A stretch of 64,000 nt of DNA from Macrostomum lignano (lineage: Eukaryota): assembly GCA_002269645.1 (NCBI GenBank), contig NIVC01002336.1, positions 1-64,000 on the forward strand, written 5' to 3'. Under the pieces are notes generated by a model that did not search any database, had not been told where the DNA came from, and saw only the letters and a list, made by a program, of their open reading frames with translations. The stretch's first letter is position 1. The number at the start of each line of letters is the position of its first letter. The position numbers and the translations under genes were made by a program. Below, in pieces: positions 1-64,000 of this stretch.

Positions 1-681
1 GGTCTTTATCTTTAAAAAATCTACGCCTTTCAACAAATTTCTAGTTTCTAGTTTTGAATAGGCTAGATTGCTATTGCAAAATTTCAAAAAGGACCTGAGG
101 GCTAGATAGAAAGGCTTTATATACTGAATATGGCCCATGTCCTAGACTTTACAACCCTTAAAATAATGTATATTTATCTCTTGACTACTAGGTGTAATAT
201 TCAAATATTCAATTTTAGTTCAATCCTAATCATATAGATAGTCAAGAAATTACTTTATCTGACCTTTAGTTTGGATTCACTTGCCATTGGCAAGAAGTTT
301 ATTTTAAGTAGCATTTTCTTTGCTGTTCTGCATCATAAAAATAATCATAAAATGAAGCAACAAATTAATGCAAAAGCCAAAATCAAATATTTTCACAAAA
401 GTATTGAAGTTATAAATGCTAGTCTTTTCAGTGAGTTTTGTTAGCAAATGGAACTGCAAAAATGAAATTTGAAAAAAATATCAATTTTAAACAGCCAATG
501 TTGTTTTGAAAATGCTTAATTTAATGATTTTCATTTTTATGTCAAGACTTCCAATGGTTTAACTGCTAAATCAAACCCTCGCCTAGTTAGCCATTATAAA
601 GTTGTTGCAGTCAGTTGCCAGCTACTGAAAGCAAGTAAATAATAGATAAGCAAACAGCCAATTGCAGACATGAATTAACAA

Positions 682-970
682 TCAAATGCTATTTGCATGC
701 TTGATAATCCAGCCAATCAGGTTGCGCCGCAGAGCGCCATAGCTCAACCGGCGGCAGGCCCGTTCGCATAGAGTTTTGGCGCGTAGTTCATCTCCGCTGG
801 CGCCCACAATTGCACGCAGGGCACGCGCTGTACATCGTGCGACTCAGACTGGCTTGGCCTGGCATTGCTCACTGTGTCAATAGCGCTAAATCTGAGAGCG
901 GCCGGCGCCTTGTAGCCGTGTGCGCGCAGTGGCTTAGCGGCCAAGCTGACAGCTCTTCGAACAGCGGCAC
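682..970 (-). CDS. Terminal exon of a thioredoxin-fold (TXNDC11/PDI-like) gene; needs two 1-nt frameshift corrections
   Basis: Acceptor ttctaag|GTG at 971/970. Reads VPLFEEL, shifts near 949 to SLAAKPL...LRFSAIDTVSN...HDVQRVPCVQLWAPAEMNYAPKLY, shifts near 755 to RLSYGALRRNLIGWIIKHANSI* (TGA 684-682). This follows the Trx-fold pattern (P.FEEL after CxxC; ID..N; V..VP; NL..FI.KH) as I recall it for PDI and TXNDC11 C-terminal domains. Confidence 0.6.
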
Positions 971-1112
971 CTTAGAAGCATTTTATTTCTGTTTTAGTTT
1001 TTGGCTGCTGCATGCACAGGCTCTCTCACGAACACGAGGTTCGGTTATGTTAGAAAAATCATCACTTCATATATCTGACTGTGCGTTAACCTTCATTGCA
1101 TACCACTTAGAT

Positions 1113-1262
1113 CAGGGGTTGGCAAGCTTTTTTAACGTAAGGGCCAGAGAAAAAAAAAGAGGGAGAGAGAAGAGAGGGAAGATGAGAGAGGAGAGGAGAA
1201 AAAGAAGACAGCTGAAAAAAGTCATGAGACTTGAGCGGGCTATATTGCTATTGTGAAGTTTT
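1113..1262 (+). mobile_element. End of a hAT-type MITE (TIR CAGGGGTTGGCAA), truncated
   Basis: CAGGGGTTGGCAA..TTT..AGGGCCAGA, a GA-rich core, then GAAGACAGCTGAAAA..GAGCGGGC..ATTGTGAAGTTT. Clearly homologous to the minus-strand copy at 12817-15123. Confidence 0.6.
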
Positions 1263-1269
1263 ACAATTG

Positions 1270-2520
1270 TTACACGCCTCCGAGCACACACCTCCATGAC
1301 ACGCTCCGACAGCACAACACCTCCATGACATGCCTCCACAGCGCATCTACCTCCATGACACGCCTCCCAGCGCATCTACCTCCATGACACGCCTCCCACA
1401 GCGCATCTACCTCCATGACACGCCTCCGACAGCACAACACCTCCATGATGACACGCCTCCGACAGCACAACACCTCCATGACACGCCTCCGACAGCACAA
1501 CACCTTGACACGCCTCCGACAGCACAACACCTCCATGACACGCCTCCGACAGCACAACACCTCCATGACACGCCTCCGACAGCACAACACCTTGACACGC
1601 CTCCGACAGCACAACACCTCCATGACACGCCTCCGACAGCACAACACCTTGACACGCCTCCGACAGCACAACACCTCCATGACACGCCTCCGACAGCACA
1701 ACACCTCCATGATGACACGCCTCCGACAGCACACAACCTCCATGACACGCCTCCGACAGCACAACACCTTGACACGCCTCCGACAGCACAACACCTCCAT
1801 GACACGCCTCCGACAGCACAACACCTCCATGACACGCCTCCGACAGCACAACACCTCCATGACACGCCTCCGACAGCACAACACCTTGACACGCCTCCGA
1901 CAGCACACAACCTCCATGACACGCCTCCGACAGCACAACACCTTGACACGCCTCCGACAGCACAACACCTCCATGACACGCCTCCGACAGCACAACACCT
2001 CCATGATGACGCCTCCGACAGCACACAACCTCCATGACACGCCTCCGACAGCACAACACCTTGACACGCCTCCGACAGCACAACACCTCCATGACACGCC
2101 TCCGACAGCACAACACCTCCATGACACGCCTCCGACAGCACAACACCTCCATGACGCCTCCGACAGCACAACACCTCCATGACACGCCTCCGACAGCGCA
2201 TCTACCTCCATGACACGCCTCCACAGCACACACACCTCCATGACACGCCTCCGACAGCACAACACCTTGACACGCCTCCGACAGCACACAACCTCCATGA
2301 CACGCCTCCGATAGCACAACACCATGACACGCCTCCGACAGCACATTTACCTCCATGACACGCCTCCAACAGCACAACACCTCCATGACACGCCTCCAAC
2401 AGCACAACACCTCCATGACACGCCTCCAACAGCACATCTACCTCAATGACACGCCTCCAACAGCACAACACCTCCATGACACGCCTCCAACAGCACAACA
2501 CCTCCATGACACCCTCCGAC
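1270..2520. repeat. Minisatellite, 30-bp unit GACACGCCTCCGACAGCACAACACCTCCAT with length variants
   Basis: Direct reading; explains the repetitive ORFs at 1270-2700. Confidence 0.97.
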
Positions 2521-2552
2521 AGTACATCAGATACGTATTTAGAGACACTCAC

Positions 2553-2739
2553 CAGCTTCTCCTGGCAGGTGACGCACAGCCTTGAACTGTAGAGCACAAC
2601 CTGCACAGCTGCGCTTTTGTGTTTGAAATGAGCCATGTAAGGCGAGCTGACCCATGCCAGGCTGCTGCGGCTCATGACGCCGGGATTAACGACTAATCCG
2701 TCCGTGCTCAATACCCTTTATTGCTTCTGTCGCTGGTTC
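2553..2739 (-). CDS. Internal exon of the same thioredoxin-fold gene, carrying a CxxC motif (CVTC)
   Basis: Acceptor aatctcag|GA at 2740/2739 and strong donor CTG|gtgagt at 2553/2552. Reads GTSDRSNKG(+1 G)VLSTDGLVVNPG...VQVVLYSSRLCVTCQEKL and joins the 970 exon in phase 0 to give CVTCQEKLVPLFEEL. One G is missing from a GGG run near 2715. Confidence 0.6.
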
Positions 2740-3381
2740 CTGAGATTCCGTACATAATTAGAAGTAAGCTATCTATTAAAAAATTTCCTTAAAAGGTTGA
2801 ATCGTCTCATTACCATAGACATCGGATGTGTTGGATTCCTTGTATGTTTTCAAGGCTGGGGGAAGAAATAATGTAATGAGTTTTAATTGAGTCTGTTATT
2901 TTTGTTTTGCATAAGTTTAGAGTACTTTCAGTATAACTGTCGACTATTTAGGCTCCTGGATCCATGTTTAGGCTCGAGTCAGTTTTGAGTTTCAACTTGG
3001 GGAATTTCGAGGAAAGATCCCTTTTGAAATTATATACCATTATATTTTAGATTGCATATGATACCAGTATTTGAGTATTGTGTTTAAGATTATATACTTC
3101 TCATTTGAGAACTAAGACGACTTAAGGTCTTTTTTATTGCTAGTAAATCTTGATTATTGAATATTTTGACTATTTGAATTGATTTTGTCTACTAGCAGTA
3201 GTCTGACACGGCTTGAAATGCAATTAGCAACTGCTCCATCGAGCAGTTTTGGTGATGCTAAAAAATCCCGTCTCCTATGGACCATGACCTTAATTGGTCG
3301 TATGGCCTAATAACGTGATAACGTCAAGCATGTGGAACTGTGGAAGATTAGCTCGCTTAATAAATGATACAAGGAGGAACA

Positions 3382-3450
3382 CCAAAACAAGCATGTTTAA
3401 AGCCAACGCGTTTCGACGCAAACCGTCATCTTCTGGGCATGCCACAATCA
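3382..3450 (-). repeat. Penelope-like pLTR remnant with a degenerate hammerhead motif (core CAGAAGA)
   Basis: Inverted copy of 3871-3939 (about 69 bp, few mismatches). Minus strand reads gccCAGAAGAtGACGgtttgCGTCGAAACGCGTTggc. Confidence 0.55.
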
Positions 3451-3870
3451 TCACGAAAAACAAATTTATAAACAGACTTATGTCGGTTGTGTCTATTCCT
3501 CTCAAGGCAGGTGTTTTCTATCAATTCCGTTGCTTTGTTGATCAGTTTCCTACATAGGAGAAACTAAGCGACACCTGCACACAAGAGCAAGAGAACACTG
3601 GCTAAAGAGTTCGTCTCGTCTATTCAAGATTACTTGTTTGGTTGCGTTGCGTGTCGTGACAACGATCCGATACAGCTGTTAAATGGTTGCAAAAACGATT
3701 TCAAACTAATAATGATTAAAGCTTTGCAAATAAAATTACACAAGCCTTAGTTTGAATGTGCAGCTTGCTAGCCGTAGTGGAACACCCAACTCAGAGTGCT
3801 GTGAGTTGACAGGGTGACTATCCCTCTAGTGTTCGCTTATTTATCGACCGGCCTTAAATGAAATCAGTCT

Positions 3871-3939
3871 TGACTGTGGCATGCCCTGAAGATGACAGAT
3901 TGCATCGAAACGCGTTGGCTTTAAACATGCTTGTTTTGG
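3871..3939 (+). ncRNA. Candidate minimal type I hammerhead ribozyme motif (Penelope-like element remnant)
   Basis: gcc-CTGAAGA (3886-3892)-t-GA..TC-GAAA (3907-3910)-CGCG-T-T-ggc. It has a 3-bp stem I and the palindromic stem III AACGCGTT; stem II is degenerate. Confidence 0.45.
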
Positions 3940-4033
3940 CGTGCCTTTTTATATTAAGCATGTGTCCAGCAGTTTTTTAAGCGGAATCGCTCAACCGGCA
4001 AACACCATTCATGCTACGCCAAATTTAGTTGCC

Positions 4034-4779
4034 ATGCGACGCGGACGCGGTGTTGGCGTTGGCGGCGCTCAGCGGCACGCGGCCGCGGCCGATCGATTCA
4101 AAAGCAAAGGCGGCCAACTGGCCGACCAGGAGCTGGCGCAGGTCAGCGCCCAGGTTGGCGCGTTCCGGCAACACCTGGAGGAGTTCGCCAGGAAGCACGC
4201 CGACAAGATTCGACGCAATCAGCAGTTCCGGGCGCAGTTCCAGCAGATGTGCGCCGCTATTGGCGTCGATCCGCTGCAATCCGGCAAAGGCTTCTGGTCC
4301 GACATGCTCGGGTTGGCGGCTTCTATTTCGAGCTTGGCGTCAAGATTATCGAGGTTACCATGGCAACTAGCCACAAGCACGGCGGTCTGATGGACGTTAG
4401 CGATTTATTGAAAGCGCTCAATGCTGGACGAGGCGCCGGAGATCCGGTCTCCGAGGACGACATTGTTCGCGCCGTGGATAAGCTCCGTTGCCTAGGCAAC
4501 GGATTCACTCTGGTAACGCTTGGCAACCGGCGATTGGTGCAATCGGTGCCTGGCGAGCTCAGCCTCGATGCCAACTCGGTGATGCGCCTTGCCGACGGCA
4601 ATGGCGGCCGAGTGACGGCGTCAGCTTGTCGGACAGCCCTGGCCTGGGCGCCGGAGCGAGTCGACCGCGTGCTCGACCAGCTGGTGCGCGAAGCTTTCGC
4701 CTGGGTTGACGACGGCGAGCCGAGCGGCGAAAGGGCGTTCTGGTTCCCCAGTCTGGTGCCCGCGCTACTGGCTGCCTAG
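4034..4779 (+). CDS. SNF8: ESCRT-II subunit SNF8/Vps22/EAP30, intronless, with a 1-nt frameshift at 4310-4312
   Basis: MRRGRGVGVG...LEEFARKH...FRAQFQQMCAAIGVDPLQSGKGFWSDMLG then VGGFYFELGVKIIEV...GGL...DDIVRAVDKL..LGNGF...LVQSVPGEL...AWVD...FWFPSL*. Matches SNF8 family motifs. Restoring one G gives 248 aa. Confidence 0.95.
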
Positions 4780-4814
4780 GGGGGTGATCGAACTGTGTGC
4801 TGAGTTCTGTACCG

Positions 4815-5490
4815 TTCTATGAGCGACTGTTTGCGATCCTATGAGCGATTATTTGCCATTCTTTGAGCGATTGTTTACCGTTCTATGAGCGACTGTTTGC
4901 GATCCTATGAGCGATTATTTGCCATTCTATGAGCGATTATTTGCCATTCTTTGAGCGATTGTTTACCGTTCTATGAGCGACTGTTTGCGATCCTATGAGC
5001 GATTATTTGCCATTCTATGAGCGATTATTTGCCATTCTTTGAGCGATTGTTTACCGTTCTATGAGCGACTGTTTGCGATCCTATGAGCGATTATTTGCCA
5101 TTCTATGAGAGACTGTTTGCCATCCTATGACCGATTGTTTACCATTCTATGAGCGATCGTTTGCCATTCTATGAGCTATTAGTTGCCATCCTATAAGCGA
5201 TTGTTTGCCATTCTATGAGCCATTATTTACCATTCTATGAGCCATTATTTACCATTCTATGAGCGATCGTTTGCCATTCTATGAGCTATTAGTTGCCATC
5301 CTATAAGCGATTGTTTGCCATTCTATGAGCCATTATTTACCATTCTATGAGCGATCGTTTGCCATTCTATGAGCTACTGTTTGCCATCCTATGAGCTATT
5401 AGTTGCCATCCTATTATCAACTGTAAGTTAGCCATTCTATGAGCGACAGTTTACAGTTTTATGAGCGACTGTTTATCGTTCTATGAGCGA
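4815..5490. repeat. Minisatellite, about 22-bp unit GAGCGATTATTTGCCATTCTAT, immediately 3' of SNF8
   Basis: Direct reading. Confidence 0.95.
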
Positions 5491-5957
5491 CTGTGGGCAC
5501 TCTATCGGAACTTGAGATTGACTGTTGCTTTAACAAGTGTACATTGGCTATACCTTGTTACTTATTTATTGCATTGCTTACAAATGAAATCTGAATGAAC
5601 AATAAATTACTTCTGTAGTGTTACCGTGTTACCGTATATGATTGTTTTTTCTTTCAAAACGTCTATGAATAAATAAATTGATATATAAATGTGTAAAGAT
5701 TCGCGTCTAGTACTTCTCTTTTAAACTAGACAAGATTTCTAATTATATCCAATAAATTTCATTTCAAATGAACTGGCTCTTATCCTCAAGATACTACTGT
5801 TCTCGTTTGCTTTCTTTAAAAAGGCACACGTTTGCTGCCACTGTGCTCAAATAGACAGAAATTTAAATAATTTACTTGTTTCATCGTGTTGAAGGTCTCG
5901 AAGATCCGTCATGCTGGTAACTATCAAGCTGAATGCATTTTTTACCTAGCATTTTAC

Positions 5958-6089
5958 CTAGACTCTGGACCAACCCTCTCGGTTTAACGCCTATGCTCTC
6001 AAATACTTTGGCTTCCCCCAGACGATGGGAATTTATCTGGGAAACAATGTTAAGTTTTGAAAATGTATCGAAGTTCATGTAAAGCATGG
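5958..6089 (-). CDS. Candidate upstream exon of the thioredoxin-fold gene
   Basis: Acceptor taatag|CC, donor CTAG|gtaaaa, open frame AMLYMNFDTFSKLNIVSQINSHRLGEAKVFESIGVKPRGLVQSLG. The phase-1 end matches the phase-1 start of the 2739 exon. No recognisable motif. Confidence 0.3.
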
Positions 6090-8874
6090 CTATTAAATAG
6101 TTTCTATGCGAATAAGCATTGCGTGCAGATGTGAAACAAATTTAGAAATTTTGGTCAACAAAATATTATATTATTAATACACAATAGAACAACTGGCCTC
6201 GGAGCTTTTCTAGCTAATGTAACATTATTTTTCAAAATATGATTGATTCCTTTGCGTGAGTAATTGATTCATTTCTATTATTAATATACTGTACATGACC
6301 TGTTAAGACTGTATAGGATACACAAATGGTGCGCATGTTTGTCTGGGCAGCAACACAAGCGCGCCCAAAAAGGGCTACTTTAACTTTGAACAGTTGGAAT
6401 TATTTTTGTTATAACACGTCTGGGTAGTCTAATTGATTGTGCAACAATGCCCAGTCAAATATTATAATGTCGGTCTGGGGCGATGCGCCATGACGTTACT
6501 TTTAACTAACAAAACACTAAAAAAGAATAAAAAGATATTAAAGTCTTAATAATTCTGTGGTATACGAGCTACGTGTTTACTCTATACTTGTTGGGTGTAA
6601 TTTCCGATAATTGATATGATTTCTTGTGCAAAGTTGGCGCTGGCTCCGTTCTAGCGTCTGTATCAATAAAAATCCAAGCCTAACCCCCAACCACCCCAGC
6701 TCCCCACCACCCAATCCCGGGGCACCAGACTAATTAATAGCCAACCGTCTAATAACCCCCGACCTCCCCAAAGGTCCCAACCACCAGTGAAAAATTTTAC
6801 AAGCCTATCTAATCTAACAAGGCGAAGATAAGTTGGAAACAAAAACAGCGTTATTTTATTTTATACTATTCCACGTACAAATTGTTAGTAAAGAATTTTG
6901 ATATTGTTATTTTCAATCTCTATGACTTTATCTCAGTTTTAACAATTCATATAATTAATGACGGCGGAGTCTAGTATTTAAACAGCGAAAGACGGAGAGA
7001 TCAGCAGAGGATTAAAAAGCGACAGAAAAAGGTAAGTGAGCTACAAAGATTGCCTTAAAGTTTAGTTCGCCATCTGTTTGCTAGTTTTTGCTGCTGTCTT
7101 CTTATCCACAATCTGCTGGGCATTTTTGGATGCTGAATATTCGTTATACTCTGCATCTGTTCCTTCCAACTTATCCCCCAATAATAATATTGTATTGATT
7201 GCTCTCTCGCGCCCAATTATCACCCCTATAGTCTTCGACTTTTGGGAGTCAGTCTGGGAGTCTGGACTCCGCTGGCTGAAGTGATGATGAAGCCCGGGCC
7301 AGATTGGAGAGAAGCAGACTGAAGACGATGATTGAGCACGGCTTGGCCATGCGGCCCTATGCAATGCTGAAGGCATGGATTTTTTGGATATTAGCTTCCA
7401 TATACACATGCAGCACTGGCTGAGTCCAGACAACACCAGTGTCTTAACTTGAGCACAGCCAGGCTTGAGCAGCTAGAAAGAAAAGTAGAGAACAACTTGG
7501 CTCGACTGCCCCTAGAGAGAGAGAGAGAGAAATAGAAGTAAAGCAAGGGGATGATAAGAGGCGGGGATGAGCCGGGCGGAGGAGGCTGGGGATGATGCGG
7601 TGCTGTTGCTCATGCTGTTAGCGCTGGGGCACTTGAGGAGAGAACCGCGCGGCAGACAACTGGCGGCATTCACGGGCTGGCCGGAGCGCTGAGTGGCAGG
7701 AGGGGATGGGCCTGATGGACCGAGGACCATGCAGTCCCCATCCTCTCTGGAGGCGGGGGAGCCCTAATTTTCAACATTATTCGGCGAGCATCTCTTCACC
7801 GAGGCTGGGTGAGGGTCCGCAGCCTCCTCCCCTCCCCCCAATCCCACCGAGCGGCCACTCGACTCCTCTCGGTGCCCAGTAATTTCCAAGCATATACCAG
7901 CGCCAGAAAAACAAGTTTTCACCCATCCCCATCCGCCTGAAGCCGCGGGCCATGCGCCTGTTTAAAATGCTGATTAATTCAGGCGGCGAGTATCCCAGTA
8001 ATTAGCAGAATACTTGATAATAATTGCCTTGATAAGCTCCCGGCTGCGGGCCTAAGCCTCGGCTCCGTTCCTTTCGACTTTCGTCCCGCTCGGCCCACCA
8101 GCCCCACCCTTCGATATCTTCTTGGGCTCGAGCGGGGTTGGCGCCCCGTCACCAGCTTCCGCGGCATCTCTTGGCACCGACCAGCGCGGCTGGACTGGGG
8201 CAACTCGGCCACAGGAGGTCCCTCTGGTATTCCCTCCCCGGACCGGAGGCTGGAGAGGTCTGGATTGGGTCTGAGGGGGGAAGGGCCGAGGGACCACCAA
8301 GTGGAGATTGGAGTTCTGATATTGGTAATTAAGATTGAGGATGGTGCCGAGTCCTCAGGCTGGATTATCGAGTTAGCGAACCGGGGGCCCGGGAGGCTGC
8401 ATTAATTTGTGCTTACTTAAAGCGCAAGTGATTAGTGCTCATTTTCACTGTAGAATTGTGTTAGGCCCGCTCCGCCCGCTCCATTCTCTCTGCTGATTAG
8501 GTGCTTAAGATTTGCCTCCCGAGATTAAGATACAACTAACCGCTGGGGCCCTGGCTGATTGCAAACCATTCTAATTATCTATTTTGCATATAAGATGAGC
8601 TCTTGATTAGGGCCTCATCAGGGGCCGGCCCTCCCGCTCTCAGCCTCCCTCCCTCCCGCTCCTCCCTCATAATATTTATCCTGGCCCTCCCCTGAGCAGC
8701 AGCGGCCCGCAGCCTCCTCTCGCAATTCGCAGACCGCGCCGTGTCTTCATCAGACTTATTCTCTTTGCCTTCTCGGCTGCTCAGCGAGGCCCCCCCCCAT
8801 AAGAAATTTTTCTGTTCCTGCTCAAATAAACTGCCCGCACCCGCGCCATCGCACAGCTGCAGCCGGCCAGCAGC

Positions 8875-9767
8875 ATGTCGACAGATTTCAACAGATTAAT
8901 TGGCGCCAAAATCCGCGCCAGCAGTGGCGCCAGCCTCCAGGTGCTGCTCCTCCTGGCTGGTCAGACCGAAGTCAACGATGATAACAAAATTGGCGCAGAC
9001 TCCACTGACGCCGTGACTGATGAAGAGTCCGAGCTGCTGCTGGCCGAGTCTGCAACAGATTCTGTGCTCCTGTGCCTGGCCGAGCAGTGCGGAGTTCGAG
9101 CCTTCCTGCTGCGCGAGCGATCCAGTAGCGGTGCAGCCGCTGATCCGCTGACGTCGCTGGCCGAATGTCGTCAGGCCGCCGAGACCCGCCTCCACAGAGC
9201 CCTCGGTCGCTCGGTCGCAGTCGATTACTGCCGACTGTCCGCCGCCTCGCCAACTGAAGAGCCGCCGCTGCTTGTCTGTCTCGCCTGCAGGCGGCGGCTG
9301 GCCAGGGCGGACGAGCTGACCGGACACTGCACGGGGCACAGTCTGGCGGCGCCGGACGAACCGTTTGGCGCCGGAGTGGCTGGCGTCATCGCTGACTGGG
9401 GCGGGCGCGGACTCCGCCTGCGGCTGTTCGAGGACCGCCCGTGGCACAGCGGCAGCCGCAGCGAACAGGACCAGGAAGCCGCGAATGGCTCGGACGAGGA
9501 GAATAACAAAGGCGACGAGGCGGAGACCGAGGAAAGAGCTGCTGATGCGGCCAACCCCGAGTCTGCTGACGAGTCCGCGGATGAACCTGATGAAGCTGCA
9601 GCATCCATGCCGCCTGTCCAGCTGCCGTCTCTGCCGCTGCCACCGCTGCCGCCGCCTCATCCGCCGCCCTCCTTTGCCGGCCTCTTGTCCGCCTTTCCCT
9701 GGACAGCCTTCCTGCCGCCGCCGCTGGGGCCGCCACCGCCGATGCCGCATCTGCCAGCCGACTCGCA

Positions 9768-9802
<35 letters not shown>

Positions 9803-10887
9803 GCAGCGGCCAGGCACGCCACTTGAACAAGCACATCAAGTGTCCGAAATGCAACTGGCACTACAAGTACCAGGAGACTCTGGAGATTCACCTCAAAGAG
9901 AAGCACCCGGAAACCGGCTCGGGCGATCCTGGCGGTCAGGGCCGATGCGATGCCTGCCACTACTGCCTGACTAACCAGAGCCATCCGCGGCTAGCCCGCG
10001 GCGAGACCTACAACTGCGGCTACAAGCCCTACCGCTGCGAGGTGTGCAACTACAGCACCACCACCAAGGGCAACCTGGCCATCCACATGCAGTCCGATAA
10101 GCACTGCAACAACGTGCACGATCTGCAGCGCGCCGCCGGCGTCATTGCCGGCTCTGGCGGAAACGGCGGCGCCTCCGCTTTGTCAGGCCTCGCTCCGGCG
10201 TCGACTTCGGCCTCGGGCGCTGCTCGATCGGCGATACACCCGAAGCCGGGCGGCAGCGGGCGGCACCATCAGCAGCAGCAGGCCCAACAGCACAGACAGC
10301 CGCATCAGCCTCGGTCAGCCGGTGCTCGATCCGCCAACGATCCGTCGCACCTGTTCACCTGCCAGGTGTGCGACAGCTTCCACACCGACTCGCTGCCGGA
10401 GCTTCACGCGCACTCCGTGGAGCCACGACTTGAGCCCAGCTCGGAGGCCACAGGCTACGCCGCAGGCTACTGGCAGTGCGCGCTATGCGACTATCGCTCC
10501 AATCTGAAGGCGAATTTTCACCTCCACTGCAAGACTGATAAGCACATGCAGCGGCTGCAGCTGCTCAACCACCTGCGGCTGGGCGCCGGCGGCGATGCCA
10601 ACGGCGGCACCTCCCGGCTGTCCACTGCAACCAGTGGCAACCCTGTGCAGTTGCGCTGCAATGCCTGCGGCTACGTGGCGGCCTCGCTGCACAAAATGCA
10701 GCTGCACCTGGCACTCCCCAGTCACCAGCTGAATGCCTACCTGCTACTGCACCTCTGCAGCGAGGAGCGGAGGCTCACTAGCGGCCCCGGCTGCTGTCGC
10801 TATCGCTGCCAGCTGTGCAGCTGCGTCTGCCAGACTAAGGCGGAACTGCTGCGGCACTTCCAACAGCCTGGCCACAAGCTGAGAGAG
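8875..10887 (+). CDS. ZFHX: ZFHX coding exon 1 (N-terminal C2H2 zinc-finger cluster)
   Basis: KCPKCNWHYKYQETLEIHLKEKHP, HPRLARGETYNCGYKPYRCEVCNYSTTTKGNLAIHMQSDKH and LKANFHLHCKTDKH are ZFHX signatures. Donor GAG|gtgagc at 10888. The start ATG is uncertain; there is a possible acceptor at 8856. Confidence 0.93.
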
Positions 10888-10919
10888 GTGAGCAAGACGC
10901 AGGTGCTGGTATTGCTGGG

Positions 10920-11560
10920 GTCTCCGTCTCTCTCCCGCCTCTCTCCTCCGCCTCTCCCCCGCCTCTCTCCCACCTCTCCCCCACCTCTCTCCTCTGCCTC
11001 TCTCTTCTGCCTCTCCCGCTTCTCTCCTGCCTCTCTCGCCTCTCTCCCCCACCTCTCCCCGCCTCTCCCCCACCTCTCCCCCACCTCTCCCCGCCTCTCT
11101 CCCGCCTCTCTATCCCGCCTCTCCCGCCTCTCTCGCCTCTCTCCCGCCTCTCCCGCCTCTCTCCCGCCTCTCCCGCCTCTCTCCCGCCTCTCTCTTCTGC
11201 CTCCCCCGCCTCTCCCCCACCTCTCCCGCCTCTTTCCTCTGCCTCTCCCACTTCTCCCCCACCTCTCTCCAGCCTCTCTCTTCTGCCTCCCCCGCCTCTC
11301 CCCCACCTCTCTCCCGCCTCTCCCCCACCTCTCTCCCGCCTCTCTCTCCCGCCTCTCTCCCGCCTCTCTCTCCCGCCTCTCTCTTCTGCCTCCCCCGCCT
11401 CCCCCCACCTCTCTCCGCCTCTCCCCCACCTCTCTCCCGCCTCTCTCTCTCCTCTGCTCTCCCCCGCCTTTCTCCCGCCTGTCTCCTTCTCCTCTGTCTC
11501 TCTCCCACCTCTCTCCGCCTTTCTCCCTCCCTCCTCCGTCTCTCTCACCCGCCTCTCCGA
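10920..11560. repeat. CT-rich low-complexity repeat (CCGCCTCTCT-like units)
   Basis: Direct reading. It extends the 899-aa ORF artefactually beyond the 10888 donor. Confidence 0.93.
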
Positions 11561-11670
11561 AAAGGGATGTATAGGATAATATTACATCAATGGAAGCTAT
11601 TCCGTCTCTAAATTTTCTATTAAGTAGTGAGCTTCTTTATTGCTCAGTTTTTTCGGCCAAATCTCGAACA

Positions 11671-11719
11671 CCTGGCCCAGGGAATACTCTACTCTATGTA
11701 AAGTATTCCCTGCCTGGCC
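11671..11719. mobile_element. 35-bp DNA-transposon footprint with TIRs and a 7-bp target-site duplication
   Basis: cctggcc [CAGGGAATACTCTACTC T ATGTAAAGTATTCCCTG] cctggcc. The inverted ends match at 14 of the first 15 bp and the 7-bp direct repeats are exact. Confidence 0.75.
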
Positions 11720-12157
11720 GTAGTTGTCATTTGAGCTCCCCAATTCCCACAGAATCTCGACGCTTCGAACCCGCAAAGCCACAAAATAAAATTGCGAATG
11801 ATTTATTGCCGCAAATTCTAAAAATAGCATCATAACTATAAATAAGATTTTTTAGGTCTTAGTAGAGCCCATAGGTCTTTGTTCCAGACAGACACGGTCA
11901 CAGATAGACCAGATAAACTTGACTGTTGCATGCATCCAACATTGCTTGTCTGGGCTCGTTTGTTGCCAAATTACAAAGCAAAAATGGTCCTCTCCCCGCG
12001 TGAACCGCATCCAAAAACGATCGATATTTGGGGCCTGGGGAGGCCAGCCGTCTGCCCCATTTTAAACCAGCATGCATATTAATACGGCCTGGGGACCGAA
12101 GTATGAATAGCAAGGCCAACTAATTTTACACAGCTAAGCAAACTTATTCAAAACGAA

Positions 12158-12703
12158 ATGGAACAACAATCGGAATCTTCCAAATTGCCGAGAAAAATAA
12201 GAGGAAATCACGGCAGCTTTTGCTGCGCTTTTGGCTGCTCAAACAACGCAGCAATGTCTCTGCCCGGAGTGTCCTTCCATACTTTTCCAAAGGACAAGCA
12301 GCTCAGGAACAGGTGGCTGGTAGCGCTGAGACGAAAAAACTTCGAGCCATCGCCATCCACGCAAGTCTGCTCGATTCATTTTGAGCAATCCTGCTTCAAG
12401 GAGCAGTTCGCAGGCTTTCTGCCTACCGTCAGAAGACGCCTGTATCCGAACGCCGTTCCTTCCATCTTCCCGGCGTTCCCTGACCATCTGCAGCCGAAAG
12501 CTGAAAAGAAACGAAAGACTGCCACCGCGGCCGCAGCTCGCGAAATTGATTCCGCTGCATTTTGTCAATCAACAGAGAGCAGCAGCAGCAAGCCGAAAGC
12601 CCCTGTGGCTGGCAGTGAAAAAGATGAGCATCCAAGACCGGACCTCCATGCTAACTGCTTCGATAAGGTGAAGATCTCAAGCGCAGATACAGTAGGCTTC
12701 TAG
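12158..12703 (+). mobile_element. THAP (C2CH zinc finger) ORF; 5' part of a P-element/THAP9-like transposase relic
   Basis: CCAFGC...SFHTFPKD...RWLVALRR...VCSIHF...AVPSIFP is a complete THAP motif set. Possible donors at 12668 and 12692. Confidence 0.88.
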
Positions 12704-12816
12704 CTGCTCATTGCCGGCCCAATAAAAGTGCAGCTAGGCTAATGAAATCCTAGTACGTTTGCTTTATAGTCCAGATCGGCCCACCAAGCCTCTCTGTCCG
12801 GTCATCGGGTCCTTTG

Positions 12817-15123
12817 AAACTTCACAATTGCAATTCGGCCCGCTCCAGGCTTGTCTCTTTTCAGCTATCTTCTCTAATCTCCTCTCTCCTCATCTTTCTT
12901 ATCCTCTCTCCTCTCCTCTCCTCTCCTCTCTCTTCTCTCCTCGCCCCTCTCTCTCCTCTCCTCTCTGGTCTTTCTTTTCCTCTCCTCTCCTCTCCTCTCC
13001 TCTCCTCTCCTCTCCTCTCCGGTCTTTCTTTTCCTCTCCTCTCCTCTCCTCTCCTCTCCTCTCCTCTCCTCTCCTCTCCTCTCCTCTCCTCTCCTCTCCT
13101 CTCCTCTCCTCTCCTCTCCTCTCCTCTCCTCTCCTCTCCTCTCCTCTCCTCTCCTCTCCTCTCCTCTCCTCTCCTCTCCTCTCCTCTCCTCTCCTCTCCT
13201 CTCCTCTCCTCTCCTCTCCTCTCCTCTCCTCTCCTCTCCTCTCCTCTCCTCTCCTCTCCTCTCCCTCTCCTCTCCTCTCCTCTCCTCTCCTCTCCTCTCC
13301 TCTCTCTCTCTCCTCTCCTCTCCTCTCTCTCCTCTCCTCTCCGGTCTTTCTTTTCCTCTCCTCCTCCTCTCCTCTCCTCTCCTCTCCTCTCCTCTCCTCT
13401 CCTCTCCTCTCCTCTCCTCTCCTCTCCTCTCCTCTCCTCCTCTCTCTCCTCTCCTCTCTCTCCTCTCCTCTCCTCTCCTCTCCTCTCCTCTCCTCTCCTC
13501 TCCTCTCTCTCTCCTCTCCTCTCCTCTCCTCTCCTCTCTCTCCTCCTCTCCTCTCCTCTCCTCTCCTCTCCTCTCCTCTCCTCTCCTCTCCTCTCCTCTC
13601 CTCTCCTCTCCTCTCCTCTCCTCCTCCTCTCCTCTCCTCTCCTCTCCTCTCCTCTCCTCTCCTCTCCTCTCTCTCCTTCCTCTCCTCTCCTCTCCTCTCC
13701 TCTCCTCTCCTCCTCTCCTCTCCTCTCCTCTCCTCTCCTCTCCTCTCCTCTCTCTCTCCTCTCCTCTCCTCTCCTCTCCTCTCCTCTCCTCCTCTCCTCT
13801 CCTCTCCTCTCCTCTCCTCTCCTCTCCTCTCTCTCCTCTCCTCTCCTCTCCTCTCCTCTCCTCTCCTCTCCTCTCCTCTCCTCTCCTCCCTCCTCTCCTC
13901 TCCTCTCCTCTCCTCTCTCTCCTCTCCTCTCCTCTCCTCTCTCCTCTCCTCTCCTCTCCTCTCCTCTCCTCTCTCTCCTCTCCTCTCCTCTCCTCTCTCT
14001 CTCCTCTCCTCTCCTCTCTCTCCTCTCCTCTCCTCTCCTCTCCTCTCCTCTCCTCTCCTCTCCTCTCCTCTCCTCTCCTCTCCTCTCCTCTCCTCCTCCT
14101 CTCCTCTCCTCTCCTCTCCTCTCCTCTCCTCTCCTCTCCTCTCCTCTCCTCTCCTCTCCTCTCCCTCCTCTCTCTCCTCTCTCTCTCCTCTCCTCTCCTC
14201 TCCTCTCTCTCTCTCCTCTCCTCTCCTCTCCTCTCCTCTCCTCTCTCTCCTCTCCTCTCCTCCTCTCCTCTCCTCTCCTCTCCTCTCCTCTCCTCTCCTC
14301 TCCTCTCCTCTCCTCTCCTCTCCTCTCCTCTCCTCTCCTCTCTCTCTCTCCTCTCCTCTCCTCTCCTCTCCTCTCCTCTCCTCTCCTCTCCTCTCCTCTC
14401 CTCTCCTCTCCTCTCCTCTCCTCTCCTCTCCTCTCCTCTCCTCTCCTCTCCTCTCCTCCTCTCCTCTCCTCTCCTCTCCTCTCCTCTCCTCTCCTCTCCT
14501 CTCCTCTCCTCTCCTCTCCTCTCCTCTCCTCTCTCCTCTCCTCTCCTCTCCTCTCCTCTCCTCTCCTCTCCTCTCCTCTCCTCTCCTCTCCTCTCCTCTC
14601 CTCTCCTCTCCTCTCCTCTCCTCTCCTCTCCTCTCCTCTCCTCTCTCCTCTCCTCTCCTCTCCTCTCCTCTCCTCTCCTCTCCTCTCCTCTCCTCTCCTC
14701 TCCTCTCCTCTCCTCTCCTCTCCTCTCCTCTCCTCTCCTCTCCTCTCCTCTCCTCTCCTCTCCTCTCCTCTCTCCTCTCCTCTCCTCTCCTCTCCTCTCC
14801 TCTCTCTCCTCTCTCTCTCCTCTCCTCTCCTCTCCTCTCCTCTCCTCTCCTCTCCTCTCCTCTCCTCTCCTCTCCTCTCCTCTCCTCTCCTCTCCTCTCC
14901 TCTCTCTCTCCTCTCCTCTCCTCTCCTCTCCTCTCCTCTCCTCTCCTCTCCTCTCCTCTCCTCTCTCTCTCTCCTCTCCTCTCCTCTCCTCTCCTCTCCT
15001 CTCCTCTCCTCTCCTCTCCTCTCCTCTCCTCTCCTCTCCTCTTCCTCTCTCCCCTCCTCTGGCCCGCAGTCACGCGCTAGGTTCTCCATCTGGCCCTGGA
15101 GACAAAGAGTTTGCCAACCCCTG
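12817..15123 (-). mobile_element. hAT-type MITE nested in the THAP element, with its core expanded to (CTCCT)n
   Basis: TIR TTGCCAACCCCTG at 15111-15123. Positions 12817-12875 are the reverse complement of the conserved part of the 1113-1262 copy. The second TIR is not found. Confidence 0.6.
12880..15058. repeat. (CTCCT)n pentanucleotide tract, about 2.2 kb
   Basis: Direct reading; source of the SSPLL/EERRG ORFs. Confidence 0.98.
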
Positions 15124-15826
15124 CTCCAGAACAAGTACCGCAGAATTCGATCTCTCCGCTCAAAGCATAAGGCGAATTAAACAAAGAGCCAAGTCTACGA
15201 AAGATTTGATTCGAGAATTAAAAGCCAAATGTATTTTGAATGAAGCTGCTGCATCTCAGCTGAGCAGTTTGCCGAGTAATTCTACTAAGAGGGCAAGACA
15301 ATTCTCCCACGAAGTATTCGAGAAGCATTCGAGTTTGTGGCACTTTGAGCTTGAGAAGAGAAGTATTCGAGTTTGTGGCACTTTGAGCTTGAGAGAAATA
15401 TTCGAGTTTGTGGCACTTTGAGCTTGAGAAGTATTCGAGTTTGTGGCACTTTGAGCTTGAGAAGAGAAGTATTCGAGTTTGTGGCACTTTGAGCTTGAGA
15501 GAAATATTCGAGTTTGTGGCACTTTGAGCTTGAGAAGTATTCGAGTTTGTGGCACTTTGAGCTTGAGAAGAGAAGCATTCGAGTTTGTGGCACTTTGAGC
15601 TTGAGAAGAGAAGTATTCGAGTTTGTGGCACTTTGAGCTTGAGAAGAGAAGTATTCGAGTTTGTAACACTTTGAGCTTGAGAAGTATTCGAGTTTGTAAC
15701 ACTTTGAGCTTGAGAAGTATTCGAGTTTGTAACACTTTGAGTTTGAGAAGAGAAGTATTCGAGTTTGTGAACGAGTTAAATCTAGGGCTTGTAAACCCCC
15801 GTTGTTCCACCTTGACTTCCTTTTAG
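15124..15826 (+). pseudogene. Continuation of the P-like transposase relic (coiled coil and start of core), broken by a minisatellite
   Basis: AQSIRRIKQRAKSTKDLIRELKAKCILNEAAASQLSSL...RARQFSHEV and, after the array, EVFEFVNELNLGLVNPRCSTL resemble the post-THAP region of P transposases as I recall it. Confidence 0.45.
15305..15770. repeat. Minisatellite, 33/38-bp unit AGAAGTATTCGAGTTTGTGGCACTTTGAGCTTGAGAAG
   Basis: Direct reading. Confidence 0.95.
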
Positions 15827-16223
15827 ACTTGGTGTAAGCAATACTAGTGCTATATCTTATATGCATTTAGTAAATTTGGGGAGAGGTGCAGATGTGCAGC
15901 GAGTGCACAGCTGTGGTTGTCTGTCTGGGGACGTCAATACGGTGTTTTTTTCGCTTTATATTATAAAATTCTAAACTAGCCCTTTAGAGGTCTGACTCAG
16001 CCATTTGTTCCAACAAAAAATTCCGAATATTGTTTCGATGAAACAACTTCAAACCCCTCACTGTGACCGCCGCCACGAGCGGACTCGAGGGGCCTGGGCT
16101 GCATTATTTATAGCATAAATATACGGAAGGCTTGAGACTATTTATATCAATGAAGACTGCCTGAGGAACCCAGACCCAGCCTTAGTGTAATTCACTGAAC
16201 TCACCGAATTTCTAACTTTGCAG

Positions 16224-16347
16224 CACAAACTGCAGCAGAAGGGCGGCGGCCTGCTCACCGATCCCAACAAGCTGGCCTCCGTGCTGCCCGCCTCTGCGGC
16301 ATCTGCGGCGACTGGGTTTGCCAACAGCCTGCCTACTGATACGGGTG
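16224..16347 (+). CDS. ZFHX: ZFHX coding exon 2
   Basis: tttgcag|CAC...GGT G|gtgagc; HKLQQKGGGLLTDPNKLASVL...; phase 0 to 1 fits both neighbours. Confidence 0.8.
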
Positions 16348-16449
16348 GTGAGCACCGGCGCTTTGCTTTGCCTTGCTCGGCTTTTATTCATTAATTACAA
16401 GTCATAGCAGCTGCAGTTCTCGCACAATTCAACTGTCTATGAGCGATAT

Positions 16450-17455
16450 GAGTGCCACCCTATAACAGTGCCACCCCACAACAGTGCCACCTCACAACAG
16501 TGCCACCTCACAACAGTGCCACCTCACAACAGTGCCACCTCACAACAGTGCCACCTCACAACAATGCCACCCTATAACAGTGCCACCCCACAACAGTGCC
16601 ACCTCACAACAGTGCCACCTCACAACAGTGCCACCTCACAACAGTGCCACCCCACAACAGTGCCACCTCACAACAGTGCCACCTCACAACAGTGCCACCT
16701 CACAACAGTGCCACCTCACAACAGTGCCACCCCACAACAGTGCCACCCCACAACAGTGCCACCTCACAACAGTGCCACCTCACAACAGTGCCACCTCACA
16801 ACAGTGCCACCCCACAACAGTGCCACCCCACAACAGTGCCACCTCACAACAATGCCACCTCACAACAGTGCCACCTCACAACAGTGCCACCCCACAACAG
16901 TGCCACCCCACAACAGTGCCACCTCACAACAGTGCCACCTCACAACAGTGCCACCCCACAACAGTGCCACCTCACAACAGTGCCACCCCACAACAGTGCC
17001 ACCTCACAACAGTGCCACCTCACAACAGTGCCACCCCACAACAGTGCCACCTCACAACAGTGCCACCCCACAACAGTGCCACCTCACAACAGTGCCACCC
17101 CACAACAGTGCCACCTCACAACAGTGACACCTCACAACAATGCCACCTCACAACAGTGCCACCTCACAACAGTGCCACCTCACAACAGTGCCACCTCACA
17201 ACAGTGCCACCTCACAACAGTGCCACCTCACAACAGTGCCACCTCACAACAATGCCACCTCACAACAATGCCACCTCACAACAGTGCCACCTCACAACAG
17301 TGCCACCTCACAACAGTGCCACCTCACAACAGTGCCACCTCACAACAGTGCCACCCCACAACAGTGCCACCTCACAACAGTGCCACCTCACAACAGTGCC
17401 ACCTCACAACAGTGCCACCTCACAACAGTGCCACCCCACAACAGTGCCACCCCAG
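16450..17455. repeat. Minisatellite, 16-bp unit CACAACAGTGCCACCT
   Basis: Direct reading. Confidence 0.98.
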
Positions 17456-18202
17456 TGCAATAAATTAGCTTACTATAAACTCATTCGAACACGTGACTAC
17501 TTGTAAGGTAGTTGATCATATTCATACCTCATTCGGTGCCCTATAATAGTATTAGTTGAAATCGTACGCATAGCCACGAGCAGTTGCTAAGTGTGAAATT
17601 CTACAATTACTATGCAAAAAGCATCCAGAGAAAAAATGACAAAAACTATAGCACAGCTTTACAAGCGCCACTAACTCAACTGCTCATTCATTTCTCTTTT
17701 GCTAAACTTCTACAATCTTAATTATACACAGCTATGAGTAAACCGAGTGAGATGGCTGCCTTACCCGCCTCTCTGAGCTGCCCCCAGACTGAGACAATGC
17801 TGGATACAGTTTGAGACAATGTAAGGCGGACACTGTTGGCTGTAAAAAACTTAAAAGAACCCTGCTACACACTGGGTAGAGACACACAGAGACAGAGCAA
17901 GGTTTAAGAAAAGAATAATTTCTTATTTATCTTTTCCAGAATCCAGAATCCCGACTATCAGGGCAGGCTGCAGCTTGTTTACAAAATCTTCTTGTGAAAA
18001 TGATAGAAGATGGCGCTATAGAAAAAGAAGCATGCAGTAACGAGAGACAGTCACAGCACAGGTTAAGTAGTACAGCTCACTGTAAGAATAGAAAATACAA
18101 AATATTACCGTAGTGATAGCAAAAATGGCGAAAGACGCCACTTATAATACACATATTAATAACACAATTTACAATAAACTACCGTGTATTGTAAATAGCA
18201 AC

Positions 18203-18460
18203 GCCCTCTTGCCCCGATCCTTCAGGACCTGGTGCTGCCCTCTTGCCCCGATCCTTCAGGACCTGGTGCTGCCCTCTTGCCCTGATCCTTCAGGACCTGG
18301 TGCTGCCCTCTTGCCCTGATCCTTCAGGACCTGGTGCTGCCCTCTTGCCCTGATCCTTCAGGACCTGGTGCTGTCCTCTTGCCCTGATCCTTCAGGACCT
18401 GGTGCTGCCCTCTTGCCCTGATCCTTTAGGACCTGGTGCTGCCCTTTAGCCCCGATCCTT
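18203..18460. repeat. Minisatellite, 34-bp unit CCCTCTTGCCCTGATCCTTCAGGACCTGGTGCTG (about 7 copies)
   Basis: Direct reading. Confidence 0.95.
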
Positions 18461-19479
18461 GCGATTTCCTATCCTTCAGAGACTGTTTGTACTCGCACTA
18501 CATTTGGTTATTTTGCAAAGATATTTAAGGTATTGCCGCTTCAGTTATAATTGATAAAAGTTGGAACGATCGGCTTAGACTTTATAGTTAAATTGATTTA
18601 TAGCAAGGATTTTCGGGTTCAATAAGCGACTTACAAATAAAGTTTGAAAAGCTTCTGTGACTCAGTTGCCAAAGTGGATTCAGACACTCATAGCCTACTT
18701 ACAAAGTGTGCACGGCCCGCTGAGTTTTCATAATCTTGATCTGCCCCGAAGAGCTTCTGAACTTCACCTTTTGCCCCCAACCCCCTTAGGCAAGCCCTAT
18801 AAAGGTTTCCCATTCGCACGCCTGCCTGCTCACGTAACCGAGCCCTGTATGGACTTGTGTTTCCCGGAAAGCGCTATGGGGTCAGGAGTTCAGACAGCCG
18901 GAATAAAACTACTCAATTGAGCTTCCTCGATTCCCGCCGATATTGTTTTACAGTTTAGACTGTTTATCGATCGCATCCGAGCGTCATTGTTCCAGGACCG
19001 GCTTATAGGCCATTTCACTGGCTCAACAGTGGGCTCCATTTTTTTGATAGGAAAAACCTCTTCATCGAGGCTGCTCCCGTGCCCTTGACAACTGAGACAC
19101 TGATCGAGTGGGCCGTCATGTCTATTTGAAGTGGAAATCGAACCAACAATTGTCATTTGTTTGTTTAGCGTTGTTTTATATGCATGAATGCTTGTCAATC
19201 TTTTTCTAGATTCTCTTTCAACCCGAAATTTTGCATTATTTATTCATCATTCATTGTTCAAGCGAGGCTGTTACGAGCTAGTGCTCGAATTTCGGCAATA
19301 TACCTGCATATTTAGCCATATTTAGCCATTAGCCATTGAGTCCATAGAGGTTTTGGACAACGGTTTTTTATGCCTGATGCGACTACTGTTAGTAATGCGC
19401 CTGAAAAATACAATTAAAAATTATAGGGTAGTATATCATTGACACTTGGCAAGCTAGTACACGGAATGATGCACTATCC

Positions 19480-20085
19480 TAGTGGCTACCCTAGTAACCC
19501 TCTACCTAGCTCTGTGTGGTAGGCTACCCTAGTAACCCTCTACCTAGCTCTGTGTGGTAGGCTACGAGTACCCTAGTAACCCTCTACCTAGCTCTGTGTG
19601 GTAGGCTACCCTAGTAACCCTCTACCTAGCTCTGTGTGGTAGGCTACCCTAGTAACCCTCTACCTAGCTCTGTGTGGTAGGCTACGAGTACCCTAGTAAC
19701 CCTCTACCTAGCTCTGTGTGGTAGGCTACCCTAGTAACCCTCTACCTAGCTCTGTGTGGTAGGCTACGAGTACCCTAGTAACCCTCTACCTAGCTCTGTG
19801 TGGTAGGCTACCCTAGTAACCCTCTACCTCAGTGTGGTAGGCAGGCTACCCTAGTAGCCCTCTACCTAGCTCTGTGTGGTAGGCTACCCTAGTATCCCTC
19901 TACCTAAGTGTGGTAGACAGGCTACCCTAGTAGCCCTCTACCTCAGTGTGGTAGGCAGGCTCCTCAGTGTGGTAGGCAGGCTACCCTAGTAGCCCTCTAC
20001 CTCAGTGTGATCGGCAGGTTCCTCAGTGTGGTAGACAGGCTACCCTAGTAGCTCCACCTCAGTGTGGTAGGCAGACTACTCTAGT
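19480..20085. repeat. Minisatellite, about 38-bp unit GGCTACCCTAGTAACCCTCTACCTAGCTCTGTGTGGTA
   Basis: Direct reading; units diverge towards the 3' end. Confidence 0.95.
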
Positions 20086-21704
20086 ACTTGATTCCAAATC
20101 TCAGAAACTGCCCAACAACGGTAGATGACTTTGAGTAAAAGCAAGAACTTTGCAACTGCTTGCAACATTGCAGCTATTTTTGCTGCTGCTGCTTTAAGCC
20201 CTGAAAAAAATAAAGCCGCTGGCACAACACCTGCCTCAGTTACCTACCGGGCTTGGGGCAACCGGCTGCTCCGGCCATCCCAGGCCCTTGGCTGGCCTGA
20301 TTTTTCATCCCCTCTGCTTCTTCTTCTTCCTCCCAGTCTTCCCCTCGGAGCAAGTGAAGAAGAAGATTTGAAGAAAGAGAGAACAGCCAGAAAGAATCTG
20401 CGTGCTCCACTCACACCTACCTGCCCGGGTCCTTAGCGGGAGTTTTGAGCACGAAACAATGTTTCCCATGGGGTCCCGCAGCCTCGGCTTCCCCCGCAGC
20501 CCGCGCTCTCGCATCCGGTGCTGCAAGAGAATGGAGACCCATTCCTTAGCCCCCTGCTTTGTCTCGTGATAGAGCACCCAGCACAAATGCACTTCCTGAC
20601 CAGCTCAAAAGCCTGCTCATTGTTTGGGGCCCCCGCCCCGGGCTCTGAGACTTGGCAATTGACGATTGCCCGGGCTGTGATTAAAACTCCTTGAGGATCT
20701 GCTCCGGGGATGGGGAGGGGGTGGCTTCTGTCGCTGCTTCCTCCCGCAGGCCTTCCTTCTTTTCTTCTTCCTTCAGTCAGCATCGGCTTCCATCATCCTT
20801 GCCCAGTTTACGGTAGCTGACTGTGTGACGGAGCGCCCCCCCCACACCCAGCCATTGTCTAATTGGTCTCGCTAATAATAAAGTTGGGACAGTTGCCTTC
20901 TCGCGCTGCTCTGGCTTGCAAGAGTTTCGTGAGTCTGTGTGTGCCGGGAGAGAGAGAGGGACCTCTGTCCCCACCCCTATCGCCTTTATATGAGCTTCAT
21001 CTGCTCAAACCCCAGCTCCAAGACTCCCATTGGGACCCGCCAGCCCAACCACCCATCCCCAGAAAATCTGCATGTGAAAGCAAGACGCTGCAACCCCCCT
21101 TTTCTTTCTCCCTCCCGCCTCTCTCTATTTTATTCCTCAATCTCTCTTTCTCATTTTAATCCCAACGTTGCGCCTTTTCTTCCCGATCTCGTCCGTTTTC
21201 AACTTGAGTCTGCAGTCTTAATAAATCCCGCTTTTAAGGGGGGAGGGGGTTGCCTAATCTTTCCATTAGAGAGAGGGAGGGAGAGCATCGCATTGGCTGA
21301 TCCCATTCTATTCATGGAAAATAATAGCTGGCTGACCCGCAACTCCTTTATTTCTCTAGCCGCCCCCGCCATCCCAGCCTCCTCTACACAATTCAAAACT
21401 CCAGATTCAATTCATTCATTCAGTTTTTTAATCCACCGGACCGGCCACTCTGAGGGGTTTTTCGCCGCTCCAAGATAAACAGCGCGAACTAGAGAGCCGC
21501 GTATATTTATATCTTCATCTCAGAAATTTTCGTTAGTTGCCAGGGCTTTTTCCCCCTGATTGCGAGACGTAGCATTTTGCCGGTATTTCCTGGTGAGTCC
21601 TTTTCAAAGCTCTGCAGTGTTGCCAAAACTAGGGGCCCCCCATATCGCCCCATCCGCAGTTCCCAAATTTGCATATCCCCCAACAACTACTTTGATGTGT
21701 TCTT

Positions 21705-21965
21705 TGGCGCCTCTTGGCGCTGTCGCCCCTTGGTGCTGGCACCCCTTGGTACTGGCGCCCCTTGGCGCTGGCGCCCCTTGGCGCTGGCGCCCCTTGGCGC
21801 TGGCGCCCCTTGGTGCTGGCGTCCCTTGGTGCTGGCGCCCCTTGGTGCTGGTGCCCCTTGGTGCTGGCGCCCCTTGGTGCTGGCGCCCCTTGGTGCTGGC
21901 GCCCCTTGGTGCTGGTGCCCCTTGGTGCTGGCGCCTCTTGGTGCTGGCGCCCCTTGGCGCCCCTC
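21705..21965. repeat. Minisatellite, 16-bp unit GGCGCCCCTTGGTGCT
   Basis: Direct reading. Confidence 0.95.
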
Positions 21966-22369
21966 GCCCCCAATAGCAATCCTGGCTATTACCGTTGATT
22001 CCAATAATAATAAATTAATTAATACTGAAACTCGAACAACTTGCAGTCTCCTTGCAGTCCGCATCAGTGTTGGAATTATGAACTCAACCAGATTGAGCAG
22101 TCGAGTAAATGTCCAACCAATCTACCAGTCAATCTGTTATATATTTGTCTATATCATCTTAAGTCTTTAATAGCCTATCTCTGACTATAAGTTTTACCGC
22201 TTTATTTAGCACACGTGCAAGTGTGACTCTTCTACCTGTGTGTCTATCTGTACTTTAACTATACGCCAATCGTAGTGCCTGTCTCACTGTACAAATTAGC
22301 ATTTCAACTGCCAAGTGAGAGCTGTGAAAGGACCGGGGCAAGATAATTGGACTGCCTACGATCTATGAA

Positions 22370-22555
22370 GTAGGTTAGGTTTAAAGTTAGGTCAGAGTTT
22401 AGGATTTATGATTTAGGGCTTAGATTAAGGGTTTAGGATAGGATTTAAGTTAGATTTGTTTCCGGGTTTATGTCGGGTTTATAGCTAGGGTTAGGTTAGA
22501 TTTTTAGGGTTAGTGCGTAGGGAATTAGGTTTTAGAACAGGTTTTAGGTTATTAT
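22370..22555. repeat. Degenerate TTAGG(G)-rich tract (interstitial)
   Basis: Many gttagg/ttaggg words; similar to 36225-36258. Confidence 0.6.
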
Positions 22556-22975
22556 AGTGTTATGTTCGGCAGTTATGTTTGTGGCGTCCATGGTTACAGA
22601 CCCGCCGCAGGCTCAAGTGATTGGCATTGTGGCGCACTGGACAAGGCAAAAAACTTGAATTATGAAAAATGCTGGAGCTTTAAATTCCAGATCAAATTCA
22701 CTCTGTGCACTTTTGTACGAGTATGCACCTGTGCTGTGCTAGATCTCTTTGCTGGTACTAATGTCTTCTACGTTTCTAATTTAAAATTTTCTATTCTTCC
22801 AAAGAAAGCCTGTTTATATCTAATTTACTGTAATCTATAACTAATTAGCTAATTAGCTAATTAACTAATTAGCTAATCTAGTCAGAATTTTTCTATTTTC
22901 TAGCTCGTAGCTAACAGAATGTCTTGTCCGTGTGCACGACGCAAGTTCGAACCCACCCCCCCCCCTGTATTGCAG

Positions 22976-23425
22976 ACAGCAGTAGCAGCAGCGGCGCCGC
23001 TGATCCCAGCTCAACAATGCGTTACTCAGCTGCCAGGTCCAAGCTGGTGTACCTGTGCCCGTGCTGCCGCTGCGGCTGCTCGGCCGAAGGCGACTCCAGC
23101 ACCAAGTTCAACGCCCTTCGTAGCCACCTGCGCAGCGCCCACTCTGTCTCCGATGAGCAGCTGGAGAGATTCATCGAAATGGCCGACACGGCCGTGGAGG
23201 AGGCCGGCGGCCGGCGGCGGCAGCGGCAGCAGCGGGCGACGCCTCCGGCTGCCAGCAAAGAGGATGAGCAGGCGGAGGGCGCCGAGGTCGACGAGGACAT
23301 CGTTGACGTGACGGGTCCAGTCGAAGAGGAGCAGCCGGAGCTGCCCCTGGCATCATCGGCTGAAGCTGATGAAGAGGCTGCTGCTGACGAAACCGATTTT
23401 GTGATCACGTGCGACCCCAGCTGCG
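22976..23425 (+). CDS. ZFHX: ZFHX coding exon 3
   Basis: tattgcag|AC...TGC G|gtgagt; YLCPCC...LRSHLRSAHSVSDEQLERFI resembles the family motif HL...HSV..DC.EKLI. Confidence 0.88.
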
Positions 23426-23477
23426 GTGAGTGCCAGTGCCAGGCATTTTTGACCAAAAAATATAGGTGCGTCATTTA

Positions 23478-23840
23478 GGGCGTGCTCCGGTGTGCCAGCG
23501 GCCCAGGCTCGATTCCAAGTGCAGTCACATTAATCTGGGGCTAAATTGGAATCTCAGCTTGGCTCTGCTCGAGCAATTAACGGCCTTGATGACCAGCCCC
23601 CAAGGCACAGTGAAGTGTACATGCCATAAAGATAAATAAAGTTAGGGCCGCTGTACACTCCTGTGTGAGTGTGTGCCTGCTCAGGGGAGTCGGCGGAATG
23701 TGCATCACAGTAATACCTCTCGCCGGTTGTGTGACAATGTCGCTTAAAGTGCGCCAGAGTGCACGCAGTCCCCTGACACCAATAAAAAAGAAACATTAGG
23801 TCCATCGTAACAAAGGTCCCGGGTTCGAATCCCGGATTTC
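23478..23840 (+). mobile_element. Possible tRNA-derived SINE and tRNA T-arm fragment in ZFHX intron 3
   Basis: CCCAGGCTCGATTCC (B-box-like, about 23502), an A-rich tail near 23782-23793 and AGGTCCCGGGTTCGAATCCCGG at 23814-23835. No full cloverleaf. Confidence 0.35.
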
Positions 23841-23889
23841 GCGGGTAAAGCTGAGCGATCATGATTTGCTACGCTCGTATTTATTGCAG

Positions 23890-24136
23890 CGGAAGCCGAC
23901 ATCCTGCTGCTGCCGCCGACTGCGGAGTCGCCAGGCGAGGAGCAGCAGCAGTTCCGCTGTCAGGCCTGCCACGTCACGGCCGCCAGCCTCGAGGAGCTGC
24001 TCCGCCATCAGCGAGAGGCCGGCCACCACAGGCTGCTGGTGGACAGGCAGGGCCAGGCGGCTCCTGGTTACCTGTGCTGGCGCAAGGGCTGCAACCAGTA
24101 CTTCCCGGATCTGGACACCTTGCAGATGCACTTCAC
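23890..24136 (+). CDS. ZFHX: ZFHX coding exon 4
   Basis: tattgcag|CG...TTC AC|gtaagt; FRCQACH...HQREAGH and YLCWRKGCNQYF...LQMHF. This frame is absent from the ORF track. Confidence 0.92.
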
Positions 24137-24211
24137 GTAAGTGCATTCATTTTTTATTACCTGTGACTACTGCTTCCTGTGACCTGGGCGGGCGGGGCCT
24201 ATTAAGGATAA

Positions 24212-24907
24212 AGTATTAGAATAGAATGGATTGCTAATCTAGCCAATGCGGATTAGAGAATGGAATGGATTGCTAATCTAGTCAGTACGGATTAGAGAAT
24301 AGAATGGATTGCTAATCTAGCCAATGTAGATTAGAGAATAGAATGGATTGCTAATCTAGCCAATACTGATTAGAGAATAGAATGGATTGCTAATCTAGCC
24401 AATACTGATTAGAGAATAGAATGGATTGCTAATCTAGCTAATACTGATTAGAGAATAGAATGGATTGCTAATCTAGCCAATACTGATTAGAGAATAGAAT
24501 GGATTGCTAATCTAGCCAATACTGATTAGAGAATAGAATGGATTGCTAATCTAGCCAATGCGGATTAGAGAATGGAATGGATTGCTAATCTAGTCAGTAC
24601 GGATTAGAGAATAGAATGGATTGCTAATCTAGCCAATGTAGATTAGAGAATAGAATGGATTGCTAATCTAGCCAATACTGATTAGAGAATAGAATGGATT
24701 GCTAATCTAGCCAATACTGATTAGAGAATAGAATGGATTGCTAATCTAGCTAATACTGATTAGAGAATAGAATGGATTGCTAATCTAGCCAATACTGATT
24801 AGAGAATAGAATGGATTGCTAATCTAGCCAATACTGATTAGAGAATAGAATGGATTGCTAATCTAGCCAATACTGATTAGAGAATAGAATGGATTGCTAA
24901 TCTAGCT
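24212..24907. repeat. Minisatellite, 39-bp unit TAGAGAATAGAATGGATTGCTAATCTAGCCAATACTGAT
   Basis: Direct reading; variant order repeats with a 312-bp (8-unit) period. Confidence 0.96.
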
Positions 24908-25812
24908 CTTAGAGACACGTGACTGGCAGTCTATCATAAACACAAATTTTAAGTTTTGAGTCCCAGTTCCCACTCTATTCCGACGCTAACTCGCAGATGA
25001 CTCTTGGCTTGTTTCAACTCTCCCATCTAGCTTGAAGAGTTATAGCAGCAAAGATAGCAGAGTATAAAAACACAGAAATTGCTTTGGATTTGAGACAGGA
25101 AATTTGGTGCTGAAAAACTTTAACCAGAAATGATCTCAGCGTAGAGTTTTTAAGCAATAGAAGAGTCTTGAAGAGTCTGGCAATCCAGTCTCCCCGCTTC
25201 ATCATTCTTTTCTCTTTATTGTCCCAGGCCTTTTTTATTCCAGTTCCGTTCCCGATGCAATCCAGGCCGACGGGATATTCTTTCCCATCCATCCATTTAT
25301 CCTCGTCTGGTTCCTTATTGGCTCCATCATTTTTTCCACTCTTCCTCCCTACTTCCGGTTTTTACTGGTTTAATATTTTCTCTGTGTTTTTTTGCAGGCC
25401 AAATAATTCTTGTTGGTGCAGGTCTCATCTCCCTCTTCTAAGCTGTTTTAGACTTTTTCTATAGTAACCCGAACTGTCTACTTGCAGTAGGGCTCGTAAA
25501 AATTTCATTAGACATATTTAAATTCGATCTTTGTCTCAGTATTCAAGACCGCTTTGCTTTGCTTCCTTTTAATTAGACAAGTGAGGATTTGCCATAGACA
25601 GTGAGTGTCTCAGCTAGCGCTGGCTTTGCACTGCTAAACCAATAGGCTTTTGGCCATAGACATTCTCAGCAGGGCGGGCTCGCAAATTTGCATTTTTTGG
25701 CTGCACAGTTTTGTTAAAAAGGCTCAGAGCCAGCATAGTTCAAGAATAGTGATAAGCAAGCCACCCTACTGCCAGTAGTAACGTAAAAATATTATGCTTA
25801 TAAATCCCGCAG

Positions 25813-27964
25813 CGAAATCCACGCCAAGACAACCCGCTCTGCCGGCGGCGACGCCGAGCTGCCGTCCAGCGGTTCGGCGGCAGCGGCGGCTTCCTCCGCC
25901 AGATTCCCCCACGCCTGCGCCGCCTGCCGTCTGGCCTTCAGGGATGGCCGCCAGCTGGAGCGGCACCGACGGCAGCACGCGGCCAGTCGGCTCGCCTGCC
26001 TGCTTTGCCACCAGCGGCTGGGTAGCTCGGTGGAGCTCCGCCTCCACTACGAGACTCTTCACTTGACGCCAGCCGCCACCGCCGCCGCCGCCACCGCCGC
26101 TTCCGTCTCGGCCGTTCCGTCGGAATCTTCGCCAACTGGCGGATGCGGCGAGGTCTACCGCTGCGAGCAGTGCCAGGTGGGCTTCGGCGCCCAGATCCAG
26201 CTGGCGGCCCACATGCGCTCCAACACGCACAAGCGGCTGGCCAGCTGCCGCTGCCCGCTCTGCGGCCTCGCCTGCGCCGGCCCGGAGCACCTGAGGTCGC
26301 ACGCCAAGTCTCATCAGCTGCCGCTCTTCCTGCCGCCGCTGCTGTTGCCGTTCCCGCTGCACCCGCCGCATCCGACGCCATCGTCCATGTCTGCGGCCTC
26401 GCTGGCTGTTCCGCCGCCGCCGCCGCCGCCGCTGCCGCCGCATTCCATCGCTGCCTCGTCGGCCGGATCTCCGCCCACCCACCCGCCGCCGCTGCTCTGC
26501 CACTTCCTGCCTCCGCTGATTCCGTCGCCGCTTACGAAGCCGCCGCCCGGGCCGCCAGTAACATCGGTGGCCGCCGCAGCAGCCGCTGTAGCCGCCGCGG
26601 CAGCTCAGGCCGCTAACGGCACGGCCCCGTCGGCGAAGCCGGCACAGTCAGCAGCGGTCACTCCGGCTGCTTCCATCACGATGGCAACGAGTGCCGCTGC
26701 TGCGACATCCGTAATTACTTCGTCGGTTGGCACCAACAGCAGCTCGTCCGCGGCTGCCAGCGGCGGTAGCAGTGGCGGCGGCGGCGCCGGCAGCGCTGGC
26801 GGCTGCAGTGGAGACGGCGGTAGCGACGCGGGCGGTGGCGGCGGTGGCGGCGGCCAGCAGAACGGCAAGCGGGCGCGGACCCGCATCACGGAGGACCAGC
26901 TACGCGTGCTGAAGGCCAATTTCAATCTGAACAGCTCGCCAAACGATCAGCTGATCGCCCAGATGTCGGGCGACACCGGCCTGCCTGTGAAGGTCATCAA
27001 GCACTGGTTCCGCAACACGCTGTTCAAGGAGCGGCAGCGCTGCAAAGACTCGCCATATAACTTCAGCATCCCGCCGGCTACGCAGCTCAACCTGGAGGAG
27101 TACGAGAAGACCGGCAAGGTGGAGGTGCTCCCCGCCCGGCCCGAGGAGATTGAGCAGCACGTGCGCGTTCAGCTGCACACTCAGGCGCTCGGCGCCGCGA
27201 GGCGAAAGCGTCCGCGGCCGTCCGCTACTTCCGCGGCCGCCGCCGGCGACGAGGTGTCCACTGCTGCCGCTGCTCCAGCAGCCGTTGAAGCTGCCGAAGC
27301 TGCCAGCGGGCGCAAGCGGGCGCGCATTGAACGGCGGCAGCCGACGCCTGCGTCGCAGATTCCTTCGGACAGCAGCTGGCTGCTCGGCTGTCGGACTGCT
27401 GTTGCCGCCGAGGAGGAGGAAGAGAACCCGGAGCTGGACGCTCCGCTCGATCTCAGCACTGCTGGGCAGCAGCAGCAACAGCGGCAGCAACCGCAGACGC
27501 CTGCCGCGGCCGGCTTGCCGAGTCCCCAGCAGGCGGTGGCTCTGCGGCTGCTTTTCGAGCAGCAACAGCAGCTGTTGCGCATCGACGGCGGCGCCCCGTC
27601 CGAGCCGCAGGTTGAATCTGTGGCCGCCGCTCTCGGCCTCCCCGGCCGTCTCATCCGCGCCTGGCTCAGCAACAATGTGAGCAGCGGCGACGCCGGCGGC
27701 GGTGGCCGTGGCCGCGGCTCGTCCACTCAGCGGTCGCCAAGTCCTGCGGCCAGCTGGCTGGGCCTTCCTGGCGGTCGGTGCCGCCTGTGCGCTGGCGAGC
27801 TGCCCGCTGATTCGCCGGCTAGCGAGCACTTGTACACCGAGCGGCACCTGGCTGCCCTGCTGCGGGCTGCCGAGTCCGCGGCGGAGGACGATGGAACCGA
27901 TGACAATGGCAAGACCGTCAGGGAGGTCGCTGCGGAGCCCAGTGCAGAGGCGGAAGCTGTTTAG
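25813..27964 (+). CDS. ZFHX: ZFHX last coding exon (zinc fingers, homeodomain about 26867-27046, degenerate homeodomain, terminal zinc finger)
   Basis: cccgcag|C GAA ATC CAC; [10 protein letters not shown].., CLLCHQRL.., [17 protein letters not shown]; [15 protein letters not shown]...[28 protein letters not shown]; stop TAG at 27962-27964. Confidence 0.94.
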
Positions 27965-27980
27965 ACGCATGGTGAGTAAA

Positions 27981-28022
27981 TGAGTCAGTCAGTCAGTCAG
28001 TCAGTCAGTCAGTCAGTCAGTC

Positions 28023-28054
<32 letters not shown>

Positions 28055-28399
28055 AGTCAGTCAGTCAGTCAGTCAGTCAGTCAGTCAGTCAGTCAGTCAG
28101 TCAGTCAGTCAGTCAGTCAGTCAGTCAGTCAGTCAGTCAGTCAGTCAGTCAGTCAGTCAGTCAGTCAGTCAGTCAGTCAGTCAGTCAGTCAGTCAGTCAG
28201 TCAGTCAGTCAGTCAGTCAGTCAGTCAGTCAGTCAGTCAGTCAGTCAGTCAGTCAGTCAGTCAGTCAGTCAGTCAGTCAGTCAGTCAGTCAGTCAGTCAG
28301 TCAGTCAGTCAGTCAGTCAGTCAGTCAGTCAGTCAGTCAGTCAGTCAGTCAGTCAGTCAGTCAGTCAGTCAGTCAGTCAGTCAGTCAGTCAGTCAGTCA
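27981..28399. repeat. (TCAG)n microsatellite, about 105 copies
   Basis: Direct reading. Confidence 0.99.
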
Positions 28400-29224
28400 G
28401 GGACCCCACAATGCCTCTTGCAGTGGTGAATATTCGCAGCGGCGCAGCTTGCAACACAGCATCCGAGCCAGCCCCATCAGTGACTTGAAGAAGCCGGCAG
28501 CAGTGCTGAAAGCTCACCTCCCCGTTCCCTTCTGTACCACCGGATCTCCACGGCGAACTGTGTTTACAATGTGCAGATTCTGTTTTCACTTACCATAGGC
28601 TGTTCAGCATTTTGTGTTTGGATCTTCGAGACCAGCAAGGGCCCGCGTCTATGATCTGGGATCAACTATTTAGAAAATTTTCTTCCCAAATGCGACTGCT
28701 ATCCCCCCTCATGTGATGCTGGCCTGGCGTGGTCCCAGCTAACTTTATTGACAACAGTTTCCTCTTTTCTCTAGAAGTTTTGGCAATTTTCAGCAGGAAT
28801 ACGAGTATGCAGATAGCTATGCTTAGTAATATTATGTTGCTATAGACTTGCACAGCACCCCTATAGCAATGTTTATCATAACCGTTTCTTTTTTATCATT
28901 TTCTTCAAAGCGCGTAAATTTTTAGAGATTTTCTTTTCTCGCGCAATTTAGCTTAGCTAGTGTTGTTGTCTTTTGTTTGTGCTTTTTCCCGCGTGTGTTT
29001 TGTTTATTCTGCTTGCTTCTTTGTTGTCATTGTTTCTGTCTTGTTTGAGCGTACAATTACTACATGTATGCAGCAATAAACTCATTTTGTAGCCAACGAA
29101 TCTTTTTTATCATATAAATATAACTTTATTAAATCGCAGTGTTGCATCTTGTCTGTTGTTTGAATAGAAGATAAACTAGAAATGCTGCTTATTTGTCTGA
29201 TTAAATATGCTTAGATTTCTTGTA

Positions 29225-30325
29225 CGCAGCTCGGCGTTCACCATAGATTATTGTACACAGCTCAGCCTTGATCACCATAGATTATTGTACACAGCTCAGC
29301 ATTCACCATAGATTATTGTACACAGCTCGGCGTTCACCATAGATTATTGTACACAGCTCGGTGTTCACCATAGATTATTGTACACAGCTCAGCATTCACC
29401 ATAGATTATTGTACACAGCTCGGCGTTCACCATAGATTATTGTACACAGCTCGGCGCTCACCATAGATTATTGTACACAGCTCAGCATTCACCATAGATT
29501 ATTGTACACAGCTCAGCATTCACCATAGATTATTGTACACAGCTCAGCCTTGATCACCATAGATTATTGTACACAGCTCAGCATTCACCATAGATTATTG
29601 TACACAGCTCAGCCTTGATCACCATAGATTATTGTACACAGCTCGGCATTCACCATAGATTATTGTACACAGCTCGGCATTCACCATAGATTATTGTACA
29701 CAGCTCGGCATTCACCACAGATTATTGTAAACAGCTCGGCGTTCACCATAGATTATTGTACACAGCTCGGCATTCACCATAGATTATTGTACACAGCTCG
29801 GCATTCACCATAGATTATTGTACACAGCTCGGCGTTCACAATAGATTATTGTAAACAGCTCGGCGTTCACCATAGATTATTGTACACAGCTCGGCGTTCA
29901 CCATAGATTATTGTACACAGCTCGGCGTTCACAATAGATTATTGTACACAGCTCGGCGCTCACCATAGATTATTGTACACAGCTCAGCATTCACCATAGA
30001 TTATTGTACACAGCTCGGCATTCACCACAGATTATTGTACACAGCTCGGCGTTGATCACCATAGATTGTACACAGCTCGGCGTTCACAATAGATTATTGT
30101 ACACAGCTCGGCGCTCACCATAGATTATTGTACACAGCTCAGCATTCACCATAGATTATTGTACACAGCTCAGCATTCACCATAGATTATTGTACACAGC
30201 TCAGCATTCACCATAGATTATTGTACACAGCTCGGCATTCACCACAGATTATTGTACACAGCTCGGCGTTGATCACCATAGATTGTACACAGCTCGGCGT
30301 TCACAATAGATTATTGTACACAGCT
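29225..30325. repeat. Minisatellite, 31-bp unit ATTATTGTACACAGCTCGGCATTCACCATAG
   Basis: Direct reading. Confidence 0.97.
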
Positions 30326-30939
30326 AAATAAAGTAATCGTATCTTGTACAGCTCAATAGAGTGTCTTGTACACCATTGGCATTTGTCTGAGTTGTTTTAT
30401 AGTCTTACCGCAATACCCCACTGATGGGCATGCAGACAAATGAAATGCCACGCACAAGACGCAGTGCACGCGATAGATAGAGATGGTTTTTGATCGAGAA
30501 TTGCAGGCAAATAGACTTGACTTTTCCCAAAGAATTCATTAAGATTCGAAAGCGCTGCACCCGGGCTGACAGTACAAGAGAGATCAAGTGGGCCAACTGT
30601 CGCGCGTCAAGGGCTGCGTCTCTTCGTCGGGGGCACCAGCAGGAACGGATCTGGCAGGATAGCACGCGCAGAGACTAAGCTGCTCCTTCTAGGCGATGAT
30701 GGCGGCAATCCTGCCGTGTGTTTTCTTTGTGCTTTGTGTTTTGTTCACCGTGCAGATCTTCAATTAATCGTGCAGCCAGGCGACTATCAAAATCTGATCG
30801 GGGAGGGGCAAGCTAGGGGGCAAGGGGGGGGGTCGTGGCGCCCCCATCCGCTGGCAAAAGTACATGGGGTAACCCTTGCAACAGCTTTGACGCCCCATGT
30901 GCTGGCGCCCCGGGTACTGGCGCCCCGGCAGCCCCTCCT

Positions 30940-31370
30940 GGTGCTACAGACTGGCGCTACAGCCTTACAGCCTCTAGTGCTACAGCCCTAGTGCTACAGC
31001 CCTAGTGCTACAGCCCCTAATGCTACAGCCCCAATGCTACAGCCCCAATGCTACAGCCCCTAATGCTACAGCCCCTAATGCTACAGCCCCTAATGCTACA
31101 GCCCCTAATGCTACAGCCCCTAATGCTACAGCCCCTAATGCTACAGCCCCTAATGCTACAGCCCCTAATGCTACAGCCCCTAATGCTACAGCCCCTAATG
31201 CTACAGCCCCTAATGCTACAGCCCCTAATGCTACAGCCCCTAATGCTACAGCCCCTAATGCTACAGCCCCTAATGCTACAGCCCCTAATGCTACAGCCCC
31301 TAATGCTACAGCCCCTACAGCCTCTGGTGCTACAGCCCCTGGTGCTACAGACTCTGGTGCTACAGCCCAC
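30940..31370. repeat. Minisatellite, 15-bp unit GCTACAGCCCCTAAT
   Basis: Direct reading; source of the PNATA/MLQPL ORFs. Confidence 0.96.
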
Positions 31371-32239
31371 TCAAATGGAATATCGGGACCGAAAGATCCA
31401 ACCCCCCCCCCCCAATGAAGAATCCTGACTGGGCCCCCGAGTGTGGGAACCCGCGCATGCTAATAGCTGCATTTATAAAATCGAAAGATCGCAGAAGTTT
31501 GCGCGGCTTGCCAACCAGCAGTATAGGAAAAAAATGCGGCAGCGTCATCAAGCAGTCGGCAACAGCGCCACTGCATGCAAGATGGAGGGGGGAGGGGAAC
31601 TGGCGGTGGCGGCTCGATAGCCCTGGCCAGGTCCCTATTCGACCAAACAGCACCAATGCTGATCCCCAATGATCTGTCCCCCCTCTCTCTCATGCTACGA
31701 GCTACCTGGGCTGCCGCGACTTTTCGGGACAATATTTTTTGCGAGAGGCTCGACAGTTGGATCAAAAAGTGGCGGCCCAACCTCTTGAAAAATGCCTGCC
31801 TCCAACTCCCACCGCCTAGCAACGCTAGAATAAGCAAGGAAAAATGCTCCTTCAGAAGGATGCTGGAAAGGACTGCACAGAATTCTCCCATCAATTCAAC
31901 ATCGTCATGGGACTGAATCTTGAAATAGCTTAGAAATTTTTTCTCCCAACAGGTGATTTCACTAAACTGCAAAACGATTTTTACCTGTGGCCTTTTTAAA
32001 TTCGGCGAAAAGAGTCAGGCAGAAGCAGAGATACAGCCGTCCGCGGCACAGGCCATCGATGCAGGCGTCATGAAGTCCGCGGCCTGGATGTGCCTGTGGC
32101 AGCTCGGGCTCGACCGCTTCTGCACTCACTGATTCCGCAGCCTTTGCACCAATAAAGTAGCACGAGGACTATAGGGTGAGTTTTTGCGAGTGGGACAGGA
32201 CCTCCCGCCAGCATTGACCATCTGTGGTGTCAACTTCTG

Positions 32240-32525
32240 TCTCATTAGACTCAACTGTCTCTCTAAAACTGTCACTCTCCTGTCTCTCTGGGACTGTCAC
32301 TCTCCTGTCTCTGTATTGGACTGTCACTCTCCTGTCTCTGAATAGGGCTGTCACTCGCCTGTCTCATTGTTGGACTTTCACTCTCCTGTCTCTTTATTGG
32401 ACTGTCCCTCTACTGTCTCTTTATTGGACTGTCACTCTCCTGTCTATACTCGACTGTCACTTTCCTGTCTCTACTGGCTGATTTTCACTCTCTTGCCTCT
32501 ATATTGGACTGCCAATCTCCTGTCT
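32240..32525. repeat. Degenerate tandem repeat, about 28-30 bp (GGACTGTCACTCTCCTGTCTCT...)
   Basis: Direct reading. Confidence 0.8.
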
Positions 32526-33276
32526 CAGGGCAGTGTTCACTGTTTAACTGCGTCTGCAGTATCTACCATTTTTGGTTCTTATAAAATGCGCAGTTGAAAA
32601 GACAAACGGTCACAATCTAATTCAATAGTGCAGCTGAAGAAAAAAGCAAAAGCCAGCAAGCCAGACGTGTTTTATTCATCATCAAAGCTTTAAATGGCAC
32701 AAAGTTGCAATTTGGCAATGTCTGCATGAAACGATTGCACGGTCGTTCTGTCGCTGTTCACCTACACTGCGTATTGAAGATGCTTTCCTTTAATTGGTTG
32801 GCATTCAGCAGCAGCCTTCAGTCGGAGGACGGTGGTGCATCAGTGAAAGCTGCAGGGCTCTGTGGAAATGACAGATCTTCTTCTATATTCGAGGGAACAA
32901 TATGTTTGGGACATGCATGCACTAAATGTATACAGTAAGTGCACATTCGTACTGTGTAATTCGAGGCTGTGCAAAACAGCCTTCTAAAAAGTGCAACTAC
33001 AACCGCCAACCGCCACATGTAAATTGTTTATCCCCGACCCCCCCCCCCCCTAAATGGGATCGCGCCATTTCTCCTAGATAGAATTGCGTTAAAAACTTCC
33101 AATATAGCGATGTATAAGTAACCTGGGCAACGTGGGAGATGATAGGAGATTCAGCGCAGGACCGGTGTGAAAGTTTGAGACAGTAATGCAGAGATGCGCG
33201 ATTCCATAGCGGACAAAGACAGCTGCTGCATGCATTCTCTGCAAGAAATCTCCGTCGCTTAAATGACGACTGTTCG

Positions 33277-33323
33277 CGCTCTCGCTCTCTCTCTTGCTCT
33301 CTCTCTCTCTCTCTCTCTCTCTT

Positions 33324-33377
<54 letters not shown>
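33277..33377. repeat. (CT)n microsatellite
   Basis: Direct reading. Confidence 0.97.
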
Positions 33378-33380
<3 letters not shown>

Positions 33381-34044
33381 ATAGAATTTTTTCGACGATA
33401 AAAATTTTAATTATAGCTCGTAGTACATGCATTTACCGCAATATGTAAGTCATTGAAAAGCCATGCATGCAGTGCATTCAGGGTTGAGAAAAAAATCAGG
33501 GAATTGCACACACCCCTCCGCACCGCGGTATCCCGATGGCTGATGGCTGATGACTGCTGCTGCTGTACAAGAATGTTTCAGTAAAGTTGCATTTCGCTGT
33601 GTGTGCATTTTAAAAAGACTGCAGCTGATGCCATGGCTAAGATATGGGAATACAAATAGGATTTGGGAAGTTCTAGGGGTCAGGCAGCAGTATCCATCTG
33701 CCTTGCCGCCACCGCCCTGTGCGATGCTAGACAGTTGCGATCCGCAGGTGACAGCTGCCTGACGGAAATACACAGCGTCACCCTGCGGCTCCAATATCGA
33801 AGGAATATTTCCAAAGCGATGACCTTGCACCATATAGGAAAGATATGGGACCAAGGAGGAGGTCCCTCGTTTTTTACTTATAGTTCGATTTTTCTAGCTG
33901 TTTTGCATAAACCCATCATCCATCAGTTCAAAGTTAAAACTGCTGCGCTCTGTCGCTTGCCGCGTTATCTGTCATCTCATCATGCATTTGCACTGCGGAT
34001 TCCTGGAATGAAGGACTTCCGCTACCCCGACTGTGCTTCTGTTC

Positions 34045-34260
34045 TGTTCTGATCCAGGGACTGTGGGTTCTGATCCAGGGACTGCGGGTTCTGATCCAGG
34101 GAGTGTGGGTTCTGATCCAGGGAGTGTGGGTTCTGATACAGGGACTGTGGGTTCTGATCCAGGGACTGTGGGTTCTGATCTCTGGACTGTTGGGTTCTGA
34201 TCTCTGGACTGTGGGTTTCTGTCTGATCTAGGGACCGTGGGGTGTTTAGGGACTGTGCAC
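34045..34260. repeat. Minisatellite, 21-bp unit CTGATCCAGGGACTGTGGGTT
   Basis: Direct reading. Confidence 0.9.
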
Positions 34261-35009
34261 TTATTCTGATCCTGTGAATCTGTTTAAAGATTCTAAGGAC
34301 TATCCGTGAGAGATGAAGTTGTTTTTTATTTTTGTCTTTTATCTACTTTTAAAATAATAAAGCCTATTTTTCTGGTTGAGCTTGGCCTACTAAAAGTAAT
34401 ATAGCAAACTTTAACATCAGTAAACAATATATTTTTATATGCATATTTTAAATGGCACTGGTAATTTTTGCGTGAATGTATAAATCAGATTTTAATTAAA
34501 TTTATAGTTTCACTTGTAGAATTTTGCATAAATTTTGCGCAGAAGAAAAGAGAATTGTTTACAACTCGTTTATAGCATTTCCTACACTACAGGTTCAAGT
34601 CAACATTAAAAAACTCACAGAATAGTAAAAGTTCTGGGCAAAAGCGAAATCTTAAATTGAATGTTCAAGAGACACAAGCAGGGCTGACGACAGAGCTCAG
34701 ATAAACAGGGAGAGACCCAAATATCAACATGCTCGCCTTATTCACCTTCCTTTCATCTTTGCCGCCGCCGCCGTCAAGTTCGTAAACATTTGCATCATGG
34801 CCTCTAAGTTGCACCTCTAATTAACAGGGAGCCATAGTAATAGTAATAAGAGTGGAACTCCTCCTTCGGAGGAGAAAGGGGAAGAACTCCCATCACCGGA
34901 ATTCCATTCCCTGAAATATCCATCAACTGAAATTCCATGTCTTGAACCCTATCTTCCAAATCGTCTCCAAATTCTTTAGAAAACCTTTCAAAGACCATAG
35001 CTCAAAGAC

Positions 35010-36020
35010 TCTCACGTCTCTCATATCTACTCTCTCCACTCTGTGCTATTATCGTGACTCTCTTCTCTCTCCTCTCTCTCATCTCATCTCTACCCGTACT
35101 CCCTTATTTATGTTTTCTCCCTCGTCTTTCGTCTGTACCCTCTCCTGTCTCTTGTCTCCTCTCTTCTCTCATATCTCTCCTCTTCACTTCTGTCTCCTGT
35201 CTTCTCTCTTCTCTCTTATCTCTCCCTCTTCTCTCCTCTTTTATATGTCATCCCTATTCACTTATCTATCGTCTCTCTTAACCCTCTCTCTCTTCTCTTT
35301 TCTTTCCTCTCTGCTCTCATTTCTCATATCTCATATACGCTCTCACACTCCACTTACTTGTCTCCAATCTTTCTTTCCTCCTTTCCACTTTTCCCTGTCT
35401 CTTCTCTTCTCTCTTTTCTATCCTCTCCATTCTCTCTTTTCTCCTCCCCTTGCTCCTTTTATCTTCTCCCCTCTCTTCTCTAATCTCTTCTCTCTTCTCT
35501 CTTATGTTCTCACTCATCTCTTATCATCGCATCTCTCATCTCTCCTCTCCTCACTACTTTCCTCTCTTAACTCTCTTATCTATTTCATCTCTCTCCTCTC
35601 TCCTCTTTCTCTTCTCCTCTCGCTTCTTCTCTCGCTTCTCTCTCCTATCTCTCCTCTCATCTCTACTACCGTATTTATATCTTCTAACTGGTCCTTCGTC
35701 TCTACTCTCTCCTTTCTCCTTTCTCCCCTCTTTTCTCCTTTCTTGTCTCTCCTGTCTCCCCTCCTCTCTCATCCCTCATCCCCTCATCTCACTCTTTCTT
35801 TCTCCTCTACTCTCCCCTCTCTTCTATTTTCTCTGTACGCTCTTATCCCTAATCTATTTTCTCTCCTCTCTCCTCTTTTCTTCTCTCTCCCTCTTCGTTC
35901 CCGCCTAAATCCCCTCTTCTCTCCAATCTGTCATGTCTAATATCTCCACTTATTTCTACTCTGTTTTCTATCATCTCATCTCTCTTCTGCTTTCATTCTT
36001 CTCTTTACTCTTTTCTCTGA
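35010..36020. repeat. Old, degenerate CT-rich low-complexity tract
   Basis: Polypyrimidine composition; the L/S/F-rich ORFs are compositional artefacts. Confidence 0.88.
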
Positions 36021-36039
36021 CTGATTGAAGATGCCAAAT

Positions 36040-36258
36040 CCATCAAGATCCTCTCCGCGAAGCAGAAATCCTGTCCGTGCAACTGAAAACCATCGAAATC
36101 CTCTCCGTGAAACTGGACTCCTTCGAAATCCTTTCCGTGAAACTGAAAACCATCGAAATTTTCTCTTTTAAACTGGACTCAATCGAAATTTTCTCCGTCA
36201 AAAAAATAAATATCAGGATTCATTGGTTAGGGTTATTGTTAGGGTTAGGGTTAGGGTT
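36040..36258. repeat. About 30-bp tandem units followed by (GGTTAG)n; probable repeat-element end
   Basis: GAAATCCTCTCCGTGAAACTG... repeated about four times, then gttagggttagggttagggtta. Confidence 0.6.
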
Positions 36259-37386
36259 AAAGCTACACACAGCTGCGTGTTCAAATAAAAAATTGAACCA
36301 ATTGAATCAATTGATTGCGCAACCGATTTCTCAGTCAGTCAGTATCAGTCTCAGTTAAAGTTAACAAAAACATTGCGCAATCTAAATCAACCCTCCAATA
36401 CACAGCAGCAGTGAGAATTTGAACTCTCCCCCCAACTTTATCTATTACGTCTCGCAAAACTGAGTACGATTTTTGCAGAAAGTTAAAAGTATGGAAATAG
36501 TTTTTTCAATGCTGTGCTTTTTCTTTTCATATTTAAAGCAAACAATTTATATCCCTGAAATCAGCTTTGCAAGTTCTTTCTAGCAATATTAATTTTTTCT
36601 CTCAAAGTTAAAAACTCGAGCAACAGTTTGCGTTTGAAACTTTCTGATTTAAAGCATTGAAATATCAATTGTACGTTCACTGCCTGCTAAAGAGGCCCGC
36701 AAGTTTATGCATTGAATTTCAAGGTTCAACAAAACACAGGGCTGCCTATTGAAAATTAGAACACAAATCTTTGCGCAATTGTCTATAAAGTCAGCCGGTG
36801 AGCCAGGGTCCGATTGTACACATGCAGCCATTTAGAACGCCCCATCCCCCCACTGGAGAGAAAATACACTGCAGAGATAGGGAAAAGTTGTGGCGCAATC
36901 ACTTGAAATTCATGCAAATTTTCAGCTCCAAGCAGAAAGAGGGGACAATTAAGATTATCAAAGGTCAAGACCGCCGTTTTCTGCTTTTTTGAGGATCTTA
37001 GAAATTAAAATTTCAGAATTAAAATAGCCTATAGCCGACCTCGGATAATTTCCAATCTTCCCATATAAGTTTCAACGCTGAGTTGGCACTATTCAAGGAG
37101 GAGTTGTCGAAATGACAGACAGACAGACAGACAAACAACACGTCAACTTTAGTATATATAGATAATACTAAATAAATATCGATCCTGTCTGCCCGGCGGT
37201 ACCCGCTACTTGGCTTGGAGAATAGAGGTTGTTCTATCAATGTACAGTGTCAATGTACATACGCCAGCCACGCCACCACCCCTATCCCCTCCGCCAGTTC
37301 AAAAGCCAAGCCATAGAGGCCGCCCCCTCCCTCTAAGTTTCAACCTGTGCAATTCAAGTTTCCACTTTGCCTTCCACCTGCACCAG

Positions 37387-37495
37387 ATGGCGGCCTTCAC
37401 CACCTGCCCGTCCAAGTGCATCTGCGACGACATATTCGCGCGCACCCTAATTAGTGACGAGCCGTGCGCCCTGCTTCGCTTCACCTGCGAGAACG
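37387..37495 (+). CDS. Candidate alternative upstream coding exon, possibly of ESRP
   Basis: MAAFTTCPSKCICDDIFARTLISDEPCALLRFTCENG with donor AAC G|gtgagt. In phase with acceptor ctccccccgccag|GC at 38736. Confidence 0.35.
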
Positions 37496-38938
37496 GTGAG
37501 TTTGTTTTTGCCCCCCCCCCCTATACTAATTAGTGAAATTTCTGACCCTGATATGTTGACATTTTTGAAATAAAATACTGCTGTGTACATGTCTATCTTG
37601 CCTTGTGCACGATGACAATGCCAATGAAGGGATTGACAACGACAGCCCCTCATACTACCTCCGTTCGACCGTTTGCAGTTTACTTGACTCTGACTAATTA
37701 TAATCAGAATATTTGCATAAAAAATCAACTCGTCAGTAAATTATTTATTGACAGGTGAAAAACCGACTCGTCATTTCTTTATACTTGCGAGTTTTTTAGC
37801 ATTATATTTTAATTGAACTTTTAATCTGCTGAGCTCAATTGTCGAAGCTAAAACCAGAATGAGGCTCTACAAATGTAGCATGGGTAAGAATCTATGAATT
37901 GCAGGTTTGTGTTGTATGCGACCCATTGGGAGTTATAACTTCACAACAGCTAAACCACTCGCCGTTCGCTGGCGCCCCTTGGCCCTGTATGACAACAACC
38001 TGTTGATGAACTCTTGTCTGGGGGCAGCTGAGTATAAGAAAATATAAAACTAGTTGCTCAATAGAAACCCATATGGATTGACTCGCGATTGATTGATATT
38101 TGATAAACAGAATTTCATCTGTAGGTGCCTGTAGTCACATGGACCTGGCTCACCCATTGGGAAGGATTGGATCGCTCGCATTACACCTGCAAAGCAACAA
38201 TCGGAGTATGTAGTATGTGTGACGTGTGTAAGGACAGGACACTGCAGTAGAAGACAGGGAAAGGTTAGCTAAAACTGAAAGGCCAGTTCTTAGCCTTAAT
38301 TGACAGTGCAAAAACTGAGTTTTTTCGATTCCCTTTCACCACCACAGGAAATGAAAGTTTCTTCCCAAATATTATTTGTTTCTGTTTGCGTGCGCAGACG
38401 CACTCGGGGGATTTATAGTCGTAGTCGTAGTTTTTATTAAGCTTTTTTATCAAGCTCGAGTTTGATTTCATACAGTTTAATTTGAGCACAGCTAGCTTAG
38501 GCTGAGAACGGATATGCTATGCGATTGCAACACAATACTCGTACCTCCGATTTAAACAGTCGAGGAACGAGGGAGATTAGAACTGCTCAAACACGAGGAC
38601 TCAAGGGGGGGGGCAGAGAAGGTTTGGCGGGCGGGGGTGGCTGGCTGGAGTCCCAGCGGCCGTATTGGCTCCGTCAGTCCCCCTAGCCTGCTCAAGCTGA
38701 GTAAGGAGTTAACCAACCAAACCTCCCCCCGCCAGGCCAGGCAGCGAGAGCAACCAACCGCCGCTTGGCCTCCTCCGCTACTACAAAAGCAGCCGCGACT
38801 GCAGCAGCGCCAGTGGGCGAGCTCGGAGTTGCGATATCTGGCTCTTCGCCGCCGCCTGACAGGCCCACCGCCACCGCCGCTGCCGCTGCTGCTGTTGTTG
38901 GAAAACAACCAAATCCAGGAAATTCTAATTCGAGCATC

Positions 38939-39067
38939 ATGCCTCAGCCCGACTACTTAGTGGCTTTGCACCTGACCACCTGCGGCAAGCAGGGCGAAGA
39001 GATTGGCACAGATGAGGCGCCAATCTGCCTGATAGCCTACCTCATTCACGATGTGCGGCATAACAAG
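38939..39067 (+). CDS. ESRP: ESRP exon 1
   Basis: MPQPDYLVALHLTTCGKQGEEIGTDEAPICLIAY (family PDYLVV...GSDE.ELI); AAG|gtgagc. Confidence 0.9.
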
Positions 39068-39097
39068 GTGAGCAGATCTTGGCGCTTGTTTCGGTAG

Positions 39098-40112
39098 CGG
39101 GCGCCACACTGAGGGCAGAACATGGGGGGCGCCACACTGGGGGCAGAACATGGGGGGCCGCCACACTGAGGGCAGAACATGGGGGGCCGCCACACTGAGG
39201 GCAGAACATGGGGGGGGCGCCACACTGAGGGCAGAACATGGGGGGGCGCCACACTGAGGGCAGAACATGGGGGGGGCGCCACACTGAGGGCAGAACATGG
39301 GGGGGGCGCCACACTGAGGGCAGAACATAGGGGGGGGCACACTGAGGGCAGAACATGGGGGGCGCCACACTGAGTGCAGAACATAGGGGGGGCACACTGA
39401 GGGCAGAACATAGGGGGGGGGGCACACTGAGGGCAGAACATGGGGGGGGCGCCACACTGAGGGCAGAACATGGGGGGCGCCACACTGAGGGCAGAACATG
39501 GGGGGGGCGCCACACTGAGGGCAGAACATGGGGGGGGCGCCACACTGAGGGCAGAACATAGGGGGGGCACACTGAGGGCAGAACATGGGGGGCGCCACAC
39601 TGAGTGCAGAACATAGGGGGGGGCACACTGAGGGCAGAACATAGGGGGGGCACACTGAGGGCAGAACATGGGGGGGGGGCGCCACACTGAGGGCAGAACA
39701 TGGGGGGCGCCACACTTGAGGGCAGAACATAGAGGGGGGGGCACACTGAGGGCAGAACATGGGGGGCGCCACACTGAGGGCAGAACATAGGGGGGGGGCA
39801 CACTGAGGGCAGAACATAGGGGGGGCACACTGAGGGCAGAACATGGGGGGCGCCACACTGAGTGCAGAACATAGGGGGGGCACACTGAGGGCAGAACATA
39901 GGGGGGGGCACACTGAGGGCAGAACATGGGGGGGGCGCCACACTGAGGGCAGAACATGGGGGGCGCCACACTTGAGGGCAGAACATAGAGGGGGGGGGCA
40001 CACTGAGGGCAGAACATGGGGGGGCGCCACACTGAGGGCAGAACATAGGGGGGGGGGCACACTGAGGGCAGAACATAGGGGGAGGGGGGCACACTGAGGG
40101 CAGAACATGGGG
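39098..40112. repeat. G-run minisatellite, about 29-32-bp unit GGGGGGCGCCACACTGAGGGCAGAACAT
   Basis: Direct reading; ESRP intron 1. Confidence 0.97.
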
Positions 40113-40244
40113 GCACGTTCAGGCGACCCCCTTCCCACTGGCCCGCTGAAATCCAAGGTTACCGGTGAGTAGGAGCCTTTAATTAGGTCACTATAGTGTT
40201 TTATAGGCGCATTACAATGTACACCTTAATATAAACGATGCCAG

Positions 40245-40418
40245 ATCATCGCGGTCGAGCAGCACCTGGTGAAGCCGCAGGTGAACCCTGGCCAGACTGG
40301 TTCGGACAGCTCCGAGGAGGACGGCTTGGCAACTATTTCTGAGGAGTGCCGGTCGGAGACGGGACTTAGCGCCGACTCGTTCCATTCGGCGAGCTACCTC
40401 GAGTCTGTGCTCGAAGAG
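40245..40418 (+). CDS. ESRP: ESRP exon 2
   Basis: gccag|ATC...GAG|gtgcgc; QHLVKP...ISEECRSETGL...LESVLEE. Confidence 0.88.
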
Positions 40419-40980
40419 GTGCGCATTTATCGTCAGTTTTATAAAGATTTAAAAAGTTTGTTATAATTTTTTTAGAGCACTGCGCTTATGATTGAGTCCT
40501 AAGTTAGAGTTTAAGGTTGTAAAGTTTTTGTCAGCTGCCAAAAACTCAGTAGTGAGTAAGTCATGGTTGGCTCTTATAATTCGAAATTTCACAATGCCAA
40601 AATACACTGGATGGATAGGAGACTTCACAAACCCGAAATTTCACAATGTCGAAAGACCCTGTCGAAATTTCGGGTTTGTGAAACGACCCGTTAACCGTAA
40701 TGTTTTAGTAAGACGTTGTTTTTTCAAGAATCGTGACCACCACGCATCTTCACGTGATTGATGAAGGGGCGAGGGCAGCTGACCCCCTTGACTTCCATCA
40801 GTGTCAGTGACTCATAGTCTCTTGACTTCGATGGCGTCAGCGGTCCTGAAGCCATAGACTGATATTATATAATTTTAGATTCGTTTCTTGTAAAAACTGA
40901 ATTTCCTAGACAGTAGTGTTCAGTGACGTGTTTACTTAATAGAGACAAGAAAACTTCACCGGTCGTTATGCGCATTGCAG

Positions 40981-41218
40981 ATGGACAAGTTCCTGCGAAA
41001 CAAAGGCATCCACCCGGAGTCGGGTGGCAAGACATTCACCCTGGTGCTGGAGGGCCAGCATCCCATGCGGCTGGTGTTCCACCCGGAGACCTGCTCGAAG
41101 AAGATCTCGCTAGAGCAGTTTCCGTATTTCTATTCGTTCTTCGATCTGCGCAAAGAGTTTCTCAAGGGCCGCAATTCCGAGCCTGACACCATTGTGTCGC
41201 TCAAGGACATGCTGGACT
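40981..41218 (+). CDS. ESRP: ESRP exon 3
   Basis: ttgcag|ATG; EGQHPMRLVFHPE...FYSFFDLRKEF; ends at the U12-type donor T|GTATCCTTT. Confidence 0.92.
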
Positions 41219-44200
41219 GTATCCTTTCGAGTGCAAGAACTGGGGACTGGAGGACCTGAGGTAGCACTGGAGGACCTGAAGTAGCACTGGAGGACCTGAG
41301 GTAGCACTGGAGGACCTGAAGTAGCACTGGAGGACCTGGGGTAGCACTGGAGGACCTGAGGTAGCACTGGAGGACCTGAAGTAGCACTGGAGGACCTGAG
41401 GTAGCACTGGAGGACCTGAGGTAGCACTGGAGGACCTGAGGTAGCACTGGAGGACCTGAGGTAGCATTGGAGGACCTGAGGTAGCACTGGAGGACCTGAG
41501 GTAGCATTGAAGGACCTGAGGTAGCATTGAAGGACCTGAGGTAGCATTGGAGGACCTGAGGTAGCATTGAAGGACCTGAGGTAGCACTGGAGGACCTGAG
41601 GTAGCATTGGAGGACCTGAGGTAGCATTGAAGGACCTGAAGTAGCATTGAAGGACCTGAGGTAGCATTGAAGGACCTGAGGTAGCATTGGAGGACCTGAG
41701 GTAGCATTGGAGGACCTGAGGTAGCATTGGAGGACCTGAGGTAGCATTGGAGGACCTGAGGTAGCATTGAAGGACCTGAGGTAGCACTGGAGGACCTGAG
41801 GTAGCACTGGAGGACCTGAGGTAGCACTGGAGGACAAGGGGATAGCACTGGAGGACAAGGGGATAGCACTGGAGGACAAGGGGATAGCACTGGAGGACAA
41901 GGGGATAACACTGGAGGACAAGGGGATAGCACTGGAGGACAAGGGGATAACACTGGAGGACAAGGGGATAGCACTGGAGGACAAGGGGATAGCACTGGAG
42001 GACAAGGGGATAACACTGGAGGACAAGGGGATAGCACTGGAGGACAAGGGGATAGCACTGGAGGACAAGGGGATAGCACTGGAGGACAAGGGGATAACAC
42101 TGGAGGACAAGGGGATAGCACTGGAGGACAAGGGGATAACACTGGAGGACAAGGGGATAGCACTGCAGGACAAGGGGATAACACTGGAGGACAAGGGGAT
42201 AGCACTGGAGGACAAGGGAATAACACTGGAGGACAAGGGGGTAGCACTGGAGGACCTGAGGTAGCACTGGAGGACCTGAGGTAGCACTGGAGGACCTGAG
42301 GTAGCACTGGAGGACCTGAGGTAGCACTGGAGGACCTGAGGTAGCACTGGAGGACAAGGGGATAGCACTGGAGGACAAGGGGATAGCACTGGAGGACAAG
42401 GGGATAGCACTGGAGGACAAGGGGATAGCACTGGAGGACAAGGGGATAGCACTGGAGGACAAGGGGATAGCACTGGAGGACAAGGGGATAGCACTGGAGG
42501 ACAAGGGGATAGCACTGGAGGACAAGGGGATAGCACTGGAGGACAAGGGGATAGCACTGGAGGACAAGGGGATAGCACTGGAGGACAAGGGGATAGCACT
42601 GGAGGACAAGGGGATAGCACTGGAGGACAAGGGGATAGCACTGGAGGATCTGAGGTAGCACTGTAGGGGCAGCAGAGGGCATTCAGATCGTGCAATTTTC
42701 CAAAGCAAAAACTCTGACCCAAGTTTGCCAAAGATTTCATTAGTCTCTGCAGGCCGCGCACAGGGTGTCAGATTGTATTAAAATTCGGCCTTCAAATCGC
42801 AGCAAACGTTCGAAAATTGACCCTTCCAATAGCCCCTGACAAGGCGCCTTGATAGGTGAATGAAGTAAGCCTTAATTACTACTCTTATTCTAATTTGAGT
42901 CGGCATGCGCTCTCGCTGAGCAAGAGACAGCGAGCGATATTAAATTTCTAACCTGAGCAAAATGCCTAGCTTTAACTAGGCCCCCCTAAATTCTTTGCCC
43001 CATAGGCAAGGCAACAGCTGTTTCTGCAACAGCATGCGACTCTCTCTGGCTATCCCGGCTTCCTCTGTGTGCATAAGTATTGTCTCCCTTTGTTTACCGG
43101 GGCCGGGGGGGATTTCCATAAACTGGGAGTTTTGGAAGCGGCAGTGACCGCAGCTGCGCAACCCCCACCTCTATTGTCTCTTCATGCTCAAGCGCCATTT
43201 AGGCCTGTTGAGCAGCTGCAATTGCCTTCAAACTCGGGGATCCCCTCTCTTCCCCGGTGCTGTATAAGCCACTAACTTCTCGACTCAATATTGAAGCCTC
43301 ATCGCGGAATGCCTCAATTCGTGAAATTAGAGAGAGAGATAAGTCAGTGCCGAGTGTCGATCTCCTGGGAGTCTCGATCTCATTACCGCCGTATTTGACT
43401 TCAGCGCTGGATTGCGTCAGCCAGTGTCTATTCGTAACAAAGTAGGATTTTTTGGGAAAATTCCCAGCGGTCGGATCTTATATTTGAGAACTATAGGTAA
43501 TAAAAAATGTTTGTCCAACCCACCGAAGCCGCGGGAGAGCTCAGGTCCGGGAGAGACGATCAGCAGAGGTTAGAGAGGAGTAAGGGGGAGAGTAGCGCAA
43601 CTGTGCACACGAAAACAACAGCCAGTTTTAATTTCCCTCCTGAGAAGTGAATTATCGATCGATTTTTGGGAGTCAGGCGGAGAGTCAGAGCGGAACCAGA
43701 TCGATTTTTGCTTCGAAAGCAGAATCCGTGTTGCACGCGGGCGAGCACGCACAGGAGAAGTGTACAAGCGTACATTGTTTTAGCCGGTCGTTTGAGTCTT
43801 AATAACTCACCATTTGAGAATGGCTTTCACGATCAGTGCGCGGTGTAGAAAGGTGCTCAACAGCAGCTGCTGCCTTGAGCTCCCGAGTTTAATCCTCATT
43901 AAACCCCCACCCCCCCCCCCGAAGAACCCCGGGCCAGCTAAGGGAAGCACAGTGGGATTTATTCTGGATCTTGGAAATTTTCCCTTCTCCTTCCACCCCC
44001 ACGCTTGCAGCTGTTGCCTGGCCCGGGGGGGGGCTGGCTCAAGAAAAATAAAAAGAATAATTTTATAGCCAGTTTAAAATCTTCTCAAGCTGTGTCTCAA
44101 CTCCACTTATACTATACTATACAACTCGCAAGAGTGGGTCAAGACAAGACTGTAAAAGGAATGTTGCAATTGTTGGTCTTCTGGGTGGCAAGGGGAGCCG

Positions 44201-44299
44201 GAGTTGGGAACTGGGTGGGTGGGTGGGATTTGAATAGCGTTTGACCTTGTTGTTCCTTCCTTAACTCGACTTGCCCAAACTGGGCGGCCAATCAATTAG
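41219..44299 (+). other. U12-type (minor spliceosome) GT-AG intron
   Basis: 5' splice site GTATCCTTT; branch site TTCCTTAAC at 44257-44265; no polypyrimidine tract before the AG at 44298-44299; the frame is restored by this splice. Confidence 0.85.
41245..42662. repeat. Composite minisatellite of alternating blocks: 20-bp GTAGCACTGGAGGACCTGAG and 21-bp GATAGCACTGGAGGACAAGGG
   Basis: Direct reading; starts about 25 nt into the U12 intron. Confidence 0.97.
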
Positions 44300-44389
44300 C
44301 GCTGGAAATGCAGTTCGACAACTCGCCGGACTATGGCACCCGACAGTGCATCGCCATGTCCCGCGTCATCAGCAGATTGTTGAACGATG
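44300..44389 (+). CDS. ESRP: ESRP exon 4
   Basis: ttag|CG CTG GAA...GAT G|gtgagt; SLEMQFDNSPDYGTRQCIAMSRVISRLLNDG. Confidence 0.85.
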
Positions 44390-44412
44390 GTGAGTGCTGT
44401 GCTATGCTTGCG

Positions 44413-45268
44413 ATCTCAGATCCCAATGGGCAGTTTGGGATAAAAATCCCAATCTCAGATCCCAATGGGTAGTTTGGGATAAAAATCCCATATCTCAGAT
44501 CCCAATGGGTAGTTTGGGATAAAAATCCCATATCTCAGATCCCAATGGTTTAGTTTGGGATAAAAATCCCATATCTCAGATCCCAATGGGTAGTTTGGGA
44601 TAAAAATCCCATATCTCAGATCCTAATGGTTTAGTTTGGGATAAAAATCCCATATCTCAGATCCCAATGGTTTAGTTTGGGATAAAAATTCATATCTCAG
44701 ACCCCAATGGTTTAGTTTGGGATAAAAATCCCATATCTCAGACCCCAATGGTTTAGTTTGGGATAAAAATCCCATATCTCCTATCCCAATGGTTTAGTTT
44801 GGGATAAAAATCCCATATCTCAGATCCCAATGGTTTTGTTTGGGATAAAAATCCCATATCTCAGACCCCAGTGGTTTAGTTTCGGATAAATATCCCATAT
44901 CTCAGATCCCAATGGTTTAGTTTGGGATAAATATCCCATATCTCAGATCCCAATGGTTTAGTTTGGGATAAAAATCCCATATCTCAGATCCCAATGGTTT
45001 AGTTTGGGATAAAAATCCCATATCTCAGATCCCAATGGTTTAGTTTGGGATAAAAATCCCATATCTCAGATCCAATGGTTTAGTTTGGGATAAAAATCCC
45101 ATATCTCAAATCCCAATGGGTAGTTTGGGATAAAAATCTCATATCTCAGATCCAATGGGTAGTTTGGGATAAAAATCCCATATCTCAGATCCCAATGGTT
45201 TAGTTTGGGATAAAAATCCCATATCTCAGATCCCAATGGTTTAGTTTCAGATAAATATCCCATATCTC
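44413..45268. repeat. Minisatellite, 40/41-bp unit ATATCTCAGATCCCAATGGTTTAGTTTGGGATAAAAATCCC
   Basis: Direct reading. Confidence 0.97.
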
Positions 45269-45442
45269 GTGCACCCGCTGTCTAAATGGAGGACAAAAAT
45301 CCCATTCGAAAAATTTCAATGGGAAAGTCCTGCTGAAAGTCCTATGTTCTAATAGTACATTTCAATAGATGTTATTCGTGTTATTCATGCTCTCATTTAC
45401 AGTACAGTTTTTCTCATTCAATTTTACCCCCAAAACACGCAG

Positions 45443-45497
45443 GTCACACCTTCAAGGAACCGGAGAAAGTGAACCAGTTTTACTATCCTGCCATTGT
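45443..45497 (+). CDS. ESRP: ESRP exon 5 (55 nt)
   Basis: cacgcag|GT CAC...ATT GT|gtaagt; GHTFKEPEKVNQ (family H.F..PE.VN). Confidence 0.88.
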
Positions 45498-46277
45498 GTA
45501 AGTGTTTGGTAACAGCCCTACTGTATCTGTGCCATCTGTAGCAGTGTGGGGAGTGACGTACTATGCCACGTCACGCGCAGAATACGGGGTGGGGGTGAGT
45601 CGGGGGTTGGTTGTATGACTCGACTTCCGCCCCCGACTCAGCCCGTGACGGCTTCCATAATCGCGGATTAAAGGGAAAGGGCCAGCCGCGCGGATCCCCA
45701 AAAGCGCGGGATTTGAATCCCACAGGCAGAATTAGAAGAATCGGAGGCGTGCGGAATGGCATTTATAAAAATTGATTGTTTGCTCTAATCGACCCCCCGG
45801 TCCTTCCGGCCATCCCCGGCCACTTCTAGCCTTCGAATCCGGGCTATATCTGGGCAGCGATCTGTGGTCGACAACGCTTGGGACATTTTCACAAAGACTC
45901 AGAGCCCAGACCCGCTGGATCAAATCCAAAACAAGCCTTCAGTTCCTTCCTGTTCTTCCCCACACTTCCTTGCAGTGAGTCGGGTTATGTATGCGTAGCT
46001 GGATATTATGAGCGCTAATTGGGTCTAGTAAACAATTATTATAAATAGAAAGGGATATTCAAAATAGATACACGAGGCTGCAGTGCCGCCCGCAACCCAA
46101 GAGAGGATTGGGTGCGCTCGGTCAGCAACAGTGCTGGGGTGAATGGGAAGGGGATCACATAGCAGGGCGGCGGACCAGAAAAATCTAGCCTAACTCGAAG
46201 GATCTCACGTTATGCTATCCATAGTCATGAAATCTACCATAGATATTCTATCATGAATCAAGAGATCAATAAAAAAA

Positions 46278-46535
46278 GCCTGAATCACCAGAATATCCTG
46301 AATCACCAGAATCACCAGAATCACCAGAATATCCTGAATCACCAGACCCTAAATCACCAGAATATCCTGAATCACCAGAATATCCTGAATCACCAGAATA
46401 TCCTGGATCACCAGAATATCCTGGATCACCAGAATATCCTGAATCACCAGAATATCCTGAATCACCAGAATCACCAGAATATCCTGAAGCACCAGAATAT
46501 CCTGAATCACCAAAATATCCTGAATCACCAGAATC
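46278..46535. repeat. Minisatellite, 9/18-bp unit TGAATCACCAGAATATCC
   Basis: Direct reading. Confidence 0.95.
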
Positions 46536-46706
46536 GCCGTAATTTTGGGTAAACGGCGGGAGTAAATATAACTCTATTATTATAAAGGCAACATGCCTCG
46601 TCATCTAATTAGTACTGTCTTTCGGGTTGGCGTTTTTGCGACTTACCGGTTATTAGGATGTATGCTCACAGACCCTCGTAAATCACGAGACCGCCCCATC
46701 CCGCAG

Positions 46707-47097
46707 GCGCAAAACCGACACCGTAGATGACGAGTCTGTCGTCCGCGCCCGCGGCCTGCCCTGGCAGGCGACAGACGCCGACATTCACAAGTTCTTCCGC
46801 GGCCTCAACATCAGCGCCGGCGGCATCGCCCTGGTGCTGTCTAAAGTCGGCCGGCGCAACGGCGAGGCTCTGATCAGATTCGACAGCCAGGAGCACCGCG
46901 ACATCGCGCTGAAGAAGCACCGGCACCACATGCAGCAGCGCTACATCGAGGTCTACAGGGCCACCGGTCGAGACTTTGTCGCCGTAGCTGGCGCCGATAC
47001 AAAAGAGGGCGAGAATTTCCTAGCCAAGCTGACTGAGCCCACGCAGAGTCTCGTGCGTATGCGCGGCCTGCCCTACACGGTCTCGGCTGACGAAATT
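46707..47097 (+). CDS. ESRP: ESRP exon 6 (RRM1 and start of RRM2)
   Basis: cccgcag|G; VVRARGLPWQ...GRRNGEALIRF...RYIEVY...LVRMRGLPY; ATT|gtaagt. Confidence 0.96.
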
Positions 47098-47659
47098 GTA
47101 AGTGCCTCTCGGAGGAGACTAAGTCGGGGGCGATTGACCATTTTTTACAATTTCGACGTCTTTTTAACCATATCGGGGTATTTGGTTAGGTCGGGGAAGG
47201 TCGGGATCAGCAGGCCCAAATTTTCATTTGGCCGAATTGTTCAACTAAGCATTCACTTTTAAATCGCCTGTACTTCAACTTTGTCCTCCCTATGCCCACC
47301 CACGTGCCCCCTGTTCCTTCCCCATAATCCGTGTGTCCTCCCATCCCCCCCACGGCCCTCCCATACCATACATGCGCAACAGTCGGCCGAGTCGGCCGAT
47401 CCGGCCGACCGATTTGGCGACCAACCAAGGAAGTCGCAAAAATGCCCACTCAAAAAACACCCTAGTAGTAGTACTAAGTAGCTGACGAAGCATTTTGGCT
47501 TAATAAGAGAGTCATAGTTACTCCTGCCGTTTACCCAAACTTGCGTTAATTTTGCTTTACGGTTTTTTTACATGCAAGTCGCATTTTTGGCCAAAAACTA
47601 CGTCGCATTTTTGTTAAAACTAAGTCGCACGGCCGACCGAATTTTGGAGGTTGCGCATG

Positions 47660-49070
47660 TATGTCCCATACCCCTGTGCCCTCCCACCCACCGGCCCTCC
47701 CATACCCCCTGTGCACTCCCACCCCCCGGCCCTCCCATACCCCCTGTGCACTCCCATACCCCGGCCCTCCCATACCCCTGTGCCCTCCCACCCCCGGCCC
47801 TCCCATACCCCCTGTGCACTCCCATACCCCCTGTGCACTCCCATACCCCGGCCCTCCCATACCCCTGTGCCCTCCCATCTCCCCGGCCCTCCCATACCCC
47901 TGTGCCCTCCCATCCCCCGGCCCTCCCATACTCCCTGTGCACTCCCATACCCCGGCCCTCCATACCCCTGTGCCCTCCCATCCCCCCGGCCCTCCCATAC
48001 TCCCTGTGCACTCCCACCCCCCGGCCCTCCCATACCCCTGTGCCCTCCCATCCCCCGGCCCTCCCATACCCCTGTGCCCTCCCATCCCCCGGCCCTCCCA
48101 TACTCCCTGTGCACTCCCATACCCCCTGTGCACTCCCATACCCCGGCCCTCCCATACCCCTGTGCCCTCCCATCCCCCGGCCCTCCCATACCCCTGTGCC
48201 CTCCCATCCCCCCGGCCCTCCCATACTCCCTGTGCACTCCCATACCCCCTGTGCACTCCCATACCCCGGCCCTCCCATACCCCTGTGCCCTCCCATCCCC
48301 CGGCCCTCCCATACCCCTGTGCCCTCCCATCCCCCCGGCCCTCCCATACTCCCTGTGCACTCCCATACCCCCTGTGCACTCCCATACCCCGGCCCTCCCA
48401 TACCCCTGTGCCCTCCCATCCCCCGGCCCTCCCATACTCCCTGTGCACTCCCATACCCCCTGTGCACTCCCATACCCCTATGCCCTCCCATCCCCCGGCC
48501 CTCCCATACCCCTGTGCCTTCCCATACCCCCTGTGCCCTCCCCATGCACCTTTGTGCCCTTCCCATACCCCCTGTGCCTTCCCCATACACCTCTGTGCCC
48601 TCCCCATACCCCCCTGTGCCCTCCCCATGCACCTCTGTGCCCTCCCCTTACCCCCCTGTTCCCTCCCCATACACCTCTGTGCCCTCCCCATACCCCCATG
48701 TGCCTTCCCCATACACCTCTGTGCCCTCCCCATACCCCCCTGTGCCCTCCCCATACACCTCTGTGCCCTCCCCATACCCCCCTGTGCCTTCCCCATACAC
48801 CTCTGTGCCCTCCCCATACCCCCATGTGCCTTCCCCATACACCTCTGTGCCCTCCCCATACCCCCCTGTGCCTTCCCCATACACCTCTGTGCCCTCCCCA
48901 TACCCCCCTGTGCCTTCCCCATACACCTCTGTGCCCTCCCCATACCCCCTGTGCCTTCCCCATACACCTCTGTGCCCTCCCCATACCCCCCTGTGCCTTC
49001 CCCATACACCTCTGTGCCCTCCCCATACCCCCCTGTGCCTTCCCCATACACCTCTGTGCCCTCCCCATAC
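47660..49070. repeat. C-rich composite minisatellite (CCCATACCCCTGTGCCCT / CCGGCCCT units)
   Basis: Direct reading. Confidence 0.96.
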
Positions 49071-50857
49071 ATTAATAATAAATTAATAATCGATTGAAGT
49101 CTATGCAGACAAAAGCACTCTGCGGTGCCTCAAACGGCGACTGTGTGAACAGCGTTGCAGCGTGTTTCACTGACCAGACTTGAATATCTCTTTTTATATA
49201 GAATTTCAAATCTAATTTCGTTAGCGCGGATGAGTCGTTTTAAAAGGTTTTTTAACCCCCCCCCGCCATTATCCTTGCTAATAAAATATGAGCTACTCTT
49301 ATAGATTGCGCTGAATATATGCCTGTAGATAAATAATATTCCTAATCAATTTTTATTTACTCTTCTAATTTTTCACCCAATTGCGAAGCGACTCGTACAT
49401 AAATGCAACAGTTTTTCCCATTGCGCTACAGAAGCAGAAAAATTCTCTTTTTGGTGTCTTTTTTCCGTGTTCCTCCGCACAAGTCTGAAGCTTTTACCAA
49501 AAACAATTCTATAGCCAAATTAGCCAAATGCTTCAAGTTTCAGGTGTGTAGCAAAATTCACTTTATCTGCCGGGTTGTGTTTTTGAGTTGGGGAAGAGCA
49601 GCGCGTAGGGCAGGCCAGGTTAGCTTGCCTCCTCACAGTTCCATTGGGGAAGATAAGGAACTGCGACCGGTGTCTATGCGACTGACCGGCTGTGTTGGTG
49701 CAGCTGCGGGGGCTGCACTGCGGCACATGCTGTGCTCCCACTGCCTGCCGCACACTGCGCTGCAGCCCCCGCCCCTCCCCCCAGTTCGGGTAAGACACAC
49801 GTGCCCCCAGCTGTCCTTCCAGCCTTCATTCAATAAGTGATCTGTGTCTTAGCCTGCTGAAAAATCGATATAAAAGCTAAAATCGACCAGCTGATTATCG
49901 AAGCAGATTTTGTGGGGCTGGTTGGTGAACGCAGCGAGTGGGTGTGCGGAGCAACAGCGGGGGAGTTAAGCTCGTTTTTTTCTTTCCCTCTCCTCTTTTC
50001 AAATTTTCACTACTCAATAATGACAGTAGTAGGATAGGAATATTGTCTGTGCATGGGAGAAATGATAAATGCCCACTCGTAACACCATTTTTTAGCTGCG
50101 TTGATGAAGCGAATTAAGCATCGAATTACTGTGGACTCTGAGAGTTGATCAAGTGTGAGTCAATCACGGAATCTGAGTAGGGCCCCGACTGCCTCTGTTA
50201 AGTACAAGTGCTCTTCTGATAGATCCTCCGGGAATGCAGCTCATTAATCCAACTGTGGCAGTGTGCAACTTTTGGCTCTAAGGGAAATAACATCAATTTT
50301 TCGGGTGTCTGCAGTTTTTTATCCTCGGTTGCTGGCTCGACAATTGAAGGCAGAAGAGGGGCCGCTGGCCGCTGCTTGGCAACGGGACTGTTTTAGCCAA
50401 GGATCACTAGAAATGGGATAGACTGGACTGTTTGTTTCTAGGAAAGGTTTTGAAGGCTCGCGTTTTATAAGAAATGCATTGGCAAAGTTGGGAACTTCGA
50501 TTTTAGGTGAAAAAATGATGTTTTATTCGAAATCATAAATTAAAAAAATAAAGATTTTCAAAAATCTTAACTTACTGTTTTTAATAAATTTGAAAGTCCC
50601 GATCTCGGCAATGCAAGCCTTTAAATTTTTTCCCTAGAAACGAGTTGTCTCGTCTAAAATCTGGTGGTCCTTGTGTTTTTGGCTGTTATAAAACTATTTT
50701 TTAGACTGAAATTGGTGTTGAATATTCCAGCATCCTGCTTGCATCATTCGAAAGTTTTATTTATCTGTCTAAACAGTGCAAAAACTGTAAACTGTATTGT
50801 ATGCAACGGTTTGGCTTGTCTGTTGATTCAAGCTAAGCCGCACAATGTCGCTGACGC

Positions 50858-51285
50858 AGTATCCAAGGGAATCCCCGCCGTATCCTAGGGAAATCCCCGT
50901 CGTATCCAAGGGAAATTCCCACCGTATCCAAGGAAATCCCGCCGTATCCAAGGGAAATCCCGTCGTATCCAAGGAAATCCCCGCCGTATACTAGGGAAAT
51001 CCCTGCTATATCCAAGTAAATCCCGTCCTTATCTAAGGGAAATCCCCCCTATATCCAAGGGAAATCCCCGTCGTATCTAAGGGAATCCCCGCTATATCCA
51101 AGGGAAATCCCCGTCGTATCCAAGGGAATCCCTACCGTATCGAAGAAAATCCCCTCCTTATCTAAGGGAAATCCCCACTCTATCCAAGGAAAATCCCTAC
51201 CGTATCGAAGAAAATCCCCTCCTTATCTAAGGGAAATCCCCACTCTATCCAAGGAAAATCCTCACCGCTTCCTAGGGAAATCCTA
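50858..51285. repeat. Minisatellite, about 22-bp unit TATCCAAGGGAAATCCCCGTCG
   Basis: Direct reading. Confidence 0.9.
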
Positions 51286-52226
51286 CTGTTTTAAGGGTAA
51301 ATCTGCACTATATTAAATGTTGCTAAGCTGTTGCCATGCGGCTGGTGAGATCGGGATCAGGGCGGCTGTCGGCAGCTGCGAGTCCGTCCGGTACCGGTGC
51401 TCATTCCTAACAGTTGGTGCAAGTGTGGCAGCGGCCGTCAATGTCTGTTGGGCCCCCTAAAAGTCCGGCATGTTTGTGTCATCAACGGTCTGGTCTTTCT
51501 CTCATTTATATCCGAGTATTTGTGTTTATTTTGCAAAAGCCGCGCACCTTTGAAATCTGATTAATAGGGAAATATGGGAGCAAGCGTCTAACAAAGTGAC
51601 AATGAATTTGCAAGCTTCTAACAGTGTTTTAAATATCTTACGGTTGCTGAACGTGTGGGTGACCGGTCTGGTGCATCTCCAGCGCTCTCTGAGCATTTTT
51701 AAACCATTTTCAAAGCATAGCAATAATTTTTCTGCAGGTGTGAAATTTATTTAGCATTTTGGTTGTTTCTGCAATTTCTTTTTTTTCTGACGCCGCGTCA
51801 AAAGTAACAGGTCATCTAGCCCTGGTTTTGTTGCAATTGTGTTTGAAAGCGGGTTAAAGTGTTCGATACCGTGATCTCTGCTGGGACTCGGCTTGCATGA
51901 CAAAGCGGCGCGCTGGTGACAGCTTTTCAGGCACACGCGGCATTCATTCACTATCGATGCGGACACTTTATGTTTTCTACTTGGACAGTTGAGATAGGGC
52001 ACAGTTCTAATGTGCAAGATGTGCTACTTATACGAGACCATAAGTAGGATAACAAATGCAATATTGCAAAATTGCCTTCAATAAAATTTAGCTGTTACAT
52101 GCTAAGAGGTATACTACTGTACTACCGTGTGCACAGGGTCCCAGGAGATCCAGGCCTAAATCCTCAATTAATCCTCCATTCTCAACCGCGGTCGCGCCGC
52201 CGCCACCCCTTCCCAATGTTTTTCAG

Positions 52227-52649
52227 CTGGACTTCTTTCGCAAGGCCGAGTGCCCTGTGCAGTTCGACTCCGAAGGGGTGCTGTTCGTCAACCACAAGGA
52301 CGGCCGCGCCACCGGAGACGCCTTCGTGATATTCGAGAACGAAATCCTGGCGGAGCGGGCACTGCAGAATCACAGGCAGCACATTGGCAACAGGTACATC
52401 GAGCTGTTCAAGTCCACGCCAGCTGAGGTCAACCAGGTGCTGTGCAGCTTCAAGAACCCGCAGCAGGCGGAGAACGGGCACGACAATCCGGCCAACGCGC
52501 CCGGCCTGCTGCCCTTCACTCCGCTGTCGCTGCTGCAGCCGCCAAATTTCTCCAAGATGTTCATCCGCGTCCGCGGCATGCCCGTCGACGCCAGCGTCGC
52601 CGACATTCTCAACTTTTTGGAGGGCCATTCGCAGAATATTGTCTTCCAG
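52227..52649 (+). CDS. ESRP: ESRP exon 7 (RRM2 and start of RRM3)
   Basis: tttttcag|CTG; DGRATGDAFVIF...RYIELFKST...IRVRGMP; CAG|gtgagt. Confidence 0.95.
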
Positions 52650-52674
52650 GTGAGTGCACAAATCTGGCCTCCGC

Positions 52675-53895
52675 GTCCTGGGTCCTGGGTTCGAATTCCA
52701 TTAAGGTTCTGAGTTCGAATTTCATCAAGGTCCTGGGTTCGAATTCCGTTGAGGTCCTCAGTTTAAATTCCATTGAGATCCTGGTTTTAAATTTCATAGA
52801 GGTCCTGGGTTCGAATTCCATCAAGGTCCTGGGTTCAAATTCCATTAAGGTTCTGAGTTCGAATTCCACTGAGGTCCGAGCTCGAATTCCATCAAGGTCC
52901 TGGGTTCGATTTCATTTGAGGTCCTGAGTTGGAATTTCATCAAGATCCTGGGTTCGAATTCATTTGAGGTCCTGAGTTCGAATTTCATCAAGATCCTGGG
53001 TTCAAATTCCACTGAGGTCCTGAGTTCGAATTCAATCGAGGTCCTGAGTTCGAATTCGATTAAGGTTCTGAGTTCGAATTCCATCAAGATGCTAGGGTTC
53101 AAATTCCACTGAGGTCCTGTGTTCGAATTCAATCGAGGTCCTGGGTTCGAATTCGATTAAGGTTCTGAGTTCGAATTCCATCAAGATCCTGGATTCAAAT
53201 TCCACTGAGGTCCTGAGTTCGAATTCAATCGAGGTCCTGGGTTCGAATTCGATTAAGGTTCTGAGTTCGAATTCCATCAAGATCCTGGATTCAAATTCCA
53301 CTGAGGTCCTGAGTTCGAATTCAATCGAGGTCCTGAGTTCGAATTCGATTTAGGTTCTGAGTTCGAATTCCATCAAGATGCTAGGGTTCAAATTCCACTG
53401 AGGTCCTGTGTTCGAATTCAATCGAGGTCCTGGGTTCGAATTCGATTAAGGTTCTGAGTTCGAATTCCATCAAGATCCTGGATTCAAATTCCACTGAGGT
53501 CCTGAGTTCGAATTCAATCGAGGTCCTGAGTTCGAATTCGATTTAGGTTCTGAGTTCGAATTCCATCAAGATGCTAGGGTTCAAGTTCCACTGAGGTCCT
53601 GTGTTCGAATTCAATCGAGGTCCTGGGTTCGAATTCGATTAAGGTTCTGAGTTCGAATTCCATCAAGATCCTGGATTCAAATTCCACTGAGGTCCTGTGT
53701 TCGAATTCAATCGAGGTCCTGGTTTCGAATTCCACTGAGGTCTTGGTTTTGAATTCCATTGAGATCCTGGTTTTGAATTTCATAGAGGTCATGGAGTTTG
53801 AATTTAATTGAGGTCCTAGGTTCGAATTCAATCGAGGTCCTGGGTTCGATTTGTCCGTTGTTAGTGAATTAGAGTGAAAACCTGGGTTCGAATTT
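52675..53895. repeat. Minisatellite, about 21-bp units GAGGTCCTGRGTTCGAATTCCAT with higher-order repeats
   Basis: Direct reading. Confidence 0.94.
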
Positions 53896-53983
53896 CCAAA
53901 AGTTCTAGATATAAAAGATACTAAAGTATCAAAGAAGGTCCGTCCTTAAGAATGTTATATTACCCCGCACGCAACCGCCGCAG

Positions 53984-54697
53984 GGAGTTCACCTGGTGTA
54001 CAATCACATCGGCCAGCCGGCAGGCGAGGCCATCATCCAGATGAGCTCCGAGCTGGCCGCACACATGGCCTGCGAGGCCAAGAACCGCAAGCTGTTCTAC
54101 CTGCCAACCGGCAAGCGCTCCCAGGTAGAGGTCAGCCAGTGCGCGCCGCACGAGGTGCCAACTAATCTCGGCCTTGGCCCCGGCGCTCTCGGCAGTCCGC
54201 CGTCAGCGGCCACCGCCGCCGCAGCCGCCGCGGCAGCCGCGATGCAACAGCAGATGCAGCAGGCGGCCAGCCAGCCCGGCCTGTTCCACCGGCCGCTGCT
54301 CAGCCCCGCCATGTCGGCCGGCACCCTGCTGCCCGTCAGCCAGCCGCACCATCCGGCCACCGGCTTCACCCACCCGCAGCCGATGTTCCACAGTCCGCAG
54401 GCGCCGCCACCGCCGCCGCCGCTGCCGCTAATCCCGGTGTCGCGTCCAGGCGCCATCCAGTTTCCTCACGTGACCCTGCCGTCGCCCATCTCGGCGCCGA
54501 GCCTGCTGGCCAACACGCTGATGGCCTATCCGTACGCGCCGTCGCCGCAGCAGCAGCCGCCGATGCAGCCGGGCTCGTTCATGTACCAGCCCGGCATGCT
54601 CAACACGATGAACACCATCATAGCCAAGGGCCTGCCTAAGGACATCGACTTTCACGAGATTCTGCGCCTGTTCGAGTCCATCTTCGCTTCCAATCCC
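53984..54697 (+). CDS. ESRP: ESRP exon 8 (end of RRM3, Pro/Ala/Gln-rich linker, start of RRM4)
   Basis: cgcag|GGA GTT CAC; GVHLVYN..GQPAGEAIIQM; IIAKGLP; CCC|gtgagt. Confidence 0.93.
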
Positions 54698-54711
54698 GTG
54701 AGTGCCGGCGG

Positions 54712-55258
54712 CGTTTGCACGCATCTATCAAATTGCATACCCTATTTGCACGCATCTATCAAATTGCACACCCTATTTGCACGCATCTTTCAATTTGCAC
54801 AACCTATCTGCACGCATCTATTAAACTTCACACCCTATTTGCACGCATCTATCAAATTGCACACCCTATTTGCACGCATCTTTCAATTTGCACAACCTAT
54901 CTGCACGCATCTATTAAACTTCACACCCTATTTGCACGCATCTATCAAACTGCACACCCTATTTGCACGCATCTTTCAATTTGCACAACCTATCTGCACG
55001 CATCTATTAAACTTCACACCCTATCTGCACGCATCTATCCATTTGCACTTTATTTGCACCATCTATCAAATTGCACACTTTATTTGCACGCATCTATCAA
55101 ATTGCACACTTTATTTGCACGCATCTATCAAGTTGCACACTTTATTTGCACGCATCTATCAAACTGCACACCCTATTTGCACGCATCTATCAAATTGCAC
55201 CCTATTTGTACGCATCTATTCATTTGCACAACCTATTTGCACGCATTTATATGCTTGC
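54712..55258. repeat. Minisatellite, 31-bp unit TGCACGCATCTATCAAATTGCACACCCTATT filling ESRP intron 8
   Basis: Direct reading. Confidence 0.95.
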
Positions 55259-55281
55259 ACGCCGTTGCCGCACGCCCGCAG

Positions 55282-55458
55282 CAAACCATTCCGGACATCA
55301 AGATCGCCATCGGTCCTGACGGCCTCCCATCTGGTGAGGCATTCGTCAGCTTCTCCTCGCGCCACGAGGCGGAGCGCGCGGTGAACGAGTGCAACCGGCA
55401 GCAGGTTCGGCAGCACTGCGTTGAGCTCATGATGGCCCAGCCGGTCATGGCCGTCTGA
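55282..55458 (+). CDS. ESRP: ESRP exon 9 (end of RRM4, stop)
   Basis: cccgcag|CAA; DGLPSGEAFVSF...AERAV...VELM; TGA at 55456-55458. Confidence 0.92.
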   Translation, partial: QTIPDIKIAIGPDGLPSGEAFVSFSSRHEAERAVNECNRQQVRQHCVELMMAQPVMAV

Positions 55459-56038
55459 AACGGTACCGATTTTTCTTGACGTTGTCTTTTCTCTCAAGTG
55501 TCGCTGCACCCAAACTCGTCTGTTTTTGTTTTTTTAATTGCGCATCATTTTTCTGCTTTTTCTGCTAATCGCCAGCTCGTCCATTTCTGTCAATTTTTTA
55601 AAACGTTTTTCTGCTTCTTATCTCGCTGTATCTGTGTCCTTTATTTACGCCTTTTTAGTTGTCTTTGCCATAGCAACCAGTAGCATCCTGTTAGCAACCG
55701 TTATCAATGTCATTTTTTCCTGTCATTATTATTCATCATGTATTTTCTGAACTGGTCACTGTGTGTCTCCATGGCAACCGCCAGTGCCTTTTCTAGTGCA
55801 GCCTTGGACAGCCGGTGCCCGCAGCCAGCACACACCTGCTACTCGTGCCAAGGACCGGGTCAGTAAGTGCTGAACTACAGTGTACAGCTGCTAAGACTGC
55901 TGTCATTACCTAGTTACTCATGTAGTCATTGTTTACTATATGTAGGCTTTTATTTCCCCCTTTTCCCCATCGTTTTAAGCTTAATAAGATGGCTATGCTC
56001 AGTTAGAGAACAGACATTCTAGGATTAAAGACAGGTTA

Positions 56039-56190
56039 GGCCAGAGGCAAAACGCAAATTTGCGTTGCTGCTGCAGTCAGCTGAAGGCTGTCCATCCGTG
56101 CAAAGTTGCTGTCTTGAATTATGCTGGCTCTCAGGTCTCTGACAAAACTCTGAGGCCATAAATTGCAGATTTGCGTTTTGTCTCTGGGCC
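56039..56190. mobile_element. 152-bp MITE, PIF/Harbinger (Tourist)-like, downstream of the ESRP stop
   Basis: TIR core CCAGAGGCAAAACGCAAAT / ATTTGCGTTTTGTCTCTGG (18 of 19 match), GGCC termini, flanks TTA and ATA. Confidence 0.65.
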
Positions 56191-58534
56191 ATATATACTT
56201 AGTAAAACAGCTTTCTACTTTCAGTTCAGTAGCAAAGAAGAATACGTAAGCTATTTTTAAGCAGCTGGAATGACTTTGTTAAGTTTAGAAGCCTGCCAGG
56301 CGCAAACAACTTGCTAATTGGTTCAGCAATAATGTACATTGGCCAGTCCACTGGAATGTACATGGCAGCTTAGGCTGGAATTCCGAAAAAGGCAATAAAA
56401 ACTGAGGCGGGGCGGGGGTAGTGTGGAAAGGCGCGGTTGGAGGGTTTAAGCTAGGGAGTAAGAGCCAATAAATGAGCGTTGCTTTTAAAAATACACTAAA
56501 ATGCTTCTGTTTAATTTACTACTGAACTGAAAGTAGTTTACACGTAACTGTGCTGAGACAGGCCAACCTGTCTTTGCTAGTAGGCTGTCAACTTTGGCTG
56601 TCCGTTTCTCTATCTTATAGCGCGACAAAAAAGCTATACTAAAAACACTGCACTGGCCAAATCAGTCAGTTGGTTATACTACTTTCATTATAAGCATCTG
56701 CTTAGACTTTTCCGTTTAAATTTGCGATTGAGCGAAAAAAATTAACAAATTAGTTATCAGCTTTTTACGTAGTCTATGGCCAGATCAAGTGTTTTAAGTG
56801 TATTAAGCTTATAATATATATGCTTTTTGTGTGCAATACTGAAAAGCATAAACTGACAACTATTATTTATCTATCAGTGTTGTTGTAGTACGTTTCTAGT
56901 TGCAGATCTGTTTGTTTATTAGTCGCATTTACCTTCTAAAATCTTTTGTTAATAAAACCAAGCCGATTAATTATTAATGGTTTAAATCAGCATTAATTTC
57001 AACATTCCTCTGTATGCCACCTTGCGAGCCGTTATTAAGGCATATCGTGATTGGAGACCGGCTTGTTGTGAGGCCTCTAATTCACCTTGCGGACCAAAAT
57101 TACCTGCGAACTTGTCTGTTGTTATTATTATTTTATAATGATAACTTACTTTTGTTACAATAATGCCTATTAACTTCAATTTAAAACCAAGGACCACTGG
57201 TATGATATGTGGATTTATAACCCCGTGGAAAAGAATTTTTCTCGTCCTGAAATGGTCTATGGCAAAACCTCATTTGATGAGACGCCAACGCACCGGACTA
57301 AAAACCTCTTTTTAAAGTGTTTACAAGGTTTTTCTGTTGGCCAGATATTTGCCACCAGTAATCCTTGGTTTTTCCCCTCCAAATTATTAGTGCAGTCATT
57401 CAGTAACTCATGTTTCTGTGTTAGTTATCAACCCTCGCCTAGTGCTGCCTCTGTTTTAGTCAGCTTTTACACTACATGCTACTCACCCCAGCCCTACTTG
57501 AGCACATTATTGCATTTTTTTAATTTTGTCGCCTATAGATCATGTCTCAGAGCCGGACATGCTAAACATGGGCACTGGACAGCCCGCATTCAAATCTTTG
57601 TCTTCCACTGTGTACAGATTGAGTTTCGAGCAGATTGAGAGTGAAAGAGAGACAGTCAGCCTCGGCAGAACACTTGTCCTTCCTCATTGCATCCCAATTA
57701 TTCTATAACTACTGGTTGCTGTCTCTCTTCTGCGTTTCCAGGAAATTGTTCGGTTCTGTTTTGCTGCTTCTGTTTCATCTTGTTGCTGTTATTGTTGTTG
57801 TCTGTTTTAAATTTTTTGTTATTTGCGTTTCGCTGGATATTTTGCTCCGCTACATACTACTGCTGCTTCATTTTTAACCTTTGTCCAATTATCTTGCTTT
57901 GCTTTTAGTAGTTAGAAGAAGAAGAAGAAGAGTTAGAAAAAAAATAACAATAAAAATAGCAACACCAAGCCTAATTTATATGCACATGCTGATCAAATAA
58001 TTAATTATTAATTCTGGTGACGGAGTTTTACTATCCAATTATTTTTGCATATCCGGTTGCGGGTTTTTTGCGAGCACTTGCTAATCTTTATTACGGTAAT
58101 TATTATATTTACTAACATTATTATTATAAGAAAACACCAGCTTGGTACTTGAATGGCTTACAACTGGTGCAGGTGTCAATTTAAAAAAGCGATTATTTTA
58201 TTCTGCCCCGCTGATTGGCTGGTGACTGGAACCCCCACCCCCCTCCGGATGCTGAGAGGCCATCTTAATTGCTAGGGCTGTGCAAAACTATTTCAATAAC
58301 CAACTGCAATTAACGGCTTAACCGCCTGCGTATCTAAAATTTAAGCATTCCTGTGAGCCAAGATCGAATGGAAGATTTACAGATATCTAAATATAACTAA
58401 TTATTGTTATTATGCTCTAATAATAACAGACATCAATTTTTGTGACAACCTTAAACAGCTCTGCCCTGTGCTTTCATTTCAAGCCTTAAAAAGTATAAAA
58501 AATACTGACAATCTACTCCTGAGAATAGATCAAC

Positions 58535-58990
58535 CATATACCTGAGAATAGATCTCTCATCATACAATCTATGCATGAGAATAGATCTCTCATCATACAA
58601 TCTATGCATGCGAATAGATCTCTCATCATACAATCTATGCATGAGAATAGATCTCCCATTATACAATCTATACCTGAGAATATATCTCCCATCATACAAT
58701 CTATGCATGAGAATAGATCTCTCATCATACAATCTATGCATGAGAATAGATCTCTCATCATACAATCTATGCATGCGAATAGATCTCTCATCATACAATC
58801 TATGCATGAGAATAGATCTCCCATTATACAATCTATACCTGAGAATAGATCTCCCATCATACAATCTATGCATGAGAATAGATCTCCCATCATACAATCT
58901 ATGCATGAGAATAGATCTCCCATCATACAATCTACATGTGTATGCATGAGAATAGATCTCCCATCCTACAATCTACAAGTTCTGAAAATA
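58535..58990. repeat. Minisatellite, 33-bp unit GAGAATAGATCTCTCATCATACAATCTATGCAT
   Basis: Direct reading. Confidence 0.96.
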
Positions 58991-59413
58991 GATCTACATG
59001 TAAATAAGAATCAAATAAGCCTAGTCTACAACCGAAAGAATGTAGGAAAACTTGGACAACAAAGGGCACAGATTATGCAGATAATCAGAACCACGAATTT
59101 TACATTGCAAGGAGCATGCAAAATTCGCCAATAAAAAGGAGATTTGTATATGTTAAATATATATTTTAGCGTCAATTTGTATTGTACTTTAGCAATTCTG
59201 TCTGCAATTTGGCCGTCCTCTATGAGCTTTAAAATATATGTCGCAGAAAGTGAAAAAAATCCTTCGGAAATTCCTGGCCCATGAGTTTTGTTTAACTCGA
59301 ATATTTTTGGCTCCAGTTTAAAACCAAGCAAATTTGAACATTTGGGTCGGCACGGTGGTATTACGTATTAAAAGAATTAAATTAACCGTTTCTTGGAAAA
59401 AGTCCAAGGATAA

Positions 59414-59710
59414 TCAAGGCTGGTCATTGGGCTCCTGAACAACCAACAGCAGGTAGTCCGGGGAGGGCGCCACCATGATCTCGTTCTTTTTGGAGCGGAT
59501 TCGTAGGAAGGTCAAATCGTTGCCGGGGTCAAGGTCGCGCACGGCCGACTTTGCCTTCTGAGCCAGCTGCTGAATCAGCGCGCAGTACTGCACGGTGACG
59601 TCATTCTCGGCGAATGAACTCCGGATTGGAATGCCGTCGTAGCTCACAATAATGGCGCCGATCACACCCTTGTGCGACAGGATGCGCTTGAAGGTTTCCT
59701 CGACTTCAGC
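59414..59710 (-). CDS. DYNLRB: Dynein light chain roadblock type; main coding exon (initiator ATG not in this exon)
   Basis: atttcag|GCT GAA GTC: [18 protein letters not shown]...DGIPIRS...[34 protein letters not shown]...*; 98 aa plus stop. Confidence 0.96.
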
Positions 59711-60309
59711 CTGAAATATCGAGGTGTTTCTATACGCGTTATTACTATAGTAGTGCAGTTTGAAAGTGACATGATTTTGGCTTAGCTTTGACGAAGAAAG
59801 TCCTGTGAAGATTATTAATTTTGTCTAGACTGCGGGAATTAAGAACATAATTCAAGAGCTTGATTAGCAACCCATTCTATAACTTCATCTGTGGTATGGC
59901 CTAAAGAAATGATAAAGTTAAAAAGACAAAGACTTGTATTTGGTATGGCCAAACACGAATAATATTGAGACACGAGCTCATTTATTAAAACGACTTATAT
60001 GCTCTGACATGACAAAAATTGCAGCGTTTAGGTGGCCAGACAAAATAAGCCACTAGATAACGAAGCTTGTAGTAAGTTAAGCAAGTAATGGGAAGTGGAC
60101 AGACTAGGCTATGCTAGCGAATGAATGAGTTGCAGCTTTCTTCTAAAAATACTTTTACGGTTTTAGTTACATTATTAAGCTTAAACATGGCTAAAAAGCA
60201 GCTAATGTATATATTTATAAATTGCATAAACTCTTTAACTATGACTAAGAACTATTTGCAATGCTTCTATATTCTATATTCAGTAGGCATTTACATACAA
60301 AAGTAAAAA

Positions 60310-60500
60310 TCACTTGTCAGCCAAATAGCGCTCGGAGACGGTGCGAGAGGCAAATAAAAGGAAGCCCCAAGCAATAAACACGATGCAGACTAGAAGGAAA
60401 TTGAGGAAAAGGCCAATGGTGTGCCGGCTGTACGCGTACATAGTCTGAGTCTGAGTTGGGTGAGCAGCTGAAATTGTTTGTTGGTGCTCTTTGATAGCCA
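60310..60500 (-). CDS. Probable terminal exon of an unidentified membrane protein
   Basis: aatttacag|TG; ...MYAYSRHTIGLFLNFLLVCIVFIAWGFLLFASRTVSERYLADK*. It is a GC-richer island with a roughly 22-aa hydrophobic stretch. Upstream exons are unresolved. Confidence 0.45.
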
Positions 60501-62551
60501 CTGTAAATTAGAAATCTTGGACACCATTAAATCAGTCCATAAAAAATAAGCCAAAGGTGTTATCCATCTGCTAAAAATTTAAATATAAAATAACTATAGG
60601 CTTTAATTATTTCATCATTTGATAATCACATTGAACTGCTGGGGTCCATTTAAGTATGATTTTATAAAACAGATGCTATGCTGGTTAAGGTTGTTGAAAT
60701 AGTATGTATAATAAAATATAAAGTTTTAGAATATCTTTATCATAAATGTAAATAGGCTTTGCAACAAAAAAATAAATTATTTTCTGCAATGCAAAAAGCA
60801 AAGTATTCAGCATTTTCTATGAATTTTATCTGTTTATGACACGATTGCTTGAAATGATTTCTATACATGTTGATGTGCCTCAGAAAACTAGCACTCTTTT
60901 GTAAATATATCTTTATAAACTGTTTTAAATTATGCAAATAAATTATAAAAACAAATAAGAAACACGTAAAGACAGAATTTTTCTTTGAATACTTCATTTA
61001 CATTCGAAATTTCAAATATGAACACCCAACGGCCAACGGGGTGCTTTGACATGACATATTCTGATGAAAAAATGTTGACATAGTTTCGATGTTGTATTCT
61101 GGTAATAACCATTGGTGTTAAGACTTTTAAATCGTTTAATGCAGTGTTTTCTCACAATATCAATACAAAAAGTATTGTTTGTTTCAGCGGTTGGTTAGGC
61201 TAAGTAGTTTTTATTTAATTATCAAATACTTCTTTGTTATAATACCTGCAACTTCAATTATCATTTTATAACTCAAAATAGCGTATTTCGTGGGAAAACA
61301 CAAGTTTTTAAAGGATCTGGGATGTAAAATTTGGATTACAACGATAAAGAGGTAGCTCAGAAAACGCTCTACTACTTTTAATTGTCTTTAGACTTTTGTT
61401 AAACTTTTAATCTTCTGTAATCGAACGTTTTTGGCTGTAATACTTCCCTGTATAGTTAGAAAAATACATTCGTTTTTCTTGTTCGCATTCAACTTCAAAT
61501 TTGATGGCATCTAATGCATTTAGTTTCCTAATCATAACATTGAATTAACACTATTGGTTAATCTCTGAGTCCTATATCTGCATTCTGGAGCTACATCTAC
61601 ATTCAGTGGCTTTTTGGTCAATTTTTGTTGACTTTAATAAACTTTAGAATACATGTATGTATATTAGTGCAGATGTATATTTTCTGTTAAATATTTGCAT
61701 TAAAATTTCGCTAATGACTCCTTTATCTGTTTTGAGTGTTTTCAATAATTATCTACATGTAGATATAATACGCATAATCCACGGATAGAACTACATGTAA
61801 TAACTATAAATACGTATTTATCTACCGAGTTATCACACAGCTATCCGCTTTCCAGTCCAACTAATTCCCTAATTAGTTTTGATCACGCGAGGAAATGAAC
61901 TTGTTTTTCACACACGAAATTGTCTAATCGGCGGAAAACTTTGTGCCAACATAAAGCTAGAAGCAGGCACATTTTGTCTAAAAAAACAATAATTAAACAA
62001 CCAATAAACAAATATCTTTTCGCTCATAGTTTGATACAATCAAATTATTAACAATAATAATTTTTTTACAACAGATTAGCACAATTCGCCAAAGCGGGTG
62101 GGCGGGTATTTTCTGGATTGAGGTGGACTATGCAGTTAGCGAGGGGGTTGAAAATGCCCCTCCCGGCCCTCCAGGTTCCATTGGCGGCGTTCAGATTAGC
62201 GTCGCAATAATACAGGCTAATTGCAGACACGGGGTGCTGCGGTAGGTTGCCGCAGGTTAGCCTGTTTTTAGCATAAGCGTGTGTGTGGGCGTCGAACTAT
62301 ATGGTGTTGGCTCGCTTTGGCTTGTTTGGGTGTAAAGCTGCTAATTGCCGCACCTGTTTATGTACGTGTTGGTTCTACTTTTTCAGGCAGGTAGACCAAG
62401 ATCGCATTTGCAGGCCGCAATCCCAGCGGATGCAAAATAGCGCACCCTGTGACACTGAACGTTTTATGGTTGACACAATGATGCAGCTGCTGGGAGTTGA
62501 ATTCAGAATCTGGCTGAAGAGAGGATTTGCAGTAAAGGGTCAGAAATTGAT

Positions 62552-63700
62552 TAGGAGAGGGGATCAGGGAGATTAGGAGAGGGGATCAGAGAGATTGGGA
62601 GAGGGGATCAGAGAGATTGTGAGAGGGGATCAGAGAGATTGGGAGAGGGGATCAGAGAGATTGGGAGAGGGGATCAGGGAGATTAGGAGAGGGGATCAGA
62701 GAGATTGGGAGAGGGGATCAGGGAGATTAGGAGAGGGGATCAGAGAGATTGGGAGAGGGGATCAGGGAGATTAGGAGAGGGGATCAAAGAGATTGGGAGA
62801 GGGGATCAGAAAGATTGGGAGAAGGGGATCAGAAAGATTAGGAGATGGGATCGGAGAGATTAGGAGAGGGGATCAAAGAGATTGGGAGAGGGGATCAGAG
62901 AAATTGGGAGAGGGGATCGGAGAGATTAGGAGAGGGGATCAAAGAGATTGGGAGAGGGGATCAGGGAGATTAGGAGAGGGGATCAGAGAAATTGGGAGAG
63001 GGGATCGGAGAGATTAGGAGAAGGGATCCGAAAGATTGGGAGAAGGGGATTAGAGAGACTAGGAGAGGGGATCAAAAAGATGGAGAGAAGGAGATCAGAG
63101 ATAGATTAGGAGAGGGGATCAGAGAGATTGGGGGAGGGGATCAGAGAGATTGGGAGAGGGCATCGGAGAGACTAGGAGAGGGGATCGGAGAGATTGGGGA
63201 GGGGATCAGAGTGATTTGGAGAGGGGATCAGGGAGATTGGGGAGGGGATCAGAGTGATTTGGAGAGGGGATCAGGGAGATTGGGGAGGGGATCAGAGAAA
63301 TTGGGAGAGGGGATCGGAGAGATTAGGAGAAGGGATCCGAAAGATAGGGAGAAGGAGATCAGAGATAGATTAGGAGAGGGGATCAGAGAGATTGGGGGAG
63401 GGGATCAGAGAGATTGGGGGAGGGGATCAGAGAGATTGGGAGAGGGCATCGGAGAGACTAGGAGAGGGGATCAGCGAGATATTAGGAAAGAGGATCAGAG
63501 AGATTGGGAGAGGGGATCAGAGATAGATTAGGAGAGGGGATCAGAGAGATTGGGAGAGGGGATCGGAGAGATTGGGGAGGGGATCAGAGTGATTTGGAGA
63601 GGGGATCAGGGAGATTGGGGAGGGGATCAGAGTGATTGGGAGAGGGGATCGGAGAAACTAGGAAAGGGATCGGAGAGATTTAGAGACGGGATCAGAGGAA
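62552..63700. repeat. Purine-rich minisatellite, 22-bp unit GGGAGAGGGGATCAGAGAGATT
   Basis: Direct reading. Confidence 0.96.
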
Positions 63701-64000
63701 TCCTGTAGAGAAAGGGGATTAGGATCAGTGAAAATCAGCTATGGGCTATGAGAGCTTCGAAGAGGGGATTAAGAGTTGAAGGATGTTCAACAAGTCATGA
63801 TTCGATCCCGTTGCAAGAATAATTAAAACCGATGTAAGTAAATTCAAAATGAAAAGTGAAACTTGTACTTTAATTCTACGAGCTATCTGTCAGCTATTTG
63901 TTCATAAGTTGTCTGGCGCAGTCACGCAGGTATAAGTTTAGCAGGAGTTCTGTGAACACGGGCTGGCTATTAAATGACAAAGATGGCCAACACAGAAGCC

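What the first reader, a model, noticed from the sequence alone, without database searches (positions are those of the whole stretch)
41219..44299. U12-type minor-spliceosome intron in the ESRP splicing-regulator gene
Seen: exon 3 ends at T|GTATCCTTT, the exact U12 donor consensus. TTCCTTAAC at 44257-44265 is the exact U12 branch consensus, about 35 nt before an AG that lacks a polypyrimidine tract, and only this splice keeps the frame (MLD-S-LEMQ). Known: U12 introns are rare, often rate-limiting, and the minor spliceosome has been lost in several animal lineages such as C. elegans. Inference: this genome retains a working minor spliceosome, and a master alternative-splicing regulator depends on it across a 3.1-kb intron containing a 1.4-kb minisatellite.
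Basis: partly seen in the sequence, partly recalled or inferred. Interest (0 to 1): 0.75.

Follow-up and report, generated by a model that had tools for sequence, protein, structure and literature searches.

The report
Conserved minor-spliceosome intron in ESRP gene
The third coding intron of this animal's ESRP (epithelial splicing regulator) gene carries perfect minor-spliceosome (U12-type) signals, but the same intron is already catalogued in human and mouse ESRP1, so it is a retained ancient feature, not a discovery.

Summary
GTATCCTTT sits at 41219-41227 and TTCCTTAAC at 44257-44265. Each is the only copy of its consensus in 128 kb of both strands, and joint placement by chance is about 7e-9. 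Splicing 41218 to 44300 yields an uninterrupted 798-aa, nine-exon ESRP protein. It matches the solved human ESRP1 N-terminal structure (7WRN, E=2.8e-65).

ESRP1 is a listed minor-intron gene: human AGT|GTATCCTTT, mouse AAA|GTATCCTTT (Olthof 2019). The human exon tail fits the same codon and phase as here. Metagenomic animal contigs carry this intron at the same codon and phase: U12-type in at least three taxa, U2-type in five.

Three corrections apply:
- Two other GT-AG pairs also keep the frame.
- The weak pyrimidine tract does not discriminate in this gene.
- The 35-nt branch-to-3' splice site spacing is abnormal. The reported working range is 10-20 nt, and the orthologues here show 12-20 nt.

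A 17-nt hairpin between branch site and acceptor might compensate, but it is not statistically significant. No RNA data, organism identity or snRNA genes could be obtained. Interest is low.

The parts
38939..39067 (+). ESRP coding exon 1 (ATG at 38939; donor AAG|GTGAGC)
   Evidence: matches 7WRN ESRP1 from residue 3
40245..40418 (+). ESRP coding exon 2 (donor GAG|GTGCGC)
40981..41218 (+). ESRP coding exon 3, ending ...GAC T (Asp plus the first base of a split Ser codon)
   Evidence: contains FYSFFDLRKEF, which is invariant with human ESRP1
41219..41227 (+). U12-type 5' splice site GTATCCTTT, an exact match to RTATCCTTT
   Evidence: only 4/9 match to the U1-type consensus, against 6-9/9 for the other seven introns
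41219..44299 (+). Intron 3: 3081 nt, GT-AG, phase 1, U12-type
41246..42667 (+). 21-bp minisatellite (69 copies) inside the intron, starting 27 nt after the 5' splice site
   Evidence: similar arrays occur in nearly every other intron of the gene
44257..44265 (+). U12-type branch-point sequence TTCCTTAAC, an exact match to TTCCTTRAY; candidate branch A at 44263 or 44264
44271..44287 (+). Predicted 7-bp hairpin (UUGCCCA-AAC-UGGGCGG) between branch site and acceptor
   Evidence: -8.3 kcal/mol, z = -1.54, 16 of 200 shuffles fold as well. Not significant; a role is hypothetical.
44298..44299 (+). 3' splice site AG, the first AG after the branch site, 35 nt from the branch A
   Evidence: exon 4 starts with the split codon followed by Leu, as in all orthologues
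44300..44389 (+). ESRP coding exon 4 ((S)LEMQFDNSPDYGTRQCIAMSRVISRLLND; donor ATG|GTGAGT)
45443..45468 (+). 26-nt microexon encoding (G)HTFKEPEK, needed to restore the frame between exons 4 and 6
   Evidence: aligns with human NHRFSDPER; separate exon also in L026 and L032
46672..47097 (+). ESRP coding exon 6 (RRM1)
52227..52649 (+). ESRP coding exon 7 (RRM2 and start of RRM3)
53984..54697 (+). ESRP coding exon 8 (rest of RRM3, Pro/Gln-rich region, start of C-terminal RRM)
55282..55458 (+). ESRP coding exon 9 (C-terminal RRM, stop codon included)

Best explanation
Intron 3 (41219-44299) of an ESRP/Fusilli-family gene is a GT-AG U12-type intron. It is the orthologue of the minor intron already catalogued in human and mouse ESRP1.

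Inferred mechanism, from established knowledge of the minor spliceosome:
- The U11/U12 di-snRNP binds GUAUCCUUU and UUCCUUAAC cooperatively.
- U4atac/U6atac.U5 then joins.
- The first AG downstream of the branch site (44298-44299) is used as acceptor.
- Exon 3 is joined to exon 4 in phase 1 (GAC T|CG CTG).

The position is ancient. It splits the same codon in vertebrates and in several uncultured animals. Some lineages have converted it to U2-type.

Shown here: the motifs, their uniqueness, the intact reading frame, and the positional and phase conservation.

Inferred: actual use of the minor spliceosome, and tolerance of the unusual 35-nt branch-to-acceptor spacing, perhaps helped by a hairpin that would shorten it to about 18 nt.
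For: - Exact 9/9 5' splice site and 9/9 branch consensus. Each is the sole copy in the window, on the right strand and at the right place. Joint chance is about 7e-9.
- The splice gives a stop-free 798-aa, nine-exon ORF with RRM domains. It matches PDB 7WRN ESRP1 residues 4-310 at E=2.8e-65, ungapped across the junction.
- This is the only intron of eight with a poor U1-type donor, 4/9 against 6-9/9.
- Olthof 2019 supplement: human ESRP1 minor intron AGT|GTATCCTTT with branch GTTTCCTTAATT; mouse AAA|GTATCCTTT with branch GTTTCCTTAACT. The human tail (G)AG T fits Glu-Tyr164, the residues aligned to the window's Asp-Ser181.
- Other papers also name ESRP1 as a U12 gene.
- Metagenomic ESRP loci have an intron at the same codon and phase. 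It carries U12 signals in L026, L048/L053 and L063, and a U12-type donor in L078. U12-type branch sites lie before the same exon in L041, L045 and L068.
- Phase 1 fits the known bias of U12 introns against phase 0.
Against: - The branch A to 3' splice site distance is 35 nt. Reviews give 10-20 nt as the working range and 11-13 nt as the optimum. The orthologues found here show 12-20 nt.
- There are no RNA-seq, lariat or junction data for this organism.
- No minor-spliceosome snRNA lies in the window, which is uninformative for 64 kb. The organism could not be identified.
- The exact codon of the human intron rests on a 3-nt exon tail plus protein alignment, not on a genomic alignment. A pairwise MAFFT alignment placed the junction 4 residues away. 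HMMER and the multi-species comparison agree on the Tyr position.
Confidence: 0.87

Rival explanations
1. The junction 41218/44300 is real but is made by the major (U2) spliceosome. On this view the U12 motifs are relics of an intron that has converted, or is converting, to U2-type.
For: - The 35-nt branch-to-acceptor spacing is typical of U2-type introns (18-40 nt) and atypical of U12-type.
- TTAAC can also serve as a U2-type branch sequence.
- The same intron position is U2-type in five metagenomic orthologues: L016, L049, L071, L032 and L067. Conversion therefore happens in this gene.
Against: - The donor ACT|GTATCC matches the U1-type consensus at only 4/9 positions, the worst in the gene.
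- Both U12 motifs are perfect 9-mers, which is not expected of decaying relics.
- The converted orthologues all show clear GTAAGT or GTGAGT donors, unlike this one.
Confidence: 0.07
2. The locus is a twintron, as reported for human ESRP1. The U12-type donor at 41219 competes with a U2-type donor 12 nt downstream (CGA|GTGCAA at 41231) for the same acceptor. The second isoform would carry four extra residues (MLDCILSTLEMQ).
For: - The pair 41231/44299 is GT-AG and keeps the frame.
- Human ESRP1 is listed among 18 U12/U2 twintrons.
Against: - GTGCAA is a weak donor.
- No orthologue or cDNA-like contig shows an insertion at this point.
- No transcript data exist.
- The human U2 variant is reported in only 3 of 6 species.
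Confidence: 0.04
3. The two motifs are there by chance and the exon-intron structure is different.
For: Each 9-mer on its own is expected about 1-2.6 times in a window of this size.
Against: - Joint placement at the frame-keeping donor and just upstream of the homologous acceptor has a probability of about 7e-9.
- The same position carries the same motifs in independent taxa and in human and mouse.
- The alternative frame-keeping pairs have poor signals and would delete or insert conserved residues.
Confidence: 0.01

Closest known systems
The minor (U12-type) intron of vertebrate ESRP1, listed in U12DB/MIDB-type catalogues (Olthof et al. 2019, PMC6717393; Janice et al. 2013, PMC3564746)
   Same: - Same gene family and the same N-terminal DEDDh-like domain.
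- GT-AG subtype with an identical 9-nt donor GTATCCTTT.
- Near-identical branch sequence: the 10-mer TTCCTTAACT is shared with mouse.
- Phase 1.
- The exon tail is compatible with the same codon: human Glu-Tyr164 against window Asp-Ser181.
- Long intron: 16 kb in human, 12 kb in mouse, 3.1 kb here.
   Different: - A different, unidentified and probably invertebrate organism.
- Branch-to-acceptor spacing here is 35 nt; the vertebrate value was not available to me.
- Janice et al. scored the fly state as 'intron deletion' by comparing with Glo, which is an hnRNP F/H-type gene, not the ESRP orthologue. The invertebrate state of this intron was therefore not actually assessed there.
Generic GT-AG U12-type introns (consensus RTATCCTTT ... 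TTCCTTRAY; U12DB, intronIC)
   Same: - Exact consensus at both sites.
- Branch motif inside intronIC's -55 to -5 search window.
- Not phase 0.
- Sits in an RNA-processing gene, a functional class enriched for U12 introns.
   Different: Spacing of 35 nt against the usual 10-20 nt.
[quoted passage not shown]
   Same: Same codon position and phase. L032 even has the same exon end, GAC T|.
   Different: Those have GTAAGT, GTGAGT, GTAAAG or GTAGTT donors, so they are converted to the major class.
Human ESRP1 U12/U2 twintron (Janice et al. 2013)
   Same: A frame-keeping GT lies 12 nt downstream of the U12 donor.
   Different: That GT is weak and nothing shows it is used. The human U2 variant truncates the protein to 206 aa, whereas this one would add 4 aa.

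Membership tests
U12-type (minor-spliceosome) intron, GT-AG subtype | 5' splice site matching RTATCCTTT at +1 to +9 | tested here: met
   GTATCCTTT at 41219-41227, the only match in the window
U12-type (minor-spliceosome) intron, GT-AG subtype | Branch-point sequence matching TTCCTTRAY near the 3' end (intronIC searches -55 to -5) | tested here: met
   TTCCTTAAC at 44257-44265, which is -43 to -35; the only match in the window
U12-type (minor-spliceosome) intron, GT-AG subtype | Short branch-to-3' splice site distance (10-20 nt, optimum 11-13). This is a functional constraint measured in mammalian systems. It is not a criterion in the U12DB or intronIC classifiers. | tested here: not met
   35 nt against 10-20 nt in reviews and 12-20 nt in the orthologues. 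I still file the intron as U12-type, because the classifiers' two defining motifs are perfect and the orthologues are U12-type. The spacing is flagged as anomalous.
U12-type (minor-spliceosome) intron, GT-AG subtype | Terminal dinucleotides GT-AG or AT-AC, with the first AG after the branch site used as acceptor | tested here: met
   GT at 41219-41220 and AG at 44298-44299, with no AG between 44266 and 44297
U12-type (minor-spliceosome) intron, GT-AG subtype | No distinct polypyrimidine tract | tested here: inconclusive
   The pyrimidine fraction is 0.47, but U2-type introns 1, 2 and 5 of the same gene are 0.47-0.53, so the feature does not discriminate here.
U12-type (minor-spliceosome) intron, GT-AG subtype | Orthologous introns in other species are U12-type | tested here: met
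   Human and mouse ESRP1; metagenomic loci L026, L048/L053, L063 and L078, plus the 3' halves in L041, L045 and L068
U12-type (minor-spliceosome) intron, GT-AG subtype | Excision depends on U11, U12, U4atac and U6atac snRNPs, and these components are present in the genome | not testable with these tools
   There is no transcript data and only 64 kb of the genome. Rfam found no snRNA in the window.
ESRP / Fusilli family of splicing regulators | N-terminal DEDDh-exonuclease-like domain followed by three hnRNP F/H-type RRMs | tested here: met
   PDB 7WRN ESRP1 1-310 at E=2.8e-65; ESRP1 RRM2 (7VKI, 2DHA) and RRM3 (7VKJ, 2RVJ) also match; Pfam RRM_1
U12/U2 twintron | Competing U2-type splice sites at the same intron that are actually used | tested here: inconclusive
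   A weak frame-keeping GT lies at 41231. There are no transcript data, and no orthologue shows the insertion.

The most novel reading that the evidence does not exclude
In this lineage the minor spliceosome splices across a 35-nt branch-to-acceptor gap, roughly twice the accepted limit. One possibility is that the 17-nt hairpin at 44271-44287 brings the acceptor back to about 18 nt, giving structure-assisted 3' splice site selection for a U12 intron. The other is that the intron is caught midway through U12-to-U2 conversion, with a 3' half already at U2-type spacing.
Probability: 0.15. Interest if true: 0.45.

Novelty: new member of a known kind. Interest (0 to 1): 0.22.

Why it matters
The finding adds one more species to a known case. 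The ESRP minor intron is ancient: it splits the same codon in vertebrates, in this animal and in several uncultured animals, and it has been converted to U2-type in others. That makes ESRP a useful marker gene for tracing retention or loss of minor splicing across animals. It also corrects an older comparison that scored the insect state using the wrong orthologue, Glo. The only feature a specialist might want to test is the 35-nt branch-to-acceptor spacing. The link between 'master splicing regulator' and 'minor spliceosome' is already noted in the vertebrate literature.

Tried and rejected
- **Protein homologue search.** The search for homologous proteins with the junction peptide found nothing, so that database holds no animal ESRP.
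- **Contig look-ups.** The look-up of encoding contigs refuses spliced proteins. A contiguous THAP-domain ORF is not on record. The organism was therefore not identified. PDB comparisons of the roadblock and SNF8 proteins did not separate arthropod from vertebrate affinity.
- **Rfam.** The gathering-threshold scan of the window found no RNA family.
- **Insect and fly U12 literature.** None of it mentions fusilli/CG8205. The supplements of two U12 database papers hold no ESRP entry.
- **Exon 4 to exon 6 join.** A direct join fails on phase. I first suspected an assembly indel, given the frameshift in the SNF8 copy. I rejected that in favour of a 26-nt microexon that restores the frame and aligns with human NHRFSDPER.
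- **Pairwise MAFFT alignment with human.** It put the junction 4 residues off. I rejected it because HMMER and some 20 orthologues agree on the Tyr position.
- **Hairpin between branch site and acceptor.** It is not significant against shuffles (z = -0.42 for 61 nt, -1.54 for 34 nt), so it is kept only as a hypothesis.
- **A nearer branch site or a non-AG acceptor.** Neither exists. An AC acceptor at 44270 runs into a stop.
- **L078.** The 3' end of its intron could not be resolved.

Full report
**What is at the coordinates.** Exon sequence ...ATG CTG GAC T is followed at 41219-41227 by GTATCCTTT. TTCCTTAAC lies at 44257-44265, and the next AG is at 44298-44299, followed by CG CTG GAA ATG CAG. 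The intron is 3081 nt. It holds a 21-bp minisatellite at 41246-42667 with 69 copies. U12DB gives the consensus as RTATCCTTT for the donor and TTCCTTRAY for the branch site. Both are matched exactly.

**Is it more than chance?** RTATCCTTT occurs once in the window on both strands (1.02 expected) and TTCCTTRAY occurs once (2.62 expected). The shorter cores are also rare: RTATCCTT is found 1 time against 4.07 expected, and TCCTTRAY 2 times against 10.6. The single copies fall at the frame-keeping donor base and inside the last 55 nt of the intron. The joint probability is about 7e-9.

**Gene model.** A remembered human ESRP1 sequence, used only as a lead, located the exons by tblastn. Exons 1 to 4 end in phase 1, whereas the next large exon starts in phase 0. 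A 26-nt microexon at 45443-45468, encoding (G)HTFKEPEK, resolves this. The nine-exon model gives a stop-free 798-aa protein. It has RRM domains. It matches PDB 7WRN, ESRP1 residues 4-310, at E=2.8e-65, and also matches the ESRP1 RRM2 and RRM3 structures. In that alignment the junction is ungapped: window kdmldSlemq against human atmteYlnfe. The microexon aligns with human NHRFSDPER.

The other seven introns start GTGAGC, GTGCGC, GTGAGT, GTGAAC, GTAAGT, GTGAGT and GTGAGT. Their matches to MAG|GTRAGT are 6-9 of 9. Intron 3 scores 4 of 9.

**Alternatives at the junction.** I enumerated every GT/GC-AG and AT-AC pair that keeps the frame. Three GT-AG pairs qualify:
- 41194/44313, which has a weak donor and deletes conserved residues.
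- 41219/44299, the U12 candidate.
- 41231/44299, with donor CGA|GTGCAA, which adds four residues.

So 'only this splice keeps the frame' is overstated, but the candidate is the only pair with credible signals. The pyrimidine content before the acceptor (0.47) is no lower than in several U2-type introns of this gene. The 'lacks a polypyrimidine tract' argument therefore carries little weight here.

**Related sequences.** The protein database held no animal ESRP. A scan of metagenome contigs with a window-plus-human alignment returned 80 ESRP loci from unidentified animals.

The cDNA-like contigs L001-L011 read straight through the junction, for example ..DMINYLCIEAD...

Genomic contigs have an intron in the same codon and phase, after DML[D/E/K/N], with a split codon followed by Leu. 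It is U12-type in the following loci:

| Locus | Donor context | Branch motif | Branch A to acceptor |
|---|---|---|---|
| L026 | GAA T\|GTATCCTTTG | TCCTTGAC | 13 nt |
| L048 = L053 | AAC T\|GTATCCTTTC | GCCTTAAC | 20 nt |
| L063 | AAC T\|GTATCTTTT | TCCTTAAT | 17 nt |
| L078 | TCC T\|GTATCCTTTC | not resolved | not resolved |

L041, L045 and L068 contain only the 3' half. They show TGCCTTGAC, TTCCTTGAC and TTCCTTGAC about 12-16 nt before the same exon.

The same position is U2-type in five loci:
- L016: T|GTAAGT
- L049: T|GTAAGT
- L071: C|GTAAAG
- L032: GAC T|GTGAGT
- L067: G|GTAGTT

The position is therefore old and widespread, the ancestral state is plausibly U12-type, and conversion to U2-type has happened repeatedly. 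These orthologues also fix the acceptor in the window, because exon 4 begins with the split codon and then Leu in every case.

**Literature.** ESRP1 is a recognised minor-intron gene.
- Janice et al. 2013 list it among human U12/U2 twintrons, with the U12 intron present in 35 of 36 vertebrates from human to Xenopus.
- Doggett et al. 2018 and two papers on Zrsr1/2 mutant mice name it as a U12 gene.
- The Olthof et al. 2019 supplement gives human AGT|GTATCCTTT with branch GTTTCCTTAATT (chr8:94646283-94662271, 15,989 nt). For mouse it gives AAA|GTATCCTTT with branch GTTTCCTTAACT (12,107 nt).

The human exon tail (G)AG T is what Glu-Tyr164 predicts in phase 1. Those are the residues aligned to the window's Asp-Ser181. 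The 206-aa U2 variant reported by Janice et al. is consistent with a junction at residue 164. This codon-level assignment is an inference from a 3-nt tail plus protein alignment. I could not align the genomic sequences.

The fly comparison in Janice et al. used Glo, not the ESRP orthologue. The lists of 19 Drosophila U12 introns do not mention fusilli.

**The one oddity.** The branch A lies 35 nt from the acceptor. Reviews give 10-20 nt, with an optimum of 11-13. One insect paper says 12-15. The orthologues here show 12-20. The motif is inside intronIC's -55 to -5 window, so a classifier would still call the intron U12-type.

No AG and no better branch motif lies in between. A 7-bp hairpin at 44271-44287 (-8.3 kcal/mol) would shorten the path to about 18 nt. 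It is not significant against shuffles (z = -1.54, 16 of 200 fold as well). I record it as a hypothesis only. The same spacing is normal for U2-type introns. That is the main argument for the rival view that the intron is being, or has been, taken over by the major spliceosome. The donor argues strongly against that view.

**Verdict.** This is a U12-type GT-AG intron in an ESRP orthologue, and its perfect signals imply a functioning minor spliceosome in this genome.

It is not new in kind. It is the orthologue of a catalogued vertebrate minor intron. The minisatellite is a general property of this locus, because almost every intron of the gene has one. Actual minor-spliceosome dependence, the organism's identity and the meaning of the 35-nt spacing remain untested.

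Noticed in passing
window 45443-45468: A 26-nt microexon encoding (G)HTFKEPEK is required to keep the ESRP frame. It aligns with human NHRFSDPER and is also a separate small exon in metagenomic orthologues (L026 4861-4899, L032 6001-6051).
   Followed up: partly
window 4034-4779 (frameshift near 4309-4313): An intronless SNF8/VPS22 (ESCRT-II) coding sequence matches human SNF8 (2ZME, E=5.5e-73) only after one base is added in the GGG run of ATGCTCGGGTTGG. It is either a processed pseudogene or a homopolymer error in the assembly.
   Followed up: partly
window, whole; e.g. 1272-2526, 12906-15060, 16451-17451, 27983-28400, 39099-40113, 44413-45268, 47664-49071, 52681-53849, 54714-55250, 62549-63697: Minisatellites with 15-45-bp units and tens of copies fill nearly every intron and intergenic stretch. 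Seven of the eight ESRP introns carry one. A 2.1-kb (CTCTC)n array and a 0.4-kb (AGTC)n array are also present.
   Followed up: no
window, both strands: The U12 core motifs are under-represented against dinucleotide-preserving shuffles: RTATCCTT 1 found against 4.07 expected, TCCTTRAY 2 found against 10.6 expected. This may reflect selection against decoy sites or merely the repeat-rich composition.
   Followed up: no
L016, L032, L049, L067, L071 versus L026, L048/L053, L063, L078: Among uncultured animals' ESRP genes, the same intron position and phase is U2-type in five loci and U12-type in at least three taxa (four if the L078 donor is counted). This gives a small natural series of U12-to-U2 conversions. 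L063 has a variant donor, GTATCTTTT.
   Followed up: partly
window 8875-11574 and 26030-27964 (+): Large ORFs encode C2H2 zinc fingers and a homeodomain with long Gln, Ala and Pro runs, probably exons of a zinc-finger-homeobox (zfh/ZFHX-like) gene. A THAP-domain ORF lies at 12158-12703 between them.
   Followed up: no
window 59414-59700 (-): A dynein light chain roadblock/LC7 gene. Its main exon starts after ...TATTTCAG and encodes [16 protein letters not shown].... The tiny first exon was not located.
   Followed up: partly
window 54600-54697 and 55282-55458 (protein residues 717-787): This ESRP ends in a canonical fourth RRM. It gives the protein's best-scoring RRM_1 stretch (RRM_1 6e-21 for the whole protein). 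From memory only, human ESRP1 keeps just a remnant of one at its C-terminus.
   Followed up: no
window 41246-42667: Each 21-bp repeat unit inside the U12 intron contains GAG|GTAGCA, a weak U2-type donor-like sequence. About 69 decoy donors therefore follow the real U12 donor.
   Followed up: no
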